This document shows, piece after piece, positions 1 through 64,000 of a DNA stretch of 64,000 nt. Within the stretch, counting starts at the first letter, position 1. Each line of letters begins with the position of its first letter. The translations under genes and the position numbers were made by a program. Source of the DNA: an uncultured Gemmatimonadota bacterium. Lineage in GTDB: Bacteria > JAAXHH01. Location of the stretch: NCBI GenBank assembly GCA_964593235.1, contig CAZQGS010000026.1, forward strand, positions 22,133 through 86,132. Reading direction: 5' to 3'. The notes below the pieces were generated by a model. The model saw only the letters and a list, made by a program, of their open reading frames with translations. It was not told the origin of the DNA and ran no database searches.

Positions 1-314
1 ATGATATTTCCATTGAAATGAATGGGGTATCGCTACAATCCTTTGGGTCTCAGGGGCAGCATAAGACAGCTGCTACAGCCCTTAAATTGGCAGAAGCGCA
101 CTTTCTCTGCCATCAGGGGCAGGCCCCACCCTTGTTGTTGTTGGATGATATATTTGCAGAAATTGATATAGCAAGGACTTGGCGACTCATGGAAATGATC
201 CCCGAATATGGCCAGACCTTTATTACAACGGCAAAGGAAGGTGATCTTGGGGGGTTTTGCCAGGACGTTACACGGTTTCGAGTTAGTGATGGTGTGGTGG
301 CCCCATATAGTTAA
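1..314 (+). CDS. recF: DNA replication/repair protein RecF, C-terminal fragment (5' end lies upstream of window)
   Basis: Frame is open from position 3 to the stop at 312-314. Translation ...SQGQHKTAATALKLAEA...PPLLLLDDIFAEID matches the RecF ABC-type signature and Walker B/D-loop region. Position immediately upstream of DUF721 and gyrB is the canonical dnaA-dnaN-recF-gyrB context. Confidence 0.85.
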   Translation, partial: DISIEMNGVSLQSFGSQGQHKTAATALKLAEAHFLCHQGQAPPLLLLDDIFAEIDIARTWRLMEMIPEYGQTFITTAKEGDLGGFCQDVTRFRVSDGVVAPYS

Positions 315-317
315 AGG

Positions 318-3013
<2,696 letters not shown>

Positions 3014-3085
3014 TCAATTGCCAACTGGGAGTCTAAAATTTATGGAAACGCCAAATTTATGGCATAACACGTTCAAGGGGAAAGT

Positions 3086-5569
3086 ATGGCGGTAGAACAA
3101 CACGATAATATTCAGCCCATTTTTATCGAAGACGAAATGAAAAGTTCTTATCTCGACTTCTCCATGAGCGTAAATCTGTCTCGGGCGATTCCAGATGTAC
3201 GGGACGGATTCAAGCCATCACAACGGCGTATACTTGTGGCGATGCGTGATCTGAACCTTACACCCAGCAGGCCCACCCGTAAATGCGCCAAAATCGTCGG
3301 GCAAACAATAGGTGATTACCATCCACATGGTGATCTTGCTGTTTATGATACCCTAGCTCGGATGGCACAGCCTTTTAGTATGCGCTATCCGATGGTTTTT
3401 GGCCAAGGGAATTTCGGGTCCATAGATGGCGATCCACCAGGAGCTATGCGTTACACTGAATCTAGAATGTCCCGTTTGGCTATTGAAATGATGGAGGATA
3501 TTGACAAAAACACAGTTAATTTCATGCCTAATTATGATGAATCTAAAGATGAGCCTACGGTATTGCCGGGGAAGTTTCCTAATCTTCTTTGTAACGGGTC
3601 TCTTGGTATCGGTGTTGGCATGGCTTCTAGTTTACCTTCTCATAATCTTAGTGAGGTAGTAGATGGAATTGTTGGGGTAATAGAAAATCCTGAGATATCG
3701 ATAGATGAAATCGCTGAGAAAATAAAAGGACCAGATTTTGCTACAGGAGCTATAATTTATGGTCGGAATGCAATACAAGAATACTTCAATACTGGTCGTG
3801 GCAAGGTTAAGGTCCGTGCAAGAACCCAAATCGAAACTCACGAACAAAACGAAAAAGAAACAATCGTCATAACCGAGATTCCTTATAAAGTTAACAAATC
3901 AACTCTGATTGAAAAAATTGCTGATCTAGTTCGTGAAAAGCAAATACTGGGAATTACAGATATCAGAGATGAGTCTGATCGATCTGGCCTCCGAATTGCT
4001 ATAGATGTACGAAGGGATATTCCAGCCAACATTATACTAAATCATCTTTTCAAAATGACTCCTCTCGAAACAACTATTGGGGTCACAATGTTGGCTTTGG
4101 TTGATGGTCGACCTAGGGTATTAAATATTAAGGAATGTATTCAACACTTTATTGACCACCGCCATGAAGTATTAGTCAGGCGTACATCTTTCGACCTTGA
4201 GAAAGCCGAACAACGTGCTCACATTGTTGAAGGTTTAAGGGTGGCTCTGGATAATGTGGATCGTGTTATCGAGATATTGCGAAGTTCTCAGACCGGCGAG
4301 GAAGCTATGACAGTTCTTTTGAGCGAATTTGGATTGTCACGGGCTCAGGTAGAAGCAATTCTAGATATGCGACTTCAGCGATTGACAGGTTTAGAAAGAA
4401 ATAAACTAGAGGACGAATACAATGAACTTGTCGCTCAAATTAGTGATTTCAAGGATATTCTATCTCAGTTGCCCCGCCGGATGCAAATTATAAAAGAAGA
4501 GATGATTGAACTTAAAGAAAAATATGGCGATGATAGAAGAACCGAATTAATCGATATAGAAGGTGATCTAAGTATTGAAGACTTAATAGCAGATGAGGAA
4601 ATGGTTATAACCATTTCTCACGCTGGTTACATCAAACGGATCCCCATGGATACTTATACGAGCCAAAATCGTGGTGGTAAGGGTATTACAGGAATGAAAA
4701 CGCGCGATGAAGATTTTGTAGAGCACCTGTTTTCTGCATCAACTCATTCGTATATACTGTTCTTTACAAACCGTGGTAAATGCTACTGGCTGAAGGTTTG
4801 GGAGATACCAGAAGCTGGACGAACTGCCCGTGGCAAAGCGATGGTGAATTTACTTGAACTTGGTCAGGGGGAAAGTATAGCAGCTTTCCTTCCAATTCGG
4901 ACCTTCGATGACGAACATTATATTATGATGGTTACACGAGGCGGGCTTGTGAAAAAGACCGTTCTTTCGGCTTATGGAAATCCTCGAAAGAACGGGATTG
5001 TTGCTTTGAATATCCTCGAAGGAGATGCACTTATCGAAGCATTATTAACTAGTGGAGATAATGACATTGTTATTGCTAGCCGTAATGGCCAAGCTGTTCG
5101 ATTCCACGAGGCTGATGTTCGGACAATGGGAAGAGGTGCCCAAGGTGTTAGGGGCATCCGGCTTGCAGAGGGAGATAGAGTCGTTGGAATGCTAGCTTCT
5201 GATCGGGATGCTACCTTGCTTTCCGTTACTGAAAATGGATATGGTAAAAGAACAGATATCGAAAATTATCGCTTAACCCGAAGAGCAAGCAAGGGCGTTA
5301 GTAACATCCGAACCAGTGAGCGGAATGGATTGGTCGTATCGATCCATGCAGTTGCTGACAAAGATGAACTTATGATCATTACTATGAATGGTCTGATTAT
5401 CCGTCTTTCAGTCAGTGACTTACGTCCTATAGGTAGAAATACCCAAGGTGTTAAATTGATAAACCTTGGTGAGGGAGACCGAGTAATAGATATTTCTAAG
5501 ATTACGCCCAATGAAGAAGAAAAATCAGAAGACATAGAAAACACTAATTCGTCAGAGCAAGCAGACTAA
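3086..5569 (+). CDS. gyrA: DNA gyrase subunit A
   Basis: 827 aa. N-terminal RAIPDVRDGFKPSQRRIL, QRDR-equivalent region, active-site Tyr context (AMRYTESRM), C-terminal beta-pinwheel repeats, acidic tail. Confidence 0.97.
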   Translation: MAVEQHDNIQPIFIEDEMKSSYLDFSMSVNLSRAIPDVRDGFKPSQRRILVAMRDLNLTPSRPTRKCAKIVGQTIGDYHPHGDLAVYDTLARMAQPFSMRYPMVFGQGNFGSIDGDPPGAMRYTESRMSRLAIEMMEDIDKNTVNFMPNYDESKDEPTVLPGKFPNLLCNGSLGIGVGMASSLPSHNLSEVVDGIVGVIENPEISIDEIAEKIKGPDFATGAIIYGRNAIQEYFNTGRGKVKVRARTQIETHEQNEKETIVITEIPYKVNKSTLIEKIADLVREKQILGITDIRDESDRSGLRIAIDVRRDIPANIILNHLFKMTPLETTIGVTMLALVDGRPRVLNIKECIQHFIDHRHEVLVRRTSFDLEKAEQRAHIVEGLRVALDNVDRVIEILRSSQTGEEAMTVLLSEFGLSRAQVEAILDMRLQRLTGLERNKLEDEYNELVAQISDFKDILSQLPRRMQIIKEEMIELKEKYGDDRRTELIDIEGDLSIEDLIADEEMVITISHAGYIKRIPMDTYTSQNRGGKGITGMKTRDEDFVEHLFSASTHSYILFFTNRGKCYWLKVWEIPEAGRTARGKAMVNLLELGQGESIAAFLPIRTFDDEHYIMMVTRGGLVKKTVLSAYGNPRKNGIVALNILEGDALIEALLTSGDNDIVIASRNGQAVRFHEADVRTMGRGAQGVRGIRLAEGDRVVGMLASDRDATLLSVTENGYGKRTDIENYRLTRRASKGVSNIRTSERNGLVVSIHAVADKDELMIITMNGLIIRLSVSDLRPIGRNTQGVKLINLGEGDRVIDISKITPNEEEKSEDIENTNSSEQAD

Positions 5570-5588
5570 GCGAAATAATAAAAAGCCC

Positions 5589-5616
5589 TTGACACAGTTG
5601 CCTCGAGCAATATATT
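5589..5616 (+). promoter_or_regulatory. sigma70-like promoter for lysW (TTGACA 5589-5594, 16-nt spacer, TATATT 5611-5616)
   Basis: Near-consensus -35/-10 hexamers about 65 nt upstream of the lysW ATG. A GGGAGG Shine-Dalgarno at 5670-5675 precedes the ATG at 5681. Confidence 0.5.
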
Positions 5617-5680
5617 GCGTCCGTTCTTACTCAGGAGACTTTGCAAAACCATCGATGATATAGCATAAAGGGAGGAAATT

Positions 5681-5845
5681 ATGGGAGCCTGCCCGGAATG
5701 TGGTGCTGCGACAAACTTAAATGATGATGTTGTGGAAGGCGAAATAATAGAGTGTGAAGAATGTGGAGCAGAACTTGAGGTAGTAAGTATAAATCCCCTG
5801 GAACTTGCGTTGGCGCCTGAAGAGGAAGAAGACTGGGGAGAATAA
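5681..5845 (+). CDS. lysW: LysW amino-group carrier protein (alpha-aminoadipate/glutamate carrier), 54 aa; below ORF-track size cutoff
   Basis: Translation [54 protein letters not shown]. It has the N-terminal CPxCG...CExCG zinc-ribbon and the acidic tail ending in the diagnostic EDWGE C-terminus, whose terminal Glu is the substrate attachment site in LysW. Strong SD, and lysX/Y/Z/J/K homologues lie immediately downstream. Confidence 0.9.
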
Positions 5846-5899
5846 TTTTTGGTTTGTAATAGATTAACTTCGTTTTCAGAAGGAACAAGAGAGATTGAA

Positions 5900-5977
5900 A
5901 TGAGCAAACGAATGAAACATAAACATGAAAATCATGATTGTGATTTACGTTTGTCCGCTCATCACAGTCCAGGTTAG
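5900..5977 (+). other. Candidate 25-codon leader mini-ORF (MSKRMKHKHENHDCDLRLSAHHSPG) between lysW and lysX
   Basis: ATG preceded by a purine-rich GAGAG. 5 His and 3 Lys codons in 25. Its stop codon lies inside a CCAGGTT/AACCTGG hairpin (5969-5998), just upstream of a strong terminator. Could be chance. Confidence 0.25.
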
Positions 5978-6015
5978 TTCAAGAAACGGAAAACCTGGAT
6001 AAAAAGGAACTGATA

Positions 6016-6066
6016 GGAGCCGCGTTCCTCTTCAGATTTGAGCGAAGAGGCCGGCTCCTTTTTTAT
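6016..6066 (+). terminator. Intrinsic terminator/attenuator hairpin between lysW and lysX
   Basis: GGAGCCG..TTCCTCTTC / GAAGAGG..CGGCTCC form a 14-bp interrupted stem (6016-6058) followed by TTTTTTATGTTGTT. Confidence 0.7.
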
Positions 6067-6094
6067 GTTGTTAATCGGGGATAGGGTCAAATAA

Positions 6095-6946
6095 ATGGAA
6101 ATAGGTATTGTATTGTCAAGGATCCGTAAGGATGAGAAACGACTGATTTCAGAGGCTAGTCATCGAGGATTCGGTGTTACAACTATTGACAACACTCAAC
6201 AGGTATTCAAACTGAATAGTTGTCCTGACAGTTTTGATGTAGTGCTAGAACGTTGTGTAGATCACCATAGGGCGGTTTATGTGCTAAGCTTATTCGACTA
6301 TTGGGGGATACCAACAGTGAACCAACAGTCCGTTGTTGAAACTTACGGAAATCGTTTGTTGACAAATCTGGCATTAAAAGACAATGGAGTACCTTTTCCT
6401 GAAGTCAGGTTAGCTTATACGCCAGGGTCTGCCTTAGAAGCTATGGAAACTATTGGATACCCTATTGTACTGAGGCCGGTTGAGGGATCAGGGAATCAAC
6501 TAGTCTCTCGTATCCAAGAAAAACATACGGCAGCCACTATCCTAGAGCATAAGAGGATTTTGGGTACCTATCATCATTCAATATTTTTTATTCAAAAATA
6601 TATTGAAAGCCCAGGCCATGATATCCGCGCATTCGTTGTTGGTGATCAAACAGTCGCTGCCATATCCGTATTAACCCACCACTGGATAGGATCAATTGCT
6701 GACGGTGGTCTAGTAGAGAACGAACCGGTTACAGAAGAATTAAATCAAATTGCTGTTTCTGCTGTTAAGGCTATTGGTGGGGGCATAGCTGTTGTTGATA
6801 TGATCCGTACAAAAACCCAGTGGTATGTTCAAGAGATGGGCCCACCAACAGGGCTGTCTGAAGCATCTGATGTTACGGGAGTTAATATACCCCAGAAAAT
6901 CATTGAATATGTGGCTAATATTGTGGAACAAGGAGGGAAAGTATAA
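6095..6946 (+). CDS. lysX: LysW--substrate ligase, ATP-grasp RimK/LysX family (LysX or ArgX paralogue 1)
   Basis: 283 aa, RimK-type ATP-grasp fold ([21 protein letters not shown]..., [10 protein letters not shown]). First enzyme gene after lysW. The stop overlaps the start of the next paralogue. Confidence 0.8.
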
Positions 6947-7785
6947 TGAAGATAGGCATGTTACTTTCTATTGTTTCCAAAGAACAGAAAATGTTATTTG
7001 AAGCTGCTAGCAAACGTGGTGTTTGTTTCGAAAGATTGGATGACCGGCGCCTCATATTTGACCTTGAGAATCAAAAGTATAATCATGATGTGATTCTTGA
7101 AAGGTGCATCAATCACTCAAGAGCCCTCTATTCTTTAAGAATACTTAATGCTAGCGGCATTAAAACTGTTAATTCGTATGATGTAGCGCGTATCTGTGGA
7201 AACAAATTTTTGACAACGATGGCATTGGTTAATAACAATGTTCCGACACCCAAGGCTTGTGTTGCTTTTACGGCGGAGTCTGCCCTTGATGCTATAGAAT
7301 CTATGGGATACCCAGTTGTGCTCAAACCACCCATAGGTTCCTGGGGTCGCCTAATCGCGCGGATTAATGACCGTAATGCAGCAGAATCGGTGCTCGAACA
7401 TAAGGAGACATTAGGATCTTTTCATCATTCAGTGTTTTACATTCAGGAGTACGTTGATAAACCAGGACGGGATATACGTTCCTTCGTAATTGACGGGCAG
7501 ACTATTTGTGCTATTTATCGTTATTCCGATCATTGGAAAACTAATACTGCTCTGGGAGGAACAGTAGCTGCTTGCCCAGTAGATGGAGATGTAGGAAAAT
7601 TGTCTATTCAGGCTGCCGAGGCAGTGGGCGGGGATGTTGTAGCTGTAGACCTGCTGGAATCTCCAGATGGTATAGTTGTCAACGAAGTTAATTATACAAT
7701 GGAATTTCGGAACAGTATACAACCTACCGGGGTAGATATTCCGGGACGAATTATCGATTATTTGATAAAGGTAGCTCAATCATGA
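6946..7785 (+). CDS. Second ATP-grasp LysX/ArgX-family ligase (paralogue 2)
   Basis: 279 aa, colinear with the previous protein ([21 protein letters not shown]..., [10 protein letters not shown]). Tandem duplicate. Two ligases with a single Z/Y/J/K set resembles the LysX+ArgX architecture. Confidence 0.8.
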
Positions 7786-8825
7786 TTAAAGTCTCTATCG
7801 TTGGTGCTTCTGGATACGGCGGCGGAGAGTTGTTACGTCTTCTTCTTGCTCACTCTGAAATAGAGATTCAGCAGGTTACTTCTGAATCGTTAGTTGGTAA
7901 ACCTGTTGGACGTTCTCATCCAAATCTACGTAGGCTTACTGACCTAAAATTCCATGCTATGGATGATTTAAAACCCTGTGACGTTATTTTTCTATGCCTA
8001 CCGCATGGGGAAGCTATGAAACAATGGGACTCGCTGTCTGGTCTTGCTGATCGTGTTATTGATCTAAGTGCCGATTTTCGCCTTCGCAATCCATTGGACT
8101 ACCCAATTTGGTACGGGCATGAACATACCAAGCCGGGAGTATTGAATCACTTTGTGTATGGTTTAGCCGAATTATACCGAGAAGAAATTAGGAATGCTGA
8201 ATTTGTGGCCTGTACGGGATGCTTAGCTGCTACAGCCATCCTATCTTTGGCGCCTTTGGTCAAGACTGGTAGTATCGATCCTTCAAGGTTATTTTTGGAA
8301 GGGAAAATTGGTTCGTCAGCAGGTGGTAATAAATCAGATCACTCCACTCACCATCCCGAGCGGAGTGGCTCTGTACGATCATTCAAGCCAACAGGCCATA
8401 GGCACACAGCGGAAGTAATACAGGAGTTAACTGTCGATGGGCAGGTTCCCCAGGTCCATTTTTCTGCGACAGCAATAGAAATGGTGCGAGGAATCCTGAT
8501 GACAAGCCATGTTTTTGTAGATAAGGATTTATCCGAAAGAGAAATTTGGGAGATTTACAGAGAAGTTTACGAAAACGAGCCTTTTATTCGTATTATTAAA
8601 GAACGGAATGGTATTTACCGATATCCCGATCCAAAAATCCTCTCAGGTACTAATTTTTGTGATATTGGATTTGAACGAGATAAGCACAGTGATCGTTTAG
8701 TAGTCCTAGGTGCCTTAGATAACCTAGTTAAAGGAGCTGCTGGACAGGCTGTTCAGGCTATTAATATAATGCATGGATGGGATGAGCAGACAGGTTTACA
8801 ATTTCCTGGGTTGCACCCTATATAG
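7782..8825 (+). CDS. lysY: [LysW]-aminoadipyl/glutamyl-phosphate reductase (ArgC/LysY family)
   Basis: 347 aa. [24 protein letters not shown](P)-binding N-terminus. A Cys is present in the region ([17 protein letters not shown]) where ArgC/LysY carry their catalytic Cys. ArgC-like C-terminus. Overlaps the upstream gene by 4 nt. Confidence 0.85.
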
Positions 8826-8831
8826 GAATTC

Positions 8832-10100
8832 ATGATGAACTACAAAGCACCTAGAGGCACCTACGATATCTTGCCCGAAGATCAATCCTATTGGCGTTAC
8901 GTGATCGAAACAACACATCGTGTTTGCCGGCTTTATGGTTACGAGCAAATAGATGTTCCAATATTCGAGCAGACGAACCTCTTCAAAAGGAGCGTTGGTG
9001 AATCCACAGATATTGTAGAAAAAGAGATGTATACCTTTGTTGATCGTAGTGATGAGAGTATGACTTTGCGTCCTGAATTAACTGCGGGCATCTGCCGAGC
9101 CTATGTTGAACGTAAACTTCATGGGCGGCCACAACCGTTAAAGTTTTTTACGATTGGCCCGGCGTTTAGGTATGAACGTCCTCAGGCTGGTCGTTATCGT
9201 CAGTTCTATCAGCTAGACGTTGAGGCTTTAGGTAGCCAGGATCCAGCTATAGACATAGAGATTATGCAAGTGGCATGGCAGATTTACGAGGAAATTGGTT
9301 TAGGTGGATTATCTTTCCAAGTTAATAGTACCGGATGTCCCGAATGCCGTCCAGGATATCTTAGCCTTCTTAAAGAATGGTACGAATCCCGTATATCAGG
9401 TCTTTGTCAAGACTGCCAGCGACGCTACGGACAGAATCTACTCAGATTGTTAGATTGTAAAAATGAAGCCTGCCGAGAAATATCTGATAGAGCTCCGAAG
9501 ATTACCGCTGCATTATGTGGCGACTGTGGCAATCATTTTGAAGAATTGAGATCTTATTTGGATATATTGAAACGTCCGTATGAGGTTAATCATCGGCTTG
9601 TTCGAGGATTAGACTACTATACAAAGACGGTATTTGAAGTCTGGGCCTCTGGCATTGGTGCTCAAAATGCGGTAAGTGGAGGTGGACGTTATGACGGCTT
9701 AGTTAAAGTGATAGGCGGTCCCGAAACCCCAGCAATAGGTTTTGCTTCGGGGATAGAACGTATTATCCTCGCAATGAAACAAGAAGGTATTATTCCTCCG
9801 GAACTGGCTAACCCAAAAGTTTTTATCGCTTACATTGGAACGGCTGCAAAATCAGCTGCTGTCCTTTTAGTGCAGGAACTTCGAAGTGGAGGAATCAGTG
9901 TGGCTGCTCTTTGGGATGATCGTAGTCTAAAATCTCAAATGAAGCAGGCAGATCGGGTTGGAGCAACATACACTGTAATCATAGGTAATAATGAAATAAC
10001 AAGTGGCAAATATATATTGCGAAGGATGGGAGAAAGCGCCCAGATTGTTTTAAGTCCTTCGGAAATTTTGCCAAGGTTAAAAGATGGAGATTTCTCATGA
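8832..10100 (+). CDS. hisS: Histidyl-tRNA synthetase (class II), embedded in the lys operon
   Basis: 422 aa. HisRS signature PRGTYDILPED near the N-terminus, class II motifs (TLRPELTAG, FRYERPQAGRYRQFYQ), HisRS-specific Cys-rich insertion, C-terminal anticodon-binding domain. Its stop overlaps the lysZ start (ATGA). Confidence 0.85.
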   Translation: MMNYKAPRGTYDILPEDQSYWRYVIETTHRVCRLYGYEQIDVPIFEQTNLFKRSVGESTDIVEKEMYTFVDRSDESMTLRPELTAGICRAYVERKLHGRPQPLKFFTIGPAFRYERPQAGRYRQFYQLDVEALGSQDPAIDIEIMQVAWQIYEEIGLGGLSFQVNSTGCPECRPGYLSLLKEWYESRISGLCQDCQRRYGQNLLRLLDCKNEACREISDRAPKITAALCGDCGNHFEELRSYLDILKRPYEVNHRLVRGLDYYTKTVFEVWASGIGAQNAVSGGGRYDGLVKVIGGPETPAIGFASGIERIILAMKQEGIIPPELANPKVFIAYIGTAAKSAAVLLVQELRSGGISVAALWDDRSLKSQMKQADRVGATYTVIIGNNEITSGKYILRRMGESAQIVLSPSEILPRLKDGDFS

Positions 10101-10894
10101 TCGTGATCAAAACAGGAGGGAGTAGAGGTATTAATATTGATTACGTTCTTGCGGATCTTGCTTTTCAAACAGAGCCACTTGTGTTTTTGCATGGGGCGTC
10201 TGACGAATTAAATCAAATATCCGAGCGGCTAGGTAAACCTCCTCGAATGGTCACATCGCCTTCTGGGTACACCAGTAGGTACACCGACTCAGGAACCCTT
10301 GATATTTTTAATATGGTATACTGTGGTAAAATAAACACTCGTATCGTTGAAAAACTTCACCAACTGGGGGTTAATGCTGTTGGACTAAGTGGTGTTGATG
10401 GTAGACTTCTTGAGGGTAAAAGAAAATCTACTGTCCGTATCATTGAGGAAGGGAAGAAGAAACTGCTTAGAAATGATTTTACGGGGCGTGTTGAAAAGGC
10501 GAACGTAAATCTTCTTACACTTCTTCTTGGCCAAGGTTATCTACCAGTCGTCAGTCCTCCGGCTATTAGTTATGAAGGTGAAATTATCAATGTCGACGGC
10601 GATAGGGCTGCTGCCGTGATAGCAGAGGGACTCGGAGCTGATAGGTTAATTATACTCTCTAATACACCAGGTTTTCTGAAAGATGCGGATGCCGAAGAGA
10701 CCTTAATACCACGGCTTAACCGAGATGATATTGACGATGTGATAAGGAAATATGCAAGAGGCCGGATGAAGAAGAAACTACTGGGTGCTCGGGAAGCCCT
10801 AGAGGCAGGTGTGGGTACGGTGATTCTTGGTGATGGTCGTATACCCAATCCAGTTACATTAGCTTTGCAGGGTAAGGGCACCGTAATTACGTAG
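10097..10894 (+). CDS. lysZ: [LysW]-aminoadipate/glutamate kinase (ArgB/LysZ amino-acid kinase family)
   Basis: 265 aa. MIVIKTGGS opening and GASDEL..., VVSP..NVDGDRAAAVIAEGLGADRLIILSNTPG AAK-family motifs. Confidence 0.85.
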   Translation: MIVIKTGGSRGINIDYVLADLAFQTEPLVFLHGASDELNQISERLGKPPRMVTSPSGYTSRYTDSGTLDIFNMVYCGKINTRIVEKLHQLGVNAVGLSGVDGRLLEGKRKSTVRIIEEGKKKLLRNDFTGRVEKANVNLLTLLLGQGYLPVVSPPAISYEGEIINVDGDRAAAVIAEGLGADRLIILSNTPGFLKDADAEETLIPRLNRDDIDDVIRKYARGRMKKKLLGAREALEAGVGTVILGDGRIPNPVTLALQGKGTVIT

Positions 10895-10956
10895 GGAAAA
10901 TAAAAATTAATGGTTGTATAGCATAAAGATTGGGATGATAACAGGGGGCAAAAGCC

Positions 10957-12150
10957 ATGATACAGTACAAGGAGATGGAAGATAAAGTCTCTATGGGAAT
11001 TTTGCCAAAGAGAGACGTCGTAATTGTCCGTGGGAAAGGTACCAGATTATGGGATACCGAAGGCAAGGAGTATATTGATTGTGTAGGAGGACATGGGACA
11101 GCGAATATCGGTCATAATCATCCGGTTGTTGTAGAGGCGTTGGTTCGTCAGGCGGAGCAACTTATGATATGTCCCGATATGTTTTATAATAATGTAAGGG
11201 CCAAATTAGTAACAACATTAGCCCAAGTAGCTCCGGCAGGACTAGACCGTCTTTATTTGTGTAACTCAGGGACAGAAGCGGTGGAAGCAGCATTGAAATT
11301 CGCTCGTGTGGCAACTAAGAGAACAGGAGTGATCGCAGCGCAAAGAGGTTTTCACGGGCGGACTTTTGGAGCTCTAAGTGCAACCTGGAATCCTAAATAT
11401 CGAAAGCCATTTCAACCTCTTGTACCAGGTTTCTCTCACGTAAAGTATAACGACATGCAGGCGATTGATTCTGCTATAGATGATGGCACAGCCGCCGTTA
11501 TTTTAGAAGTAGTTCAGGGAGAAGGTGGTGTGCGCCTAGGTACCGAAAGCTACTTAAAGAAAGTGGAAGCCCTTTGCCGAAACCGGGGTTCATTATTGAT
11601 ATTAGATGAAGTGCAAACAGGTTTTGGCAGAACAGGTACTATGTTTGCCTGCCAGCACTACGATATACAGCCAGATATTATCTGCGTTGCTAAAGCAATG
11701 GCAGGTGGATTGCCAGTAGGAGCGGTCCTCTGTTCTGATTTGGTTAAAGAAATTCCAACGATGTCTCACGGTAACACCTTTGGTGGTAGCCCTATTGTCT
11801 GCGCGGCTGCTTTGGGTACGTTGAGTGTACTACAAAACTCAGGGATAATCCAAAATGCCCGAGAGATGGGGATCTATTTTAGAGAACGACTTGAAACACT
11901 AGACCTCAGGATTATCCGAGAGATTCGAGGTCTAGGCCTTATGATTGGACTAGAACTGAAAAGCCGAGTTTCACCGGTATTGAAAGGTCTTATGGACCAT
12001 GGTATATTAGCTTTGCCAGCAGGCAACACAGTACTACGTTTCTTGCCACCTCTATCAATAACAGCAGATGACATTGATCAGGTCGTAGATGCTCTAAAAA
12101 TAGTACTGAAGCCACTGGATAAAATTTCAACAGAAGAATCCACAGAATAA
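10957..12150 (+). CDS. lysJ: Class III PLP aminotransferase (ArgD/LysJ family)
   Basis: 397 aa. GTEAVEAALKFAR, DEVQTGFGRTG, PLP-Lys region (ICVAKAMAGGLP), SHGNTFGGSP. Confidence 0.85.
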   Translation: MIQYKEMEDKVSMGILPKRDVVIVRGKGTRLWDTEGKEYIDCVGGHGTANIGHNHPVVVEALVRQAEQLMICPDMFYNNVRAKLVTTLAQVAPAGLDRLYLCNSGTEAVEAALKFARVATKRTGVIAAQRGFHGRTFGALSATWNPKYRKPFQPLVPGFSHVKYNDMQAIDSAIDDGTAAVILEVVQGEGGVRLGTESYLKKVEALCRNRGSLLILDEVQTGFGRTGTMFACQHYDIQPDIICVAKAMAGGLPVGAVLCSDLVKEIPTMSHGNTFGGSPIVCAAALGTLSVLQNSGIIQNAREMGIYFRERLETLDLRIIREIRGLGLMIGLELKSRVSPVLKGLMDHGILALPAGNTVLRFLPPLSITADDIDQVVDALKIVLKPLDKISTEESTE

Positions 12151-12202
12151 CTAGGATTAGACTGTTCTGTAGGTAAAGATCAATTTAGGGTAGGGAATAT
12201 AA

Positions 12203-13249
12203 ATGAGTGTTCAATGTGACGACCTGGACTTATTGCGTGGCCTAGTCGATCATTACAGTCCTTCTAGGCAAGAAGAAGATGCAGTATCTTTTCTAGTCGA
12301 ATCGATGGAACAGAGAGGTATAAATTCTTATATTGATGGGGCGGGAAATGCAGTTGGGGAAGTGGGTGATGGTTCCCCACATATTGCTCTCGTCGGGCAT
12401 ATAGATACTGTGAAGGGGATTATTCCCGTCCGAGAGAAATCTGGTCGTCTTTACGGTCGTGGAACAGTAGATGCTAAGGGTCCCCTCGCCACATTTGTGG
12501 CGGCCGTGTCTCGGTTTACTAAACTCGATCAAGGTAGGATTACAGTTGTAGGTGCTGTGGAAGAAGAGTGTCCGACATCACGAGGTGCCCGATATCTTGT
12601 TAATCAAATGAAACCAGATCATGTATTTATTGGTGAACCTAGCGGTTGGGATAGTATCACTATAGGATATAAGGGTATCGTTGGTTTCAATTTCAAGTTA
12701 AAACAATCTAATGCTCATTTTGCTGGCAATAATTTACGTTCGGGAGACAAAGCAATAACATTTTATAACAATCTTTTATCCTACCTTAACCAACATGAAA
12801 TCAAGAGTGAATTTGGATCTCCTCGACTTGAACTAAGGAGAATTAATACTCTTGATGAAGGGTTAACAGAAAATGTAGAGGCCTATTTTTCAGTGCGCAT
12901 TCCTCCTGGATATGGAGTGGAAAATCTTATTAACTTTATAGGAGTTCAGTCAGGAGATGCTGAAATAGAATGTGATCAGAAACTAGAGGGTATTATTGCG
13001 AAAAAAAATACTCCGCTAGTCCGGGCTTTGTTGCAAGGCATTCGTCAAGAGGGTGGGCAACCAACTTTCAAGAAAAAGACTGGCACTTCAGATATGTGTG
13101 TCATCGGTCCGGAATGGAAATGCCCCATCGTAGCATATGGTCCAGGAGATTCTAGTTTAGATCATACACCAGACGAACATATAATACTCGATGATTATCT
13201 TCGATCTATCCAAGTAATGACAAATGCGTTAAAATCCCTAATATTATGA
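12203..13249 (+). CDS. lysK: [LysW]-lysine/ornithine hydrolase, M20 (ArgE/DapE/LysK) family
   Basis: 348 aa. HIALVGHIDTV metal-binding motif, GRGTVDAKGPLA, M20 dimerisation-domain insertion. Last gene of the colinear block. Confidence 0.8.
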   Translation: MSVQCDDLDLLRGLVDHYSPSRQEEDAVSFLVESMEQRGINSYIDGAGNAVGEVGDGSPHIALVGHIDTVKGIIPVREKSGRLYGRGTVDAKGPLATFVAAVSRFTKLDQGRITVVGAVEEECPTSRGARYLVNQMKPDHVFIGEPSGWDSITIGYKGIVGFNFKLKQSNAHFAGNNLRSGDKAITFYNNLLSYLNQHEIKSEFGSPRLELRRINTLDEGLTENVEAYFSVRIPPGYGVENLINFIGVQSGDAEIECDQKLEGIIAKKNTPLVRALLQGIRQEGGQPTFKKKTGTSDMCVIGPEWKCPIVAYGPGDSSLDHTPDEHIILDDYLRSIQVMTNALKSLIL

Positions 13250-13324
13250 ATTAACCTCAAAAGTAAAAATTTTGATACAATCTTCCAATGTTTTTATAAC
13301 TTCTTTTTTAATAAACCACTCTCC

Positions 13325-14545
13325 TTAAGTCCTAAGAATTAATTCTCCGATTTCCTTAAGTTGGCCTAAGTTTCTACATTCAAGAACATGGTCACAGTAT
13401 GGATGGTAGGTAGACATGACAGAATCATCGGTGTTCCAATATTGTTGAGGTTCAGGGTTCAGCCATATCATTTTGTGAACCCTGTTCTGTAACTCATCTA
13501 GAACCCAATCTTGGGGATCAAACCAGTTTGTCCGGGCGTCGCCGAGTATGACTAGTACAGTATTCTTAGATAGCGAAGGAAGATATTCGTCGTAGAACTG
13601 GTAAAAGGCCCTTCCAAAATCACTTAGTCCAAAAAAATTGAGCGTATGATCATTTTTAAAATTTTCGACAATTTCTTCAAATGTGTTGTGGTCAAAATTG
13701 TCCGTGACCTCTGTGATACGATCTACGAAAAGAAAACTACGGGCTCGACGGAATTGACTTTGCATTTCATGGACTAATTTTATAAAGAAACGGGCGACTT
13801 CCCAAACAGATCCTGAAACATCACATAATACAACCAATTCATTTTTCTTGATTTTCTGATGTTTGTGTATTATGTGAAAAGGCAGATTACCTGTGCGAAA
13901 ACTTCTTTGAATAGTTTTTTTAATATCGACTCTTCCATGGCCTGACTTTTTGAAGCGTAATGACTTACGTGTGACAAGATTTCGGGCTAAGTCTTCCACC
14001 GCGTCGTAGAGGTTTTCAATTTCACCTGATGGTAATTCCTGGTAAAGATCAATAGTATCGGAGCTTTTGTCCCTTTGCACTCCTGGTTCGGTGGCATTTT
14101 CTGAGGTTTGTTCACCCAAATTAATACGGGCTAGGATTTTCTTGAGGACATCATCTTCTGATTCTTGGCTATCAGAAGTCTCTTCGTTAGTCGAGGTATC
14201 ATTTTGTTTATCTTCGTTATCTGGGGTCCCATTTTCATCATTTTCTGAATGATTTTTAGAATCAGTATGATCTTCGGAACTTTGGTCTATGTCGTTTGGC
14301 AAATTATCACTGTCGTTATTTTGATCCTCTATCTCAACTAGGAAAAATTGTTCAAAAGCTTCTTCAAAAGTGGGGATATCCTCATTAGATTTTATCAAAG
14401 TAGTTCGGAGCGAGGTCTTGAATGTATGGCGTTCAATGAGGGGAGTATGCCTAAGCATTTCAGCTGCATCGAGGGTTTCTGCCATAGAGATGCGAATACC
14501 AGACTGCCGGAGCATTCTGACAAATTCAACGAGACGACAGATCAT
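13325..14545 (-). CDS. VWA-domain protein, CoxE-like (MoxR partner), with acidic low-complexity linker
   Basis: 406 aa. C-terminal VWA with MIDAS-like LVVLCDVSGSV. About 90-aa D/E/N/S-rich region (NDSDNLPNDIDQSSEDHTDSKNHSENDENGTPDNEDKQNDTSTNEETSDSQESEDD). Overlaps the MoxR gene by 20 nt. Confidence 0.75.
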   Translation of the reverse strand: MICRLVEFVRMLRQSGIRISMAETLDAAEMLRHTPLIERHTFKTSLRTTLIKSNEDIPTFEEAFEQFFLVEIEDQNNDSDNLPNDIDQSSEDHTDSKNHSENDENGTPDNEDKQNDTSTNEETSDSQESEDDVLKKILARINLGEQTSENATEPGVQRDKSSDTIDLYQELPSGEIENLYDAVEDLARNLVTRKSLRFKKSGHGRVDIKKTIQRSFRTGNLPFHIIHKHQKIKKNELVVLCDVSGSVWEVARFFIKLVHEMQSQFRRARSFLFVDRITEVTDNFDHNTFEEIVENFKNDHTLNFFGLSDFGRAFYQFYDEYLPSLSKNTVLVILGDARTNWFDPQDWVLDELQNRVHKMIWLNPEPQQYWNTDDSVMSTYHPYCDHVLECRNLGQLKEIGELILRT

Positions 14546-15575
14546 TGTAATTTTCTTTCATGATCCGATCAATATCTTCTCTATCCTTCATAAGTACGTT
14601 CAAGGTACTTGAAAGAATATCGCGCGACAAATTTTCTGCATTAAGGACCACTAATGCCATTGCCCAATCAATTGTTTCCGCAATGCTTGGTGGTTTGCGG
14701 ACGTTCAGTTTTCTAATTTTTTGAACAAAACGGACTACTTGGTTCGCTAGATCTTCGTTAAGGCTTGGGACTTTGCAAAGAACAATCCGAGTTTCCTGGT
14801 CAAACGGAGGATAGTCTATATAGAGATACAGACATCGTCTTCTCAAGGCTTCAGAAAGACTACGATTAGCGTTGCTTGTCAATACTACCAGTGGCCTTTG
14901 AGCAGCAGTCAACGTCCCTAGTTCTGGTATGCTCACCTGAAAATCACTGAGTATTTCCAGGAGGAAACTCTCAAATTCATCGTCAGCTCGATCTATTTCA
15001 TCTATTAGCAAAACAACGGGTTCTGTCGAAAGTATAGCTTCTAGTAGGGGGCGCGGGAGCAGAAAATATCTTGAAAAGAAAGCTTTCCCTTCCTGGTTTA
15101 GTGTTTCCACCGCATTAGCAATAGTCTCAGTCTCGTTTACTAGGTCCCCTATGCGGTCTTTTAGGATCTGTGTGTAAAGTAATTGTTTTGTATATTCCCA
15201 TTCATAAAGTGCCTTGGATTCATCCAGGCCTTCGTAACATTGTAATCTAATTAAACGTCGTCCAAGGGTTACCGAAAGCGTTTTTGCAATCTCGGTTTTG
15301 CCAACCCCAGGGGGTCCCTCAACTAGTAGTGGTTTCTCTAGGCGCTCCATTAAAAAAATTGGCGTAGCCAGATTTGAATCACAGATGTAACCGTGCGATT
15401 CAAACTGCTGTAAAACATCTTTGGCAGATTTGAAAGAAGCCATACTACTCCTGAAAGGATAACTAACCTGTGGGATTATAACGGTCAAAACAAAGGAATT
15501 ACAGTACCTCATTCTCTGAGGATAATAACTGCTCGTGCATCGCCCAAAATTACCAATTATATGACATAATGTCAA
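14526..15575 (-). CDS. MoxR-family AAA+ ATPase (CoxD-like)
   Basis: 349 aa. Walker A LVEGPPGVGKT, Walker B VVLLIDEIDRA, MoxR-type helix-2 insert and sensor regions. Operonic with the VWA protein. Confidence 0.85.
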   Translation of the reverse strand: MTLCHIIGNFGRCTSSYYPQRMRYCNSFVLTVIIPQVSYPFRSSMASFKSAKDVLQQFESHGYICDSNLATPIFLMERLEKPLLVEGPPGVGKTEIAKTLSVTLGRRLIRLQCYEGLDESKALYEWEYTKQLLYTQILKDRIGDLVNETETIANAVETLNQEGKAFFSRYFLLPRPLLEAILSTEPVVLLIDEIDRADDEFESFLLEILSDFQVSIPELGTLTAAQRPLVVLTSNANRSLSEALRRRCLYLYIDYPPFDQETRIVLCKVPSLNEDLANQVVRFVQKIRKLNVRKPPSIAETIDWAMALVVLNAENLSRDILSSTLNVLMKDREDIDRIMKENYNDLSSR

Positions 15576-15734
15576 GTATATTTGATAAGGTTTTTACGAG
15601 ACGTCATGCCGGCAAAAAACCCACCTGATGGGTGTTTAACGTGTTATTTTATAGTTTAAATAGTCCTTGCCGAAATAAGTCCCAAAGCCTATATTGCGTC
15701 TGTCTAGATAACCTTCCAAGGTAAGGGTGATTTT

Positions 15735-16196
15735 ATGAGGAAAAAACAGAAAAAATTTTTAGTTGGTTTTGGGGTTGTAATAGTAGCGATAGGATACCTG
15801 ATCTATACTGGGGTAACCGATGCTACGATGTATTACTTAACTGCGAGTGAACTAGACACGGCTATAACAGAAGGGAATGTTGACTACGGCGAAAATATGC
15901 GGTTGCACGGTAGGGTATTAACTGGATCTATCGAAAAGGGTGAGGTGGGTTCCTTGCAAATCAGCTTTATAGCACATGAGGGGGGCACACAGATCCCTAT
16001 CGTCTACACTGGGGTGGTTCCTGACACGTTTAGAGACGATTCTGAAGTGGTTTTGGAGGGTGGTTACGGGCAGAATGGTACATTTACAGCTCACACATTG
16101 TTTGCCAAGTGCCCATCTAAGTATGAAAGTGACCAAGGATATGGCCAATATGAGAACCTCAAACCAATTCCGCCAGAATCCTCGACTAAGTCTTGA
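15735..16196 (+). CDS. ccmE: Cytochrome c-type biogenesis haem chaperone CcmE, variant with Cys-type CXXXY haem-binding motif
   Basis: 153 aa. N-terminal TM anchor, OB-fold core (VVPDTFRDDSEVVLEG). The haem-binding segment is LFAKCPSKYES (Cys126/Tyr130; Cys codon at 16110-16112) in place of canonical AKHDE-x-Y. ccmABCD lies downstream. Confidence 0.8.
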   Translation: MRKKQKKFLVGFGVVIVAIGYLIYTGVTDATMYYLTASELDTAITEGNVDYGENMRLHGRVLTGSIEKGEVGSLQISFIAHEGGTQIPIVYTGVVPDTFRDDSEVVLEGGYGQNGTFTAHTLFAKCPSKYESDQGYGQYENLKPIPPESSTKS

Positions 16197-16248
16197 ACAG
16201 ATTAGCTCAGAATTACGGTGTTGTTTACTAGAGGAGTAACATCTGGCT

Positions 16249-16848
16249 ATGACATTGTTCGCTTGTGGACTGCTTACATTGGGCGTCCTTGCTTTTATGA
16301 TCGTTCCAATGTTGGAGGGATCATCTCAACGTCGTCCTTGGGCTGTTCGATCTCGGCAGGATGATTTGCTTAAAAAGAAAGATTTTATCTATGCGTCCAT
16401 TCGTGAACTAGACATTGATTTTAATATGGGTAAACTGGCTGCTGAAGATCACAAGTTACTACAGCAAGAGTATATTAATGAGGCATCGGAAGTGCTAGAT
16501 GAACTGGACCAATTTGTTGAGATTGATATGCCCATTGAGGAAAAAATAGAAAAAGAAGTGTTAGATCTCCGAAATAGGAACCCCAAAAGTCCTATCAAAT
16601 CAGACAATAAAGAACCAACACTGGACCATATTGATGGATTAGATGAAACGGAAACTAGTAGTACAGGGAAGGTTGTTCTGTCTGAAGGTCAGCTTTTATG
16701 TAGACATTGTGGCAAACATAACGAGGAATATTCCAATTTCTGTGTCGAATGTGGAACTTCCTTAGAAACATACACTTGTGGAGGTTGTGGAAAGGAAAAT
16801 CAACCTTCAGCTAATTTCTGTTCAGAGTGCGGAGAGAAATTGGGTTGA
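16249..16848 (+). CDS. Membrane-anchored protein with C-terminal double zinc ribbon (CxxC-x16-CxxC-x9-CxxC-x15-CxxC); unknown function
   Basis: 199 aa. N-terminal TM helix (LLTLGVLAFMIVPML), coiled/acidic middle, C-terminal CRHCGK...CVECG...CGGCGK...CSECG. Lies in the ccmE-ccmA interval. Confidence 0.5.
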   Translation: MTLFACGLLTLGVLAFMIVPMLEGSSQRRPWAVRSRQDDLLKKKDFIYASIRELDIDFNMGKLAAEDHKLLQQEYINEASEVLDELDQFVEIDMPIEEKIEKEVLDLRNRNPKSPIKSDNKEPTLDHIDGLDETETSSTGKVVLSEGQLLCRHCGKHNEEYSNFCVECGTSLETYTCGGCGKENQPSANFCSECGEKLG

Positions 16849-16858
16849 TGGAGATCTT

Positions 16859-18025
16859 ATGAAGTGCCAATGGTATTCTAGCCCTTCGGGGCTTTTTATT
16901 TATTATATCAATATTCTGGTTTGCATTTTCTGTTGGAGTGGGGTGACAAAAGCTCAAGAAACGGGAAGCATTGACCTTGTAGTTTTAAATAAAACTACTG
17001 GCCTGCCAATAGCAGGGCACGAGCTGACATTGTTACGTCACAATAGTGAAGAGGAACAAGAAGAGACTCTTTTAAAAGTTGTAACAGATAGTAACGGACA
17101 GTATAAATTTGCTGGCCTACCAGCCGATGAATCCCACTACGTCATCGTTACTCGTTACCTCGAAATACCTTACCTTACAGAGCATATTACATTGGGCCCC
17201 GGGGAACAGCAAACAATAGTACTCGAAGTTTACGATATTACAACAAACGAAAATGAGTTAATTCATAGTGCTATTCATTTGGTAATAGAGACAACTCCAG
17301 ATATTCTTAATATTATGGAAATTATTGTTTTGGATAACAAAAGTAATATGACTTTTGCTCCACCACCCAATTCAGGCTTGGGCCTTATCTACTCTCTTCC
17401 TTCTGCCGCATTTGGTCTCCAACCTATGGTCCAGGGTCTTAGGCATACTGATCGGGGACTTTTATTTTCAGCGCCAGTAAAACCTGGCCCTGAACGAATC
17501 ATTTATACCTACAGCCTTGATAGGACTTCAGTAGACCACAAATTTGTAAGACAGATGGATTACAATATTAGTAGGGTCCAGGTATTGGTTTCCCCAAGTA
17601 CCGAGATTGTAACAGCTGTAAATCTGACCAACGATGGAGAACAACGAATTGGTGATAAGGATTATCTTTTACTCTCGAATCGTGTTGGCCTCCAGAAAGG
17701 GATGTCAGTAGAGGTTGCATTCCCTTATATATTGACTTGGCAGGTAGCTCTGAAGTGGGGAATGCTTGGGTTTGTTATATTAATTTTAATTGGTGGCATC
17801 TTTGTTGGGATTCGAATTAAGCCAGAAAAGTTGAAAAATTTTGATAACACAACCGGTGTCGAGCCAAAAAATAAGCGAAAATACACCGCGATCCTCCATG
17901 CTATAGCTAATTTGGATGATCAAAAAGACGCTGGAATATTAGACGCTAGGACATATAGAAGTCGTAGAGATGGTTTGCAAAAAAGGGCCTTAAGGCTTCA
18001 TCAAAATGGAAGTAAAAGTGAATAA
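16859..18025 (+). CDS. Secreted/membrane protein with CarboxypepD_reg-like beta-sandwich and C-terminal TM anchor; unknown function
   Basis: The ORF track starts at 16778 (overlapping the previous gene by 70 nt). The ATG at 16859 gives a signal-peptide-like N-terminus (MKCQWYSSPSGLFIYYINILVCIFCWSGVTKAQ) and no overlap. Contains the ...VVTDSNGQYKFAGLP motif typical of CarboxypepD_reg domains and a TM helix near the C-terminus (MLGFVILILIGGIFVGI). Its 3' end overlaps ccmA by 20 nt. Confidence 0.5.
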   Translation: MKCQWYSSPSGLFIYYINILVCIFCWSGVTKAQETGSIDLVVLNKTTGLPIAGHELTLLRHNSEEEQEETLLKVVTDSNGQYKFAGLPADESHYVIVTRYLEIPYLTEHITLGPGEQQTIVLEVYDITTNENELIHSAIHLVIETTPDILNIMEIIVLDNKSNMTFAPPPNSGLGLIYSLPSAAFGLQPMVQGLRHTDRGLLFSAPVKPGPERIIYTYSLDRTSVDHKFVRQMDYNISRVQVLVSPSTEIVTAVNLTNDGEQRIGDKDYLLLSNRVGLQKGMSVEVAFPYILTWQVALKWGMLGFVILILIGGIFVGIRIKPEKLKNFDNTTGVEPKNKRKYTAILHAIANLDDQKDAGILDARTYRSRRDGLQKRALRLHQNGSKSE

Positions 18026-18728
18026 TCAATTTACTCCTAGTATAAGATTACAAAACCTAACTAAGGTATACGGTCGTTTTAGGGCATTACGTGGAGTAAA
18101 TCTGGAGATTGCACCAGGAACCTTTTTGGCTCTTTTTGGTCCCAATGGCGCTGGGAAGTCCACCTTACTTAATATGATCGCTGGCCTTATTCAGCCATCT
18201 CGTGGAGCGTTGTTCTTGGATGATATCAATGTTACCCATGGTCGAGACGAGTGCTTAGGAAGCCAAGTTGGAGTATTATCATATGATACTTATCTATACG
18301 ATGAATTGACCGTTAATGAAAATCTCCAATTTTATGGGAAATTATACGACATTGTAGATCCTAGTAAAAAGATAGAAGAAATGTTAGTTGCGGTAGGAAT
18401 GTCTAGCAGAAGTGAAAGCCGGGTTTATACTCTTTCTCACGGAATGCGGCAGCGAGTAGCTATAGCAAGAGCACTTCTGCATGATCCAGATATTTTGTTA
18501 CTGGATGAACCTTATTCTGGGTTGGACCAAGATGCCCTAGTCACCTTAAAGGCAATCCTGACAGCTTATAATAAGACAGTTATTTTAGTAACTCATGACT
18601 TGGATCGGGGACTTGAATTAGCTGATCGAGTCGTTATTTTAAACCGTGGATATGTCGTTTTTGATACCCCCAAGAACGGTTTGACCAGTGATCAGATTAA
18701 ATGTTTCTATAAGGAGCATTCTGTTTAA
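18006..18728 (+). CDS. ccmA: Haem exporter ABC ATPase CcmA
   Basis: 240 aa. Walker A GPNGAGKST, LSHGMRQR signature, Walker B ILLLDEP. Followed by ccmB/ccmC. Confidence 0.85.
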   Translation: MEVKVNNQFTPSIRLQNLTKVYGRFRALRGVNLEIAPGTFLALFGPNGAGKSTLLNMIAGLIQPSRGALFLDDINVTHGRDECLGSQVGVLSYDTYLYDELTVNENLQFYGKLYDIVDPSKKIEEMLVAVGMSSRSESRVYTLSHGMRQRVAIARALLHDPDILLLDEPYSGLDQDALVTLKAILTAYNKTVILVTHDLDRGLELADRVVILNRGYVVFDTPKNGLTSDQIKCFYKEHSV

Positions 18729-18750
18729 GCCTATAAAGAGAACAATCTGA

Positions 18751-19431
18751 ATGAGATATTTACTTGCTAAATCATGGCAAATATACCGAAAAGATATGAT
18801 AGTAGAATACCGAACGCGCGAGCGTGTTGTGACTATGTTTGTTTTTTCGTTAATTGTAATGGTCATTTTTAATTTTGCTTTTAACATTGGGTCCAACTTT
18901 ATAGAAAGGGTTGTACCTGGAATGATCTGGGTCGCATTTTCTTTTGCAGGAATGCTGTGTGCGAGTCGATGTTTCGCTTCTGAAAAAGATCGAGCTACTT
19001 TTGATGGCCTACTCCTTGCTCCCATAGATAGAGGATCTATATTTCTTGGTAAATTATTTGGTAATATTACCCTTATTAGTTTAGTCCAATTGGCAGTACT
19101 TCCCCTATTTATTATTTTTTTCAACATGACAATCTTCCCTTATTTAACTAAACTGTTAGTTATATTTTTCTTGGGAACAATTGGATTTTCATCAATTGCC
19201 ACGCTGTTTGCAGCTGTGGCTATCAATACAAGAATGCGGGATGTTATGTTGCCAGTTTTACTGCTACCTGTGGCATCACCTATTTTAATTGCCTTGGTAG
19301 AGACAACAAGGACAACTTTTGAGGGTGGAGACTGGCAGGATATGACAAACTGGATAAGATTACTTTCGGTATTCACAGTCGTTTTTTTGGTAGCGTCGGT
19401 CATGTTGTTCGAGTATATCCTGGAGGAATGA
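18751..19431 (+). CDS. ccmB: Haem exporter membrane protein CcmB
   Basis: 226 aa, six predicted TM helices. CcmB-like ...FASEKDRATFDGLLLAPIDRGSIFLGK... segment. Confidence 0.8.
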   Translation: MRYLLAKSWQIYRKDMIVEYRTRERVVTMFVFSLIVMVIFNFAFNIGSNFIERVVPGMIWVAFSFAGMLCASRCFASEKDRATFDGLLLAPIDRGSIFLGKLFGNITLISLVQLAVLPLFIIFFNMTIFPYLTKLLVIFFLGTIGFSSIATLFAAVAINTRMRDVMLPVLLLPVASPILIALVETTRTTFEGGDWQDMTNWIRLLSVFTVVFLVASVMLFEYILEE

Positions 19432-19434
19432 ACC

Positions 19435-20157
19435 ATGGCAGAATTAACAACTCGTTTGCGCATAACACCGTTCGGAGTTATTTGTCTCGTTGGATTAATT
19501 ATATCGTTGTACCTTTCATTAATTTGGGCACCCAGGGAGCGGGTTATGGGGGACGTGCAGCGGATAATGTATTTCCATGTTGCTACAGCATGGATTGCAG
19601 AGTTAGCTTTTCTTTTAGTGGGTATTTCGAGTATTATTTATCTGTGGCTTAGAGAACGTAAATGGGATATTGTGGCTTATAGTGCTGCCGAAGTGGGCTT
19701 TGTATTTTGCTGTTTCGTAATGATAACTGGACCAATCTGGGGGAAACCAGTCTGGGGGACTTGGTGGACATGGGATCCACGTCTCACGTTTTCAATGATA
19801 TTGTGGCTTATATATGTAGGTTACTTAATGCTTCGGGTTTATGGTGACGATATCCCTCAGGTGAAAACCTTTCTTGCAGTACTTGGCATATTAGGTACTT
19901 TAGACATCCCGTTTATTCATTTCGCTACAATGTGGTGGCGGGGGTTACATCCCGATTCTCTAGTTATGAGCGAGGAAGGATTGGGGGCAGGGATGGAAGT
20001 TGATATGCGCATTGCTCTGGCTGTGTCGGCTATTGTTTTTACCTTGTTTTTTTTCTATCTTATGGGACGTCGAATGGCCTTGGAACGTTTACGAGATGAA
20101 ACCGAAGATCTGCGAGATCGTTTAGAATATATGAATAATGATAATATCAGAAATTAA
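19435..20157 (+). CDS. ccmC: Haem lyase/exporter component CcmC
   Basis: 240 aa. Tryptophan-rich WWD motif GKPVWGTWWTWDPRLT and conserved His in flanking loops. Confidence 0.85.
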   Translation: MAELTTRLRITPFGVICLVGLIISLYLSLIWAPRERVMGDVQRIMYFHVATAWIAELAFLLVGISSIIYLWLRERKWDIVAYSAAEVGFVFCCFVMITGPIWGKPVWGTWWTWDPRLTFSMILWLIYVGYLMLRVYGDDIPQVKTFLAVLGILGTLDIPFIHFATMWWRGLHPDSLVMSEEGLGAGMEVDMRIALAVSAIVFTLFFFYLMGRRMALERLRDETEDLRDRLEYMNNDNIRN

Positions 20158-20234
20158 TTTGTAGTTCAAAGATATCAGGAATCATTTTTGTTTAACAGTC
20201 ACCAAGGATAAAATGTTTAAAGGAGTTAATAGTT

Positions 20235-20396
20235 TTGGATCAAAATTTCTGGTATCTATTTTCTGCTTATACCTTAATATGGGTTGGACTTTTCGTTTAC
20301 CTTTTCACCTTAGCAAGTAGAGAGAAAAAGTTAGAGACAGAAGTGGTCCAACTAAAGAAGTTATTAGAAGAGTTGGAGAAAAAATTTAAAGAGTAG
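20235..20396 (+). CDS. ccmD: CcmD-like small membrane protein (TTG start; absent from ORF track)
   Basis: 53 codons, LDQNFWYLFSAYTLIWVGLFVYLFTLASREKKLETEVVQLKKLLEELEKKFKE: one TM helix then a charged tail, the CcmD architecture. AAGGAG RBS 9 nt upstream of the TTG. Directly follows ccmC. Confidence 0.55.
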   Translation: MDQNFWYLFSAYTLIWVGLFVYLFTLASREKKLETEVVQLKKLLEELEKKFKE

Positions 20397-20520
20397 GCGA
20401 TCTATACCATATCAGCAGAGTCATTTTTTTCTTCTCTAGAGGGCTGGCCAGGTCCTTAAAAGTGCTCGGTTCCATCTGTTTACCCCCTGGCTTTTCTTAA
20501 TACACCTGGAAGTATCCCCT

Positions 20521-21315
20521 ATGGCGGATCGGTCAGCAAGCATAGCACCAGACTATTTTTCAAATATACATATAGTCCTTGTAGAACCTAGTGTCCCTGG
20601 CAATATTGGTGCGGTTGCTAGAGCAATGAAAACAATGGGTCTTTCAAGTCTTATTTTGGTTAACCCAGTTGAGTTTCGTCATGAAGCAGAGGCTCGTTGG
20701 ATGGCCCACGGTGCTGGTGATATTCTTGATACGGCTAAAGTAGTCTCTACCGTGGGGGAAGCAGTTGATGAATTTGCTCTGGTTGTCGGAACAACTAATC
20801 GCACGCGAAGTCCTTGGTTAAACCCTATAAAACCACTTGAAGAAGGTCTGGCCGAATTAATTGCTGTAGCTTGGTCCCAACCATCTGGAATATTATTTGG
20901 ACGGGAAAAAAGTGGATTGTTGAACGACGAATTGCAACGGTGCAATCTTATTGTTAGAATTCATTCAGCAGTAACCTACCCCTCTTTAAACTTATCTCAA
21001 TCAGTTATGGTGTGTGCCTATGAATTATTTCGTTTAAGTTGTGAAGCACCACAACAATCTAAAACAAAACTAGCTGACAATGAAGATGTAGAGAGGATTT
21101 GCCATCGAATGAACCAGGTGTTACTCCGTATAGGATTTGTTGGCCAACCAACAGAAGATACTTTTATGCGATCTATACGGCGGGTTTTTCGCCGCAGTCT
21201 GCGCCTCGAAAAACGTGATGTAGCAACTTTACATAAGTTTTGTAATGAGATTGATTTGTATGTAGACCACTGCAGTGGATCATCAAAATCTCATTTGTCG
21301 AATTCAAAAGAATAG
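20521..21315 (+). CDS. SpoU/TrmH-family RNA 2'-O-methyltransferase (TrmJ-like)
   Basis: 264 aa. SPOUT motifs (IVLVEPSVPGNIGAVARAM, LLFGREKSGL, NLSQSVMVCAYEL). Confidence 0.75.
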   Translation: MADRSASIAPDYFSNIHIVLVEPSVPGNIGAVARAMKTMGLSSLILVNPVEFRHEAEARWMAHGAGDILDTAKVVSTVGEAVDEFALVVGTTNRTRSPWLNPIKPLEEGLAELIAVAWSQPSGILFGREKSGLLNDELQRCNLIVRIHSAVTYPSLNLSQSVMVCAYELFRLSCEAPQQSKTKLADNEDVERICHRMNQVLLRIGFVGQPTEDTFMRSIRRVFRRSLRLEKRDVATLHKFCNEIDLYVDHCSGSSKSHLSNSKE

Positions 21316-22049
21316 AGTATCGATTCCAGACAAAGTCCATGAGGAGGGGCATTAATACCGGCAATTTTCCTATCTTTGGCACTAAGAATCTCGGTCATTG
21401 CCTCTGGAGAGCGATGTCCTCTACCGATATCTACAGCTGTACCTACGATGGTTCGTACCATATGATGAAGAAATCGGTTCGCTTCGACTTGCAGACGTAG
21501 TTCATCTCCCATCTCTACCCAATCAAGTTTTCGTATTTCGCAGTTCGTCCCGTCGGTTATAGATGAGGCCTGGCAGAACGACGTGAAATCATGTTGGCCA
21601 ATCAGAGCTTTACAGCTATTACGTAAGGCTTCAAGATCTAACGGATAGGTTACATGCCAAGCAAAATGTCTATGGATAGCACTAGGTCGTCGTATGATTC
21701 GATAAATATACCTTCGCCCTAAAGCACTAAAGCGAGCATGGAAATCTTGAGAAACTTCCATTCCGTCCAATATGCGTAAATCAGGTGGTAAAACACCGTT
21801 TAAACTTTTCTTAAGTTTGTTTATGTTAACATCCAGGGTTGTCTTGAAATGGACAACCTGTCCACTGGCATGCACTCCAGCATCAGTGCGTCCAGCTGCA
21901 GTTACTCGAGTTTCCGTTCTGAGGATGGTCCGAATTGCTTCTTCAAGCACCGATTGAACCGTGCGTCCTTGTGATTGAATCTGCCATCCTAGAAAATTGG
22001 TTCCGTCGTATTCAATTTTGAAAGCAAGGTTTGGCATAATGAAAAACAA
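21291..22049 (-). CDS. truA: tRNA pseudouridine(38-40) synthase TruA
   Basis: 252 aa. KIEYDGTNFLGWQIQ, catalytic Asp context (AAGRTDAGVHASGQVVHF). Start probably at the second Met (MPNLAF). Confidence 0.9.
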   Translation of the reverse strand: MFFIMPNLAFKIEYDGTNFLGWQIQSQGRTVQSVLEEAIRTILRTETRVTAAGRTDAGVHASGQVVHFKTTLDVNINKLKKSLNGVLPPDLRILDGMEVSQDFHARFSALGRRYIYRIIRRPSAIHRHFAWHVTYPLDLEALRNSCKALIGQHDFTSFCQASSITDGTNCEIRKLDWVEMGDELRLQVEANRFLHHMVRTIVGTAVDIGRGHRSPEAMTEILSAKDRKIAGINAPPHGLCLESILYSFEFDK

Positions 22050-22052
22050 AAG

Positions 22053-22865
22053 TCAGTTCAAAGTTATGAAAACATTACCAAGAATTAGTATAACCAAAAG
22101 TGCTGCAGTAGTGATTATAGCGAAGTAATCGTTTCGGGTTAGGATCATAACACGGTACTGAGTGCGACCTGTACCTCCGCGGTAACATCGAGCTTCCATA
22201 GCGACAGCTAATTCTTCAGCTCTCCGGAAGGCTGAAATCATTAACGGAACCAATAACGAGGCTATTTTTCGTAGTCTCTTTATTGGATTGCCAGTAAAAT
22301 CAGCCCCTCTGGACATCTGAGCTTTTTGAATACGGCCTGCTTCTTCAACTAAAGTTGGGATGAATCTGAGTGCTATAACCATCATTATTGCCAACTCATG
22401 AGCTGGTAAGCCAATTTTTTCAAAAGGTTTAAGAAGCCGTTCAATCCCATCTGAGATATCTAATGGGGCTGTGGTCAACATCAAAAGGGCTGCGATTAGT
22501 ATAATGACAATAAGGCGTATACAGAATAACATACCTTGCAATATTCCTTCCCAAGTTAAACCTGGAATCGTGATTTCGTAGATGATTACATTTATACCAG
22601 GCGTAAAACAGGCGTGGGCAGCAAAGGTGATTATAAGTAAAAATCGGAAAGCTTTTAGGTTATTTAAAGCAATGTTCATTGGAACTTCAGAGATCCGTAT
22701 GACAATAAGGACCACGGTTAGTATAAAAATGAATAGGAACAGTGATTGTGCCCAGATTAATATCCCCATAAATGCTAGGCACATACACAGCTTAGTTCGA
22801 GGATCGAGACAATGGATCATCGACACGGCTGGATAGAATTGTCCCAGAGTAAGATTCTGTAGCAT
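22053..22865 (-). CDS. ecfT: ECF transporter T component (EcfT/CbiQ family)
   Basis: 270 aa polytopic membrane protein with EcfT coupling motifs (AMEARCYRG..RT). Immediately upstream of truA. No ecfA genes adjacent. Confidence 0.7.
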   Translation of the reverse strand: MLQNLTLGQFYPAVSMIHCLDPRTKLCMCLAFMGILIWAQSLFLFIFILTVVLIVIRISEVPMNIALNNLKAFRFLLIITFAAHACFTPGINVIIYEITIPGLTWEGILQGMLFCIRLIVIILIAALLMLTTAPLDISDGIERLLKPFEKIGLPAHELAIMMVIALRFIPTLVEEAGRIQKAQMSRGADFTGNPIKRLRKIASLLVPLMISAFRRAEELAVAMEARCYRGGTGRTQYRVMILTRNDYFAIITTAALLVILILGNVFITLN

Positions 22866-23059
22866 GATTAAAAGGATGGAGGTTGAGTGGTTTTAATTTA
22901 TCGATCCTACAAATTTAGGTTGTAAAAAAGAAAGGCAAACAAGAACTCTTAACTGTTAAGGTAAGAGTTAGGTTAGTCTAATAGATTGAAAGTTAACCTT
23001 GGTTGACCGAAATCCCTTTTATCTTATTCAATTTTAGTTTAGGAAAACCAGATATTTTG

Positions 23060-23108
23060 TCTTTTTAAAAAATATTAAAACAAAAACACCATCCATAACG
23101 ACGGATGG
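23060..23108 (-). terminator. Putative intrinsic terminator for the minus-strand gene 23363..24637
   Basis: CCATCC-ATAACGAC-GGATGG hairpin (23089-23108), followed on the minus strand by a T-rich run (plus-strand A-run 23067-23088). Confidence 0.4.
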
Positions 23109-23362
23109 CGTATATTGTCTTTAGAAAGAGTTTCTCCCAACACAGGTTGGCATAAGTATTTTTAGGAGAACCTGTCTGGAACAGTGGTTGTCCCCCCAAG
23201 TATTTCTGGCGTCCTCTATTCTGGTGAGGCATGTCATAGATACTCAGAGCAGGATTCCCTATAGTAAAGCAAAGGTTCTTTTAAAATAACTTTGCCCTTT
23301 ACCTGTGTTGGATTCTCCAGATTATATTATGCTTAACAAAGGAAAGCAATACTTTAATTGGG

Positions 23363-24637
23363 CTATGTTTTCCGTTTCTTTTTCTTTGCTGCCGGGAAGA
23401 GAACATTATTTAGAATAAGGCGGTATCCAGGGGAGTTTTTGTGGAGACTAAGATTTGTTGGGGGGTCGCCTACGAGATGTTCTTCATCTTCTGGATCGTG
23501 CCCTCCGTAAAATGTGAAAGTTCCCGCTCCGTAGTTCCCATGTATATACTTGATGTAGTCAGTCTCCGATTCCTTAGCCAGAACTACTGTCGTAGGTTTA
23601 AGGACCTGTCTACTGAAAGTGGTAGATAGTCCATAAAAACCAGCAATATAGTTTACGTGGTTTTGTGTAAGCATCGACGGAACAGGGTCATATTTAGCCG
23701 AAAAATCAAAAAGAGTAAATGGACCGGTTGGTATCTTAGTAGCGTTAACCTGGTTGACATCAATATTCGAAAAGGAACCGATAAAAGGGTTTAATTGTAG
23801 AGTAAAATCTTTAAAAGCAAAAGTTTGATCAAATTCCAACTTAGATTGGGCATCCGGATCAATAGGAGTATGATCGTATTCTGGTGCAACTATGTCGGTA
23901 TGATAGGAGGATAGAGCGATTTCTATGGTTTCTGTTGCAGCACACATTGCAAATAAAAAACCGCCGTTCCCCACATATTTTTGAATAGATCGTGCAACTG
24001 CTTTTTTTAATTCGGCAACTGTAGGATATCCCTGGTCCCTTGCTAGTGTTTCATCAGTCAGTTGCTGCTGTTGGTACCAAGGCATTCTGTGATAGCTGTA
24101 AAATTTGCTATATTGGCCAGTGAAATCTTCGTGGTGAAGATGTAACCAATCGAATTGATTCAGTTTCCCACCCAGTACCTCTTTGTCAAAGATGGTTTGG
24201 TACGGTACCTCAGCATATTTCAACGCCATGGTTACAGCGTCATCCCATGGGCGCTTATCAGGGCGAGTATACACTGCTATTTTGGGTACTTTTTCTAGTA
24301 TTACGCGGTCCATATTGTTGTCTTCAATAAGATCGTAAATCTGAGTTAACTCTGCTCCACTAAGGATTTTAAAACTAACACCTCGTAAATAACATGAGCG
24401 AGCCCGGTCAGTTGTTGGGTCCATAATAAATGAACCACCACGGTAGTTTAGTAGCCATTCGACGGTATAACCTTTTTCTAAAGCCTGAAAAGCAATGCCA
24501 TAAGCTTTGAGATGATCCTGCTGCTCCAAGTCCATTGGTATTAGTATCTTTTGAGCACTAGTGGTAAGCGGTACTATACAAAATCCCACAAATAAGAGAA
24601 TGAGTTTAGACATTTCTACTTCCCTAAGGTATGCCAA
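23363..24637 (-). CDS. Secreted protein of unknown function (signal peptide; possible class-I glutamine-amidotransferase-like/ThuA-like fold)
   Basis: 424 aa. MSKLILLFVGFCIVPLTTSAQ signal peptide (start probably at the internal MSKL). GGFLFAMCAATE nucleophile-elbow-like segment. Lys-rich C-terminus. Confidence 0.4.
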   Translation of the reverse strand: MAYLREVEMSKLILLFVGFCIVPLTTSAQKILIPMDLEQQDHLKAYGIAFQALEKGYTVEWLLNYRGGSFIMDPTTDRARSCYLRGVSFKILSGAELTQIYDLIEDNNMDRVILEKVPKIAVYTRPDKRPWDDAVTMALKYAEVPYQTIFDKEVLGGKLNQFDWLHLHHEDFTGQYSKFYSYHRMPWYQQQQLTDETLARDQGYPTVAELKKAVARSIQKYVGNGGFLFAMCAATETIEIALSSYHTDIVAPEYDHTPIDPDAQSKLEFDQTFAFKDFTLQLNPFIGSFSNIDVNQVNATKIPTGPFTLFDFSAKYDPVPSMLTQNHVNYIAGFYGLSTTFSRQVLKPTTVVLAKESETDYIKYIHGNYGAGTFTFYGGHDPEDEEHLVGDPPTNLSLHKNSPGYRLILNNVLFPAAKKKKRKT

Positions 24638-24772
24638 CTAATATTAAATTAGCGTTATTTATTAACAAACTTCAAAGTGATGCTCCGAAATAAACAAGTA
24701 TTGGCCATATTATAATAAAAATTGATTAGGCAGTAAGGAAATATTCGGTCTGTTGTTAGATTTCAACAAGTA

Positions 24773-25948
24773 CTATAAAAGTGTTTCCATATTGTCTACA
24801 TATTTATGCCCACTCCCCGTATTGAAAAGGACAATTTGTTCTGATGAGGTAATATTTCCCAGTGCAAGCATCTTCTTAAGAGCAGCTAAAACGGCACCTC
24901 CTTCGGGGGCTGCGAAAATACCCTCGGTTTGTCCAAGCTCTTGAACACCATAAATCATATCCTCATCTGGGACAGCTAAAGCTGTCCCCTTGCTCTTCCT
25001 TATAATAGAAAGCATAAGTCTGTCTCCTACAGCGGAGGGTACGCGAAGTCCACTAGCTAGAGTCTTAGCATTCTCCCATTCGGGAGCCTCCTGCCAATTT
25101 TTTTCCCAGGCTCTAACAATAGGTTGGCAACCAGTAGCTTGAACGGCAATCATTCGAGGGCGTTTGGTTCCAATCAATCCTAGGCTTTCCATTTCAGAAA
25201 AGGCCTTCCACATACCAATCAGACCAGTACCCCCCCCAGCAGGATAGTATATAGCATCGGGAAGATTCCATCCCAACTGTTCTGCTAGTTCATAACCCAT
25301 GGTTTTCTTGCCTTCGACTCGGTAGGGTTCTTTTAGGGTTGAAACATCAAACCACCCCTCACGATCTTTTCGTACGGCTATCTCCTTGCCACAATCTGTG
25401 ATAAGTCCATCAACTAGTTCCACCTGGGCGCCATGAGCTCGGCATTCTATGATGAAAGGCTTAGGGGTGTCTCGAGGCATAAAAACATTAACTGGAATAC
25501 CAGCCTTAGCACCGTAGGCTGAAAGTGCTCCACCGGCATTACCTGCAGAGGGAATCGCTAAAGATTTTACACCTAGTTCAAGAGCCCGTGACACCGCCAT
25601 AGCTAATCCACGAGCCTTAAACGAACCCGTAGGGTTAACAGATTCATCTTTGATATAAAGATTGTTTATACCAAGACGGTGCCCCAGATTTCGAGCATGG
25701 ATAAGCGGAGTTCCGCCTTCACTTAGTGTGACGATAGATGATTCATCTCGAACCGGGAGCATTTCCCTGTAACGCCAGAGAGTAGGCTCCCTTATAGCCA
25801 ATTTTTCTGGAGTTAGAAATTTTTTCGCCTCTTCGGTGTCATATTTTGCTAGAAGTGGCTTGGCACAATCAGGGCATAAATTTAGCAACTGCTCGGCTGG
25901 AAAACGCTGGTTACACGCACTACATTCTAGGTCAATAAGGAAAGTCAT
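24773..25948 (-). CDS. thrC: Threonine synthase (PLP fold-type II)
   Basis: 391 aa. N-terminal Cys4 cluster (CSACN..CPDC), PLP-Lys region (NPTGSFKARG), GNAG glycine loop. Confidence 0.75.
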   Translation of the reverse strand: MTFLIDLECSACNQRFPAEQLLNLCPDCAKPLLAKYDTEEAKKFLTPEKLAIREPTLWRYREMLPVRDESSIVTLSEGGTPLIHARNLGHRLGINNLYIKDESVNPTGSFKARGLAMAVSRALELGVKSLAIPSAGNAGGALSAYGAKAGIPVNVFMPRDTPKPFIIECRAHGAQVELVDGLITDCGKEIAVRKDREGWFDVSTLKEPYRVEGKKTMGYELAEQLGWNLPDAIYYPAGGGTGLIGMWKAFSEMESLGLIGTKRPRMIAVQATGCQPIVRAWEKNWQEAPEWENAKTLASGLRVPSAVGDRLMLSIIRKSKGTALAVPDEDMIYGVQELGQTEGIFAAPEGGAVLAALKKMLALGNITSSEQIVLFNTGSGHKYVDNMETLL

Positions 25949-25999
25949 AGAGTATTCCCATCGGTATGAGTTGCATTCAATACACTTTTATATAGCTAT

Positions 26000-26887
26000 T
26001 TATAGTTCGAAGAACATTCCGAGTCCTAAGTAATTATCTTCCATTTGATGGAATTGTCCGTGCTCACTCCGGCCTAGATGGAGTACCAGAGCAATTCGTA
26101 GGCCTCTCGATTCTTCATTTCGTAGCATCATTCCAATGTGTGCTGTACTGTTTGCTACTAGTCCTTTATTTCGAAACAACCGTATGTCATAAGCCAAATA
26201 AGGTCGAGCGTTAAGAATTTTGAGAGGGTAGGAAATCAGTTCGGCACCGAACTGAGCTTGCCAACGTCGTATATTTGGAATTGCATGGTTAGACCACTGT
26301 AGACTACTATATATACGTGTTGTGCTTTGATTCAAACCTATTTTGTAGTCACCATAAATGGTAAAATATTCTCTGCTATAAGTAAATGCTTGGCTTGGAT
26401 CGTCGTGTCCATCAACTAGGTGTGCGCTTAAGTGTTCATATTCAAATCGACCAGAAAATTGATTAGTTGCTAGATCAGCGTGAAATCCAATAATATAATC
26501 TGATGTTTCGAGAGGGAAGAATGTTCCAGACCAACGGAGTTGTGAGAAAACACCAGCATGAATTCCGGTTCGGAAACGGAGTCTTACATTTTGGTTTCCC
26601 TCATAATCGAATGCTTCCCATGAACCTCCAATATCTCCATTCAGTCTATTAACAAAGTTAGTAGTAATAGCAAACTGTGTCTCTGTAGGGTCAGCCAGCA
26701 GTGGTTGAAATAGTCTTTTTTGGGGGGAAGCAAAACGCCAAGTTCCTGCTTCGGTTTCGAAATCTAGGCCTGAAAACAAGAAAATTAAGCCTGTAAAAAA
26801 CACTAGGCGTGTTAATTTCTTTAACCTATGGCAACTGTTTGTTTCAAGATTTTTATAAGATAAACTTTTACTAAATTTCAAAAACAT
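26000..26887 (-). CDS. Putative outer-membrane beta-barrel protein, unknown function
   Basis: 295 aa. Hydrophobic signal-like N-region, alternating amphipathic pattern rich in aromatic and Gly residues, C-terminal ...GLGMFFEL. Confidence 0.4.
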   Translation of the reverse strand: MFLKFSKSLSYKNLETNSCHRLKKLTRLVFFTGLIFLFSGLDFETEAGTWRFASPQKRLFQPLLADPTETQFAITTNFVNRLNGDIGGSWEAFDYEGNQNVRLRFRTGIHAGVFSQLRWSGTFFPLETSDYIIGFHADLATNQFSGRFEYEHLSAHLVDGHDDPSQAFTYSREYFTIYGDYKIGLNQSTTRIYSSLQWSNHAIPNIRRWQAQFGAELISYPLKILNARPYLAYDIRLFRNKGLVANSTAHIGMMLRNEESRGLRIALVLHLGRSEHGQFHQMEDNYLGLGMFFEL

Positions 26888-27191
26888 TTGGTGTCCGAGG
26901 TGTATAAGTGAGTTATTATTGACCAGTCCGGTAGTCTAGTTAAGTATTGCAACCAGTACAGGTGATGAAATAAAGTAAGGTAACACTACCTTCCATAGTA
27001 GATTGGAAATTACTCTTTTAATTCCAAAGATGATAGATCATTCAGCCCCATCATGTCAAGTTTCTATTACCCATCGGGTGCCTATATAGTGGGCAATAGG
27101 GGATTCTTCAGAGATGGAATAGACTTGACATAAGTACCGATTCGTTGTTATTTTTTAATAGACTTTTAACATTAATCGGGGGATTATTATA

Positions 27192-29954
27192 GTGTCAAGT
27201 AACCTCAATAGTTTTGGCGCGAAGACCCAATTGCTGGTGGCCGGGAAACAACAAACCTACTATTCGCTTTATCGTGCAGCGGATGGAGGTGCAGGCGATA
27301 GTTCTAGGTTGCCATTTTCTCTTAAAATAATGCTGGAAAATCTACTCCGTCACGAGGATGGTCTGACTGTTTCCGCGGAGGATGTGGTTGCCCTTGTAGG
27401 GAGTGTAAGTGGAGGGGCTGTCGAGAAAGAGATATCCTTTCGGCCAGCTCGGGTACTAATGCAAGATTTTACAGGTGTCCCTGCCGTTGTTGACCTGGCA
27501 GCTATGCGAGATGCCATAAGAAAATTAGGTGGGAAAACGGACCAAATTAATCCTTTACAGGATGTAGATTTAGTAATTGATCATTCTGTGCAAGTTGATG
27601 AATATGGTACTCAACAAGCTTATGCAACTAATGTAAATCTTGAATTCGATCGTAACCAAGAACGATATCTTTTCCTTAAATGGGGGCAACAGGCTTTCGA
27701 CAATTTTCGTGTTGTACCTCCTGGTACAGGTATAGTTCACCAGGTTAATCTTGAATATCTGGCAAAGGTAGTTGTCACCCGTAAACAAAGCGAAGATTGG
27801 ATAATATATCCTGATACCCTTGTAGGAACAGATTCCCATACAACGATGATTAATGGTCTTGGTGTGGTTGGTTGGGGTGTTGGGGGTATAGAAGCAGAAG
27901 CAGCTATGCTGGGGCAACCAGTCTCGATGCTTATCCCATCGGTAGTTGGTTTCAAGATGACCGGTGAATTACCAGTCGGAACCACAGCTACTGACCTAGT
28001 GCTTACGGTAACCCAGATGCTTCGTGCTCACGGCGTTGTTGGTAAATTTGTTGAGTTTTATGGGTCTGGCTTGGAGAATTTGACACTGCCTGATCGAGCT
28101 ACTATAGCTAATATGGCTCCCGAGTATGGGGCCACTGTGGGATTTTTCCCAGTAGATGATGAGACACTTTCATACATGGAACTAACAGGTCGATCTAAAG
28201 ACGATATTGCGCTAGTTGATGCTTATATGAAAGAACAGGGTCTTTTTCGTACTATCAATACTCCAGATCCCGTATTTTCAGATAGCCTGGAACTTGATCT
28301 GAGTACGATCGAATCGAGCATGGCAGGTCCGAGGCGACCACAGGATAGAGTAGCATTAAGTAATGTTAAATCATCTTTTAGAAACGAATTAGCTAATATG
28401 CTTGCTGATGAAAATCCTGAGCTTTCGAAAGATGAAATTACTCAATGGACTAAAGGCAACGAAAGTAAACCTGAAAAAATGGGAACACTGACCAAAAAAG
28501 TGCCGGCTTCTTTGGGTGGTTCGTTTTTCGAATTAGGCCATGGGTCGGTCGTAATCGCAGCGATTACAAGTTGTACGAATACTTCTAACCCAGCAGTATT
28601 GGCGGCCGCGGGAATTTTAGCCCGAAATGCTGTTGAACGTGGCTTAACGACGCGCCCATGGGTCAAGACCAGTCTAGCTCCGGGATCGAAGGTGGTAACA
28701 AGCTACTTAGAAGATATGAAATTACTTCCTTATCTAGAAAAACTCCGTTTTCACGTGGTAGGGTATGGGTGTACAACCTGTATAGGAAATAGTGGTCCAG
28801 TTCCAGGGCCGATAAGCGAAGTTATTTCTAACGCAGAGCTTGTCGCAGCTTCTGTCCTTAGTGGTAACCGAAATTTCGAAGGGCGTGTTAATCCTGTTGT
28901 TAAGGCTAACTATCTTGCTTCACCTCCACTAGTTGTTGCTTATGCAATTACAGGCCGTATGGATGTAGACTTTTCGAAGGAACCTATCGGAAAGGATAAG
29001 GAGGGGTATGATGTTTTTCTGCGGGATATATGGCCAACACCGAAAGAAGTTAGGGAAGCTGTTGAAGTTTCGGTACGTAGAGAAATGTTTCAATCGATCT
29101 ACTCTGATGTTTTTACGGGAGATGATCGTTGGGGTAGCCTGGCTGCGACAACAGACGAGTCTTTTGCATGGGAAGATTCTTCGACTTACGTAAAACAGCC
29201 TCCCTATTTTGAAAATATCCAGGTTGATCCACCTGGAATCGTTGATATCACAGGCGCCAGAGTATTAGCTGTGCTGGGGGATTCTGTGACTACGGATCAT
29301 ATTTCGCCTGCAGGATCAATACAAATTGATAGCCCCGCAGGGCAATATTTGATTGATAGGGGTGTTGCTCCTAAGGAATTTAATTCTTACGGTTCCCGAC
29401 GTGGTAATCATGAAATAATGATGCGTGGAACTTTTGCAAATATTCGGCTCCGCAATCAGATAGCACCGGGTACAGAGGGAGGGTGGACGAAAACTTCTCA
29501 AGATTCAACCCCAGTAACTATTTTTTCTGCCGCTATGGACTATTGTTCTTCAGAAACCCCTCTGGTCGTAGTTGCTGGTAAAGAGTATGGCACTGGGTCT
29601 TCGCGAGATTGGGCGGCTAAGGGACCTAGGCTTCTCGGTGTTCGTGCCACTATAGTAGAGAGTTATGAGCGTATTCACCGAAGTAACCTTATTGGCATGG
29701 GAGTTCTGCCACTTCAATTTGAAGATGGGGAAAGCGCTGATTTTCACGGAATAACTGGTTTTGAAACTTTTGATATTGAGGGGCTAGATGGGGGAATTAC
29801 ACCTCGTCAACAAGTAAATGTCCGTATTACCTCAGAAAATGGTGCTTCAAGAGTGATCAGAACTATTGTTCGTATCGATACCCCGGTGGAAGTAGAATAT
29901 TATCGTCATGGTGGTATTCTTCAATACGTGCTGCGAGGGTTATTAAAGAATTAA
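27192..29954 (+). CDS. acnA: Aconitate hydratase A
   Basis: 920 aa. Fe-S ligand Cys motifs ([23 protein letters not shown]), [19 protein letters not shown], AcnA/IRP-type length. Confidence 0.95.
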
Positions 29955-29986
29955 TTCTAGTTATAACTCCGAATTTAAGGATAAAT

Positions 29987-30985
29987 ATGAGCTTGACAGT
30001 AGGGATTAATGGTTTTGGTCGTATTGGCCGTATGGTTTTTCGTGCTATAGCAGAAAGATCAGATTTAGAGGTGGTTGCAATAAACGATCTTACTGATAGT
30101 AAAACACTTGCCCATCTTCTAAAATACGATTCGGTACATGGCCCATTCGATGGATCTATTGAGTCAGGGGAGAACGACATCTATGTTGACGGGAAAAAGA
30201 TCAAGATCCTCTCCGAAAAAAGCCCAAAAAAATTACCTTGGCAAAAACTTGGCGTAGATGTTGTGGTTGAATCGACAGGGTTTTTCTTAGATGGCGATAA
30301 AGCCGCGGAACATTTATCCGCTGGAGCCAAAAAGGTTTTGATAACTGCACCAGCAAAAAATGTGGATGCAACGATAGTTATGGGAGTAAATGACCATTTA
30401 CTAAAAAGTTCTCATCGTATTATCTCGAATGCTTCATGTACCACGAATTGTCTAGCACCAATGGCGTGGGTCCTCCATAAAAATTTTAATGTTCTTCGGG
30501 GATGTATGACAACAATTCATGCCTATACCAGTGACCAACAAATTATTGATTACCCTCATTCAGACCTACGAAGGTCACGGTCGGGTGCAGTATCTATGAT
30601 CCCAACAATAACCGGGGCTGCTAAGGCTATTGGTGAAGTTATTCCTGGGTTAGAAGGTCGTCTTAATGGTATGGCAGTACGAGTGCCAGTGCCCAATGTA
30701 TCCATGGTTGACTTCGTAGCCCAGGTCGAGCAAACTCCAACAGTCGACGAAGTTAACCAGGTTTTTTCAAAGGTGGCTGAAGGAAAATTAAAAGGAATTA
30801 TTGAATACTGCAATGACCCCATCGTTTCTATTGATCTAGTGCACAATGCCGCTTCTTGTATTTTTGATTCCCAAATAACTATGATTGTAGATGATAGTTT
30901 AGTCAAAATATGTGGTTGGTACGATAACGAATGGGGTTATTCCAATCGTTGCGTAGATCTTATAGAGCGTTTTTCCGAAATATAA
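29987..30985 (+). CDS. gap: Glyceraldehyde-3-phosphate dehydrogenase, type I
   Basis: 332 aa. INGFGRIGR Rossmann opening, active site ASCTTNCLAP, WYDNEWGYS near the C-terminus. Confidence 0.95.
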   Translation: MSLTVGINGFGRIGRMVFRAIAERSDLEVVAINDLTDSKTLAHLLKYDSVHGPFDGSIESGENDIYVDGKKIKILSEKSPKKLPWQKLGVDVVVESTGFFLDGDKAAEHLSAGAKKVLITAPAKNVDATIVMGVNDHLLKSSHRIISNASCTTNCLAPMAWVLHKNFNVLRGCMTTIHAYTSDQQIIDYPHSDLRRSRSGAVSMIPTITGAAKAIGEVIPGLEGRLNGMAVRVPVPNVSMVDFVAQVEQTPTVDEVNQVFSKVAEGKLKGIIEYCNDPIVSIDLVHNAASCIFDSQITMIVDDSLVKICGWYDNEWGYSNRCVDLIERFSEI

Positions 30986-31131
30986 CTATGGTAGAACTAA
31001 GAAGGACTGGTTCAAAGATTTCGTATAGCTAGGTAAGTAGGAACAACTTCAAAATCTAAATCATTATTAATAGTTTCTAAATAACCCACTTATCTCTCGT
31101 TCGTTTAAGGCGAGTAGAACAGGGGCCTATT

Positions 31132-33588
31132 GTGTGTAAGCGCGTTTTTTTTAGCTTTGTTTTGTTACTGGTCTATTTTGATTTATTAAATGCTCAATCA
31201 TCAAGCTCAGTAGCGAATAAACAATATCTGCCACCGAGAGTACTGATTGTAGACTATGCCATGGCCTACCCTAAGGAAAACGCGGGCTTGGTACGAATAT
31301 TCAAGGAAGCAGGCTTTAATGTCAACCTCCGTTCATACTATCCTGCAATGGTAGGAAAAGACGTTTCTACTTATGATATTATAATTTTGCTGGGAGGCGG
31401 TGATCCTGGAATGAGCACTCAGGAAATTGATCTAGCTATCAATTATGTCTCCCGAGGGAAAACATTAATACTTGGAACACCATCCAATGGATTTTACGGA
31501 AAAAAGAGAAAAACTAACCCAGGTGTTCATGATCGGTATCAATTCAATAACTTACTTAATCGGCTGAAAATTAATCTTTTTGTGGTTAATGCTGATAATA
31601 AACTTAGCAAAAACCTGAACTCGGTAGCGAAATTTAACCCAGTTATAAACGATTCAGTTGGGAATAACCTGGGTGATGAAATATCTTTTCGTCCTGGCAC
31701 TCGTGTGTTAGTTGGATCGGGGGCTAAGCCCTTACTTGTAGAGTCAAAACTAATAAAAGCCAACAAAGCTAATCAACAGGAATCAGAAAAGGAGCCTAAA
31801 TACCGATTCATTCGCCGCAACCTCCGCATTCTTCCCTCAAATGCAATACCAGGAGAGAATATAAATTTGTTACTACGGGGCCGCCAAAAATTTCGAACAA
31901 ATTTGTACTTCAGGAGGCGAGAACGTTCAAAACCTGTAGATTGGGAGACATCAAAATTTAAGGGAGTAGTGGAAAGTATATCAGAAGCATTAGATACGCT
32001 CAAAATACGGATGCCTGGTAACCGTTGGGGTGCTGAATATGCGAGATTAAATGTTCCAACAAAAGTGATTGCAGATGCCTTTGTTAGTCGGGAAATTAGA
32101 GAAGTTATCCAGTCTGAAGATAGTCTTAAATCAATATGGGTTGATGAGGAAACCTATGGGCGTATGGCGATAGCTGCGGTGGGTAGAACAGGCCGCTTGA
32201 ACAAGGGTTTTGTATTGGTGGTGGACCGGGATATTCTAGCCGGAATTGATCTCCCCTTGCCACCACTAGGGATGCCTGAGGCAGAAACTGAAATTTTGGA
32301 GCAATTTTTGGGTATCCTTGCCCAGTATACTCGATCACTCATCGAAAATCCTACAAACTGGTCCTCCGATCACGACTATCCAGTGGCCCAGTTGCCAGGT
32401 AATCCGAAGTCCAATATAGCAATCAACAACATTTCTGTACTGGCTGATTTACCCGGTCGGGCGCAGAAAGTGCCATTTGTATCTCCTAGTATATCAGCTT
32501 CCGGTATGAAAATTGATAACATTCCAATACAATCTTATAATTCCCCATTGCGAGGAGTATGGGATTTTGTCACACGTCAGCATGATCATATTACTACCCT
32601 AGCTAATATTTTGCCTGAACTCAAAATGGATTTTTTGTGGACTGTAGCCCCAGTAGAAAGCTACCTCGGAGAGATTCCGATAGCAGGAGGGGTACGGTTT
32701 AAGTCATGGGCTGTACCAATTTCAGATTTACTAAGTAGTACTTCAACCGATTGGTACGTGGGGCTTACAGCGTTTAGTGCCATCGAGGGAGATTATGAAC
32801 AAGCTTTAGATGTTCGCGGTAAACCAACAGGATTACCTTCAAGGTTTGACATGGGTTATTTGAATAGATCTCTCTTTGAACCGTCTCGTATTATAGCTCG
32901 ACATAGTCTTAGTTATAATAATTTGAAGGGCATTATTCATGATTGGGAACCTCACATTAATAGGTTATTCAGATCTTATGGAATGATGGATATTTTTGAT
33001 GATTTACATTTCCAATACTTCACCCGCCATCTTGTTCAAACAGGATTTTATCAGGGAGAGGAACTTAAATCGTTTATACAACTTGGTCGGGACAAACGTT
33101 TCGAGTGGCTTCTGAAATCCGGATACTTAGCGACTTATTTCTCGATCCTGGAAACTAATGCAGAACGGCTAGGTATTCTTTATCGAAAAACGTTAGACGA
33201 AATAAATCCAGGCTTAATCCATGGAGCTTTTGTCCAATCCTTAAAACTAGATTGGTACTCTCTTGGTTTTTGGAAAGGAGTCGGTACACCAGATCGACCT
33301 TTTCTGATCTTCTCTTACCAACGTCCTCCAATATGGTTACGGCAGTTTCTTCGGGAGCGGAATATTTCAGCCCGAATACTTCCTGTTGGCTTGCTGGGCC
33401 TCCTAAACGAAAATGATATTGCCAATCTTCACATAGCAACCTCTGATTTAGGAGGATATGCACTAGAGCGTGGCATATGGCTCGTAGAAGATCCACCCAA
33501 AGATGTTGAGTTAAACGCTTTGCCGAAAAGTGTTCCCCGAGATGCTTTGCTAGATGTTATCCAGCGATCAAATGAGTATAGTGAATAA
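31132..33588 (+). CDS. Large secreted protein of unknown function
   Basis: 818 aa. Signal peptide MCKRVFFSFVLLLVYFDLLNAQ. No motif recognisable by eye. Confidence 0.35.
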   Translation: MCKRVFFSFVLLLVYFDLLNAQSSSSVANKQYLPPRVLIVDYAMAYPKENAGLVRIFKEAGFNVNLRSYYPAMVGKDVSTYDIIILLGGGDPGMSTQEIDLAINYVSRGKTLILGTPSNGFYGKKRKTNPGVHDRYQFNNLLNRLKINLFVVNADNKLSKNLNSVAKFNPVINDSVGNNLGDEISFRPGTRVLVGSGAKPLLVESKLIKANKANQQESEKEPKYRFIRRNLRILPSNAIPGENINLLLRGRQKFRTNLYFRRRERSKPVDWETSKFKGVVESISEALDTLKIRMPGNRWGAEYARLNVPTKVIADAFVSREIREVIQSEDSLKSIWVDEETYGRMAIAAVGRTGRLNKGFVLVVDRDILAGIDLPLPPLGMPEAETEILEQFLGILAQYTRSLIENPTNWSSDHDYPVAQLPGNPKSNIAINNISVLADLPGRAQKVPFVSPSISASGMKIDNIPIQSYNSPLRGVWDFVTRQHDHITTLANILPELKMDFLWTVAPVESYLGEIPIAGGVRFKSWAVPISDLLSSTSTDWYVGLTAFSAIEGDYEQALDVRGKPTGLPSRFDMGYLNRSLFEPSRIIARHSLSYNNLKGIIHDWEPHINRLFRSYGMMDIFDDLHFQYFTRHLVQTGFYQGEELKSFIQLGRDKRFEWLLKSGYLATYFSILETNAERLGILYRKTLDEINPGLIHGAFVQSLKLDWYSLGFWKGVGTPDRPFLIFSYQRPPIWLRQFLRERNISARILPVGLLGLLNENDIANLHIATSDLGGYALERGIWLVEDPPKDVELNALPKSVPRDALLDVIQRSNEYSE

Positions 33589-33775
33589 TAATTGCCCCTG
33601 TCCTATTATATCTTAAAAAAATCCCTCAAATTCGACTAGAAAGTAATAAAAACCTGCACTTTTGTACGGCACAGGAATTTGGGTTCATATATTTTTAGTT
33701 TTTATAACCAAGATAAAATTAATCAGCTCCACGAATGAGCAGTGGAATAATTCTACATTATTGCCTGAAAAATAC

Positions 33776-33807
33776 TTGACAAAACAGACTAATGTCTTCT
33801 TTATATT
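33776..33807 (+). promoter_or_regulatory. lexA promoter (TTGACA 33776-33781; TTTATA 33800-33805) with embedded AGAC-TAAT-GTCT inverted repeat (33786-33797)
   Basis: Consensus -35, 18-nt spacer and an AT-rich -10, about 55 nt upstream of lexA. A perfect 4+4 inverted repeat sits in the spacer. A degenerate Cheo-like GAAT-N4-GTTC lies at 33675-33686. Confidence 0.35.
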
Positions 33808-33861
33808 TTAGTTATCTGTTTAGGTTTCTAATTTTTTTAAAAAAACCTCAAGGATTTTGAT

Positions 33862-34476
33862 ATGGCCTATACTTCTCCTGGAGAAACCAGGAATAAAATC
33901 TACAGTTTTGTAAGGGAGCAGATCCTAAATGGAACACCACCCACAACTCGCGAAGTTCAATATGCTTTTGGATTTCGAGCAGTTCAGTCAGCTCGACAGC
34001 ATTTAGAGAAGTTGGTACTTGAGGGTAAGCTCGCTAAAGTGGATGGAATGTCACGAGCCTACCGATTACCGGAGTTTGGAAAAGTTAGTCCTCCCCAGTT
34101 AATCCCTATGTTAGGCCGTGTCCAAGCTGGAGAATTAACAGAGGCTATGGAGGATCCTTCAGAATATATAATGGTACAAACTCGTTTTGATGACAGTGAG
34201 CTTTTTGCACTGACGGTAGAGGGAGAAAGTATGCTAAATGCAGGTATTATGCCCGGAGATATGGTTGTTGTGCGCCGACAACCTACTGCTAGTTCGGGAG
34301 ACATCGTAGTAGCATTGATTGGTGAGGAAGCAACAGTCAAGCGGTACCGAGAACGAAATAGTAGTATTGAATTACATCCGGAGAATGACACTTTTTATCC
34401 AATAATTCCCGAGGAACTAGGGACATCATTTTCAATTTTGGGTAAGGTTATTGAGGTCCGACGGTGTGTAGAATAA
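33862..34476 (+). CDS. lexA: LexA repressor (S24 peptidase)
   Basis: 204 aa. wHTH N-domain, Ala-Gly cleavage site (VQAGE), catalytic Ser (GESM) and Lys (VKRY) in the C-domain. Confidence 0.9.
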   Translation: MAYTSPGETRNKIYSFVREQILNGTPPTTREVQYAFGFRAVQSARQHLEKLVLEGKLAKVDGMSRAYRLPEFGKVSPPQLIPMLGRVQAGELTEAMEDPSEYIMVQTRFDDSELFALTVEGESMLNAGIMPGDMVVVRRQPTASSGDIVVALIGEEATVKRYRERNSSIELHPENDTFYPIIPEELGTSFSILGKVIEVRRCVE

Positions 34477-34495
34477 AGTTAATATAGAAAGAAAA

Positions 34496-34515
34496 ATCGA
34501 AAAGTGTTCTTCGAT
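34496..34515 (+). promoter_or_regulatory. Inverted repeat ATCGAA-N8-TTCGAT upstream of imuA (candidate operator)
   Basis: Perfect 6-bp arms with 8-nt spacer (AAGTGTTC), 29 nt upstream of the imuA ATG, inside the short lexA-imuA intergenic region. Confidence 0.3.
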
Positions 34516-34543
34516 AGGTCAAAGAAATATCTAAGGAGTTTTC

Positions 34544-35179
34544 ATGTCAGGTATAAGTGTTCTGGATCTGCAGAATCACGATCTCTATTTTAAGCGAATT
34601 CCACGTGTAGATAAGAAAAAGAAACCGATATGGTCTCGGAAAGAACTGGCTGGACGTCTCTGCGAGTTGTCCTCTATCTATGGTACGGCACAGTTAACAG
34701 CTGCATTCCAATTGGTTTTAGACGCACAATTTGAAGGCGAACCAACCGCTTGGATCACAACGACGTTAGATACATTTTTTGCTCCTGATGCAGCAGAGGG
34801 TGGTGTGGACCTAGATGCTCTTGTAGTCATCCATGTCCCCAATACGGCAGCCGCAACGCGTGCGGCTGATCGGATTCTACAATCCGGGGGATTTGGATTG
34901 GTAGTAATGGATCTTCATGGTGATTCCAGAATTCCAATACCGATGCAAATGCGCTTAGTTCAGCAAGTTAGGGAATACAATACAGCCTTTTTATGCCTAA
35001 CTATCAAGTCCAAAGATATGCCTTCATTGGGACCGATGGTTTCTCTTAGAGGTCAGACATCTTGTCGTCGTCTGACGGTTGGACGTTTTCAATATGAAAT
35101 CGAAGTACTTAAGGACAGAAGTTATGGGCCAGGCTGGCATTATGCCGAAATCTGCCGTGGTCCGGACGGCTTGCATTAA
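34544..35179 (+). CDS. imuA: ImuA-like (SulA/RecA-fold) mutagenesis cassette protein
   Basis: 211 aa, degenerate RecA-like core (FGLVVMDLHG...), placed between lexA and a Y-family polymerase paralogue plus dnaE2. Confidence 0.65.
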   Translation: MSGISVLDLQNHDLYFKRIPRVDKKKKPIWSRKELAGRLCELSSIYGTAQLTAAFQLVLDAQFEGEPTAWITTTLDTFFAPDAAEGGVDLDALVVIHVPNTAAATRAADRILQSGGFGLVVMDLHGDSRIPIPMQMRLVQQVREYNTAFLCLTIKSKDMPSLGPMVSLRGQTSCRRLTVGRFQYEIEVLKDRSYGPGWHYAEICRGPDGLH

Positions 35180-36608
35180 TATCTGGGACTTGCCATTACA
35201 GATCCTATTAAGGAACCACCCAGAGTGGTGTAAAAAGCCAGTAGCTGTGGTAGAAGAAGAACAACCTTTGAGTCCTATTTTGTGGCTCAATGCAGCTGCT
35301 ATCCGGGCTGGTATTAAACCAGGGATGCGATATTCCTCGGCTCTATCTCTAGATCAGGGCCTGTGTGCAGGAACGATTTCAGATCAAGAAATACATTTTA
35401 CAATACAGAATATCCATATGGTACTCGATCATTTTAGCCCCTGTGTAGAACCAAGCAGGGAGGATCCTGGTATTTTCTGGTTAGATGCAAGTGGATTAAA
35501 TTTGCTCTACAGTTCCCTCAAAAATTGGGCGAGTCAGATTCAATCTAGTATTTTGCGTTTGGAATTAAAAGCTAGTATAGTAGTTGGCTTCAGCCGTTTC
35601 GGTACTTATGCAATTGCCAAGGGAAAAAAGGCAATGGTTGTAATGCCCACTATGGAAGTAGAAAATTACGAGAGTAACAGAGTCCATTTACAGCACTTTC
35701 AACTTCATTCTAAACTAAAAAAACAGTTAATCAAATTAGCAATACATACTGTAGATGACTTCCTCGCGCTTCCGCAAGAAAGTATAGTACAACATCTTGG
35801 TAAGCAGGCCAGAGATTTCTACCACTTCGCAATGAATGAACAATCTCTACCTCTTCAACCCCAAAAACTCCCTGAATCTTTTCAAGCCCAGATAGAATTA
35901 AGTAGAAATGAATCTAACTCTCAGAGTTTACTACTTCGAACATCTCAATTGTTAATACCCTTGCTAAATAAGATAGGGAATAAAGGGCAAGTAGTTGTGG
36001 CTCTTCGGTTAGAGTTTCGGTGTGAAAATGGAACTAGGTGTTATCACCGTATCCAGGCTGCAGAGCCCACCTTAAATGCCAAAATTTTGTTGGAACTTGT
36101 TGGTTTGAAACTGGAAACAATAACTTTTATTTTCCCTGTGGTAGAACTTTATCTCGAGGCAGAAGGTGTATGTTTTACAGATAAAAAAAGGAGTTTGTTT
36201 CGAGAGAACCCAATCCGTGATAAGAGCTCAGCTATGCGTGCATTAGCACGAGTGCGTGTTGAGTTTGGTACTAATTCAGTACTCATAGCCCAACTTAAAA
36301 AAGGACACCTACCAGAAGCTCGCTTTGAATGGTATCGCTTTGATAGACTCACAATTGCCAAGCCACGATCGGTATCCATACGTTCTCTGATACGTCGTAC
36401 TTATACACACCCTAGAGCGGTAGGTGATTTGCTATTAAAATATCCGCCATCCCCAATATCTTCCCACGAATATTTAATAAACGGGGGTTGGTGGTGTCGA
36501 GAAATCCGGAGAAATTACCGTTTTGTAGATACTAGAAAGGGTGAAACCCTTTGGGTTTATTATGACCACCGGAAACATAGTTGGTTCGTGCAGGGTTGTG
36601 TTGAATAA
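35142..36608 (+). CDS. imuB: ImuB, catalytically inactive Y-family polymerase paralogue (start uncertain: 35079/35124/35142)
   Basis: About 490-510 aa with Y-family (UmuC/DinB-like) palm/fingers arrangement but no catalytic DxD acidic motif recognisable by eye. Lies between imuA and dnaE2. The ORF-track start at 35079 overlaps imuA by 100 nt, so an internal Met is more plausible. Confidence 0.7.
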   Translation: MPKSAVVRTACINIWDLPLQILLRNHPEWCKKPVAVVEEEQPLSPILWLNAAAIRAGIKPGMRYSSALSLDQGLCAGTISDQEIHFTIQNIHMVLDHFSPCVEPSREDPGIFWLDASGLNLLYSSLKNWASQIQSSILRLELKASIVVGFSRFGTYAIAKGKKAMVVMPTMEVENYESNRVHLQHFQLHSKLKKQLIKLAIHTVDDFLALPQESIVQHLGKQARDFYHFAMNEQSLPLQPQKLPESFQAQIELSRNESNSQSLLLRTSQLLIPLLNKIGNKGQVVVALRLEFRCENGTRCYHRIQAAEPTLNAKILLELVGLKLETITFIFPVVELYLEAEGVCFTDKKRSLFRENPIRDKSSAMRALARVRVEFGTNSVLIAQLKKGHLPEARFEWYRFDRLTIAKPRSVSIRSLIRRTYTHPRAVGDLLLKYPPSPISSHEYLINGGWWCREIRRNYRFVDTRKGETLWVYYDHRKHSWFVQGCVE

Positions 36609-36641
36609 TTTCGAATAGAGTGTTTAACATTTATAATCATT

Positions 36642-39600
36642 ATGAATGATAATGTAACTGGCGTACGATCTTTATCGAACTCAAACAGTATGGTATCTCC
36701 AGCTAAAACTTATACCCCCCTTTGGTGCAAAAGTAATTATTCATTTCTGGAAGGAGCAAGCCATCCCGAAGAGCTGGTCGATTCCTGTAAGAATTTGGGT
36801 ATTACTTCTTTGTCGTTAACCGATCGTAATGGAGTTTACGGTATTATTCGTGCTCATGTCCGTGCTCGTGATTTAGATATCCATTTGATAGTAGGATCTC
36901 AAGTTAGTCTTCAGAATGGCTCAGATATTTTACTCCTAGCACAGAACCAGGAAGGTTATTCTCAACTCTGTCAGCTTCTGACTAACGGCCAACTACGTTC
37001 ACATAAGGGAGAATGCCGTGTGAGTTGGGAGGAAGTTTGTCATCATAATCCGGGGTTAATTGCGCTGTGGATTGGTGAATCCTATCCGATTAAATCAACT
37101 TTATCCGAAAATTATAATTCGACATTCATCTTGGAGCAACTTAAGTCAAACTTTGAAGATCGTTTGTACGTTTTGCTAGCTCGTCATCACCACGCAGAAG
37201 AACCCCTAAGAGAAATCCAGCTTCGGGAACTGGCGAACAAGTTAAGGGTGCCTACCGTAGCAGCTGTAGAAGTTCTCTATCATGTACCTGAACGTCGGCG
37301 TTTGCAAGATGTACTAACATGTATTAGGGAGGGGGTTACACTACCTGAGGCAGGACAATTAATCCGCCCGAACGATCAATATTTTATGAAAAGTATGGAT
37401 GATATGAAACGCCTATTTGCTGATGATTTAGTGTCACTCGAGCGAACTCGTGAGATATCTGAACGTTGTAATTTTCATCTCGGAGAAATACACTACCGTT
37501 ACCCACTGGAACGCCTTCCGAAAGGAAAAACCTCTATTCAGTACTTAGAAGAGCGAACCTTCGAGGGTGCAGCTCAACGTTTGGGTGACAAATTTGAAAC
37601 TCAGATTCCTCAGTTGAGAAAGGAACTTACATTAATAAGAGAATTAGAGTACGAAGGGTATTTCTTGACTATGTTCGAGATAGTAGAGTACTGTCGTCGT
37701 CAGAATATTATATGTCAGGGGCGTGGATCGGCAGCAAATTCTGCCGTATGTTTCTCCCTAGGTATCACAAGTGTTAATCCGACACAGGTGAATCTTCTCT
37801 TCGAACGTTTCCTATCGAGAGAAAGAGCTGAACCTCCAGATATTGACTTAGATATTGAGCATGATCGCCGAGAAGAAGTAATTCAATATGTGTACAGGAA
37901 GTATGGACGCTCGCATGCAGCTATGGTAGCTAATGTCGTTCGCTACCGATATCGTTCAGCTATTCGGGAGGTGGGTAAAGTGTTAGGAATTCCGGCTACT
38001 TCCTTAGATCAATTAGCCAAGCAGGTATCTCATGGGAACTGGAATGGAACCCTTTTTCGGAATACTGGTCTTGACCCAGAGAACCCAATCATACGTCACT
38101 TAAATATCCTAGTGAGAGAGATTCAACATTTCCCGCGCTATCTTTCTATTCATCCCGGAGGATTCCTAATAGGCCACCTTCCTATATACGAATTGGTACC
38201 GATAGAAAATGCTACTAAGAATAGGCGAACAGTAATCCAATGGGATAAAGAGGATGTGGAAAATGCAGGACTTTTTAAGGTTGATTTATTAGGCCTAGGC
38301 GCTCTAAACTTGTTGCATCGCGGATTTGATCTCTTGAGTCGGTACCGTCAGAAAGAACTTTCACTAGCTACGATCCCCAGGGATGATATTGCTACTTTCG
38401 ATCTTATTTGTCGAAGTGAAACAGTGGGTGTGTTTCAAATAGAGAGCCGAGCCCAGATGGCTATGTTAAGACGAATGAAACCCCGAAGTTACTATGACCT
38501 TGTAGTACAGATTAGTATTGTCCGACCTGGTCCAATAACGGGAGGTATGGTTCATCCGTACCTACGGAGGCGCAATAGGGAAGAATATGTGACATATCCT
38601 CATGAATCACTTATACCTGTCCTTAAAAAAACCCTGGGCGTTCCACTTTTTCAGGAGCAAGTGATGCAGTTAGCTATGGTTGCGGCAGACTACACGCCTG
38701 GAGAAGCTGACCAACTTAGACGGGATATGTCCGCTTGGCGGTTTTCAGGACGGATCGACCGGCATCGGGGACGTTTAATTTCGCGCATGGTGAAAAAAGG
38801 TATTGAAAAAAAATTTGCAAAGCAAGTATTTGAGCAGATTCGTGGGTTTGGTGAGTACGGGTTTCCAGAGAGTCATGCGGCTAGTTTCGCCCATATTGCT
38901 TATGCCACAGCATATATGAGGTGTCACTACCCAGCTGAGTTTATCTGTGCCCTACTTAATGCCCAACCTATGGGATTTTACACGCCAGCAACTATTGTCA
39001 ATGATGCCCGGATACATGGAATAGAGATACGATCAGTTGATATACGTCATAGTCGATGGGAATGTACGTTGGAAAAGATTGAGGATACGTCTGGAAAAGC
39101 TAATATCAAAAATAGTAATGTTGGTACTAAACACAAAATATTTGCGGTCCGAGTAGGTTTACGTTATATCCGTGGATTTGGGAAAAAAGATTGGGATAAA
39201 TTAGAATTAGCTATGTCTAAAGCACCTTTTCGTGATATTCAAGACATTGTTCAGCGAAGTGGTATTAACAAGGGGAAATTGGAATCTCTCGCAGTAGCTG
39301 GAGCTTTCAATTGCTTTGGCAAGGAACGTCGTTATTCTATCTGGGATATTTTGGGAACCAAAGAGTACTATCAATCTCCTTTGCTTTTAAAAATGGATAA
39401 CCCTCTTCCTAAATTTAAGTCTTTAGGTGACTTAGAAACTATCTGCTGGGATCACCAAACTTCCGGGCATAGTGTTCAAGGGCATCTCCTCAAGCCACGA
39501 CGCTCTGAACTAACAGCTCAAGGTATACCCACAGCACGAGAACTCAACAGGATGTCGGATGGTGATACAGTTAAGTATGTAGGGTTGGTTATTAGCCGTC

Positions 39601-39845
39601 AAAAACCGAAAACAGCTCAAGGCGTTACGTTTATGACATTAGAGGACGAAACAGGTTTTGTAAATCTAGTGATTTGGAAACAGGTTTTCGAAAATAATAT
39701 CACACTGGCAAAAAAACTGTATTATATGGGAGTTACTGGTAAACTTCAGGTAGGAGAAGGCCTTGTTCATTTAATTGTAAAGTCAATTTGGAACCCAGCA
39801 CTGGATGATCAACTTCTCTATTTACAAAGTAGAGATTTTCGTTAA
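36642..39845 (+). CDS. dnaE2: Error-prone DNA polymerase III alpha paralogue DnaE2 (ImuC)
   Basis: 1067 aa. PHP domain N-terminus, Pol IIIalpha palm/fingers (GRGSAANSAVCFSLGIT, DIDLDIEHDRR, GFLIGHLPIYELVPIE), OB domain at the C-terminus. No tau/beta-binding tail, and a typical DnaE2 length. Confidence 0.9.
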   Translation: MNDNVTGVRSLSNSNSMVSPAKTYTPLWCKSNYSFLEGASHPEELVDSCKNLGITSLSLTDRNGVYGIIRAHVRARDLDIHLIVGSQVSLQNGSDILLLAQNQEGYSQLCQLLTNGQLRSHKGECRVSWEEVCHHNPGLIALWIGESYPIKSTLSENYNSTFILEQLKSNFEDRLYVLLARHHHAEEPLREIQLRELANKLRVPTVAAVEVLYHVPERRRLQDVLTCIREGVTLPEAGQLIRPNDQYFMKSMDDMKRLFADDLVSLERTREISERCNFHLGEIHYRYPLERLPKGKTSIQYLEERTFEGAAQRLGDKFETQIPQLRKELTLIRELEYEGYFLTMFEIVEYCRRQNIICQGRGSAANSAVCFSLGITSVNPTQVNLLFERFLSRERAEPPDIDLDIEHDRREEVIQYVYRKYGRSHAAMVANVVRYRYRSAIREVGKVLGIPATSLDQLAKQVSHGNWNGTLFRNTGLDPENPIIRHLNILVREIQHFPRYLSIHPGGFLIGHLPIYELVPIENATKNRRTVIQWDKEDVENAGLFKVDLLGLGALNLLHRGFDLLSRYRQKELSLATIPRDDIATFDLICRSETVGVFQIESRAQMAMLRRMKPRSYYDLVVQISIVRPGPITGGMVHPYLRRRNREEYVTYPHESLIPVLKKTLGVPLFQEQVMQLAMVAADYTPGEADQLRRDMSAWRFSGRIDRHRGRLISRMVKKGIEKKFAKQVFEQIRGFGEYGFPESHAASFAHIAYATAYMRCHYPAEFICALLNAQPMGFYTPATIVNDARIHGIEIRSVDIRHSRWECTLEKIEDTSGKANIKNSNVGTKHKIFAVRVGLRYIRGFGKKDWDKLELAMSKAPFRDIQDIVQRSGINKGKLESLAVAGAFNCFGKERRYSIWDILGTKEYYQSPLLLKMDNPLPKFKSLGDLETICWDHQTSGHSVQGHLLKPRRSELTAQGIPTARELNRMSDGDTVKYVGLVISRQKPKTAQGVTFMTLEDETGFVNLVIWKQVFENNITLAKKLYYMGVTGKLQVGEGLVHLIVKSIWNPALDDQLLYLQSRDFR

Positions 39846-40076
39846 ACAGAATTTTCTCTTAAAAACCACCATTTTTAAATACTTCAATAGTTTATCAAAG
39901 CAAACGGATATCTTGCTTACTAGTCCTATTAGATATATACTACCCTGAAGTCCTTTATAACAAGTTTAATAACCTCAACAGAGATCCTCATTTTTTGTAA
40001 TCTTTCAGATTTATAATTCTAAGACAGCCTGTTCGAAAACGACATTACCCTCAGGCTCACACGGAGACTTGTACCT

Positions 40077-41486
40077 ATGGGTTCGGAAAAAAACATCATT
40101 AGTTTTGTCAATAGTCAGGCGGCTAGATTATCTGCAATTGCCAAGGATATCTGGGATCATCCACAGATTGCATTTCAGGAGACCTACGCTTCTGAGTTGA
40201 TCGCGGGAGAGCTAGAAGCAGATGGTTTTTCCATAGAATGGGGCGCAGGTGGAATGGCTACAGCATTTACTGCTACTTGGGGCTCTGGAAGTCCTATCAT
40301 AGGTTTTCTAGGGGAATATGATGCCTTGCCGGGTTTGTCGCAGCAGGTTATTGCGGAACAAAAATCTATCGAATCAGATGCACCGGGCCATGGGTGCGGG
40401 CATAATCTGTATGGTACAGCCTGCATGGGTTCGGTAATAGCCCTCAAGCGTGAAATGGAAAAAGAAAATATAGTTGGAACAATAAGATTCTACGGTTGTC
40501 CTGCGGAAGAACAAGTAATTGGTAAAGTTTTGATGGCACGAGATGGCGTTTTCAACGATTTAGACGCTGCTATAACGTGGCATCCTGGTTCCACAAATCT
40601 AGTGTGGAATGGTTCATCCCTTGCCCTAAATTCTTTCAAGGTGAACTTTTATGGAGTAGCTTCTCACGCTGCTGCTGCACCCCATCTAGGACGCAGTGCT
40701 CTTGATGGGGTAATGTTAATGGATATCGGTATGAACTATCTAAGAGAACATGTGGCATCAGAATGTCGTATTCATAGTGTCGTGACGAGTGGTGGTGATG
40801 CTCCAAACGTGGTTCCAGCCTATGCCCAGATCTGGTACTATATTCGAGCTCCAGAACGAGAACAAGTAAACTTGATGTACGAGAGAGTAGTCGATATTGC
40901 TAAGGGGGCGGCTCTAATGAGTGGTACTTCTCATGAAATTGAATTCATAGCTGGTTGTTATGAAGTTTTACCCAATAATGCACTGTCTGACCTAATGTTA
41001 GCAAAAATGGACCGAGTTAATGATCTTGTCTTTACTGCTGAAGAGCGACGTTTTGCACGCCAAATACAAGCTACTTTCCCTGATGAAGCAATTCAGGGGG
41101 CCTTTGATCGGCTCCAAATGGCAGTACAGAAAGATACTATAGTCGAAAGTATTGAGAATCCCCTATGGACCCAAGTTTTACCTCACGATGAAGACGGGCC
41201 ATCGGTCGAAGGGTCTACCGATGTGGGTGATGTAAGTTGGATAACACCCACTGGACAAATCACCTCGTGTTGTTGGCCTCTGGGAACACCACCGCATAGT
41301 TGGCAAATGGTTGCTAGTTCTGGATCTAGTATTGGTAGTAAAGGAATGCTCTTTGCTACTAAGACTATGGCTTTGGCTGGTCTCGATCTCCTAAGAGATC
41401 CGGATATTCTTAATCAAGCTAGAAAAGAGTTTGACGAAGCAAGAAATGGATTGACCTACAAGAGTGCTTTGCCAGAGAACAATTGA
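40077..41486 (+). CDS. M20D-family amidohydrolase (AbgB/aminobenzoyl-glutamate hydrolase-like)
   Basis: 469 aa. M20 metal-ligand contexts (GHGCGHNLYG, ...EEQVIGK...). AbgB-like length. Confidence 0.65.
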   Translation: MGSEKNIISFVNSQAARLSAIAKDIWDHPQIAFQETYASELIAGELEADGFSIEWGAGGMATAFTATWGSGSPIIGFLGEYDALPGLSQQVIAEQKSIESDAPGHGCGHNLYGTACMGSVIALKREMEKENIVGTIRFYGCPAEEQVIGKVLMARDGVFNDLDAAITWHPGSTNLVWNGSSLALNSFKVNFYGVASHAAAAPHLGRSALDGVMLMDIGMNYLREHVASECRIHSVVTSGGDAPNVVPAYAQIWYYIRAPEREQVNLMYERVVDIAKGAALMSGTSHEIEFIAGCYEVLPNNALSDLMLAKMDRVNDLVFTAEERRFARQIQATFPDEAIQGAFDRLQMAVQKDTIVESIENPLWTQVLPHDEDGPSVEGSTDVGDVSWITPTGQITSCCWPLGTPPHSWQMVASSGSSIGSKGMLFATKTMALAGLDLLRDPDILNQARKEFDEARNGLTYKSALPENN

Positions 41487-41962
41487 TAGATTTTTCTTCC
41501 AATAGAGAGAAGTAGCCTTTCCTTTAGTGCTCAATTCCCCTACGGTAATAGCCTGTTATAAGTTTATTTATCCAGTCAGCCTCAGTATACATAAAGAAAA
41601 GGAACAATTACAGCGCTAACGATATCAGCGGAAACAGAGACTTGAACGCCCCATAATAATTTATATAAGATGAAAAATTTTTATGGAATTAACAACTTTA
41701 TTGCGTTCCCACTTTAAGGACCGTTAAATCAGATTAAAAGGTTTTTGAAATACCTTTGGGGTTAATTTTACAATAGGTTTGTTAGTATTTTATTCTTAAT
41801 CTGGGGAAATTGTAACCTTTTGCTTGACTTTCATTTGGGAAACATTAGCTTGCTGACCGAAAATAGGCCTATGTTTGGATAATTTAGTGAAATTTATTAG
41901 CTGTTATTAATTATACTTAGCCTCCAAGCGCTATTCCCGCAGAAAGATCTCAAAGGAACCCC

Positions 41963-44167
41963 ATGCCGTTGTCCGACTCTCTGCCGGACCCAATACACAA
42001 GAAAATTGATCCGATACTCGATCCCAATGAAGAAATTCGATTGGCGTTGGAATCTGACTTAGATTCGGAAGGAAAATTTGTCCCTTCCTGGTTAGTTATT
42101 ACCGACCGTCAGGTTATGTCTCTCGGCCTTAACGGCAAAGGTGATGATATAGCCGTGCCGCTAGAGGAATTGAATAAGGTGTCAGTGGAGCCCCTTGTAG
42201 GTGGTTCATGCCTCGAAGTATCAACGAAAACAGATACAATACCATTAATACGATACTCCCATAGTAGGAATGATCGTTTTAATGAGGCTCATCGGGGCCT
42301 AGAACAGCAGATTAAAGATAAACCTTTCCTCATTAAGACGGATTTGCCACGCATTATTTGTGATAATTGTGGCCGTCGTTTACCGGTTAAAGATGGGTTA
42401 TGTCCAGCTTGCGTTAGTAAGTGGAGTATGCTAAAACGAATATGTTCTTATTTGAGAAGTTACAAAAAACATGCGATAGCTATGGTAGCTATATTTTCAG
42501 TATTAAGCCTTGCTGAGTTAGCCCCTCCCAAAGTAACACAGCTAATTATAGATGATGCTTTTGCCAGTAAAGATAAAGGACTATTGTTTTTTTATATCAT
42601 AATAATGGCTAGCTTGTTGGCTTTGCGTTGGATCAGTGAAATCTCTAATGGCTGGTTGTCGGCATGGTTAGGAGCTCGTGTGGTAGCAGATATACGGGAT
42701 CAGGTCTACCGTCACATAGAGTATCTGTCATTAGGGTTCCATGATAAACAGAAAACGGGGGCACTCCTTTCACGGGTAACTAACGACACCCGTAACGTAC
42801 GAGGTTTTCTCGTTGATGGGATGCCTTTTATCGTGCTTAGATGTTTCACGACGTTGGGGATTATTGGTATGTTATTTTATACTAACTGGATTTTAACTCT
42901 TTACATCCTGATTCCTGTGCCACTGATGATACTTTGGGGTAAATTTCTGTATCGCCGTCTTCGGATATTTTACACACGTCTTTATAGGCAATGGGAAGGA
43001 TTTTTTGCGCACATTCAGGAATCCTTGTCGGGAATCCGTATCGTAAAGGCTTTCGCACAAGAAACTAAGGAAGTTAACCGATTTAAAAGTAATGCTAGGG
43101 CTATGTTCGAACTTAGGTATTGGACAGAAAAGCAATGGATTAACTACTTTTCTACTATGGGACTTATAAATTTCCTGGGATTCGTTGTCGTCTGGTTTAT
43201 AGGAGGCCAGCAGGTTTTGGGTCAGGAGTTAACACTCGGTGAACTTATGCTATTTTACTTCTATCTACAAATGTTTTATGGGCCTCTACGCTGGCTTGGT
43301 AGAGTAAATAGTTGGATGACTCGGGCTATGAGCGCAGCTGAACGAATATTTGAAATAGTCGATACAGAACCGGAAGCCTATTCTAATCAAAATGCCAAAA
43401 GGATGGAAAACACACAGGGTGAAATAATTTTTGATAACGTAAGTTTTGGATATGAATCAGCACTGCCGGTTCTCAAGGATATCAGTTTACACATTCGCCC
43501 TGGTGAAATGGTAGGATTGGTTGGAAAGTCAGGTGCTGGAAAAAGTACAATGGTTAATTTAATATCTCGATTTTATGATGTAAATTATGGATCGATAAAA
43601 CTAGATGGAGTAGACCTACGAGATATTCGATTAGAAGATTTGCGGGGACATGTTGGTGTCGTCATGCAGGAACCAATCCTTTTTAGCGGGACAATTCGTG
43701 ACAACATTGCTTATGGAAGGCCAGAAGCAAGTTTTGAAGAAATAATGACGGCTGCTCGAGCAGCAAACGCTCATACTTTTATTTTGTCCAAACCATCAGG
43801 GTATGAAACATTTATTGGGGAGAAGGGGGCAGATCTTTCGGGTGGTGAAAGGCAGCGAATCACCATTGCCAGGGCAATTCTTCACGACCCTAAAATTTTG
43901 ATCTTAGATGAAGCGACCTCATCTGTAGACGCACAAACGGAAAAACAATTACAAGAAGCCATAGGGCGTTTAACCCAAGGGCGTACGACCATTGCTATAG
44001 CTCATCGGTTATCTACTCTTCGGGACGCAGATAAATTAGTGGTATTAGATCAAGGTTCTATCGTGGAAATTGGTACTCATGAAGAATTAATAAGAAAGCG
44101 AGGCCATTTCCACCAACTACTCCGGCTTCAACAGGCTGCCTCCCAAATTATGAAGAGAGTTAAATGA
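41963..44167 (+). CDS. ABC exporter half-transporter (TMD-NBD) with N-terminal bPH-like domain + CxxC..CxxC zinc ribbon, subunit 1
   Basis: 734 aa. Residues about 1-125 form a soluble domain (FVPSWLVITDRQVMSL... reminiscent of bacterial PH/YdbT-like domains). CDNCGRRLPVKDGLCPAC zinc ribbon. Six-TM type I exporter domain. NBD with Walker A GKSGAGKST, LSGGERQR, Walker B ILILDEATS. Confidence 0.8.
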   Translation: MPLSDSLPDPIHKKIDPILDPNEEIRLALESDLDSEGKFVPSWLVITDRQVMSLGLNGKGDDIAVPLEELNKVSVEPLVGGSCLEVSTKTDTIPLIRYSHSRNDRFNEAHRGLEQQIKDKPFLIKTDLPRIICDNCGRRLPVKDGLCPACVSKWSMLKRICSYLRSYKKHAIAMVAIFSVLSLAELAPPKVTQLIIDDAFASKDKGLLFFYIIIMASLLALRWISEISNGWLSAWLGARVVADIRDQVYRHIEYLSLGFHDKQKTGALLSRVTNDTRNVRGFLVDGMPFIVLRCFTTLGIIGMLFYTNWILTLYILIPVPLMILWGKFLYRRLRIFYTRLYRQWEGFFAHIQESLSGIRIVKAFAQETKEVNRFKSNARAMFELRYWTEKQWINYFSTMGLINFLGFVVVWFIGGQQVLGQELTLGELMLFYFYLQMFYGPLRWLGRVNSWMTRAMSAAERIFEIVDTEPEAYSNQNAKRMENTQGEIIFDNVSFGYESALPVLKDISLHIRPGEMVGLVGKSGAGKSTMVNLISRFYDVNYGSIKLDGVDLRDIRLEDLRGHVGVVMQEPILFSGTIRDNIAYGRPEASFEEIMTAARAANAHTFILSKPSGYETFIGEKGADLSGGERQRITIARAILHDPKILILDEATSSVDAQTEKQLQEAIGRLTQGRTTIAIAHRLSTLRDADKLVVLDQGSIVEIGTHEELIRKRGHFHQLLRLQQAASQIMKRVK

Positions 44168-44271
44168 TGTTTTTTAGCGCGTGGTACGGTCTAACAAGGT
44201 GAAGTTTTTCCACCAATTCGGATAGCATTGACAGGGAACTAATTTTACTGAAGAGATATGGAAATAGAAGA

Positions 44272-46551
44272 ATGCTAGGAAATAAAATCTACAAAGAAAA
44301 GATGCCGGTAATATTAAAAGAAAGTATCGAATCGGTTCTGCGTAATGGAGAAACCGTTATTATTGCGGCTGAAACTGACCTATCCAAAGATCTTAAATTT
44401 GAAAAACGTTGGTTAATAGTAACAAGTCAGCGTCTTATAGAGTTCGATCCAGGAAAGAAGAATATTTCTGAGGTTATTGAACTAGTGAATGTCCGTAAAA
44501 TTTTTATAGAAGATTTAGTTGGTTCGGCCAGGCTCAATGCAGAGATTGGGAATGAAATTGTTGAAATTGTACGTTTCACTCCCTCACTTCGTTCTAAGTT
44601 TGGGAACATTGTTCAAGGTATAGATCAGTTAATCAAGGATAAGCCTGTAAATTTAGATGTTGATATTGAAAAAAAACGTTGTGATAAGTGTAAAAGGCTT
44701 CTGCCCGACTCTTCGGGGTTTTGCCCATCCTGTCCAGATCGATTAGGGATGCTTCGACGAATTACGGGTTACATGGCTCCTTTTAAGGCTCGGGTTATAG
44801 TAATGGTTTCAATCTCGCTTCTGTATTCTCTTGCTGAACTTGGGCCACCTTACATAATGAAGAATATAATAGATGGTGTTCTAATCAATGCAGGTAGTGA
44901 TGTGTCGGAAGATGGGACCACCCTACTTTATCTTTTAGTCGCTGGGTTTGCGGTCATTCGACTAATTTCTTACGTATTAGAAATCATAGGCACCCGGCTC
45001 TCTTTATGGCTTGGAGGGCGGGTTACAGTATCTATTCGGGAGGAGCTATACGAAAACCTGTCGCGACTAAACATGAAATTTTATAACAAACGTAAAGTTG
45101 GATCACTGATTTCTCGTGTTTCTAATGACACAGAGAGCATGATGTCTTTTCTAGTAGATGGTGTGCCCTATATTCTGACGAATGCCCTCCTTCTAGTTGG
45201 AATATTGATTCTTCTTTTCGTCACGAGCTGGAAATTAACATTGCTCGTCCTTATTCCCATACCCTTGTTAATAATTGGTGGATGGTTCTTTTGGTATCGG
45301 CTGATCCGGGCCTATAGGAACAAATACTATAGGTGGAGCAAATTAATTGGCTTAACAAGCGAAATGCTCCACGCAGTACGCTTAATAAAAACGTTTGTGC
45401 AGGAAAAAAGAGAAATGGGACGTTTTAACGAAAACAATGAAGGTGTATTTAAAGGGGATTTTAATAGTGAAAAAGAAGCAGCTCTTTTCTTTGGAACGAT
45501 TAAAGTCATAACTTCTTCTGGCTTGGTTCTCGTCTGGTTCTACGGTGGCGAGGCCATTATCGATGAAACCTTCACACTGGGTTCTCTTATGATGTTTATA
45601 AGCTACTTATGGATGCTTTATGAACCTTTACAGTGGTTTGGTGAACTTAACACGTGGTCGAGTCGAGCTATGAGTGGCGCGGAAAAAGTTTTTGAAGTAA
45701 TCGATACTCCTGCTGAGACAGAAGATCAGAAAAACCCTGTTAAGATTCCTAGGATAAAAGGTCAGGTAGAATTTGAGAATGCTTATTTTTCTTATGAGAT
45801 TGGCACCCCAGTACTCCATGGAATAAACTTGTTAGTAAAGCCTGGAGAAATGATAGGTTTGGTAGGAAGATCAGGATCCGGAAAGTCCACATTAGTAAAT
45901 TTATTATGTCGATTTTACGATATAGATGAAGGTAAATTATCTATTGATGGTATTCCAATCAAAGATGTTAGATTAGAAGACCTGCGGCGCCAAATTGGAG
46001 TAGTATTGCAAGATTCTTTCTTTTTTAGTGGATCTATCGAAGAAAACATTCGGTATAGTAATCCCCAAGCTACTCTTGATCAAGTTATGACTGCAGCTCG
46101 AACAGCAAACGCTCATGACTTTATTTGTAGTAAACCAGACGGATATGATACTCGGATAGGTGATAATGGTAAGGGTTTGTCCGGAGGGGAAAAACAACGC
46201 TTATCAATAGCCCGAGCCATTCTACACAATCCCAGCATCCTAATTTTGGATGAGGCAACTTCTTCGGTTGATACCCATACAGAAAAACTGATTCAGGAAG
46301 CGATCGCTAACCTTGTCAAGGGTCGAACTACTTTCGCAATTGCCCATCGACTTTCTACACTACGAAGTGCTAATCGCTTGGTAGTTTTAGATGAAGGGAA
46401 CATTGTGGAAACTGGGAGCCACAACGAATTGATGGATTTGAAAGGCCATTTTTATCGTATGGTAGAAACACAGAGGAAAAGCACAGAAATAGTTGCTGTT
46501 AGTGGAAAGAAAAATTTAAGTAATAATCAAGTCATCGAGGTTAATAGATGA
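44272..46551 (+). CDS. ABC exporter half-transporter with N-terminal bPH-like domain + zinc ribbon, subunit 2 (paralogue; likely heterodimer partner)
   Basis: 759 aa, colinear with the previous protein including the N-terminal domain (KFEKRWLIVTSQRLIEF, IDQLIKDKP) and zinc ribbon (CDKCKRLLPDSSGFCPSC). Walker A GRSGSGKST, LSGGEKQR, ILILDEATS. Confidence 0.8.
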   Translation: MLGNKIYKEKMPVILKESIESVLRNGETVIIAAETDLSKDLKFEKRWLIVTSQRLIEFDPGKKNISEVIELVNVRKIFIEDLVGSARLNAEIGNEIVEIVRFTPSLRSKFGNIVQGIDQLIKDKPVNLDVDIEKKRCDKCKRLLPDSSGFCPSCPDRLGMLRRITGYMAPFKARVIVMVSISLLYSLAELGPPYIMKNIIDGVLINAGSDVSEDGTTLLYLLVAGFAVIRLISYVLEIIGTRLSLWLGGRVTVSIREELYENLSRLNMKFYNKRKVGSLISRVSNDTESMMSFLVDGVPYILTNALLLVGILILLFVTSWKLTLLVLIPIPLLIIGGWFFWYRLIRAYRNKYYRWSKLIGLTSEMLHAVRLIKTFVQEKREMGRFNENNEGVFKGDFNSEKEAALFFGTIKVITSSGLVLVWFYGGEAIIDETFTLGSLMMFISYLWMLYEPLQWFGELNTWSSRAMSGAEKVFEVIDTPAETEDQKNPVKIPRIKGQVEFENAYFSYEIGTPVLHGINLLVKPGEMIGLVGRSGSGKSTLVNLLCRFYDIDEGKLSIDGIPIKDVRLEDLRRQIGVVLQDSFFFSGSIEENIRYSNPQATLDQVMTAARTANAHDFICSKPDGYDTRIGDNGKGLSGGEKQRLSIARAILHNPSILILDEATSSVDTHTEKLIQEAIANLVKGRTTFAIAHRLSTLRSANRLVVLDEGNIVETGSHNELMDLKGHFYRMVETQRKSTEIVAVSGKKNLSNNQVIEVNR

Positions 46552-47096
46552 AAAAAGCAACAAAAACAGAAAAAGTGGAAATCTCTGAATTAGATATAGG
46601 GATAGAAAACGCCCCGACTGAACCTTATCTCGCCCATGAAATTAGGGTTTTCAGGGCTCCAAGTAATTCTGTCCGAATGACTGTACGCAATGAACGGTCC
46701 TATATAAGAGTCCGACCTGTACGAGCATCCCCAATAGCTCATCCCGAAACCTATGTTTCGCTACTTGATATTAAGAACGAAGAAGTTGCTTTCATTAAAA
46801 ATCTTGGTGATTTAGATGAAACATCACGAAAGGTTATAGAGGAAGAGTTAACTCATCGTTATTTAAAAGCCAAGATAGAGTGTATCTATTCTATACAGAT
46901 GGAATATGGTATTACTTACTGGGATGTAATGACGGACCGGGGGAAACGAGAATTCGTTATTAGGGGGTATGACAGCATACACTGGGTTACTAAAACCCGC
47001 CTTCTAATTACAGATGTAGATGGAAATCGTTTTGAAATTATCGACTACACCCAATTAGATCCTCTCAGTATCAACTTAATCGAAACTCATATCTGA
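46548..47096 (+). CDS. Soluble 182-aa protein translationally coupled to the ABC pair (possibly DUF1854-like; unverified)
   Basis: Its ATG overlaps the stop of the upstream ABC gene (ATGA). No TM segments. Basic/aromatic-rich, no catalytic motif recognisable by eye. Confidence 0.45.
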   Translation: MKKATKTEKVEISELDIGIENAPTEPYLAHEIRVFRAPSNSVRMTVRNERSYIRVRPVRASPIAHPETYVSLLDIKNEEVAFIKNLGDLDETSRKVIEEELTHRYLKAKIECIYSIQMEYGITYWDVMTDRGKREFVIRGYDSIHWVTKTRLLITDVDGNRFEIIDYTQLDPLSINLIETHI

Positions 47097-47181
47097 TCAA
47101 AGCTTTATAGAAGATTTTTTGTTTTGTACTGAAATATGAATAGCTTAGTATTAAGGCATAATATGTTATTGGAAGGGCGCT

Positions 47182-48021
47182 ATGGCAGACGAGGCAACCC
47201 GGAAAAAGTACAAACAACTTATTAAAAATGGATTCTGTATTTTTGATCAAGTCCTCGATCCCACCATGTTGGATAGAGTCCGGATGGTTTCTGATCAGTT
47301 ACTCAATCGTCAATCACAAGCTCATTTCAGGGAACAGAAATCCACTGGAAGTATGGTAAGTGTCTTTGATGATGTTTTTTTTGCTGAATTGGTATCGTAC
47401 CCACCTGCACTTTCTATTCTTTTTCGTCTTGGATTTGATCAACCTATTTGGTCCTCCGGATATATAATCAGCAAACCTCCAGGCAGCCCAGCCCTTTTTT
47501 GGCACCAGGATTGGTGGGGGTGGAATCATCCCTGCAGTTATAAACCTATCCCTCAACAAATTTTCCTTATGTATTACTTAGCTGATACAACTAAAAAAAA
47601 TGGATGCCTTAGAGTTATATCAGGATCTCACTTAAAACGTCATCCCATGCATAATCATGTTGATAAGGCACACACTGATGAACTAAGATCAATGGTTGAC
47701 CCTGAACATCCAGCGTACCAGCCAGTTGAGGGTGAATTAGATATTCCCGTTAAGGCTGGTGATTTGGTCATTGGGGATTCCCGGCTTCTACATGCAGCTC
47801 ACGGCAATAGTAGCGACTATCGACGAACAGTTATCACACTCTGGTATCTTCCATTATATTACCAATTGCCGGAGCCTATCCAAGCTTTTGTTGGGCGAAA
47901 TGTTCTTCCAGAAAAATGGTTAAATAGTGATGTGGGCCAAATAAAACCACTGACTGCTGTTTATGAGGGGTGTGAAGAGCCTATTGTTTGGAACCGAACA
48001 CCGAGTTCAGCTCTTAAGTAA
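47182..48021 (+). CDS. Phytanoyl-CoA dioxygenase (PhyH) family Fe(II)/2-oxoglutarate oxygenase
   Basis: 279 aa. HQDWWGW... (HxD) and ...LLHAAHGNSS (distal His) consistent with a PhyH-type double-stranded beta-helix. Confidence 0.7.
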   Translation: MADEATRKKYKQLIKNGFCIFDQVLDPTMLDRVRMVSDQLLNRQSQAHFREQKSTGSMVSVFDDVFFAELVSYPPALSILFRLGFDQPIWSSGYIISKPPGSPALFWHQDWWGWNHPCSYKPIPQQIFLMYYLADTTKKNGCLRVISGSHLKRHPMHNHVDKAHTDELRSMVDPEHPAYQPVEGELDIPVKAGDLVIGDSRLLHAAHGNSSDYRRTVITLWYLPLYYQLPEPIQAFVGRNVLPEKWLNSDVGQIKPLTAVYEGCEEPIVWNRTPSSALK

Positions 48022-48137
48022 GTAAACGACCCAATTTAAACTTTGTACTTAAGGGTAGACAGAAATTTCTTGTTATAAGTCCAAAGGACCTCCTGATTTG
48101 GTAGGTTTGTTTATCACAAAGGGTAACAGTTATTATT

Positions 48138-49580
48138 ATGAATAACTGTATTATGTATCAAGAAGCTTTCAGACCACAGTTCCACTTTACGGCTAATAAA
48201 CATTGGATAAACGATCCAAATGGATTGGTCTATTTTGATGGGGAATACCATCTTTACTTTCAACACACGCCAGGTAGTATGGTCCATGGTAGAACTACCT
48301 GGGGTCATGCTATTAGTACAAACCTCATTAATTGGGTTCAGTTGCATACCAAAGCATTAGACGTTGATGAAATGGGTTGGATGTGGTCTGGATCAGCAGC
48401 GGTTGATCATACTAATACGGGTGGTTTTCAGATTGGTAAAAACCCTCCTATGATAGCATTTTATACTGCAGGGGGAGCCAAAATGTATCCCACTAAACAG
48501 TGTGTTCAATGTATCGCTTTCAGTAATGATAGGGGGCGCTCCTGGACCAAATACGAGAGAAACCCTATTCTCGGGCATATCATAGGAGAAAACAGGGATC
48601 CAAAGGTTATTTGGCATAAGGGATCTCAGCAGTGGATTATGGCACTATTCCTTGATAATAATGACTATGCTATTTTTTCGTCTCAAGATTTAAAAACTTG
48701 GCGTCACCTACAAGATTTGACTTTACCTGGTGTTTCAGAATGTCCAGATCTATTTGAATTACCAGTGGATAACGATAGTACTAATACAAAGTGGGTGTTT
48801 TGGGGTGCAAGCGGGGGATATGTTATTGGAGACTTTAACGGAAAAGGTTTTACACAACAAACTGACGTACTGCAATCAGAATTTGGTAGCAACGGTTATG
48901 CAGCTCAGACCTGGAGCGATATACCAGATAAGGACGGCAGACGAATTCAAATTTCCTGGATGCGGGACGGCCAGTATCCAGGGATGCCTTTCAATCAGCA
49001 GATGTCATTTCCTGTAGAGTTGACGCTCCGAAGAACCATAGCTCAAGAAATTAGGTTATTCAGAGAGCCAATTCGAGAACTTGGATTACTTTATGCTAAT
49101 ACCTACACCTGGCCAGCAGGAGATCTTGCTGAGATGGCAATAGAACAATTTAATCTACGATACGCCTCAGGAAGTATTAGTCCTTATAGAGTTACTAATA
49201 GACAGGAAGCCGAATCTGTACTCATTATAGCTGATGAAGGAGAATTATTCGATGTACATATGGAACTTGAGTTAGATCAAGGGAAGAGCGTAGAAATTGA
49301 AGTGCAAGGGCATCCTTTAAAATATGATGGACGAAAAGAACAATTAGTATTTTCGGGAAAAAACGCACGTTTGAGAAAAATAAAAAAAGTTATTAAACTA
49401 CAGCTTCTTGTGGATCGAACCTCTATAGAAATTTTTGGTAATGACGGAGAGGTTACGATGTCGTTCTGCTTTCTTCCCAAAGCAAACAACTACCCATTAA
49501 CAATGAGAACTATAGATGGTGGTGTCCGTATAGTTTCCTTAACAGTCCACCGCCTTCGATCTGCCTGGGAGGATAGTTAG
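48138..49580 (+). CDS. Glycoside hydrolase family 32 (beta-fructofuranosidase/levanase/inulinase-like)
   Basis: 480 aa. GH32 nucleophile motif WINDPNGL, RDPKV motif, ECPDLF acid/base motif, C-terminal beta-sandwich. No obvious signal peptide. Confidence 0.85.
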   Translation: MNNCIMYQEAFRPQFHFTANKHWINDPNGLVYFDGEYHLYFQHTPGSMVHGRTTWGHAISTNLINWVQLHTKALDVDEMGWMWSGSAAVDHTNTGGFQIGKNPPMIAFYTAGGAKMYPTKQCVQCIAFSNDRGRSWTKYERNPILGHIIGENRDPKVIWHKGSQQWIMALFLDNNDYAIFSSQDLKTWRHLQDLTLPGVSECPDLFELPVDNDSTNTKWVFWGASGGYVIGDFNGKGFTQQTDVLQSEFGSNGYAAQTWSDIPDKDGRRIQISWMRDGQYPGMPFNQQMSFPVELTLRRTIAQEIRLFREPIRELGLLYANTYTWPAGDLAEMAIEQFNLRYASGSISPYRVTNRQEAESVLIIADEGELFDVHMELELDQGKSVEIEVQGHPLKYDGRKEQLVFSGKNARLRKIKKVIKLQLLVDRTSIEIFGNDGEVTMSFCFLPKANNYPLTMRTIDGGVRIVSLTVHRLRSAWEDS

Positions 49581-49676
49581 TTATTAGAGTATAACCCTTT
49601 TTAAGAAGCACTTCAGATTGATTTAGCCTCTGCCAAAACCATTTTATGTTCTGTAAAATTGCGATAGCTATCTGGT

Positions 49677-50414
49677 TCAACCAAATGCATCACAAAACTT
49701 TTGTGAACGGGTGTTCAGAAGGTTGTAAAAAGCCCGAACTTCTGAATCAGGGTGGTCTCGCCAGAAACCTGTGGGTATAGTTGTAAACTGGCTAAGGACA
49801 CCACCGTCTCTATGCCCATAGTATAACTGAACAGTTTTACGCTCATGAATGGTACGTCGCACTGTAGCAGCATGTACCACCGAGAGATTGAAAAGTATTA
49901 CCGTGCCAGGTGGCCCATAAATGTGTACTTTCCCGCGTTGTTGGATCTGTTCCTTTATAGGGAGGATGGGACTATCATAGGATTCTGGTGATATTGAAAA
50001 ACAGTGAGTCTTTTCATTAACTTCTGATAGATACAACATCATGTGAATAAATCCGCAGCGGTATGGCCGGTCTTTTATATGATCATGATCTCGGTGCCAT
50101 TCTTCAACAGGTTCTCCATCATGGGGGGTCATATGACGTAGGCATGCTTCTGCAAGACAACTTGGTCCCTTCAAGATAATTTCAATTGGATCTAGAAGTT
50201 TAGGGTGGCGAATCAAACTGTCAAAGTCTGGTGAAGAGATTAGGGGATCACAATTTACCCTTTGGTGTCCATTAAACGCTATAGGGTGCCAGAAATATTC
50301 AGAATCAGATAGATCTCGATCATAAAGTTCGGTATAATATTGCAATTCTGCATCAGAGAATACGCCCTCCAGTTGGACATACCCGTTACGTTCAAAAAAA
50401 TCGAGATCTACCAT
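49677..50414 (-). CDS. Second PhyH-family Fe(II)/2OG oxygenase
   Basis: 245 aa. EEWHRDHDHIKD (HxD) and ...LSVVHAATV distal His; PhyH-like. Confidence 0.6.
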   Translation of the reverse strand: MVDLDFFERNGYVQLEGVFSDAELQYYTELYDRDLSDSEYFWHPIAFNGHQRVNCDPLISSPDFDSLIRHPKLLDPIEIILKGPSCLAEACLRHMTPHDGEPVEEWHRDHDHIKDRPYRCGFIHMMLYLSEVNEKTHCFSISPESYDSPILPIKEQIQQRGKVHIYGPPGTVILFNLSVVHAATVRRTIHERKTVQLYYGHRDGGVLSQFTTIPTGFWRDHPDSEVRAFYNLLNTRSQKFCDAFG

Positions 50415-50490
50415 GATAGTCAGTTCCTTACACTATTTGAGGATCTATCTTAAAGTGATGGAAACTATAGTTAGTTGGGAACATTTTTCT

Positions 50491-51588
50491 TTAATCGAAA
50501 TCAATAATAGCCTGGAAGATTTTTAAAAAAAGTGCTCGATCCTCTGGTTTTCCTATTGTTACTCGGATAAGCTGATCTAATTCAGGGGCAGAAGGTTTTC
50601 TCAAAAAAATGCCTTTCTCAGTAAAAGCTTTCATTGCCAAATTAGCCTGTGCGCTAGATCCAAAATCAAAAGCTACAAAATTAGTCTGAGAAGGTACAGT
50701 TGAGATTCCATTTTTTTGGGCTATCTCTTGGTATTCTAGGCGTCCTTGATCAACAGCATTAACTACGTTTCTAATAAAGCTCGAATCATGAAGCGAAGCT
50801 AGAGCTCCGATTTGGGCTAAAAGGTTAACACCGAAATGCAGACGGACTTTATCAAAAACACGAATTATGTCTTTGTTTCCGATAGCATACCCGACTCGAG
50901 CTCCAGCCATTCCATGGGCTTTGGAAAAAGTACGTAAACGAACTATTCTAGGATCAGTCATGTCAAATGGAAGCGTTGTATCAGAGGGAACAAAATCTAT
51001 GTAAGCTTCATCAAGTACAAACAAACAATTTGGAGGCATACGATCTAAAAGATCACCTATTGAGTTGTAGCCGAAATAAGAACCAGTAGGGTTGTCAGGA
51101 TTTGCCAAATAAAGAATAGAGGGGCTATATTTTGTCGCAACGTCCGTTAGAGCAACCAAATCATTCCTATTATGACGGTAGGGTACTGTTTTTAGTGTGC
51201 CGCCGAAACCACGGACATGATAGGCGAATGTTGGGTATGAACCCTCCGATGCTATTACAATATCACCGGGGTTCATATACATCCGAACAATTAAACCCAA
51301 TAGGTCGTCTATTCCAGCTCCCAAAACTATATTTTCGGATTTAACCCCGTGATGAGTAGCCAATGCAGCTCGAAGCTCATACCCTTCTGGATCACAGTAA
51401 GAGGGAATACCACTAACGGCATCCCTCATAGCCCCAACAGCCAAAGGTGATATACCAAAAGCACTTTCGTTGGCTCCGATACGTACAATAAACTTTTTAC
51501 CTTGTTGGCGTTCAATAGTTTCCGGCCCGATAAAGGGAGCATTCGAAGGTAGATCCGAGACTATTTTGGAGTAGGGTATTTTGGGCAT
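50491..51588 (-). CDS. Class I/II PLP aminotransferase, histidinol-phosphate aminotransferase-like
   Basis: 365 aa. ANPDNPTG, FSKAHGMAGARVGY (PLP-Lys context), HisC-like length. Confidence 0.7.
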   Translation of the reverse strand: MPKIPYSKIVSDLPSNAPFIGPETIERQQGKKFIVRIGANESAFGISPLAVGAMRDAVSGIPSYCDPEGYELRAALATHHGVKSENIVLGAGIDDLLGLIVRMYMNPGDIVIASEGSYPTFAYHVRGFGGTLKTVPYRHNRNDLVALTDVATKYSPSILYLANPDNPTGSYFGYNSIGDLLDRMPPNCLFVLDEAYIDFVPSDTTLPFDMTDPRIVRLRTFSKAHGMAGARVGYAIGNKDIIRVFDKVRLHFGVNLLAQIGALASLHDSSFIRNVVNAVDQGRLEYQEIAQKNGISTVPSQTNFVAFDFGSSAQANLAMKAFTEKGIFLRKPSAPELDQLIRVTIGKPEDRALFLKIFQAIIDFD

Positions 51589-51660
51589 CTTTTTTATCAG
51601 AGTTTATAACATATTGTGACGAGGAGAGTCCCTTAATTATTATTATCTACTGGAACTTCT

Positions 51661-52686
51661 TTAAACATCAAGTTCCATATCATTTCTGTACTGGCCTGTC
51701 CGAGCTAAACTATTACAAAGAGCGCGATGATAAAATGCTTTCTGCCCTGCTGTTATATTACTTGAATCGCCTCCCCAAGATCGAATAGGTGCAGCTTGAA
51801 GTGCTCGCCCATAGGAAAAACTAAGCTCCCAAGGTAAATCTTTATACAGGGCATTCATAGCATTAAGATGTTCCGTTGCTTTCTCAGAAGATTGGCCGCC
51901 AGAAAGAAAAGCTATTCCTGGTACTTGCTTAGGTACATTATTCAAAAAATTTCTTACTGTGCGGTGGGCAACTTCCTCAATTGTAGATTGCTTTTTGCAA
52001 TCTGATCCAGATATAACCATATTTGGTTTGAGAATTGTTCCTTCCAAAGACACCTTGTATTCTCGAAGGGCTGAATATACACGTTGGAGTGTAATGTTGG
52101 TTAATTCATCGCACCGTTCAATTGTATGGTCCCCATCCATTAGAACCTCGGGTTCTACTATTGGAACAATACCATTTTCTTGGCAGATCGCCGCATATCT
52201 CGCAAGAGCATATGCATTGGCATTGATACATACCTCAGAAGGTATAGTTTTACCAACTGTAATTACTGCTCGCCATTTTGCGAAATTAGCGCCTAGCTCT
52301 TTGTATTCTTTGAGCCGATACCCAAGACCATCGAGCCCTTCGGTGACTTTTTCGCCTGAAAAACCTGGTAGGTCGTGAACTCCGGTATCAACTTTTATAC
52401 CGGTCAGGATGCCACGGTTAGCTAAGAGTTTTGGGAACGGTGTTTCCTGTTCGTCGAGAGCTTTTTGGCGAATGGTTTCATCATAAAGGATAATACCACT
52501 TATAAAATTATTGATACCTTCAGTAGTAAAAAGCATATGTCTGTATTTACGGCGATTTTCCAACGTGGAAGGTACGTCAATAGCATCAAATCTATCTTTA
52601 ATAGTGTTAGTACTTTCATCCGCCGCAAGAATCCCTTTATCGGAGGCAACCATTTTTTGCGCGATATCTTTAAGTTTATCAAGCAT
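51661..52686 (-). CDS. fba: Fructose-bisphosphate aldolase, class I (eukaryote-type Schiff-base aldolase)
   Basis: 341 aa. GILAADES opening, Schiff-base Lys region (LEGTILKPNMV), LSGGQS, C-terminal Tyr-containing tail. Colinear with animal/plant class I aldolases. Confidence 0.9.
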   Translation of the reverse strand: MLDKLKDIAQKMVASDKGILAADESTNTIKDRFDAIDVPSTLENRRKYRHMLFTTEGINNFISGIILYDETIRQKALDEQETPFPKLLANRGILTGIKVDTGVHDLPGFSGEKVTEGLDGLGYRLKEYKELGANFAKWRAVITVGKTIPSEVCINANAYALARYAAICQENGIVPIVEPEVLMDGDHTIERCDELTNITLQRVYSALREYKVSLEGTILKPNMVISGSDCKKQSTIEEVAHRTVRNFLNNVPKQVPGIAFLSGGQSSEKATEHLNAMNALYKDLPWELSFSYGRALQAAPIRSWGGDSSNITAGQKAFYHRALCNSLARTGQYRNDMELDV

Positions 52687-52918
52687 CTTTTATAAATCTC
52701 CTGGGAAGTGATAACCTTTCAAATTAAGATGTATTGATTTTTAAAAAACAATTATAACCCGAATGCTTAAAAAAGATTTTTGAGATGTACCTGTCAATCC
52801 CTTTTGGCTTGAAACCATTGATCGGGATCCTTATAATACTCTCTGTAGCTGGTAAATATTTTATCTTATCATGTCCCAGGACCAATTTCCTTCATCAATT
52901 TGATTCCAGATTAATATC

Positions 52919-54394
52919 ATGATCCGTGAACCTATAAATCTTCCTTGTGTTTTAACCATCGATATAGGGACCTCATCTGTTCGAGTTATTTTATTTGACC
53001 AGACTGGAAAGATGGTTTCTTCTATTTTTAGGAATACCTATAATATGAAGACTTCATCAGATGGTGGGATCTACATTAACGCGGATTACCTAGAGCAAGT
53101 AGTATGCTCTGTTATAGATGAATTTTGTTCCGCGGGGGGACATCCACCTATTGATCATGTAGCAATGACAACTTTTTGGCATAATGTCGTGGGTGTTAGA
53201 GATGGACAGGCTATTACTCCTCTGATTAGTTGGGCCGATACTCGACCAGATTCCATATTATCTGAATTAGGTGAACGATTTGACCAACAATCTTTACATC
53301 AACGTACTGGTTGTGTTCTGCACGCTTCCTATTTACCAGCGAAAATATGTTGGTTTGAACAGAAAGATGCTAAACAATTTAAGCAAGTCGAACGTTGGAT
53401 GTCTATCAGTGAATATTTATTTCTAAAATGGTTTGGTACACCAACCTGTAGTATTTCTATGGCCTCTGGTTCAGGTTTATTCAATCAACATGTTTGCGAT
53501 TGGGACGATGAAACATTAGATGCGCTCCCAATAACCCGATCGCAGTTAACAGAACTATGTGATATCGATGAACCCGTTCACGGCTTGATGGATTCTTATG
53601 CTAGCCGTTGGCCAATCTTAGCAGAAGCATCGTGGTATCCTGCTATTGGTGATGGTGCCTCAAACAATATCGGGAGTGGTTGCTACGATGATAATCGTAT
53701 AGCTTTAATGGTTGGGACTTCGGGGGCCATGCGGGTAATGAGAAAGGTAGAGACCTTTACTATTCCGAATGGCCTTTGGTGCTACCGGTTAGATCGACGA
53801 AGAACCCTATTCGGAGGTGCTCTTAGCAATGGAGGCAATATATATAATTGGCTAAGCCATGTCTTATCTTTGAGCAACAAAGAAAATATCGAAGAAGCAC
53901 TTTCTACTATGTCCCCTGATAATCATGGTATTACTGTTCTTCCATTTTGGGCGGGAGAGAGGAGTCCGGGTTGGCATTCTAATGCGACAGCATCTATAAC
54001 AGGTATGACTTTGCATACAACCCCTCTAGATATTATGCAGGCGAGCCTTGAATCTACAGCTTTCTGTTTCGCTAACATATATAATCGATTATGTTCTTCT
54101 AGGCATGTTTCCGGAGAAATTGTAGCTTCTGGTGCCGGGCTTTTGCAATCCCCTACTTGGTTGCAAATGTTGGCCGATATCCTGGAACAGCCAATTACAG
54201 CTTCCTCTATTGCAGAAGCTTCGAGTCGGGGAGCAGCACTTGTTGCATTAGAGGCTTCGGGTATATTAGAAGATATTTCTTTAACATCAGTCCCTAGGGA
54301 CAAAACCTACAAGCCCGATTTATCAAAACGTGCTCGGTACCGTAAAGCGTTAAAACGACATAAAGATTTTTATGATATGATGATGGACAGTTAA
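52919..54394 (+). CDS. FGGY-family carbohydrate kinase (xylulokinase/gluconokinase-like)
   Basis: 491 aa. N-terminal LTIDIGTSSVRVILFD sugar-kinase phosphate-1 motif and FGGY C-domain. Confidence 0.75.
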   Translation: MIREPINLPCVLTIDIGTSSVRVILFDQTGKMVSSIFRNTYNMKTSSDGGIYINADYLEQVVCSVIDEFCSAGGHPPIDHVAMTTFWHNVVGVRDGQAITPLISWADTRPDSILSELGERFDQQSLHQRTGCVLHASYLPAKICWFEQKDAKQFKQVERWMSISEYLFLKWFGTPTCSISMASGSGLFNQHVCDWDDETLDALPITRSQLTELCDIDEPVHGLMDSYASRWPILAEASWYPAIGDGASNNIGSGCYDDNRIALMVGTSGAMRVMRKVETFTIPNGLWCYRLDRRRTLFGGALSNGGNIYNWLSHVLSLSNKENIEEALSTMSPDNHGITVLPFWAGERSPGWHSNATASITGMTLHTTPLDIMQASLESTAFCFANIYNRLCSSRHVSGEIVASGAGLLQSPTWLQMLADILEQPITASSIAEASSRGAALVALEASGILEDISLTSVPRDKTYKPDLSKRARYRKALKRHKDFYDMMMDS

Positions 54395-54505
54395 TAAATA
54401 AATTTTTATCTTAGCTCTCCCTTAGTTGTAATTAATTTGGGAACTGGTATTTTACATTGCATAAGTTTTCTATTGGATAATTCAAGAAAATTATAGAATA
54501 GATTT

Positions 54506-56578
54506 TTGAAGGTCAACACTTCCAATTCATTAGATAATACTAGGAAAAACGGAAGGGAGCAGATAGTGCCTAAGGACGATCTAGAAAATAGAAGTATAAA
54601 TGCTATACGGATGTTAGCTGTCGATGCTATTCAAAAAGCCCAAAGTGGCCATCCTGGGCTTCCTATGGAAGCAGCAGCTATTGCCTATGTTTTGTGGATG
54701 AGAATCATGCGATATAATCCTAAAAATCCGGATTGGCCAAATCGAGATCGATTTGTGCTATCGGGAGGACACGGATCAATGTTGCTCTATGCTATGCTTC
54801 ATCTTACCGGCTATGATCTTTCTCTTGAGGAACTTAAAAACTTTCGGCAATGGGATAGCTTGACTCCAGGACATCCGGAATACGGACTAACGCCAGGCGT
54901 AGAAACAACCACCGGCCCCCTTGGTCAAGGTCTGGGTACTGCAGTGGGACTAGCTATGGCCGAAGTACACTTGGCAGCTCGATATAATCGACCTGGATAC
55001 GATATATGCCAACATAATACGTATGTGATAGCGAGCGATGGTGATATGATGGAAGGTGTAGCTTCAGAAGCCTGCTCTCTCGCTGGGCACCTTGGACTTG
55101 GTCGATTAATTGTAATTTACTTGGATAATAGTATTACTATTGATGGTGAAACCAACCTAACATTTTCTGAAAATACGGGATTGCGATTTGATTCCTATGG
55201 TTGGCATGTGCAAAGAGTAATCGATGGCAATGACATTTCGAGAGTTGAAGCTGCAATAGAGTTGGCACGTCAAGAAACGAAGCGCCCATCAATAATCCTT
55301 TGCAAAACAGTGCTTGGATATGGCAGCCCTAATAAAGCAGGGACATCAAAAGCACATGGTGAACCTCTAGGTGAAGATGAAACTAACCTTACCAAAGAAA
55401 AACTTGGATGGCCATTAGAACCAAAATTTTTAGTCCCAGATGACGTTCGAAATCATTTTCAACAAATGGTATTAAATGGGAAGGGATGGGAACTAGGTTG
55501 GCAGAAATCTTTTGATGAGTATTCAGTCGTATATTCAGAATTGGCAGAATCTTGGCAGAACAATATGGATGGAGAATTACCAACAGGGTGGGATGAAAAA
55601 CTAAAATTGTTTGTCCCTGAAGAAGGCCCTATGGCTACGCGACAGGCTTCGGGTGTAATTATTAATGAGCTTTCTAATCGCATATCATCGTTATTAGGAG
55701 GTTCTGCCGACCTGGCAGCCTCTAACAACACGATGGTGGAAACAGAAACTAATTATAGCCCTGATAATTATAGTGGAAGGAATCTACATTTTGGCGTTCG
55801 TGAACATGCTATGGCTGCTGCTATGAATGGCTTAGTCCTTCATGGAGGGCTTCGACCTTATGGTGGAACTTTTCTTGTTTTTTCAGACTACATGCGTCCC
55901 TCCGTTCGCCTAGCCGCAATGATGAGGATCAACCCAATCTATGTTTTCACCCATGATAGTATTGGTCTTGGTGAAGATGGCCCCACTCATCAACCTATAG
56001 AACACTATATAGCGTTGCGAGCGATTCCAAACCTAACAGTAATTCGTCCGGCTGATGCTAATGAAACAACACAAGCTTGGATTGCCGCAGTAAGGCACAC
56101 AACAGGACCAGTAGCATTAATTTTGACTCGTCAAAAACTCCCAGTACTAGATAGAAAAATATTGGAACCTGCCGCAGGGCTCCATCGTGGAGCATATGTT
56201 TTAGAATCGACAGACGATAACCCGGACATTATACTTATTGCCTCTGGATCTGAAGTTGGGCTATCTCTAGAAGTAAGTAAAGTTTTAACAGCAGACGGGG
56301 TTTCTGTACGGGTTGTAAGTATGCCTAGTTGGGAACTTTTTGAAGCACAGTCAGAGCAGTACCGTAGTTCAGTCCTCCCTAAATCCTCTCCTAGTCGTAT
56401 AGCTTTGGAACCCGGCGTGAAACTAGGCTGGGATCGATATGTTGGCCCTAAGGGCGTTGTTATAAGCCAGGAAAGTTATGGAGCTTCCGCTCCTTATGAA
56501 ACTCTGTTTGAGGAATTTGGATTCACTACCATGAAGATCGTTGAAAAAGCGAAGTTTTTACTTGCGGAAAATGCTTAA
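54506..56578 (+). CDS. tkt: Transketolase
   Basis: 690 aa (real start may be internal). TPP-binding [22 protein letters not shown], transketolase C-domain. Confidence 0.95.
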
Positions 56579-56580
56579 GA

Positions 56581-57735
56581 TTATAATACCAAGTCTTTTT
56601 CAATTTTTGTAAGGTTTACCGAGTTTTTTTCGGTGATAATTATATTATCTTCTATTCTTACTCCCCCTCCCAAATCTGGGTAGTAGAGGCCCGGTTCTAT
56701 AGTGACAGCGTGACCAACTTGTAGAGTCTGGGATATGGTAGAAATTCGGGGGGCTTCATGGATTTCTAATCCAAAACCGTGGCCAGTGCCATGAAAGAAA
56801 CCCTGCATGCGTCCATTACTTAAGCCTGTGTTGTAACCTTGCTTCTTGAAAAAATTATTGATGCTTTCATGTATGACCCTGCCATCAATACCTGGTTTAA
56901 CTAGCGAAATCGCTTTTTGCTGTGCTTCTAAAACAGTATCGTATAACCGGAGGAAAATATCAGGAACAGGTCCTTTAGCTACAGTGCGGGTGATGTCTGC
57001 AAAGTAACCGGTTTTTGTAGATTTAGGAAACAGGTCGATAATAATAGGTTCACCGGCTTTGAGTGGTCCTTTCCCTTCATTATGAGGGTCACAACCTTGG
57101 ATTCCACCAGCAACAATAGTATGTTGGGCAATACAGTCCCGTTCAAGTAGAAAGATATGTAGTTGGCGTCGAATGTACTCTGATGTTATCTGCCCTTCTG
57201 GGCCCTGAAGGAAACCATTTTTTACGGTGCTCTCCGATAGGATACCAAAGACCATTTTTAGTGCATCTTCTGTGGTTTTTGAAACCTCTGATATTGCTGT
57301 CACCTCATCATGGGTTTTCAGTGGCCGGTCATCCCAAAATGGGTCATTTTTATAGTTTACGGAGATTCCTCTGTCCCGAAGCTGTTCGGCATAACCGAAG
57401 GGGAATCGATTAGGCACGAGTATTGTATGGACATCCCTCTCATGTAGTAGTTCAACAACAGAATTTATTAAACTGTTTTCTTTCCCTTTAATTTTATCTG
57501 TATATTCTGTTAGTGAAACCACTTCGTCAACTTTTGCCTGAGATCTAGCCCGATCAATTTCCAGATCATTCATCATTATAATCTTTCGGTCTCTTAACTG
57601 CAGCAAAGTGAAAGGATCTGGCACAAAAATTCCAGTGGCATACAACATGTCCGCATCGTTTTCACTATTTGCAATAATTAAAATAGGGTCTTGGTTAGAT
57701 TTGGAGTCGAAAGAGCTCATAGACAAACCTTTCAA
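56581..57735 (-). CDS. M24-family Xaa-Pro aminopeptidase/prolidase
   Basis: 384 aa. Pita-bread metal ligands (DLFP...D, HGTGHGFGLEIHEAP, IEPGLY, E...IEDNI). Confidence 0.85.
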   Translation of the reverse strand: MKGLSMSSFDSKSNQDPILIIANSENDADMLYATGIFVPDPFTLLQLRDRKIIMMNDLEIDRARSQAKVDEVVSLTEYTDKIKGKENSLINSVVELLHERDVHTILVPNRFPFGYAEQLRDRGISVNYKNDPFWDDRPLKTHDEVTAISEVSKTTEDALKMVFGILSESTVKNGFLQGPEGQITSEYIRRQLHIFLLERDCIAQHTIVAGGIQGCDPHNEGKGPLKAGEPIIIDLFPKSTKTGYFADITRTVAKGPVPDIFLRLYDTVLEAQQKAISLVKPGIDGRVIHESINNFFKKQGYNTGLSNGRMQGFFHGTGHGFGLEIHEAPRISTISQTLQVGHAVTIEPGLYYPDLGGGVRIEDNIIITEKNSVNLTKIEKDLVL

Positions 57736-57839
57736 AGTAATTTTTTCTGAACGACTAAATTGGTAACTGACAGGATTTTAATCTTAAATCATTTAGTATC
57801 TTAACAAACAGATGTTCTAGAGAAGAATAGCTTTAGACT

Positions 57840-58691
57840 TTAATTATATTTGTAGAATCCTTGCCCACTTTTTCTTCCTGTAATTCCTGCGGCAACCATC
57901 TTGCGAAGTAAGGGTGGGGCGGAATATCGATCAGAATTAAAAGCTTTCAAAAGTACGTCAGCGATATATAACGTGGTATCTAATCCGATAAAGTCTAGAA
58001 GTTTGAGTGGCCCTAATGGGTGTTCGCAGCCTAAAATCATTCCAGTATCGATATCTTCCTTCGTGGCAACTTCCGATTCAACTAGGCGAACAGCATCAAG
58101 TAGGTAAGGAATAAGAAGGTAATTTACAATGAACCCAGGGGTATCTTTAGTTTCAATAACTTCCTTTGCAAGGGACTTCCCAAAATGATGGCCTATTTCA
58201 ATAGTCTTTTTATTTGTCTGAAGCCCTACAACCATCTCAATAAGTCTCATAATTGGAACGGGATTGAAAAAGTGAAGTCCAAGAATACTTTGGGGTCGGT
58301 TTGTTTCAGCAGCTAATTCAGTAATAGAAATAGAAGAGGTGTTACTAGCAAGGATAGCATGTGGTGGAGCAATACTATCTATTGCCTGAAAAACAAGCTT
58401 TTTCTCGTTGAGGTTTTCGGTAACAGCTTCAATTACAAGGTCACAAGAAGCAAGGTCTTCGTATTTTGTGGTGGATGTGATCCGATCAAGAGTTGCAACC
58501 TTTTCAGTGTTTGTCAATTTATCTTTAGACACATCCCGTGATAAAAAGTTGTTGATCCGCCCCATACCCAACTCTAAACTGTTTTCTGAAGATTCCATTA
58601 CGATTGTCCTATAGCCAGCCTGGGCACATACCTGAGTAATGCCCGATCCCATGAGCCCACATCCGACTATTCCCACAGTTTCTATTGTCAT
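57840..58691 (-). CDS. hbd: 3-hydroxyacyl-CoA/3-hydroxybutyryl-CoA dehydrogenase
   Basis: 283 aa. VGIVGCGLMGSGI Rossmann motif, catalytic His context (GLHFFNPVPIMRLIE), HCDH C-domain. Confidence 0.85.
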   Translation of the reverse strand: MTIETVGIVGCGLMGSGITQVCAQAGYRTIVMESSENSLELGMGRINNFLSRDVSKDKLTNTEKVATLDRITSTTKYEDLASCDLVIEAVTENLNEKKLVFQAIDSIAPPHAILASNTSSISITELAAETNRPQSILGLHFFNPVPIMRLIEMVVGLQTNKKTIEIGHHFGKSLAKEVIETKDTPGFIVNYLLIPYLLDAVRLVESEVATKEDIDTGMILGCEHPLGPLKLLDFIGLDTTLYIADVLLKAFNSDRYSAPPLLRKMVAAGITGRKSGQGFYKYN

Positions 58692-58693
58692 AT

Positions 58694-60208
58694 CTAGTCC
58701 TCCGCGACCTGGTTTTTGTGATTTGTATTATTTTTCGATTTTCTATCAAGTTCTATAACGGCGGCCTTAAATTTATTTCCTCTTTCTTCAAAGTTGACAA
58801 ACATATCATAGCTGGCACATCCAGGCGATAACAAGACTGTATCTTTAGGTTGTGCGATTACTGAACTTACGTAAACCGCCTCATCAAGTGTTTTTGCGCG
58901 TATAACTTCAGTGTTATACGAGGTGTTTTTCTTAATAGCTTGTTCTATCCTATCACCGGTAGATCCTATCAGAATAACAGCCCGAGCACGTAGGTTTATT
59001 TCTTCCGCCATATTGTCAAAATCTATACCTTTATCATAACCACCTGCGATTAGTATTAGCGGGTTTTCAAAAGCCCGTAGGGCTGTAACTGTTGATGTAG
59101 GTGTGGTACATGCGGAATCATTATAATAGGATATTGCATTTATAATACCTACTTTTTCTAGTCGATGTTCAACAGCTTTAAAATTTTCAACAGTAGACTG
59201 AATTAAGGGAGGAGGTATTCCTGCTAAGCATGCGAGAGTTACAGCAGCTACAAGATTAGCTTGGTTGTGCCTACCAGGAAGTTGAAAACTTCTAGATGAA
59301 CAAACTATTTTTTCATCGTTTTTATCGCGGTAGATAATTTGTCCATTGTGTAAATAGCAACCTTTTTTGACGGTTCTTTCAGTACTAAACCACACAACCT
59401 GACCGGGGCAAAAATCTTTCCACATTCGTAATTGTTTATCATCCGCATTTAGTACAATTTGATTATTGTCATTTTGATAAAGGCCTATATACCTTTTCGC
59501 CTCTTCGTAGGATTCGAAAGACCCATGCCAGTCAAGATGGTTTGGTGATAGGTTGGTAACTACAGCTAACTGCGGACTCTTCTGTATCCAGGAAAGACGT
59601 TGCAATTGGAAACTAGATAGCTCTAGTACTAAAGGAGTGGGGTCATTCTCTCCACTAGTATAACTAGGGCTTTTCTTTGAATCTAACAGATTTTCGAATT
59701 TTGGTTTAAGAGCTACATTTTTCGATTCATTATTTAGTTCATTAAGAACAGATTTTCCTATGTTGCCACCAACAAGTGTTGTAGGATAGACGGAACGTAA
59801 TAATTCTCCAATTAACTGAGTAGTAGTAGTTTTTCCATTACTACCTGTGATGCCGATTATCGGCCGGTTCGACAATTGAAAAACTAAATTTGTCTCAGTA
59901 GTGAGTGGTATCCCTCGGTTTTGAGCCAGTTGGACAAAAGGATTTTCGATTTTTATCGCTGGATTAACTACCACCAAGTCTGCATCTATAATATCTTTTT
60001 CTCGATGTTCCCCAAGGACATATCGAATTGGCCAATTGGAGAGTGACTTTATGGAAGTGCTTAGCTCTTTATCGGACTGGAGGTCCGTGACAGTAACATC
60101 AGCCCCTTGGGCTGCAAAATAACGGGCGGAGGAGGTTCCACCGGAGAATACTCCGAGGCCCAGGATAGTGACTCGACGGCCCGCAAATTCTCTTGACACT
60201 TTGACCAT
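58694..60208 (-). CDS. murD: UDP-N-acetylmuramoylalanine--D-glutamate ligase
   Basis: 504 aa. N-terminal Rossmann VTILGLGVFSGG, Mur ligase P-loop GITGSNGKTTTT, C-terminal Mur ligase domain. Confidence 0.85.
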   Translation of the reverse strand: MVKVSREFAGRRVTILGLGVFSGGTSSARYFAAQGADVTVTDLQSDKELSTSIKSLSNWPIRYVLGEHREKDIIDADLVVVNPAIKIENPFVQLAQNRGIPLTTETNLVFQLSNRPIIGITGSNGKTTTTQLIGELLRSVYPTTLVGGNIGKSVLNELNNESKNVALKPKFENLLDSKKSPSYTSGENDPTPLVLELSSFQLQRLSWIQKSPQLAVVTNLSPNHLDWHGSFESYEEAKRYIGLYQNDNNQIVLNADDKQLRMWKDFCPGQVVWFSTERTVKKGCYLHNGQIIYRDKNDEKIVCSSRSFQLPGRHNQANLVAAVTLACLAGIPPPLIQSTVENFKAVEHRLEKVGIINAISYYNDSACTTPTSTVTALRAFENPLILIAGGYDKGIDFDNMAEEINLRARAVILIGSTGDRIEQAIKKNTSYNTEVIRAKTLDEAVYVSSVIAQPKDTVLLSPGCASYDMFVNFEERGNKFKAAVIELDRKSKNNTNHKNQVAED

Positions 60209-60240
60209 ATCCAGTTTAACTTTTGGTTATGAAATTAGCA

Positions 60241-60990
60241 TCATAGCTTTAGAATAAATCGCTCATTTAATGTTTTTAGAAAAACATTAGTATGTGGTGC
60301 ATCTGGGATCGTGGGACTTTTTATTAGTTTTGCTAAGTCTTCGACCGTGTCAATATCTGATAAATGATATTGATTAAGTACTTGGTGCGTAATTTTACGA
60401 TTTCTAAGTAAAGTAATAGTATCCTTAAGTTCTGTTCCAGAGCTCCAGTTTGGTATATCAAATATGTTATAAAGCTTCCTCATTCCGATAAGATTGTAAG
60501 CTCCATCTTCAGCAGGAACAAGTACTATATCGTGAGATTCAAGAGAGGAACAAACGGTTTGGATAATAATTTCATCAAGAGATGGAATATCGGTGCTTGA
60601 AATAAGAACAAATTGGTACTGGGTTAGGAGCTTTTTGAAAATACCAAATAACATATCTCCCATTTTAGCCTTTGATAAGACATGATAAGGAACTAGATTG
60701 CCGGTAATAGACCGAAAGTTGGATGTTTGCTCAGGTTCCGAAGTAGCTAGTAGTACGTCGTAATATTTTTCTTGGTGAGCTTTAAAACGATCCCTCAGAA
60801 ATGCAGCGTACATTTTGGCCGCCAAATCATACGCTTCGTTTTCGCTAATGATTCGGCCAGACTTGTCGGATATGTTTTTGAGGCCTACATACCCATTCCT
60901 AGATGTACCATTAACTAATCTGGTTTTGACATTTCTAGGTACAGGATACTTAGCTAATAGTACCAGGGCTGTGGACGGGTAGGAGGTCAT
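60241..60990 (-). CDS. DUF2064-like putative GT-A-fold nucleotidyl/glycosyl-transferase
   Basis: 249 aa. N-terminus ALVLLAKYPVPRNVKTRL resembles the DUF2064 (TIGR04282) signature. Confidence 0.45.
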   Translation of the reverse strand: MTSYPSTALVLLAKYPVPRNVKTRLVNGTSRNGYVGLKNISDKSGRIISENEAYDLAAKMYAAFLRDRFKAHQEKYYDVLLATSEPEQTSNFRSITGNLVPYHVLSKAKMGDMLFGIFKKLLTQYQFVLISSTDIPSLDEIIIQTVCSSLESHDIVLVPAEDGAYNLIGMRKLYNIFDIPNWSSGTELKDTITLLRNRKITHQVLNQYHLSDIDTVEDLAKLIKSPTIPDAPHTNVFLKTLNERFILKL

Positions 60991-61046
60991 TGGTCAGATA
61001 GATCTTAACACAAGATGGATGGCGTAACAATGACACCATTAAAACT

Positions 61047-62057
61047 ATGAATATCAACAAAGATAATATAGGTGAGTACGTCCACACAAGACATCTTTTA
61101 GGATCGTCACGAAATGACAACTACTCAATTGAGGAGTTGGGGGGGGGATTCCTGAATACTGTATTACGGGTATCGAATGGTCCTCATTCGATAGTGGTAA
61201 AACAGGCCCTAGATTCATTGCGTCTTTTCCCAGACCTTAAAGTAACAACAGAACGAATAAATTACGAAACCAATGCGTTAAGATTACTAGATAACTTATA
61301 TCCATCCGGAACTGTTCCATCAGTTTTATATTTTGATGATAAAAACCATATTTTAGTAATGTCTGATCTAGGGCGGCGGCAATCTCTTGAAACTGAACTA
61401 GTAGAAGGGATAGTGAATCTTTCTGTAGCAAAAAGGTTAGGGCAGTTCTTAGGTAGCCTTCATCGGGAAACGTGGATTAATTCGGAATTGAGAGAGCAAT
61501 TTAATAATGCTGCAATGCAGGATCTTAGATACAAGTATTGCTTCTATTTTGTTGAAGATAGTGATTTAAACAAAATTGCTTACCAGTTATCAGAGACTTT
61601 CACCGCAACCAAACAAACTCTGCTTCATGGTGACTTCTGGACAGCAAGCATAATCACTACAGAAGAAAGGGTTCATACATTTGATTTGGAATTTGTAAAC
61701 TATGGTCATCCTGCTCAAGATGTTGGTTTCATTATTGCTCATTATTTGTTGCATGCGTATAATAACCCATCTCTAACGGTTGACATTTTCAAGGCAGTTG
61801 AATATTTGTGGGGGGAATATAAAAAAAGTATGGGCAGATTGTTATTAGATGTGGAGGATATGGAGAAAGCAGTAATTCGGCAGGCAGGCTTAGAAATGCT
61901 TTTCAGAATTGACGGAATCAACCAAGTAAACTACATTTCAGATAATATTGTTAAAACTAATATAAGGGACACTGCTCGACTGATGATGATTGATGAAAAC
62001 CCATCAGTATTGAGATTAAAAAATATTGAGGTAAAACCAAAATCTGTTGGGCAATGA
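61047..62057 (+). CDS. APH-fold small-molecule kinase, methylthioribose-kinase (MtnK)-like
   Basis: 336 aa. N-terminal EELGGGFLNTVLRV (compare MtnK E-x-GDGNLN-x-V), catalytic loop LLHGDFWTASI, DLEFVNYGHPAQDVG. Confidence 0.55.
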   Translation: MNINKDNIGEYVHTRHLLGSSRNDNYSIEELGGGFLNTVLRVSNGPHSIVVKQALDSLRLFPDLKVTTERINYETNALRLLDNLYPSGTVPSVLYFDDKNHILVMSDLGRRQSLETELVEGIVNLSVAKRLGQFLGSLHRETWINSELREQFNNAAMQDLRYKYCFYFVEDSDLNKIAYQLSETFTATKQTLLHGDFWTASIITTEERVHTFDLEFVNYGHPAQDVGFIIAHYLLHAYNNPSLTVDIFKAVEYLWGEYKKSMGRLLLDVEDMEKAVIRQAGLEMLFRIDGINQVNYISDNIVKTNIRDTARLMMIDENPSVLRLKNIEVKPKSVGQ

Positions 62058-62115
62058 TGAAAACAATATTCGATGTTTTTAGAGAATTTTCACACATGGA
62101 AAGAGGAGCGATATT

Positions 62116-64000
62116 TTGAGTAACTTAAGATCTTTACTGTTTTTAGTATTTTTTGTGGCATTAGCGATGTGGATCGCTAGTGGCTTCTGGGCGAATATTT
62201 TTGTAGAGGCACTTTGGTTTGATCAATTAGGTTTCAATGATGTTTTCTGGACTACTATTAGTGCGAAGTTTTTCACTGGTTTAGTGTTCGGTCTGACGGC
62301 TATGATTGGTCTGGGTGTTAATGTCTACCTAGCGCGTTATTTTGCCTCCCGGCTAACCGAAGTACATTTAGCCAATGAAGAGATGTCAGAATTAGAGCAG
62401 CTATTTTCTTCATCCAAAGTAATAGGGATTGTAACGATTATAGGGGTATTGGTTTTATCTGCTATCATGGGTTTAATTGGATTAGCAAACTGGGATGGCA
62501 TACTCCGGTATTTTAGCCAGGAGCCTTTTGGAGCTACGGACCCCATATTCAATTTAGACATCGGATTTTTTGTTTTCTCTTTACCTATATTACATTTTGT
62601 AAGGTTCTGGTTACTGCTACTGGTAGTAGCTTCAGCGATTGCAATAACCCTCTACTATCTCTATCGCGGAGCTATAACAATTGAGGAGCGTGGTGTCCAG
62701 ATACGGTCGTACGCCCGTAATCACATATGCATTTTAGGAGCTATTGTATTTGTGCTGATGGCCTGGGGTTATCGACTGGATATGTACCGATTACTATATT
62801 CCGAATCTGGGTTTGCGTTTGGGGCAGGGTACACTGACCTACATGCTCGGATGACTTCTCTCTGGATCCTTTTATTTGTGGCTTTGGCAGTTGCTGTCCT
62901 ATTCGTAATCACCTTGTACTCCAGGCGTCGCAATCTACCATTTATAGGGATAGGTGGAATGATTGCTTCATCTATTCTTGTCGGATCTTTGTATCCAGGT
63001 GTTGTTCAGTACTTCATAGTAGCTCCTAACGAATTCGATCGAGAGGCACCCTATATTCAACATAATATCGATCATACCTTAAAAGGTTATGGATTAGATA
63101 ATGTTAATCAGGTCCCTTTTCAAATCAAAGAAACCCTTACTGCAGATGATATTCAAGCTAATATAACAACAATAAATAATCTAAAGATACAAGACAAACG
63201 TCCATTACGTAGAACCTACCAGCAACTTCAGGAGATTCGTACCTATTACGATTTTTCTAATGTAGACGAAGATAGGTATATTATTGATGGACAATACCGT
63301 CAGGTTATGTTGGCAGCTCGAGAGTTGTCTTATAATCAGATACCTTCACCCACCTGGCAAAACCGACATCTTTTCTATACACATGGCTATGGTTTATGCC
63401 TTAGTCCAGTAAATACATCTACTCCAGAGGGATTACCAGATCTCTATGTCAAGGACATCCCACCAGTTTCTATCAGTGAGGATTTGGTTGTGCATCGTCC
63501 TGAGTTGTACTTCGGTGAGAAGATGGATGCTTATGCTGTTGTAAAGACGACTCAAGAGGAATTTGACTATCCTGAGGGAGACCAAAACAAGTTTAGTCGG
63601 TACGAGGGGGATGGTGGCGTAGAACTTAGTTCGTATTTTCGTCGCCTTGCCTTTGCACGTTATTTCAGTGAAGCTAATTTTGTTATTAGTCCACTGATTT
63701 CTAGTGAAAGCCAGGTGATGTTTCATCGCCGTATCTTAAGTCGAGTGGAAAATATTGCTCCTTTTCTTGACTATGATCACGATCCATACTTAGTCATAGC
63801 AGATGGTAAGTTATACTGGATGATTGATGCATATACGACAACAGGATCTTATCCCTACTCTCAGCGTTTCAGTGGGTTGTTACAAATGCCAGATCAGGGA
63901 GATTTGGGTAGTGGGGCACAGGCAGATATCCCGGGACTTAATCAACCACCGCAAAGGCGGTTTGTCCAAGACCAGCCTACGCTCCAACAGATAAATTATA
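62116..64000 (+). CDS. UPF0182-like large polytopic membrane protein, N-terminal 628 codons (TTG start; continues beyond window)
   Basis: The open frame from TTG 62116 (AAGAGGAG RBS 62101-62108) runs to the window end without a stop. Seven hydrophobic helices in the first ~300 aa, then a large soluble domain (...YYDFSNVDEDRYIIDGQYRQVMLAARE...). Confidence 0.5.
   Translation, partial: MSNLRSLLFLVFFVALAMWIASGFWANIFVEALWFDQLGFNDVFWTTISAKFFTGLVFGLTAMIGLGVNVYLARYFASRLTEVHLANEEMSELEQLFSSSKVIGIVTIIGVLVLSAIMGLIGLANWDGILRYFSQEPFGATDPIFNLDIGFFVFSLPILHFVRFWLLLLVVASAIAITLYYLYRGAITIEERGVQIRSYARNHICILGAIVFVLMAWGYRLDMYRLLYSESGFAFGAGYTDLHARMTSLWILLFVALAVAVLFVITLYSRRRNLPFIGIGGMIASSILVGSLYPGVVQYFIVAPNEFDREAPYIQHNIDHTLKGYGLDNVNQVPFQIKETLTADDIQANITTINNLKIQDKRPLRRTYQQLQEIRTYYDFSNVDEDRYIIDGQYRQVMLAARELSYNQIPSPTWQNRHLFYTHGYGLCLSPVNTSTPEGLPDLYVKDIPPVSISEDLVVHRPELYFGEKMDAYAVVKTTQEEFDYPEGDQNKFSRYEGDGGVELSSYFRRLAFARYFSEANFVISPLISSESQVMFHRRILSRVENIAPFLDYDHDPYLVIADGKLYWMIDAYTTTGSYPYSQRFSGLLQMPDQGDLGSGAQADIPGLNQPPQRRFVQDQPTLQQINY

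Follow-up and report, generated by a model that had tools for sequence, protein, structure and literature searches.

A predicted Cys-type (System I*) haem chaperone CcmE encoded with ccmABCD in an uncultured marine bacterial lineage

The analysed window, a stretch of DNA of 64,000 nucleotides, carries at 15735-20396 an operon of seven co-directional genes, which are separated by short gaps or overlap one another and are arranged in the order ccmE, zinc-ribbon gene, 388-aa gene, ccmA, ccmB, ccmC and ccmD. The first gene, ccmE (15735-16196, forward strand), starts with ATG and encodes a Cys-type haem chaperone of 153 aa. On the basis of hydropathy and an AF2 model, this protein consists of an N-terminal membrane anchor (approximately residues 9-30), a periplasmic OB-fold (residues 55-124) and a C-terminal haem-binding tail. 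The haem-binding motif AKCPSKY (16104-16124, forward strand) occupies residues 124-130, with Cys126 encoded by TGC at 16110-16112 and Tyr130 by TAT at 16122-16124. Cys126 is the single Cys of the protein, and inspection of the tail for His revealed none. Scanning for promoters and terminators gave a result no better than that on shuffled sequence.

The remaining genes of the operon also lie on the forward strand. The zinc-ribbon gene (16249-16848) encodes a membrane protein of 199 aa with matches to Pfam DZR and Zn_Ribbon_1, and is followed by the 388-aa gene (16859-18025, with the start at 16859 according to the gene calls), for which a weak match to CarboxypepD_reg fell under the Pfam cut-off. 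The ABC ATPase of the haem-delivery complex is encoded by ccmA (18006-18728; PF00005, 121 bits), which lies directly upstream of ccmB and keeps this position in related loci. The ABC membrane subunit is encoded by ccmB (18751-19431; PF03379, 109 bits; TIGR01190 under its cut-off), and ccmC (19435-20157) was recognised by PF01578 and TIGR01191. The last gene, ccmD (20235-20396), encodes a protein of 53 aa with one TM helix, which scored 43.4 bits against TIGR04391 (CcmD_alt_fam) at a cut-off of 24. CcmC was aligned with E. coli CcmC (7f02_C) at an E value of 2.7e-24; its WWD motif (WGKPVWGTWWTWDPRLT) is conserved, and the periplasmic His ligands in MYFHVA and PFIHFA are both kept. Since ccmABCD and ccmE stand together in one operon and the CcmC ligands are intact, the part of System I that delivers haem is complete, and it looks functional as judged from the encoded sequences. 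An identical or near-identical operon with intact CcmE was found on at least 24 metagenome contigs, and the synteny holds in relatives at 60-75% identity. Immediately upstream of ccmE, a divergent pair (13325-15575, reverse strand) encodes a CoxE-like VWA protein and a MoxR/CoxD-like AAA ATPase; this pair was also observed in L007, L008, L010 and the P0022 contig, at CcmE identities down to approximately 60%.

The original prediction was that this open reading frame encodes a CcmE with a Cys-type CXXXY motif, and the analysis bears this out. The translated ORF matched the Pfam CcmE model PF03100 at 86.1 bits (E 2.3e-24, cut-off 24.6), the motif core was invariant among the aligned homologues described below, and the genomic partners ccmABCD follow in the same operon. 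Every score against the NCBIfam equivalog CcmE models was under its cut-off (best 73 versus 126), which is expected because the subfamily is divergent. The AF2 model of CcmE had a mean pLDDT of 87.7 and showed a helix at residues 3-30, the strands of an OB-type barrel at residues 55-124 and the last beta-strand at residues 117-124, with Cys126 located two residues past this final strand, directly behind the barrel. The top four Foldseek matches of the model in the PDB (8ce8_E, 1lm0, 1sr3 and 1j6q) were all CcmE, and the match to Desulfovibrio vulgaris CcmE (2kct) had an rmsd of 1.8 Å over 79 columns with approximately 33% identity across the OB domain. The model and the Foldseek matches thus present the CcmE arrangement of a membrane anchor, a periplasmic OB barrel and a haem residue right after the barrel.

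The equivalence of AKCPSKY to the canonical HxxxY segment, which had likewise been claimed for Cys126 and Tyr130, was confirmed by alignment. HMMER pairwise alignments with E. coli CcmE (8ce8_E and 1sr3) and Shewanella CcmE (1j6q) placed 'lfakCpskY' over 'vlakHdenY', and the alignment with D. vulgaris CcmE (2kct) placed KCP over KCP. In E. coli numbering, Cys126 thus takes the place of His130, and Tyr130 that of Tyr134, the axial ligand. The His of canonical System I is accordingly missing from the position of E. coli His130, where Cys126 stands instead, and AKCPSKY presents the Cys in place of the haem-binding His that characterises System I*, together with the CPSKY that is typical of it. 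Residues K125-C126-P127-S128-K129-Y130 were unchanged in an alignment of 21 homologues with identities as low as 32%; on the evidence of this alignment, the conserved KCPSKY block goes far past a chance CxxxY. Degeneracy of this copy was also checked. The dN of ccmE against relatives was 0.16-0.27 with saturated dS, and with dN this low at saturated synonymous sites, ccmE is under purifying selection and is not a decaying copy.

KCPSKY was present in all 120 homologue clusters listed by a cluster search that works by common 5-residue words and is thereby biased towards KCPSKY. A metagenome variant, P0023, shared 99% identity with the query over its first 63% and then continued in an alternative forward frame (window 15976-16239) in which the haem motif is missing; it is a lone cluster from one 2.9-kb metagenome contig and probably represents an assembly or sequencing frameshift. 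When one genome was scanned for each GTDB species, at least 600 stretches matched, and at least 595 of them were confirmed as Cys-type ccmE relatives. According to their record titles, the best 80 of these at least 595 loci belonged to Acidobacteriota, Latescibacterota, Gemmatimonadota, Dehalococcoidia, Zixibacteria, Deferribacteres, Spirochaetes, Aerophobetes, Eisenbacteria and Actinomycetes. The closest species representatives among the matches listed were MAGs labelled Gemmatimonadota or Latescibacterota at 70-74% identity, and the species of the window is therefore not among them.

A CcmE with Cys in place of His was described in 2006 by Allen et al., and the corresponding pathway is named System I*. 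CPSKY was the majority motif of the variant, occurring in 25 of 36 genomes, in the survey of Stevens et al. (2011, PMC3601427). The view that the variant chemistry is rare is overstated, given at least 595 KCPSKY loci in many phyla and a motif that already predominated in 2011. The CcmE studied here is thus an already known variant that environmental genomes frequently carry. The finding holds but is a fairly unremarkable one, as a further uncultured marine lineage with System I* has a small impact alone. The main interest lies in the conserved accessory genes and in the fact that ccmF and ccmH are not linked to the operon in this clade.

The second half of the pathway was searched for around the operon. 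No ccmF, ccmH, ccmG (thioredoxin-like) or ccdA was found in the 64-kb window or in the 10 kb beyond either end (approximately 84 kb in total), no CXXCH occurred in ORFs of at least 80 aa in the window, and no CXXCH protein was encoded in the 10-kb flanks. One flank holds dnaA-dnaN-recF, and the opposite flank holds housekeeping genes. The steps that follow haem delivery are accordingly an assumption. In total, 91 loci were annotated with custom HMMs, comprising 80 from the species-genome scan, 10 from contigs and the window itself. Gene neighbourhoods were counted in 57 species loci in which 7 kb or more of sequence follows ccmE, and which were drawn from the 80 most query-like loci and are not a random sample. 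The usual gene order was ccmE-ccmF-ccmH-zinc-ribbon gene-(388-aa gene)-ccmA-ccmB-ccmC-ccmD. Adjacent to the Cys-type ccmE, ccmF was present in 48 of the 57 loci, ccmH in 36, the zinc-ribbon gene in 53 and the 388-aa gene in 26. The cluster is divided into two parts in some Latescibacterota (L061, L064, L070 and L089).

It had also been proposed that the Cys-type motif accompanies a System I lacking CcmH. These counts contradict that generalisation, as does a sister clade of the window's clade, in which ccmH lies beside ccmE; lack of CcmH belonged to the first description of System I*, but according to the 2011 review it is no characteristic feature (PMC3601427). The presence of CcmH in most of dozens of phylogenetically diverse Cys-type loci, together with the recurrence of the two accessory genes there, is the more useful comparative result of this analysis. 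The window's clade comprises the window, L001-L008 and L011-L018, and neither ccmF nor ccmH occurs in its locus. In the sister clade (L010; L019 from Zixibacteria; the P0018 and P0022 contigs), ccmH comes directly after ccmE and the other genes are those of the window's clade; the CcmH proteins of this sister clade scored 48-64 bits against Pfam at a threshold of 25. Compared with the usual order, the locus has lost both ccmF and ccmH in the window's clade, and ccmF only in the sister clade (L010 and L019). The canonical CcmH motif is LRCxxC; the CcmH of Cys-type clusters (L010:10437-10931 and L009:12498-12989) carries an unusual Cys-rich motif, ELICYCGC... or ELACQCGGC....

When the sister-clade CcmH was used as a query, 18 clusters were recovered, all at approximately 49% identity or more, and none of them was on the chromosome-size contigs of the window's clade. 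This result is weakly suggestive of ccmH loss in the window's clade within a search reaching approximately 49% identity, and genome-wide absence of CcmH in this organism is plausible. A corresponding CcmF search with the L009 protein against a collection of 5.8 billion proteins was uninformative, its top 120 matches being filled by other lineages at 49-56% identity. A stand-alone ccmF from Latescibacteria (P0205) illustrates that ccmF can be unlinked from ccmE; it could not be assigned to the window's clade.

The two accessory proteins encoded between ccmE and ccmA share a helical motif. The zinc-ribbon protein begins with a TM helix in N-out orientation (residues 1-19), continues with a CcmI-like helical motif on the cytoplasmic side and has two zinc ribbons in its C-terminal part; across its family, the basic cytoplasmic motif reads approximately LxxKDxxYxxIRELxxDxxMGKLxxxD[H/Y], and the number of zinc ribbons varies between lineages from zero to two. 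The N-domain of the protein matched TIGR03142, the N-terminal domain model of CcmI, at 17.4 bits (E 0.0043), which is under the cut-off of 29.3, and the same model was matched by 17 of 20 family members, with a best E value of 1e-6. With a single TM helix, no TPR and a score under the cut-off, the protein is not a full CcmI; as far as the sequence comparison indicates, it resembles the N-terminal module of CcmI, and we read it as a truncated CcmI analogue.

The 388-aa protein is organised as a signal/anchor, a beta-rich periplasmic part of approximately 270 aa, a TM helix (residues 302-320) and a cytoplasmic helical hairpin. Comparison of its tail with the N-domain of the zinc-ribbon protein by hhalign gave a probability of 97.3% and an E value of 2e-11, identifying a homologous motif, and TIGR03142 was matched by 7 of 15 tails of the 388-aa family. 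A single-sequence AF2 prediction had an overall pLDDT of 42, and its usable parts were the TM helix and the C-terminal hairpin (hairpin pLDDT 72-95). The family has 1488 representative homologues at E values of 1e-3 or below, no dedicated model for it was found in Pfam or NCBIfam, and the papers searched contained no link between CcmI and a zinc ribbon. A role for this protein as a CcmF replacement was considered and rejected, since a single TM helix accompanies the signal/anchor and the protein has neither a conserved His or Cys nor a WWD-like motif.

The working hypothesis is that the zinc-ribbon and 388-aa proteins, which share the hairpin, constitute a split and rearranged CcmI analogue or adaptor. 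The "compensatory features" of System I* are said in reviews to be missing, and the near-universal zinc-ribbon protein together with the frequent periplasmic protein of approximately 390 aa would be testable candidates for them. A broader proposal, which we regard as improbable, is that the ccm operon has shed ccmF and ccmH in the marine clade studied here, whose members carry the labels Latescibacterota or Gemmatimonadota, and that the two proteins form a split, permuted replacement of CcmI. If it were true, the split replacement would handle apocytochrome or couple the cytoplasmic state to haem delivery, and in the extreme version a clade without any CcmF or CcmH would mature cytochromes c by a reduced set of components.

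We estimate a probability of roughly 0.85 that ORF 15735-16196 is a working System I* CcmE, in which Cys126 is predicted to be loaded by CcmABCD, with Tyr130 as a ligand, and haem to be passed to a CcmF encoded elsewhere. What the analysis shows directly is that the protein belongs to the CcmE family, that its motif stands at the expected position and is conserved, that ccmE lies in a ccm operon and that CcmC retains its ligands. In the proposed mechanism, CcmC would hold the exported haem by its WWD motif and two histidines. CcmE would then dock, and Cys126, in the flexible tail behind the OB-barrel, would attach to a haem vinyl group, presumably as a thioether. ATP hydrolysis by CcmA(B), with the help of CcmD, would free holo-CcmE, with Tyr130 as the axial iron ligand. 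Holo-CcmE would deliver haem to a CcmF-type lyase, which is expected from an unlinked gene elsewhere in the genome, and from there haem would reach CXXCH apocytochromes. The zinc-ribbon and 388-aa proteins would probably form a CcmI-like adaptor; their roles, as well as the existence of CcmF elsewhere, are predictions.

The covalent Cys126-haem bond is expected by analogy with Desulfovibrio and Methanosarcina. The D. desulfuricans operon expressed in E. coli produced holocytochromes c without CcmH or CcmG, and its CcmE-haem linkage was covalent (PMC3601427); in M. acetivorans, both the attachment of haem and the stability of the protein depended on the CXXXY cysteine C120 (PMC9084895). In vitro, unlike the D. 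desulfuricans protein, D. vulgaris CcmE (2KCT) bound ferric haem non-covalently via a Cys, C127 (2013 review, PMC3884852), so covalent bonding may not extend to every Cys-type CcmE. On this model, Cys126 would bind haem non-covalently through its thiolate to the iron, and CcmE would carry haem reversibly, without passing through a thioether; the difficulty of breaking a thioether bond again speaks for such a carrier (Stevens et al., PMC3601427). We nevertheless consider it improbable, since the D. vulgaris binding was performed without the loading machinery, whereas loading by CcmABCD in vivo gave haem-staining bands for the CcmE of D. desulfuricans (in E. coli) and M. acetivorans (PMC3601427, PMC9084895), and Tyr130, the expected iron ligand, is conserved in the 21-homologue alignment. 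Even less likely is that the operon of this clade is a stand-alone CcmABCDE module for haem export and chaperoning in a genome without ccmF and ccmH, where attachment would proceed via System II or the accessory proteins, or CcmE would serve a non-cytochrome acceptor. Such a module would agree with the lack of ccmF and ccmH from the approximately 84 kb around the operon and with the restriction of missing adjacent ccmF, among the 57 loci, to the window's clade (7 loci), L019 and L030. It would also agree with the sister-clade CcmH query, which had no match on the chromosome-size contigs of the window's clade, and with the CcmF query, whose top 120 matches did not include the clade's large contigs. 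However, the CcmF list was saturated by other lineages and speaks for neither side, the CcmH query reached relatives of at least approximately 49% identity only, ccmF is unlinked from ccmE elsewhere as well (L010, L019 and L093), and the 388-aa protein has none of the conserved residues or motifs looked for in a CcmF substitute. In addition, no CcmE is known to occur without a CcmF.

The least likely alternative, which we consider extremely improbable, is that this ccmE is a degenerate paralogue while a canonical His-type ccmE elsewhere in the genome is active. Apart from the frameshifted metagenome variant P0023, no support for it was found, and that single cluster on one contig stands against intact CcmE on at least 24 contigs. 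Further arguments against it are the invariant motif, the low dN, the intact operon and the synteny kept across clades, and Cys was found in every listed relative down to 32% identity. The preferred reading thus remains that of a working System I* CcmE.

Compared with known systems, this CcmE is similar to the System I* of D. desulfuricans and D. vulgaris in having Cys at the haem position followed by Pro and in sharing the OB-fold (2KCT), and these systems are likewise bacterial, with ccmD and a CcmI-type accessory protein (PMC3601427). Unlike in Desulfovibrio, ccmF lies outside the operon here, the OB-domain identity is limited to approximately 33%, the CcmI-like protein is truncated and carries zinc ribbons, and a periplasmic 388-aa protein is added. 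The CXXXY motif is shared with M. acetivorans CcmE, whose C120 is experimentally needed for haem attachment (PMC9084895); archaeal systems are without CcmD, CcmH and CcmI (PMC9084895), whereas ccmD and a CcmI-like gene are present here. The fold, membrane anchor, Tyr ligand and CcmABCD partners are those of E. coli CcmE (1SR3, 8CE8), from which the protein differs in having Cys instead of His, and Cys and His are not interchangeable in either CcmE system (PMC9084895, PMC3601427). The first TM helix and the helical motif on the cytoplasmic side are common to the zinc-ribbon protein and the N-terminal domain of CcmI/CycH (TIGR03142), and the motif also occurs in the 388-aa tail; unlike CcmI/CycH, the zinc-ribbon protein has zinc ribbons in place of a second TM helix and a periplasmic TPR domain.

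Several other features were observed in the window. At 635-5569, gyrB and gyrA directly follow dnaA-dnaN-recF-dciA (L092); the window therefore borders a replication origin, and the ccm operon lies approximately 20 kb from dnaA. A LysW/LysX-type amino-group-carrier biosynthesis cluster occupies 6095-13249 (forward strand), with hisS inserted in the middle, and its genes encode two RimK-like ligases, a semialdehyde dehydrogenase, an amino-acid kinase, an aminotransferase and an M20 peptidase. The ORFs at 31132-33588 (forward strand, 818 aa) and 23363-24637 (reverse strand, 424 aa) had no Pfam match at an E value of 1e-5 or below, and related loci carry a gene of similar size (416-419 aa), also without a Pfam match, in the corresponding position. 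A LexA-regulated mutagenesis cassette was located at 33862-39845 (forward strand), and it consists of lexA, a 211-aa gene in an imuA-like position, an imuB-like Y-family polymerase gene and a dnaE2-like gene for Pol III alpha.

What the first reader, a model, noticed from the sequence alone, without database searches (positions are those of the whole stretch)
16249..18025. Two uncharacterised genes inserted between ccmE and ccmABCD, co-oriented and overlapping ccmA
The first is a membrane-anchored protein ending in a double zinc ribbon (four CxxC pairs). The second is a signal-peptide protein with a CarboxypepD_reg-like beta-sandwich and a C-terminal TM anchor. They lie inside the ccm locus with no terminators, and the second overlaps ccmA by 20 nt. 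This position suggests they are accessory factors of this variant haem-delivery system, possibly substituting for the missing CcmH/CcmI thiol-handling or apocytochrome-chaperone functions. Neither resembles any described Ccm component.
Basis: inference. Interest (0 to 1): 0.65.

Follow-up and report, generated by a model that had tools for sequence, protein, structure and literature searches.

The report
Split, non-TPR CcmI-like cytochrome maturation pair
Two unannotated membrane proteins inside this cytochrome c maturation operon are a conserved gene pair found in such operons across at least three bacterial phyla; their membrane anchors resemble the known helper CcmI, but their outward-facing part is a different fold.

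Summary
ORF1 (16249-16848) is a membrane anchor, a cytoplasmic helical hairpin and two zinc ribbons. ORF2 really starts at 16859, not 16778.

The pair is not a local insertion. Four Gemmatimonadota loci show ccmE(CPSKY)-small-large-ccmABCD. A Terriglobales contig shows ccmF-ccmH-small-large-ccmE-ccmABCD. In 79 of 80 Chloroflexota species genomes the large gene directly follows ccmH-ccmF, and a thioredoxin follows in 75. Natural small+large fusions exist. The large family has about 2,664 50%-identity clusters at E<=1e-30, all unnamed.

"Resembles no Ccm component" is wrong. The TM-plus-hairpin of ORF1 and of the ORF2 tail match the N-terminal module of CcmI:
- TIGR03142 is the commonest NCBIfam hit.
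- hhalign gives 94% probability, against 0.4-5% for reversed controls.

The TPR and Ig domains of CcmI are absent. The pair co-occurs with CcmH and has no conserved cysteine, so it does not replace CcmH.

Best reading: a two-subunit, non-TPR CcmI analogue that scaffolds the haem-ligation complex or chaperones apocytochrome. No experiment supports this yet. It is a new variant of a known kind.

The parts
15735..16196 (+). ccmE, Cys-type (CPSKY) haem chaperone; first gene of the cluster
   Evidence: Pfam CcmE E=2.3e-24. The sequence reads ...FAKCPSKYES. Relatives L002, L103 and L105 carry the same motif.
16249..16848 (+). ORF1, the 'small' subunit (199 aa): CcmI-N-like membrane anchor, helical hairpin, disordered acidic linker and double zinc ribbon
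   Evidence: ORF listing. 95 homologues, all Gemmatimonadota at this search sensitivity. AlphaFold model, mean pLDDT 73.
16261..16314 (+). ORF1 TM helix (residues 5-22), N-terminus out and C-terminus in by the positive-inside rule (RRPWAVRSR follows it)
   Evidence: Helix 5-22 in the AlphaFold model. Aligns to TM1 of CcmI.
16336..16575 (+). ORF1 cytoplasmic helical hairpin (helices 30-59 and 65-93, with a turn at conserved G61) plus helix 96-109. This is the conserved core motif: Y..IR.L...…G.L..ED...L..EY
   Evidence: pLDDT 90-97. TIGR03142 CcmI N-terminus E=0.0043. hhalign against canonical CcmI N-termini gives Prob 94.2%, P=1.1e-7. A CcmI_N HMM hits only this ORF in the whole window.
16699..16842 (+). 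ORF1 double zinc ribbon (CRHC...CVEC and CGGC...CSEC), predicted cytoplasmic
   Evidence: Pfam DZR E=3.4e-10. All eight Cys are invariant in 27 homologues. Single ribbons recur in 29 of 78 Chloroflexota small proteins and in L006, L100 and L102.
16859..18025 (+). ORF2, the 'large' subunit (388 aa): signal peptide, two periplasmic beta-sandwich domains, TM helix and CcmI-N-like cytoplasmic hairpin
   Evidence: Start chosen from the sequence and the homologue alignment. AlphaFold model, mean pLDDT 80. Family of about 2,664 50%-identity clusters at E<=1e-30.
16859..16954 (+). ORF2 signal peptide (residues 1-32). Homologues end it with AQA/Q-type cleavage motifs. In natural fusions this segment is the second TM helix.
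   Evidence: Alignment. Fusion proteins P0291 and P0267.
16961..17233 (+). ORF2 periplasmic domain 1, a transthyretin / CarboxypepD_reg-like beta sandwich
   Evidence: Pfam PF13620 E=1.7e-6, below the gathering score. Strands 35-124 in the model, pLDDT about 90.
17258..17719 (+). ORF2 periplasmic domain 2, a larger beta sandwich with no Pfam family. It carries the family's most conserved motifs (…LRFSLP…, …P.PG…Y.Y)
   Evidence: Model. Conservation. Foldseek matches only the N-terminal domain of M1 aminopeptidases and ribophorin I/Ost1, at TM-score about 0.3.
17738..17812 (+). ORF2 C-terminal TM helix (residues 294-318)
   Evidence: Model.
17864..18004 (+). ORF2 cytoplasmic helical hairpin (336-357 and 363-382; IA.LDD...G.L....Y..RR..L), a paralogue of the ORF1 hairpin
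   Evidence: hhalign tail against small: Prob 96.4%, P=1.4e-9. Tail against CcmI N-terminus: Prob 93.8%, P=1.8e-7. The tail of homologue P0185 passes the TIGR03142 cut-off (31.3 against 29.3 bits, E=2e-7).
18006..18728 (+). ccmA (ABC ATPase), overlapping the end of ORF2 by 20 nt
   Evidence: Pfam ABC_tran E=6e-35. Same order in L002, L103, L104 and L105.
18751..19431 (+). ccmB
   Evidence: Pfam CcmB E=2.4e-31.
19435..20157 (+). ccmC (WGTWWTWD motif)
   Evidence: TIGR01191 E=2.3e-42. Motif scan.
20235..20396 (+). ccmD, alternative family
   Evidence: TIGR04391 E=2.5e-11, above its cut-off.

Best explanation
ORF1 and ORF2 are the two subunits of a CcmI-like component of System I cytochrome c maturation.

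Shown:
- Each protein carries one copy of a module made of a TM helix and a cytoplasmic helical hairpin. This module is homologous to TM1 plus the cytoplasmic loop of canonical CcmI/CycH.
- ORF1 adds cytoplasmic zinc ribbons.
- ORF2 places two beta-sandwich domains in the periplasm, where CcmI has its TPR and Ig domains.
- In natural fusions the order is TM1, hairpin (with or without zinc ribbon), TM2, periplasmic domains, TM3, hairpin. Up to TM3 this is the CcmI topology.

Inferred:
- The two paralogous anchor modules pair in the membrane and cytoplasm.
- They dock the complex onto CcmF (with CcmH where present) and/or CcmE.
- The periplasmic beta-sandwich part holds unfolded apocytochrome c, or CcmE, at the haem-ligation site, as the CcmI TPR domain does in Rhodobacter and Pseudomonas.
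- The zinc ribbons are an optional cytoplasmic add-on of unknown partner.

In this Gemmatimonadota genome the pair is translated with ccmE and ccmABCD from one tightly packed operon.
For: 1. Gene context, independent of how the loci were found.
- Gemmatimonadota loci L002, L103, L104 and L105 share the window's order; L104 is cut off before ccmE.
- At least 22 ORF1/ORF2 homologue pairs lie on contigs of identical length.
- Terriglobales L005 reads ccmF-ccmH-small-large-ccmE-ccmABCD.
- 80 Chloroflexota species genomes were picked only by similarity to the large protein. ccmF lies directly upstream in 79, ccmH in 76, a thioredoxin lies downstream in 75, and a small protein is present in 78.
- L100/L101 read ccmE-ccmF-small-large-ccmABCD. 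L099 reads ccmF-large-ccmABCD. L006 reads ccmF-ccmH-trx-small-large-ccmD-like.
- Small and large genes overlap or are at most 37 nt apart in all nine called loci.

2. Rosetta-stone fusions.
- P0291 is small + 2 zinc ribbons + large. P0267 is small + large.
- P0272 carries the hairpin and a zinc ribbon on the tail of the large protein.

3. Homology of the anchor modules to CcmI.
- TIGR03142 is the sole or top NCBIfam hit for small proteins of three lineages. It is passed at its cut-off by the tail of P0185.
- It is the commonest hit among 84 small proteins: 21 at E<=0.01, best 1.6e-6, out of 18,950 models.
- hhalign against seven proteobacterial CcmI N-termini gives Prob 94.2% (small) and 93.8% (tail). 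Small against tail gives 96.4%. Reversed controls give 0.4-5.4%.
- An HMM of those seven CcmI N-termini hits only ORF1 among all six-frame ORFs of the window (E=6.4e-4).

4. Position. In proteobacterial and actinobacterial clusters the gene after ccmH is TPR-type ccmI. In L005 that slot holds the pair.

5. No TPR-type CcmI within 10 kb either side in any of the 87 loci scanned, nor anywhere in the window.

6. The periplasmic part has no conserved Cys, His or Met, which fits a binding or scaffold role rather than catalysis.

7. Established knowledge. CcmI is two TM helices with a cytoplasmic loop plus a periplasmic TPR domain. It is a subunit of CcmFHI, an apocytochrome chaperone, and also binds apoCcmE (PMC3884852).
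Against: - There is no experimental datum for any member. Every source that names a member calls it hypothetical, zinc-ribbon or carboxypeptidase-regulatory-like.
- The CcmI similarity covers only about 70-80 residues made of a TM helix and an amphipathic hairpin, a type of segment prone to convergent similarity.
- For the window's ORF1 alone the match is below the curated cut-off (17.4 against 29.3 bits).
- The same hairpin gives weak SHOCT and GvpG hits, so it may be a generic oligomerisation hairpin rather than a CcmI-specific one.
- The periplasmic domains show no sequence relation to the TPR or Ig_CycH domains of CcmI. Structural matches are generic beta sandwiches. Apocytochrome binding is therefore pure inference.
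- About half of the Chloroflexota large proteins lack the cytoplasmic tail altogether, so hairpin-hairpin pairing cannot be universal.
- Whole genomes could not be scanned, so a canonical CcmI elsewhere in these genomes is not excluded.
- In the window the pair sits with the haem-delivery genes, not with ccmF.
Confidence: 0.6

Rival explanations
1. The pair serves the haem-delivery arm rather than the ligation arm. It would be an accessory of CcmABCD-CcmE that helps load or release the Cys-type (CPSKY) holo-CcmE, for example by anchoring CcmE near CcmC or by gating its release.
For: In the window and all Gemmatimonadota relatives the pair lies between ccmE and ccmA and overlaps ccmA. All carriers whose ccmE was seen intact have Cys-type CcmE (window, L002, L103, L105, L005). 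Canonical CcmI itself binds apoCcmE (PMC3884852).
Against: In 79 of 80 Chloroflexota genomes the pair follows ccmH-ccmF and precedes a thioredoxin. ccmABC is nearby in only one of them (L079). In L005, L099 and L100 it directly follows ccmF or ccmH. The homology is to CcmI, a CcmFH partner.
Confidence: 0.17
2. One reading: the pair replaces CcmH (and/or CcmG) in handling the CXXCH thiols of apocytochrome in a system that lacks CcmH.
For: No ccmH or thioredoxin gene is present in the 64-kb window. System I* often lacks CcmH (PMC3601427).
Against: The only cysteines of ORF1 are in the predicted cytoplasmic zinc ribbons. No Cys reaches 20% at any aligned column across 150 large-family members. 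The pair co-occurs with CcmH in 76 of 80 and with a CcmG-like thioredoxin in 75 of 80 Chloroflexota loci, and with CcmH in L005, L006, L008 and L102.
Confidence: 0.03
3. The pair is a transmembrane sensor or regulator, resembling an anti-sigma factor with a zinc finger. The periplasmic beta-sandwich would sense haem, apocytochrome load or metal, and the cytoplasmic zinc ribbon would signal to gene expression.
For: A cytoplasmic zinc ribbon on a single-pass membrane protein paired with a periplasmic domain recalls anti-sigma and signalling architectures. The zinc ribbon co-varies with the cytoplasmic tail (29 of 40 against 0 of 37).
Against: No sigma factor or regulator is adjacent in any locus examined. 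The zinc ribbon is absent from about 60% of Chloroflexota small proteins and from L001, L003, L005 and L008, while the CcmI-like core is always kept. The pair is packed inside structural ccm operons.
Confidence: 0.06
4. The pair has no function in cytochrome maturation. It would be an unrelated envelope protein pair that merely travels with ccm genes.
For: No experiment exists. One of 80 Chloroflexota loci (L057) has the large gene without ccmF or ccmH nearby.
Against: The linkage persists across at least three phyla, with three or more different gene orders around it and sequence identity down to about 20-25%. Hitch-hiking does not explain this.
Confidence: 0.03

Closest known systems
CcmI / CycH (NCBIfam TIGR03142 N-terminal domain; Pfam TPR_CcmH_CycH PF23914 and Ig_CycH PF23892), and the C-terminal half of E. 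coli CcmH
   Same: - It has an N-out TM helix followed by a cytoplasmic helical segment carrying the motif Y(R/D)..I..L......G.I...(D/E)Y.
- The matches are TIGR03142 hits and hhalign Prob about 94%.
- It is a membrane-anchored protein with a large periplasmic domain.
- Its gene sits after ccmH/ccmF.
- Natural fusions of the pair reproduce the CcmI order TM1, loop, TM2, periplasmic domain.
   Different: - It is split into two polypeptides.
- The anchor module is duplicated, with the second copy at the C-terminus of the large protein.
- The periplasmic part is two beta sandwiches, with no TPR and no Ig_CycH.
- Cytoplasmic zinc ribbons are often added.
- The window's ORF1 scores below the curated TIGR03142 cut-off.
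NrfG, the TPR partner of the NrfEF haem lyase
   Same: It is a dedicated accessory of a CcmF-type haem lyase and is thought to present a substrate apocytochrome.
   Different: NrfG is a soluble or anchored TPR protein. No sequence or fold relation to ORF2 was found.
System I* (variant Ccm with Cys-type CcmE; Allen et al. 2006, Goddard et al. 2010, as reviewed in PMC3601427 and PMC9084895)
   Same: The window's CcmE has the commonest variant motif, CPSKY. The alt-type CcmD is present. No ccmH is in the window.
   Different: System I* as described lists CcmABC(D)EF with or without CcmH/CcmI. It contains no beta-sandwich or zinc-ribbon pair. The pair is also not tied to loss of CcmH.
Ribophorin I / Ost1 of eukaryotic oligosaccharyltransferase (best Foldseek matches: 8b6l_O, 6s7o_E, 6c26_1)
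   Same: The overall architecture is the same: two lumenal or periplasmic beta-sandwich domains, one C-terminal TM helix and a short cytosolic helical tail. It is a non-catalytic subunit of a membrane enzyme that modifies unfolded translocated polypeptides.
   Different: TM-scores are only about 0.3 and sequence identity is 9-12%. There is no evidence of common descent, so this is an analogy only.
SHOCT (PF09851) and GvpG-type helical hairpins
   Same: The ...LDD....G.I...EY..RR..L hairpin gives weak hits to both (E from 4e-4 to 1e-2). SHOCT is described as a short C-terminal domain.
   Different: All hits are below threshold. TIGR03142 matches are more frequent and stronger, and they include the TM helix.

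Membership tests
CcmI/CycH | N-terminal TM helix plus a cytoplasmic loop matching TIGR03142 | tested here: met
   ORF1 residues 5-75 match model positions 5-69 at E=0.0043 and 17.4 bits, below the 29.3-bit cut-off. The family-level tests are positive: 21 of 84 small proteins hit at E<=0.01, hhalign gives Prob 94.2%, and a CcmI_N HMM hits only ORF1 in the window. This is met as remote homology, not at the curated score.
CcmI/CycH | A second TM helix in the same polypeptide, leading into the periplasmic domain | tested here: not met
   ORF1 has one TM helix and ends in the cytoplasm. The equivalent helix is the ORF2 signal peptide. The feature is met only in the natural fusions P0291 and P0267.
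CcmI/CycH | Periplasmic TPR domain (PF23914 or generic TPR) | tested here: not met
   Neither ORF gives a TPR hit at E<=0.1, whereas canonical CcmI proteins score 1e-20 to 1e-25. A CcmI periplasmic HMM finds nothing in the window or in the 87 loci scanned.
CcmI/CycH | C-terminal Ig_CycH domain (PF23892) | tested here: not met
   hhalign of the ORF2 periplasmic domains against Ig_CycH gives Prob 0.1-0.4%.
CcmI/CycH | Gene linked to ccmF/ccmH | tested here: met
   Met for the family: 79 of 80 Chloroflexota loci, plus L005, L006, L099 and L100. In the window itself the neighbours are ccmE and ccmA, and ccmF is not in the window.
CcmI/CycH | Binds apocytochrome c and is part of a CcmFH(I) complex | not testable with these tools
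   This needs pull-downs or co-purification.
CcmH | Periplasmic LRCxxC thiol motif in a three-helix bundle | tested here: not met
   No PF03918 hit. The motif scan is negative. The large family has no conserved Cys.
Double zinc ribbon (Pfam DZR PF12773 / Zn_Ribbon_1 PF13240) | Two CxxC...CxxC knuckle pairs scoring above the gathering threshold | tested here: met
   DZR scores 40.4 bits against 27.3, and Zn_Ribbon_1 scores 44.7 against 25. All eight Cys are invariant in 27 homologues.
CarboxypepD_reg (PF13620) | Score above the gathering threshold; transthyretin-like seven-stranded sandwich | tested here: inconclusive
   The score is 28.7 bits against a cut-off of 32.3. The model is a beta sandwich, and there are weak PDB sequence hits to NOMO and transthyretin-like proteins.
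System I* (variant Ccm) | CcmE with Cys in place of the haem-binding His (CXXXY) | tested here: met
   The window has FAKCPSKYES. L002, L103 and L105 have the same motif. L005 has KCASKYE.

The most novel reading that the evidence does not exclude
In System I of Chloroflexota, Acidobacteriota, Gemmatimonadota and other non-proteobacterial lineages, the standard third partner of the haem-ligation machinery is not a TPR protein. It is this two-subunit complex, which keeps only the membrane/cytoplasmic module of CcmI, in duplicate. It uses a tandem beta-sandwich ectodomain to hold apocytochromes or CcmE. Its zinc ribbons and cytoplasmic hairpins link haem ligation to a cytoplasmic process such as Sec delivery of apocytochrome or haem supply.
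Probability: 0.4. Interest if true: 0.75.

Novelty: new variant of a known kind. Interest (0 to 1): 0.66.

Why it matters
- How apocytochromes are held and presented to CcmF is the least understood step of System I. It has been studied only through TPR-type CcmI in a few proteobacteria.
- Archaea and many bacteria are described as lacking CcmI or CcmH, and it is an open question whether something else replaces them (PMC9084895, PMC3601427).
- This pair is a concrete, testable candidate. It is present in thousands of sequence clusters, including abundant marine groups (SAR202 and other Dehalococcoidia, marine Gemmatimonadota).
- If it works as proposed, only the membrane/cytoplasmic module of CcmI is conserved and the substrate-binding ectodomain is interchangeable.
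- It would also give annotation pipelines a name for a large family of 'hypothetical' or 'carboxypeptidase regulatory-like' proteins.
- It would improve inference of cytochrome c maturation capacity in metagenome-assembled genomes.

Tried and rejected
- **Complex prediction.** I tried to predict the ORF1-ORF2 complex by joining the two with a Gly-Ser linker and a paired alignment. The tool also returns no contact map, so the interface could not be tested.
- **Genome scans.** Scans of genome contigs with diverse alignments (A2, A4) failed for lack of a conserved stretch. The successful scan used the FLRFSLP motif and returned only Chloroflexota. Other phyla are therefore represented by single contigs.
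- **Solved structures.** Profile searches of PDB sequences found nothing significant for either protein.
- **Ig_CycH.** A relation between the ORF2 beta sandwiches and the Ig_CycH domain of canonical CcmI was rejected. An internal duplication of the two sandwiches was also rejected (Prob 0.8%).
- **Loss of zinc ribbons.** Some ORF1 homologues (P0172-P0176) appear to lack zinc ribbons. I rejected this as real: their C-termini read like out-of-frame translations of the ribbon region.
- **Literature.** Searches for the pair found nothing (CcmI + zinc ribbon; carboxypeptidase regulatory + ccmF + Chloroflexi; alternative complex III + ccmF/ccmH).
- **Whole genomes.** The presence or absence of ccmF, ccmH or TPR-type ccmI elsewhere in the Gemmatimonadota genomes could not be checked with these tools.
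Full report
**1. What is in the window**

A co-directional, tightly packed cluster runs from 15735 to 20396 on the + strand:
- ccmE, 15735-16196
- ORF1, 16249-16848
- ORF2, ending at 18025
- ccmA, 18006-18728
- ccmB, 18751-19431
- ccmC, 19435-20157
- an alternative-family ccmD, 20235-20396 (TIGR04391 E=2.5e-11)

CcmE ends ...FAKCPSKYES. It is the Cys-type variant ('System I*'), and CPSKY is reported as the commonest variant motif (PMC3601427).

ORF1 (199 aa) carries four CxxC pairs that form two zinc ribbons (Pfam DZR E=3.4e-10).

The mechanical ORF2 starts at GTG 16778, inside ORF1. The plausible start is ATG 16859, which has a GGAG 5 nt upstream, lies 10 nt after the ORF1 stop, and gives a signal peptide aligned with every homologue. 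ORF2 is therefore 388 aa and overlaps ccmA by 20 nt.

Promoter-like and terminator-like sites inside the cluster are at chance level. One GC hairpin with a T-run sits at 16880-16893, inside the ORF2 signal-peptide codons.

The 64-kb window holds no ccmF, ccmH, WCxxC thioredoxin or CXXCH ORF of 100 aa or more. The window is 41% G+C. A 527-kb marine metagenome contig (MDTE01068216.1) is 98.8% identical over window positions 10853-24022.

**2. Anatomy of the two proteins**

AlphaFold models were built on family alignments.

ORF1 (mean pLDDT 73):
- TM helix, residues 5-22
- a very confident helical hairpin, 30-59 and 65-93 (pLDDT 90-97), with its turn at an invariant Gly
- helix 96-109
- a disordered acidic linker, 113-145
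- two zinc ribbons, 146-199

ORF2 (mean pLDDT 80):
- signal-peptide helix
- a transthyretin/CarboxypepD_reg-like sandwich, 35-125 (the Pfam hit is below threshold)
- a second, larger sandwich, 134-287, with no Pfam family
- TM helix, 294-318
- a cytoplasmic helical hairpin, 336-357 and 363-382

By the positive-inside rule both hairpins and the zinc ribbons are cytoplasmic, and the sandwiches are periplasmic.

**3. The pair is a conserved part of ccm clusters in several phyla**

Word-indexed searches find both proteins only in Gemmatimonadota metagenome-assembled genomes. At least 22 pairs lie on contigs of identical length. The loci recovered (L002, L103, L104, L105) all read ccmE(CPSKY)-small-large-ccmA-B-C-D; L104 is cut off before ccmE.

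One distant hit (P0081, 29% identity) opened the wider family. Its gene follows an ORF1-like 118-aa gene without zinc ribbons, in the order actCDE, ccmH, ccmF, (cupredoxin), small, large, thioredoxin.

An alignment-based search, and then an exhaustive HMMER search of 1.84 billion representatives, gave these counts:
- 19,631 clusters at E<=1e-3; this figure probably includes hits to the domain alone
- 7,373 at E<=1e-10
- 2,664 at E<=1e-30, with full-length matches of about 400 aa

None carries a functional name.

Further contexts:
- A Terriglobales contig reads ccmF-ccmH-small-large-ccmE(KCASKYE)-ccmABCD.
- L006/L007 read ccmF-ccmH-thioredoxin-small(one zinc ribbon)-large(with two N-terminal cytochrome c domains)-ccmD-like.
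- L100/L101 read ccmE-ccmF-small(zinc ribbon)-large-ccmABCD.
- L099 reads ccmF-large(zinc ribbon on its tail)-ccmABCD.
- L008 and L102 read act genes-ccmH-ccmF-small-large-thioredoxin.

A scan of one genome per species returned 80 Dehalococcoidia, SAR202 and other Chloroflexota loci. They were selected only by similarity to the large protein. My BLAST annotation of their flanks gave:
- ccmF directly upstream in 79
- ccmH in 76
- a CcmG-like thioredoxin directly downstream in 75
- alternative complex III genes upstream in 62
- a small protein between ccmF and the large gene in 78

Linkage that survives three or more different surrounding gene orders, with identity down to about 20-25%, is strong evidence that the pair works in cytochrome c maturation.

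**4. Fusions and co-variation**

Several natural fusions exist:
- P0291 (686 aa) is TM, hairpin, two zinc ribbons, TM, sandwiches, TM, hairpin. This is small and large fused.
- P0267 is the same without ribbons.
- P0272 carries the small-type hairpin plus a zinc ribbon on the large protein's tail.

Among 77 Chloroflexota loci the small protein has a zinc ribbon in 29 of the 40 where the large protein has a cytoplasmic tail. It has one in 0 of the 37 where the tail is absent (Fisher p=1.8e-12). This test is not corrected for phylogeny, and the two groups may simply be two clades.

**5. Relation to CcmI**

The claim that neither protein resembles a Ccm component does not hold.

NCBIfam evidence:
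- TIGR03142, the CcmI N-terminal domain, is the only hit for the N-terminal part of ORF1 (E=0.0043).
- It is the top or a leading hit for small proteins of two other lineages (E=2.8e-4 and 0.024).
- The TM+tail fragment of the large protein P0185 passes its curated cut-off (31.3 against 29.3 bits, E=2e-7).
- Among 84 small proteins scanned one by one against 18,950 models, it is the commonest family: 21 members at E<=0.01, best 1.6e-6.

I then collected seven canonical CcmI N-termini from annotated plasmid and chromid records: two from Pseudomonas plasmids, and one each from Cupriavidus, Psychrobacter, Methylophaga, Aeromonas and Rhizobium. Profile-profile comparison gave:

| Comparison | Probability | P-value | Aligned columns |
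|---|---|---|---|
| small vs CcmI_N | 94.2% | 1.1e-7 | 69 |
| large tail vs CcmI_N | 93.8% | 1.8e-7 | 81 |
| small vs large tail | 96.4% | 1.4e-9 | 78 |
| reversed-sequence controls | 5.4%, 0.4%, 2.5% | - | - |

An HMM of the seven CcmI N-termini hits only ORF1 among all six-frame ORFs of the window (E=6.4e-4).

The shared segment is TM1 plus the cytoplasmic stretch with the pattern Y(R/D)..I..L......G.I...(D/E)Y. In Rhodobacter this region was called leucine-zipper-like (PMC3884852).

Caveat: this is a short TM-plus-amphipathic-hairpin segment. It also gives weak SHOCT and GvpG hits. I rate the homology as probable, not proven.

**6. What is not CcmI-like**

Canonical CcmI proteins score strongly for TPR_CcmH_CycH and Ig_CycH. 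ORF2 has neither. No TPR-type CcmI was detected within 10 kb either side in any of the 87 loci scanned, nor anywhere in the window.

Foldseek against the PDB matches ORF2 best to ribophorin I/Ost1 of oligosaccharyltransferase: two sandwiches, a TM helix and a cytosolic tail (E=4e-10, but TM-score about 0.3). It also matches the N-terminal domain of M1 aminopeptidases. This is an architectural analogy only.

Across 150 large-family members no Cys reaches 20% at any aligned column, and no His or Met is general. The conserved residues are aromatic, Gly, Pro and Asn. This argues for a binding or scaffold role, not redox or haem ligation.

**7. Mechanism proposed**

Shown:
- There are two proteins, each with a CcmI-N-like anchor module.
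- One has cytoplasmic zinc ribbons and the other a periplasmic tandem sandwich.
- They are encoded by adjacent, often overlapping genes inside ccm operons, and are sometimes fused in the CcmI order.

Inferred:
- The two anchor modules associate with each other and with CcmF (plus CcmH where present) and/or CcmE. The N-terminal domain of CcmI is thought to act this way in CcmFHI.
- The periplasmic sandwiches take the place of the TPR domain in holding apocytochrome c, or CcmE, at the ligation site.
- The zinc ribbons are an optional cytoplasmic extension of unknown partner.

Against the CcmH-replacement idea: the pair co-occurs with CcmH and a thioredoxin almost everywhere outside Gemmatimonadota, and it lacks periplasmic cysteines.

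A role on the haem-delivery side (CcmABCD/E) remains a fair rival, because of the gene order in this very window and because CcmI itself binds apoCcmE (PMC3884852).

**8. Novelty and verdict**

Full-text searches found no description of this pair. Sources that name members call them hypothetical, zinc-ribbon or carboxypeptidase-regulatory-like.

It is not a local insertion into a Gemmatimonadota operon. It is a widespread, unannotated Ccm-associated module.

It is best filed as a new variant of a known kind: a split CcmI-like component with a non-TPR ectodomain. It is not a member of the CcmI family as currently defined, because the TPR, Ig and second-TM features fail.

- Confidence that the pair functions in cytochrome c maturation: about 0.85.
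- Confidence that it acts as the CcmI-equivalent scaffold or chaperone: about 0.6.

Noticed in passing
window 16880-16893 (+): A terminator-like hairpin (AGCCC-TTCG-GGGCT followed by TTTTTATTTAT) lies 20 nt inside ORF2. It overlaps the codons for the conserved SPSGLF part of the signal peptide. It could be chance, an attenuator, or a device that sets the ORF1:ORF2 ratio.
   Followed up: partly
window 13325-15575 (-): A MoxR-type AAA ATPase (14526-15575) and a VWA/CoxE-like protein (13325-14545) lie divergently upstream of ccmE. Relative L002 has the same pair in the same place, with a DUF4159 gene added. Their function and any link to ccm are unknown.
   Followed up: no
L006 2915-4711 and L007 1169-2965 (protein P0185): This large-family member has a TM helix and two cytochrome c domains (CVRCH, CAACH) fused to its N-terminus. 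A putative chaperone is thus fused to what looks like a client-type domain. It was seen on two independent contigs.
   Followed up: partly
L009-L088 (Chloroflexota), e.g. L010 2534-11263: In 62 of 80 genomes the ccmH-ccmF-small-large-thioredoxin block directly follows alternative complex III genes (actC/actD/actE-like). This suggests co-expression of the maturation machinery with its multihaem client.
   Followed up: partly
L001 6773-7579; L003 8831-9559: In one high-GC lineage a membrane-anchored Cupredoxin_1 protein is inserted between ccmF and the small gene. L003 also has a 99-aa membrane protein there.
   Followed up: no
L005 8696-9202; L001 4159-4692; L006 1340-1834: The CcmH proteins next to the pair have non-canonical active-site motifs instead of LRCxxC: LICTCGC in Terriglobales, and LICPVCP and LNCPLCQ in the other two.
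   Followed up: no
L100 1-315: The CcmE-like gene upstream of ccmF ends ...VLKKAPHYRL. It has neither His nor Cys at the expected haem-binding position. This may be a frameshift, an assembly error or a further CcmE variant.
   Followed up: no
L038-L088 subset (about 37 loci): In a Chloroflexota group the large protein ends about 9-13 residues after its TM helix, with no cytoplasmic hairpin. Its partner small protein is short (94-107 aa) and never has a zinc ribbon.
   Followed up: partly
window vs L002/L104/L105: Conservation is uneven within the operon between this 41% G+C genome and relatives (L002 is 62% G+C). CcmB and CcmC are 84-87% identical, CcmE 71-73%, CcmA 63-66%, large 59-65% and small 49-57%.
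   Followed up: no
L057 9818-10957: This is the single Chloroflexota locus where the large-family gene has no ccmF or ccmH upstream. It is preceded instead by a 209-aa coiled-coil membrane protein, though a thioredoxin still follows.
   Followed up: no

Follow-up and report, generated by a model that had tools for sequence, protein, structure and literature searches.

The lexA, imuA, imuB and dnaE2 genes in the window (the whole 64-kb stretch of DNA analysed here) very probably form a chromosomal, vertically inherited operon that is repressed by LexA and encodes a damage-induced mutasome. The cassette is an intact and ordinary example of the known damage-inducible mutasome operon, a family whose function has been described (PMC3901139, PMC6511836, PMC10421592, PMC11791113). 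The four co-directional genes occupy positions 33862-39845 on the plus strand (Table 1), and the open reading frames agree exactly with the single co-directional array described in the sequence-only reading, which had also placed imuA within 70 nt of lexA. The measured gap from the lexA stop codon to the imuA ATG is 67 nt, imuA and imuB overlap by 56 nt, and imuB and dnaE2 are separated by 33 nt. A promoter and terminator scan of the window revealed no convincing internal promoter or terminator within the cassette. The domain searches proposed in the sequence-only reading placed LexA (TIGR00498), DnaE2 (NF004225) and ImuB (Pfam IMS) above the respective cutoffs.

Table 1. Positions of the genes, protein motifs and regulatory elements of the cassette in the window.
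Feature	Position (nt)	Strand	Basis
-35 hexamer TTGACA, cassette promoter	33776..33781	+	same register in related loci
Putative LexA operator AACAGACTAATGTCTTCT	33783..33800	.	comparative conservation
A/T-rich -10-like region, CTTTAT (17-nt spacer) or TATATT (20-nt spacer)	33799..33807	+	read from sequence
lexA, 204 aa, winged-helix DNA-binding domain and S24 autopeptidase	33862..34476	+	TIGR00498, PF01726, PF00717
LexA cleavage site VQ-A89/G90-E	34120-34134	+	alignment to E. coli LexA structures
LexA catalytic Ser in GESM	34222-34233	+	alignment to E. coli LexA structures
LexA catalytic Lys in TVKRY	34333-34347	+	alignment to E. coli LexA structures
Ribosome-binding site AAGGAG of imuA	34533-34538	+	read from sequence
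imuA-type gene, 211 aa, RecA core without Walker A	34544..35179	+	RecA structure matches, family alignment
imuB, 494 aa, predicted inactive Y-family homolog	35124..36608	+	Pfam IMS, profile alignment
Clamp-motif-like KRSLF, ImuB aa 355-359	36186-36200	+	position
RecA-NT-like AMRALARVRVEFG, ImuB aa 368-387	36225-36284	+	position
Conserved ImuB-C-like C-terminal region, ImuB aa ~394-494		+	family alignment
dnaE2/imuC, 1067 aa, error-prone C-family polymerase	36642..39845	+	NF004225, five Pfam domains

The LexA protein scores 151.5 bits against TIGR00498 (cutoff 110.95), with 30 bits for PF01726 and 100.7 bits for PF00717. In a residue-level structure alignment, its VQAGE, GESM and TVKRY motifs correspond to A84-G85, S119 and K156 of the E. 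coli LexA. It is the most conserved protein of the cassette, with 80-83% identity in the closest relatives compared with 57-60% for ImuB.

The RecA-core homolog encoded directly upstream of imuB, in a conserved gene order, has the hallmarks of ImuA/ImuA', which lack the P-loop of the RecA ATPase as well as its C-terminal domain (PMC6511836); both are missing from the window protein. The counterpart of the RecA motif GPESSGKT is SSIYGTAQ (nt 34670-34699), no GK[ST] or Walker A motif is present anywhere in the ImuA family alignment, and a Walker-B-like VVMD is retained. The RecA N-terminal helix is also absent, and the protein is 211 aa long versus about 350 aa for RecA. It matches RecA structures with an E-value of 2e-3 as a single sequence and of about 1e-11 as a family profile. 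Its homologs carry the name “recombinase A”, and some of these exceed the Pfam RecA cutoff, while the window protein itself scores a sub-threshold 17.3 bits. No NCBIfam family, including any ImuA model, was matched at an E-value of 1e-3, and a tblastn search of the plasmid collection gave no match and thus no plasmid-borne ImuA. The best name is therefore a divergent ImuA-family RecA homolog, rather than ImuA', the label used in the sequence-only reading, which denotes the actinobacterial subtype. Since the ImuA protein of M. xanthus has been reported to be an ATPase (PMC11002988), the P-loop-less ImuA described here may work differently from that example.

The start of imuB was placed at the ATG at 35124 instead of the mechanically called TTG at 35079. 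Of 43 relatives, 42 share an ATG at this position, and in most of the relatives a stop codon closely precedes it. The length of 494 aa is also what gene callers predict independently; it is this start that produces the overlap with imuA. ImuB scores 37.3 bits against Pfam IMS (PF00817, cutoff 23.2), and its family profile matches the DinB structure 7yll at an E-value of 3e-8, and also Pol eta. The best NCBIfam and PDB matches of the protein are DNA polymerase IV entries, and the DE pair still has one of its acidic residues (D114 in the window, E in the relatives), as could be expected if the gene encoded an active DinB-type polymerase in a fortuitous neighbourhood of repair genes. However, DinB models score it at only 19-36 bits against cutoffs of 256-399. 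The profile alignment further reveals that N19 replaces the first catalytic Asp (equivalent to D13 in Pol eta and D7 in Dpo4) and that the catalytic Glu is replaced by P115, which is invariant. Two of the three catalytic carboxylates are thereby lost. An ImuB-type C-terminal extension of about 140 aa is conserved, as is the order of the genes (see below). The sequence-only reading had held that retained catalytic acidic residues and a differing context in relatives would indicate a DinB-type polymerase; the residues have been substituted and the relatives share the context. The residue comparison and the synteny thus refute an active DinB-type enzyme, which we consider extremely improbable.

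The C-terminal layout of ImuB, with a candidate clamp motif, a RecA-NT-like segment and an ImuB-C-like region, is found at almost the same residue numbers as in the mycobacterial protein, which in M. smegmatis contains QLPLW at 352-356, RecA-NT at 360-387 and ImuB-C at 422-525 (PMC11791113). The clamp-motif-like KRSLF in the window differs from QLPLW and lacks the canonical Gln, and the same column in the relatives reads L[NSD]L[LFW] and LNLLQ. The RecA-NT alignment falls at the expected place, and the sole match reported by hhalign, which is not significant (E 0.038, probability 1.35%), puts ImuB aa 370-388 on residues 11-29 of the E. coli RecA. The roughly 100 conserved C-terminal residues, GHLPEAR..GGWW.RE.RR.YRF..W..QG.VE, were recognised from the alignment only, with no curated model scored.

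DnaE2 contains the PHP, palm, fingers, HhH and OB domains and scores 1268.9 bits against the model NF004225 for “error-prone DNA polymerase” (cutoff 939), versus 668.6 bits against the DnaE1 model NF004226, which is below the cutoff of 1002. The catalytic Asp residues are located in PDIDLD (aa 399-405) and FKVDLLGL (aa 545-552). These align to PDFDVD and KFD in the α-subunit of the E. coli Pol III (catalytic residues D401/D403/D555), and all three catalytic aspartates are kept. The start of dnaE2 is ambiguous, being either at 36642 or at the ATG at 36690, which would give a protein of 1051 aa.

The one less ordinary feature of this otherwise ordinary operon is a conserved palindrome embedded in its promoter, which is likely the LexA box, as judged by comparison of the related loci. 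The family consensus is AACAGACA-NN-TGTCTGTT with the core AGAC-N4-GTCT, for which we found no counterpart among the described LexA boxes; the LexA2 box of P. putida, for example, is GTAC-N4-GTGC. The exact ACAGAC-N4-GTCTGT is present once per locus in 35 of the 44 relatives, and copies with at most two mismatches occur in all 45 related loci, always at the promoter of the cassette, also where the cassette lacks lexA, or of lexA. TTGACA or a close variant is located two bases upstream of the palindrome, in the same register, in 45 of 45. The window copy has a perfect left arm and two mismatches in the right arm (GTCTTC versus GTCTGT in the consensus), and 10 conspecific metagenome contigs carry it unchanged. 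It is the only match with at most two mismatches across the 64 kb, and since 86 of 100 shuffles yield at least one such match, it is by itself not rarer than chance; the support for it is purely comparative. The palindrome also precedes an unlinked lexA in a genome (L028) whose cassette is without lexA. Autoregulation of LexA, as claimed in the sequence-only reading, is thus predicted from a putative operator between the -35 and -10 elements of its promoter in 45 of 45 loci, including the unlinked lexA. Where that reading had left room for several operators, we found a single one, which lies within the lexA promoter; the spacer between lexA and imuA contains no operator. No clear-cut -10 element stands out, and a consensus promoter scan of the window did not list the cassette promoter; at the equivalent place, the relatives have TTTTAT, TATTCT or TATATT.

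The related loci, from metagenome-assembled genomes (MAGs) labelled as Gemmatimonadota, Latescibacterota and Acidobacteriota, were fetched via the ImuA-like protein. The order lexA-imuA-imuB-dnaE2 was identified in 29 of the 44 loci, and the remainder keep imuA-imuB-dnaE2. Because this order recurs among loci that were fetched via the ImuA-like protein alone, and is identical in the 10 conspecific contigs, the four-gene arrangement is not due to chance. The identities of the genes, the states of their key residues, the synteny and the conservation of the operator are all direct observations.

We also considered whether the cassette could be a mobile island that was recently acquired by this genome. 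Sets of LexA, ImuA and ImuB of the cassette type occur in several phyla, and the flanks vary among the relatives: of the 44 loci, none has the upstream 818-aa ORF and only one has the M20 gene. However, the GC content of the cassette (0.41-0.42) is the same as that of the window and flanks, and no integrase, transposase or tRNA gene is located near it; the neighbours are the housekeeping genes for aconitase, GAPDH, an amidohydrolase and ABC exporters. Furthermore, the GyrB protein of the window is 86-89% identical to those of MAGs that include the genomes with the closest cassettes. The GyrB identity, the equal GC content and the housekeeping neighbours together argue for a native cassette that was inherited vertically, and we find recent acquisition very unlikely.

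Established knowledge of the family suggests how such a native operon may function, including DNA binding by LexA, co-transcription of the genes, contacts between the proteins and mutagenic activity. In undamaged cells, a LexA dimer on the palindrome would repress lexA and the three downstream genes. As the palindrome separates the TTGACA hexamer from the -10 region in the one promoter that could be recognised, we propose that LexA blocks the RNA polymerase. Upon DNA damage, RecA-ssDNA filaments would stimulate self-cleavage of LexA at Ala89-Gly90 via the Ser/Lys dyad, after which the operon would be transcribed and its products would assemble into a mutasome. ImuB is predicted to serve as an inactive Y-family scaffold that attaches to the beta clamp, binds ImuA, the RecA homolog without a P-loop, by means of the RecA-NT-like motif and recruits DnaE2. 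Of the three proteins, only DnaE2 would be a catalytically competent polymerase, and it would perform the error-prone lesion bypass.

A more delicate matter is whether LexA acts globally or on the cassette only. The sequence-only reading proposed that the operator defines the LexA box of the organism. The motif can clearly be assigned to this LexA lineage as its box, but it may not be that of the whole organism, since the only genes identified next to perfect copies belong to the cassette. In the metagenome collection, 29 of the 104 perfect 18-mers adjoin homologs of lexA, imuA or dnaE2, and this is true for 29 of the 36 such loci with a GC content of at least 0.55. The genes next to perfect sites never include recA, and the 20 flanking ORFs at the non-cassette sites contain no repair genes. 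Neither the window nor approximately 700 kb of related flanks contains a second palindrome site. The restriction of perfect copies to cassette genes suggests that LexA may be a dedicated second repressor, comparable to LexA2 in P. putida, that controls only lexA, imuA-imuB and dnaE2, which we put forward tentatively as a real possibility that falls short of probable. The same tentative weight attaches to its corollary, that the general SOS response is under the control of a different LexA or a different system and that the operator is not the organism's LexA box. LexA homologs with 59-63% identity from a Desulfobacterales MAG, a Spirochaetaceae MAG and an untyped JGI metagenome contig are each followed by imuA-imuB, with a related operator in the same place of the promoter, and two LexA regulons are known in P. 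putida and X. axonopodis (PMC9578287, PMC5261740).

On the other hand, no second lexA was seen in the partial genome sequence examined, and in the genome with the unlinked lexA, the same type of LexA stands alone, as a general regulator would. The high conservation of LexA relative to ImuB likewise fits a regulator that is constrained by many targets, and the perfect 18-mers are a biased sample in which weaker sites at recA or uvrA would be missed. The related operators have AGAC, GTAC, ATAC or hybrid half-sites at a fixed promoter position, and the recognition-helix residue that corresponds to E45 in E. coli is Glu where the half-site is GTAC or ATAC; with AGAC half-sites it is Gln, Arg, Ser or Ala. 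One could imagine a LexA lineage that travels with the cassette across several phyla, with an operator that has diversified at two half-site positions along with the E45 equivalent, and that here runs a mutasome-only circuit apart from any general SOS response. We regard this as rather unlikely; if true, AGAC-N4-GTCT would represent a LexA motif that has not been described before and in which the switch in protein-DNA specificity is readable.

The preferred reading, a LexA-led mutasome operon, is in line with known systems. The lexA2-imuA-imuB-dnaE2 (imuC) operon in P. putida has the same four genes in the same order; lexA leads a single damage-inducible unit, which its own product represses (Abella et al. 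2004, 2007; summarised in PMC3901139, PMC5261740), as is predicted here. However, the proteins are distant, the window ImuA has neither a plasmid match in tblastn nor an NCBIfam ImuA model, and P. putida is known to have a second, housekeeping LexA. The predicted division of labour, with a RecA homolog that has no P-loop, a Y-family scaffold without catalytic activity and DnaE2 as the active polymerase, is shared with the mycobacterial ImuA'-ImuB-DnaE2 system (Warner et al. 2010; PMC10421592; PMC11791113). While the mycobacterial cassette is split, with imuA'-imuB apart from dnaE2 and lexA outside, the cassette in the window is contiguous and led by lexA. In Caulobacter crescentus, imuA-imuB-dnaE2 is described, in the account given of it in PMC3901139, as a LexA-repressed three-gene operon that is required for induced mutagenesis (Galhardo et al. 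2005), but lexA is located elsewhere in the genome and the box is the direct repeat GTTC-N7-GTTC (PMC9578287). The lexA-imuY-dnaE2 operon in Deinococcus deserti is also a lexA-led mutagenesis operon in one transcription unit, but without imuA and with ImuY in place of ImuB (PMC3901139, PMC8072749). Like the site in the window, the Gram-positive Cheo box CGAAC-N4-GTTCG consists of inverted half-sites that are 4 bp apart (PMC9578287, Table 1), whereas the window site has the half-site cAGAC rather than cGAAC, longer arms of 8 bp and a location strictly between -35 and -10.

The mutasome cassette is well known, and the understanding of the cassette itself is unchanged. The results indicate that an uncultured marine low-GC lineage, labelled as Gemmatimonadota or Latescibacterota, has a mutagenesis system that is complete and intact and that appears to be damage-inducible. 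We found no LexA box described for this group, and the results supply a well-supported candidate, with which regulon prediction in these phyla becomes a simple genome scan. Finally, the AGAC, GTAC and ATAC operators and the covarying recognition-helix residue represent a small natural series for the drift of LexA specificity.

Four co-directional genes on the forward strand had been read, from the sequence alone, as a lexA-imuA-imuB-dnaE2 SOS mutagenesis cassette. This interpretation is supported, since LexA and DnaE2 score above their family cutoffs, ImuB matches the IMS domain and the gene order is kept in relatives. The distance between lexA and imuA, put at within 70 nt by the same reading, was measured at 67 nt. 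DnaE2 scored 1268.9 bits against the "error-prone DNA polymerase" model NF004225 (cutoff 939) and 668.6 bits against the DnaE1 model (cutoff 1002), and it contains PHP, palm, finger, HhH and OB domains. Its PDIDLD and KVD motifs are retained opposite PDFDVD and KFD in the E. coli protein. The alignment of LexA with E. coli LexA structures spans the whole protein and shows VQAGE at the Ala-Gly cleavage site, GESM around the nucleophile Ser and TVKRY around the general-base Lys, all three being conserved. The scores of ImuB against DinB models were 19-36 bits, well under all of the cutoffs (256-399).

Features of the cassette and its surroundings (nucleotide positions in the window; aa, residues of ImuB)
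Feature	Position	Strand	Remarks
gyrB and gyrA, adjacent	635-5569		
Cluster of LysX/RimK-type (x2), semialdehyde-dehydrogenase, amino-acid-kinase, aminotransferase and M20 genes	6095-13249		hisS inserted
Cytochrome c maturation genes ccmE, ccmA-like, ccmB, ccmC	15735-20157		
Promoter and putative LexA operator	TTGACA 33776-33781, AA, ACAGACTAATGTCTTC 33784-33799		Left arm perfect, right arm GTCTTC
lexA	33862-34476	+	ORF of 204 aa; TIGR00498 LexA equivalog 151.5 bits (cutoff 110.95); PF01726 and PF00717
imuA-type gene	34544-35179	+	ORF of 211 aa; RecA-core alignment
imuB	35124-36608	+	494 aa; mechanical ORF 35079-36608; Y-family IMS domain 37.3 bits
KRSLF	ImuB aa 355-359		Past little finger; L[NSD]L[LFW] in relatives
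AMRALARVRVEFG..SVL	ImuB aa 368-387		Past little finger
Conserved C-terminal region, ~100 aa	ImuB		Past little finger
dnaE2	36642 or 36690 to 39845	+	1067 aa from 36642; start ambiguous
Two tandem ABC exporters and DUF1854	41963-47096		Best NCBIfam match cyanophycin-associated ABC transporter, sub-cutoff

The TTG at 35079 was rejected as the start of imuB, as most relatives have a stop codon within the extension, just past the equivalent of "KSKY". An ATG located 55 nt before the imuA stop is kept in 42 of 43 relatives and corresponds to the ATG at 35124 in the window; independent gene callers also gave a length of 494 aa. With this start, imuB overlaps imuA by 56 nt. The overlap (35124-35179) is read in different frames, and both its length and the imuB ATG are kept in 42 of the 43 relatives, a pattern suggestive of coupled translation or of constraint acting on the two frames. 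In a profile alignment with Pol eta and DinB, the first catalytic Asp is matched by a near-invariant Asn (N19; VDMD corresponding to INIR/W) and the catalytic Glu of the DE pair by an invariant Pro (P115); the adjacent acidic residue of this pair is kept. Two of the three carboxylates have thus been lost in ImuB, and such loss is a hallmark of this protein (PMC3901139, PMC11791113). In the ImuB of the related locus L013, the heptapeptide RTACINI is tandemly duplicated (…GRTACINIRTACINIRALPL…; 8596-8660), exactly at the degenerate active-site motif. The ImuB of M. smegmatis contains a clamp motif at residues 352-356, a RecA-NT segment at 360-387 and the ImuB-C domain at 422-525 (PMC11791113). 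The sole hhalign match in this part of the window protein places residues 370-388 on RecA residues 11-29, at a statistically non-significant E of 0.038.

The ImuA-type protein matched no family at E 1e-3 in the domain-model searches, nor any of the curated ImuA models, and a tblastn search of the plasmid collection gave zero matches to ImuA. The profile of its family matches single-chain RecA structures with an E of ~1e-11, and homologs are annotated as "recombinase A", some of them exceeding the Pfam RecA threshold and some carrying the Pfam PF27531 annotation. The GPESSGKT motif of RecA corresponds to SSIYGTAQ, such that the P-loop Lys is replaced by Gln, and GK[ST] is absent throughout the 16-member family alignment. 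A Walker-B-like VVMD is still present. Judged by its sequence, the protein fits the description of ImuA and ImuA' as RecA homologs without the ATPase site or the C-terminal subdomain (Timinskas and Venclovas, PMC6511836). We refer to it only as "ImuA-family" because it lacks a match to a curated ImuA model or to a plasmid-borne ImuA.

GTDB representative genomes were scanned with the ImuA-like protein, which yielded 44 loci from MAGs labelled Latescibacterota, Gemmatimonadota or Acidobacteriota. The lexA-imuA-imuB-dnaE2 order, or the portion of it held by the contig, was found in 29 of these, and the remaining loci have kept imuA-imuB-dnaE2 without an adjacent lexA. The closest relatives are 80-83% identical to the window in LexA, 68-74% in ImuA, 56-60% in ImuB and 68-75% in DnaE2. 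Recent horizontal transfer, or a mobile island, was rejected on three grounds. The GC content of the cassette (0.41-0.42) equals that of the remainder of the window; its neighbours are housekeeping genes, those on the upstream side encoding aconitase, GAPDH and a PLP enzyme and those on the downstream side an M20 amidohydrolase and ABC exporters; and the window GyrB (635-3013) shows 86-89% identity with its counterparts in Gemmatimonadota-labelled MAGs, apparently including the genomes that bear the close cassette relatives L002, L011 and L014. No integrase was present among the neighbours, and tRNA and Rfam scans of the whole window were empty. These results point to a native cassette in an organism of low GC content (0.41) whose clade is otherwise at 0.58-0.65.

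The GC content is 0.39-0.44 throughout the window and 0.58-0.65 in the closest relatives (GyrB 86-89%), a large compositional shift within the clade; intermediate values were observed in L040 (0.46) and L031 (0.51). Immediately upstream of the cassette is an 818-aa ORF (31132-33588, +) with no Pfam or NCBIfam match, which was found in conspecific contigs and is cassette-adjacent in none of the 44 relatives. Some distant cassettes look decayed: in L056 (Desulfobacterales, 9771-11509) dnaE2 is called at just 579 aa, and in L057 (Spirochaetaceae, 9821-13095) no dnaE2 follows imuB, with a 118-aa OB-fold fragment alone nearby.

When the sequences preceding lexA (imuA in loci without an adjacent lexA) were aligned, they shared a module, cTTGACAwAACAGACAwwTGTCTGTT, with an A/T-rich, -10-like segment after it. 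The exact palindrome ACAGAC-N4-GTCTGT occurs once per locus in 35 of the 44 loci, as compared with our own estimate of a chance expectation of ~0.001-0.002 per 16-kb locus. When up to two mismatches were allowed, the palindrome was found in all 45 loci, window included, in the same register after the -35 element, and no second good copy was found in their flanks at this threshold. Taken by itself, the two-mismatch match in the window is not rarer than chance (at least one in 86 of 100 shuffles), and the inference of an operator therefore rests on its orthologous position. The window sequence is identical in 10 conspecific contigs, and its GTCTTC right arm also occurs in the relative L006. The L028 cassette has no lexA; the 5.1-Mb chromosome that holds it also encodes, at a separate site and on its own, a LexA of 68% identity (P0176), whose gene has the same promoter and palindrome, GCTTGACAAGACAGATATTTGTCTGTTATTTTT. 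Sharing of a site between lexA and the operon that it presumably controls is what classically marks a LexA box, and the palindrome is a strong candidate for one. Promoter and terminator searches with consensus sequences over 33400-40200 gave sites no commoner than in shuffles and did not recover the real promoter.

The inverted repeat ATCGAA-N8-TTCGAT (34496-34515, 6-bp stem) was rejected as an operator in the lexA-imuA spacer, as the palindrome is not conserved in relatives, its fold is ordinary (z = -1.39) and it resembles the Cheo box poorly. The spacers of relatives range from 15 to ~120 nt, and in the long ones (L001-L005, L010-L017, L021, L043) two or three directly repeated CATCG[AC]A[CT]A elements come shortly before the ribosome-binding site of imuA. 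The high-GC loci L010, L014, L016, L017 and L043 have operator-to-lexA leaders of ~100-150 nt composed of imperfect tandem repeats (CGCCGGCCCGTTTC is an example); the window leader is short (~55 nt), A/T-rich and without repeats.

LexA homologs with 59-63% identity were found in a Desulfobacterales MAG, a Spirochaetaceae MAG and an untyped JGI metagenome contig, each followed by imuA-imuB. The same promoter slot holds the related palindromes CCGTACATTTGTACAG, CCGTACATTTGTCTGG and CCATACAAATGTATGG, and the half-site thus varies as [GA][TG]AC. We compared the recognition helix of the window LexA (aa 38-51, 33973-34014) with those of L056-L058, L063, L077, L081 and L098. It reads AVQSAR[Q/R/S/A]HL in eight LexAs with AGAC-type boxes versus [AS]VQ[ST]AREHL in the three others. 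At the position of E. coli E45, the LexAs with GTAC or ATAC boxes have Glu, and those with AGAC boxes have Gln (Q46 in the window, AVQSARQHL), Arg, Ser or Ala. This residue is a possible specificity determinant, a lead only given the small sample (n = 3 versus 8).

The closest described system is the lexA2-imuA-imuB-dnaE2 operon of P. putida, while mechanistic models come from the mycobacterial ImuA'-ImuB-DnaE2 mutasome and C. crescentus imuAB-dnaE2 (PMC3901139, PMC10421592, PMC11791113). The cassette resembles these in the genes present and their order, in its residue states and in the logic of its promoter, and the cassette type itself is already known. It differs from them in its taxon, the divergent ImuA, the 56-nt imuA/imuB overlap and the AGAC-N4-GTCT box. 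In a limited search, this box was absent from the LexA motifs in Table 1 of PMC9578287 and in PMC8565304, and we found no usable literature on the motif or on a LexA box in Gemmatimonadetes/Acidobacteria.

A scan of a metagenome collection with the perfect 18-mer AACAGACAWWTGTCTGTT identified 104 loci. Homologs of lexA, imuA or dnaE2 adjoin 29 of these, corresponding to 29 of the 36 at a GC content of at least 0.55, and two further loci are cut by contig ends and have cassette-type flanks. Several perfect sites are located directly 5' of a solitary dnaE2, an arrangement indicative of split cassettes. One and the same 46-nt promoter-operator module (GGTTCGATTAGTGTAACAGACATTTGTCTGTTATAAAGTTTTATTA) was observed in L064 (site 779), L116 (site 3195) and L141 (site 2010), with lexA next in one contig and dnaE2 directly in another, and the operator lies directly upstream of a solitary dnaE2 in L066, L102, L109 and L128. 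In both kinds of loci, the cassette looks split and the control module duplicated. In L073, L085, L088, L110, L123 and L136 (JGI Ga0126xxx, one project), the perfect 18-mer lies in a recurring non-coding context of ~0.41 GC (…GACTCACGTGTACC-site-TATTTATTTATTTG); these sites have no connection with the cassette and could belong to a repeat element from a different organism.

A tblastn search with the E. coli RecA core found no recA beside the perfect sites, and the 20 ORFs flanking non-cassette sites encode kinases, an integrase, a P-type ATPase and similar proteins, with no repair functions. Ten viral-contig matches were unrelated. No repair genes beyond those of the cassette were found next to the motif in the window (up to two mismatches), the 45 loci (exact and up to two mismatches), the 104 metagenome loci or the 10 viral contigs. 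Perfect 18-mers are a biased probe, however, and the search covered contigs and loci rather than whole genomes. In the flanks analysed, the only repair genes beside perfect sites were those of the cassette, which leans towards a small regulon of the kind reported for P. putida LexA2 (PMC5261740, PMC9578287). It is possible, at somewhat under an even chance, that the cassette LexA is a dedicated repressor with a similarly small regulon centred on the cassette.

Follow-up and report, generated by a model that had tools for sequence, protein, structure and literature searches.

The locus described here lies in a 64-kb stretch of DNA (the window) and consists of two consecutive genes for ABC half-transporters, ABC1 and ABC2, followed by a gene for a DUF1854 protein (Table 1). 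Public contigs from this organism, annotated independently, carry ORFs of exactly these three lengths. Both transporters contain an ABC_membrane domain (PF00664, E = 6.5e-48 and 7.3e-41) and an ABC_tran domain (PF00005, E = 1e-33 and 2e-34), and are 43% identical over their full length, the first ~165 residues included, i.e., they are paired exporters with a common N-terminal extension, as proposed in a first-pass annotation made from the sequence alone. The ATGA coupling of the third gene to the second subunit, also read there, is equally present as an overlap between the ABC2 stop and the DUF1854 start codon. In several relatives, the two pump genes themselves abut or overlap (longest-ORF calls). 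The module is preceded by a LexA-ImuA-ImuB-DnaE2 cassette and an M20 amidohydrolase, and followed by genes for PhyH, GH32, a second PhyH and an aminotransferase.

Table 1 Features of the ABC1-ABC2-DUF1854 locus (nucleotide positions in the window unless given as residues)
Feature	Position	Strand	Description
Upstream AT-rich intergenic region of ABC1	41487..41962	+	476 nt; presumably holds the promoter
ABC1	41963..44167	+	734-aa half-transporter, "first-position" clade
N-terminal cytoplasmic module of ABC1	41963..42466	+	residues 1-168
ABC1 domains	residues		PH-like ~25-117; Cys C133, C136, C147, C150; helix 153-165; TMD ~180-442; NBD 504-653+
ABC1-ABC2 spacer	44168..44271	+	104 nt
ABC2	44272..46551	+	759-aa half-transporter, "second-position" clade
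ABC2 domains	residues		architecture as ABC1; Cys C137, C140, C151, C154; canonical NBD motifs
DUF1854 protein	46548..47096	+	182 aa; start codon overlaps ABC2 stop (ATGA)

The intergenic region upstream of ABC1 had been taken as an AT-rich leader indicative of complex regulation. Its length and AT-richness hold (34.2% GC vs. about 41% for the window), but nothing supports the regulatory part of that claim. A single sigma-70-like match (TTGAAA-18-TACAAT) is found at 41745-41774, and promoter-like and terminator-like sites are no commoner than in shuffled sequences. A regulatory RNA or conserved leader at this position was rejected, as the 476 nt gave no Rfam match at E ≤ 1 and no blastn match in any of 20 related loci, and no ORF within them exceeds 47 aa. 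A synteny break at the position of the module accounts for the length of the region.

Transporter core and N-terminal module

Both pumps have the make-up of type-I-fold ABC exporter half-transporters, i.e., a six-helix TMD followed by an NBD in which Walker A, Q-loop, LSGGE, Walker B-Glu, D-loop and H-loop are all canonical. Judged by these motifs the ATPase machinery of ABC1 and ABC2 is intact and both ATP sites are predicted to be catalytically competent, so that the heterodimer would have two working sites. Heterodimeric type-I exporters, e.g., TM287/288, BmrCD and TmrAB, typically lack accessory domains, and one of their ATP sites is degenerate. The window pumps resemble them in being encoded by two adjacent paralogous half-transporter genes, presumably yielding a heterodimer, but differ in carrying a PH-zinc-ribbon module on both subunits and in the consensus motifs of both NBDs, by which a degenerate site is ruled out. 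Hits to TIGR01846, TIGR01193 and TIGR03796 relate the core to peptide and protein exporters.

The N-terminal module of ABC1 starts with an acidic PH fold, continues with a basic, predicted zinc ribbon and ends in a helix ahead of TM1. The first of these has the hallmarks of the PH-like superfold, namely a seven-stranded beta-sandwich, a C-terminal helix cap and likeness to solved PH domains. A search for solved structures related by sequence returned none for either the N-terminal module or DUF1854. The closest folds include protein-binding PH domains, and the GRAM domains of Lam6 and myotubularin also figure among the structural neighbours. As the PH surface is acidic (family median pI 5.1), binding of anionic-lipid headgroups is disfavoured.

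The tryptophan-leucine motif (WLVITDRQ in one pump, WLIVTSQR in the other) that the first-pass annotation had regarded as typical of bacterial PH domains of the YdbT-like type is present. The assignment to bPH_2 did not survive the Pfam scan, in which PF03703 had no match at E ≤ 1 in ABC1 or ABC2. The nearest Pfam PH family is instead bPH_3 (PF14470), below threshold in ABC2 (E = 0.07), without a match in ABC1 and significant in 4 of 24 homologues. The linker noted in that annotation as IxQxIKDKP is present (QQIKDKP and QLIKDKP), and so is the cysteine pattern before TM1, given there as CxxC-x(9-10)-CxxC; the spacing is x10 in both pumps and the four cysteines are invariant across 35 diverse homologues. 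Pfam zinc-ribbon matches were sub-threshold (DZR, E = 0.03; Zn_ribbon_15, E = 0.02), and the element is best described as a predicted zinc ribbon.

We compared this domain with known bacterial PH domains, i.e., PHb1/DUF1696 (3dcx, 3hsa), PHb2 (3b77), Pfam bPH_3 and the YdbS/YdbT-like DdE/DdF. In contrast to these, the window domain is fused to a pump and followed by a predicted zinc ribbon, it is soluble and not placed between TM helices, and its sequences fall below every Pfam bPH threshold. A precedent for help from such domains in peptide export exists: leaderless bacteriocins leave the cell by an ABC-linked route in which bacterial PH-domain proteins have been implicated, DdE/DdF being required (PMC8657885). 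A second point of reference is provided by C39 and C39-like exporters (PCAT1, HlyB family), which share with the window pumps the type-I fold and a cytoplasmic accessory domain before TM1, where substrate is recruited. The accessory domain differs, being a PH fold plus predicted zinc ribbon here and a papain-like C39 fold there. Peptidase_C39 had no match in ABC1 or ABC2 in the Pfam scan, and neither HlyD/TolC partners nor a leader-peptide substrate gene occur near the window module.

The DUF1854 partner and the history of the trio

The small protein, tentatively named as a possible DUF1854 in the first-pass annotation, matches PF08909 over 128 of 130 model positions with 140.8 bits (E = 2.8e-41; gathering threshold 26.8 bits). 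It is soluble, as foreseen, but acidic (pI 5.8; DUF1854 family median 5.2) where a basic protein had been expected. It falls into two beta-rich halves, both closed by a helix, and contains the invariant motif DVDGNRFE (residues 156-163); no informative structural relative of the domain was found.

The family to which these proteins belong is large. An exhaustive HMMER search recovered the N-terminal module from 895 representative protein clusters, in all of which it is N-terminal (a word-index search with the module alone gave 5 hits), and the DUF1854 profile recovered 1,938 clusters at 90% identity. Querying species-representative genomes with the window DUF1854 returned 20 loci at 70-77% identity, all in MAGs labelled Latescibacterota, Gemmatimonadota or "bacterium", several of whose isolate names suggest sponge or coral samples. 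The notion of a three-gene module held up well in this census: ABC1-ABC2-DUF1854 is kept in 20/20 loci, with varying upstream genes and a mostly retained downstream PhyH/GH32 block. A metagenome scan returned 398 relatives, from which 80 loci were fetched. Pairing was seen in both directions, i.e., wherever a complete ABC gene immediately precedes DUF1854 it bears the N-terminal module, and of the proteins that only the module had brought up, four were informative, all with DUF1854 downstream (P0187, P0155, P0127) or fused (P0112, a natural 913-aa PH-zinc-ribbon-ABC-DUF1854 protein). The gap between pump and DUF1854 is 30 nt or less in 48 of 66 loci and an overlap of exactly 4 nt in 12 of them. 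The module-bearing pumps thus pair obligately with DUF1854 in all informative cases, and the three genes make up a real unit of ancient conservation. The window locus, with an N-terminal PH domain and Cys4 motif on its pumps and DUF1854 downstream, combines the features by which the DUF1854-associated exporter family is defined here (DUF1854 being immediately downstream or fused), and belongs to this family at the superfamily level. One further candidate, P0188, at first sight a divergent member, was set aside as a probable assembly chimera, joining ABC_membrane to PseudoU_synth_2 on a 4-kb contig.

The number of pumps varies among lineages. Among loci outside the window's clade with at least 4.9 kb of upstream sequence, about 14 encode two PH-zinc-ribbon pumps plus DUF1854 (12, plus L045 and L046), six encode one pump plus DUF1854, and seven have none or remnants only. 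In some lineages DUF1854 persists where the PH-zinc-ribbon ABC gene has decayed or is missing, so its dependence on the pump may not be strict. In a neighbour-joining distance tree of the TMD and NBD, computed without support values, first-position pumps (ABC1 among them) form one clade and second-position pumps (including ABC2) another, and the single-gene versions are basal. This position-specific split points to one ancient duplication as the probable source of the two-pump arrangement, with gene order preserved and the pair kept across diverse lineages.

Within a single marine lineage, the genes that recur near the module are of the housekeeping type (MurB, MurD, PAPS reductase, GlnA and others); neither the window nor the related loci offer a consistent functional partner or substrate-synthesis gene, and no conserved regulator adjoins the module in the related loci. 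In one relative (L112) a TetR-family gene lies directly upstream.

Relation to cyanophycin-associated systems

The architecture is not new, and the locus is less novel than first supposed. The best NCBIfam match of both pumps over their full length is NF052233, "cyanophycin metabolism-associated ABC transporter" (766 positions), to which ABC1 aligns from residue 6 (model position 14) and ABC2 from residue 9 (model position 13); the model therefore includes the N-terminal module. It is also the best hit for all 24 diverse full-length homologues. For the window pumps it scores well above MsbA and other exporter models, the second-best being of MsbA type (445-484 bits). With 600.7 and 594.8 bits, however, ABC1 and ABC2 stay below its equivalog cut-off of 880 bits, as does the DUF1854 protein in the matching "cyanophycin metabolism-associated" DUF1854 model NF052234 (105.6 bits, cut-off 150). 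Thus, of the claim that the pumps represent an undescribed architecture, what stands is that we found no paper on the combination: beyond Price et al. (bioRxiv 10.1101/072470), the literature yielded no description of the PH and zinc-ribbon nature of the extension and no biochemistry, whereas full-length NCBIfam models already exist.

In that study, DUF1854, the adjacent ABC transporter and cphA/cphA' were cofit in two beta-proteobacteria, Acidovorax 3H11 and Cupriavidus basilensis 4G11, and DUF1854 was proposed to be a subunit of an efflux pump for amino-acid polymers. The NF052233/NF052234 systems share with the window the order N-terminal extension, TMD, NBD and a DUF1854 gene immediately downstream, but have a single ABC-like transporter in Price et al. 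where the window has two paralogous pumps, and the window has sub-cut-off scores and no cphA nearby. A cphA-like gene (ATP-grasp plus Mur-ligase, ~900 aa) is absent from the 64-kb window, whose only ATP-grasp gene is LysX/RimK-like and whose only Mur-ligase gene has MurD-type domains, and also from the flanks of about 115 related loci, in which the recurrent Mur ligase is a genuine MurD. Neither cphA nor cyanophycinase is a neighbour partner in the window or the related loci. The beta-proteobacterial branch is genetically tied to the CphA/CphA' polyamide synthetases, the branch of the window has no cphA link, and the locus is a variant of a catalogued, experimentally uncharacterised family, set apart by duplicated pumps, the missing link to cphA and sub-cut-off scores. 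Since the sampled loci have no cphA-like gene nearby, the name "cyanophycin-associated" should not be passed on to most members.

The model names, together with the beta-proteobacterial cofitness, suggest that the window locus could be an orthologous exporter of cyanophycin or a cyanophycin-like polyamide, with cphA elsewhere in the genome. All three proteins do find their best NCBIfam matches in these models, but given scores so far below the cut-offs, flanks devoid of cphA and the statement of Sharon et al. 2023 (PMC9974463) that no export process for cyanophycin is known, we consider this unlikely.

Proposed role of the exporter

We lean, by a modest degree, towards a heterodimeric exporter that relies on its PH-zinc-ribbon domains and its DUF1854 subunit to recruit or gate a cytoplasmic substrate. 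ABC1 and ABC2 would form an exporter of type-I fold (MsbA/Sav1866-like) served by a cytoplasmic accessory subunit of its own, with an acidic PH-fold domain, a short linker and a four-Cys zinc ribbon on the cytoplasmic face of each half-transporter, before TM1. Translational coupling would keep the synthesis of DUF1854 in step with that of ABC2, and the protein most likely binds the pump from the cytoplasmic side, a placement suggested by its co-translation with the pump or its fusion behind the NBD. The PH/zinc-ribbon modules occupy the position that C39 and C39-like domains have in peptide and protein exporters; they most likely act jointly with DUF1854 as a substrate-recruiting or gating device, and the substrate would be made in the cytoplasm. 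Formation of such a complex, the adaptor or gating role and the nature of the substrate are what we infer, and the outward direction of transport is presumed from the fold family only.

Rather than serving a particular substrate, the pumps could be general drug or metabolite efflux systems, with PH-zinc-ribbon and DUF1854 being purely regulatory, i.e., acting by auto-inhibition or as sensors of a signal in the cytoplasm. Many heterodimeric type-I exporters are multidrug pumps, the TetR-family gene of L112 would fit such a role, and pleiotropic stress phenotypes have been reported for relatives (Price et al., bioRxiv 10.1101/072470). However, a partner that is dedicated, strictly co-inherited and sometimes fused, and whose motif is invariant, speaks for a specific function, and no regulator is conserved beside the module, so that general efflux seems improbable. 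We attach similarly little probability to a lipid or glycolipid flippase (MsbA/PglK-like) with DUF1854 as regulator and PH domains binding lipid headgroups, as PH/GRAM domains often do, a reading to which the MsbA-type second-best matches and the Lam6 and myotubularin neighbours speak, and against which the acidic PH surface argues.

An ABC exporter equipped with an accessory PH and zinc-ribbon module and with a soluble subunit of its own would be a novelty. For the whole family, a more speculative and rather doubtful proposition is that of a widespread, mechanistically distinct exporter class in which a PH-superfold-like soluble subunit and pump-borne PH domains capture a polymer or peptide made in the cytoplasm and feed it into the translocation path. 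If true, the cphA-linked branch would be the first known export route for a non-ribosomal polyamide; a different product would leave through the heterodimeric branch that lacks this link. The sole functional hint is the link to cyanophycin-synthetase-like enzymes, which bears on whether such polyamides are exported; the window locus itself gives no pointer to a substrate or a surprising function. The family extends across Latescibacterota- and Gemmatimonadota-labelled MAGs, Poribacteria, a planctomycete-like gene context, marine metagenomes and beta-proteobacteria.

Genomic context of the ABC trio

The trio of two ABC transporter genes (ABC1, ABC2) and a DUF1854 gene is followed directly at its 3' end by a GH32 glycoside hydrolase gene flanked by two PhyH-family dioxygenase genes, and among the 20 related genomes that keep the trio (L001-L020) the majority retain this block, with variable insertions, whereas the genes upstream of the trio are not retained across them. 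On the upstream side, the window carries a complete four-gene SOS mutagenesis cassette, in which a 211-aa gene without a Pfam match occupies the ImuA position, and the M20 amidohydrolase gene lies directly downstream of it. This cassette is not found beside the trio in the related genomes.

Coordinates of the features discussed (window positions unless a locus is named)
Feature	Position	Strand
ATP-grasp gene	6095-6946	+
424-aa ORF	23363-24637	-
818-aa ORF	31132-33588	+
SOS mutagenesis cassette	33862-39845	+
LexA	33862-34476	+
ImuA-position gene	34544-35179	+
ImuB (IMS domain)	35079-36608	+
DnaE2	36642-39845	+
PhyH-GH32-PhyH block	47182-50414	
Conventional ABC exporter	L057:10750-12498	
Conventional ABC exporter	L071:5966-7678	
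Conventional ABC exporter	L075:3311-5026	
Conventional ABC exporter	L079:8437-10407	
935-aa gene	L110/L111:4751-7558	
P0188	L113:1558-3810	
P0112	L114:3600-6341	

Pumps and fusions at other loci

At four loci (L062, L067, L069 and L076), only short, scrambled fragments of an ABC gene with the N-terminal PH-like and zinc-ribbon (PH-ZnR) module are seen ~1 kb upstream of an intact DUF1854 gene, and it appears that the pump has decayed and DUF1854 has been retained. In one metagenomic group of loci, the gene downstream of DUF1854 encodes a conventional ABC exporter without the module (570-656 aa, ~32% identity to ABC1), and at L074 and L081 no pump of any kind adjoins it. In a distant relative, a single PH-ZnR pump paired with DUF1854 is directly preceded, on the same strand, by a 935-aa gene with neither a Pfam nor an NCBIfam match.

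The module profile search also recovered P0112, a natural fusion of 913 aa that joins PH-ZnR, TMD, NBD and DUF1854 in one chain. Its gene start overlaps the 3' end of a 422-aa gene, and genes of 392 and 145 aa come after it; none of these three neighbors has a family match. The 750-aa P0188, encoded on a 4-kb contig, combines the module and an ABC_membrane domain with a pseudouridine synthase domain; rather than a real architecture, it is probably an assembly chimera.

Other genes in the window

No Pfam match at E<=1e-5 was obtained for the 818-aa or the 424-aa ORF. The ATP-grasp gene is of the LysX/RimK type and was ruled out as a fragment of cyanophycin synthetase (cphA). It is followed by a series of tightly packed co-directional genes, two pairs of which overlap by 1-4 nt; the one gene of this series that was scanned encodes histidyl-tRNA synthetase.
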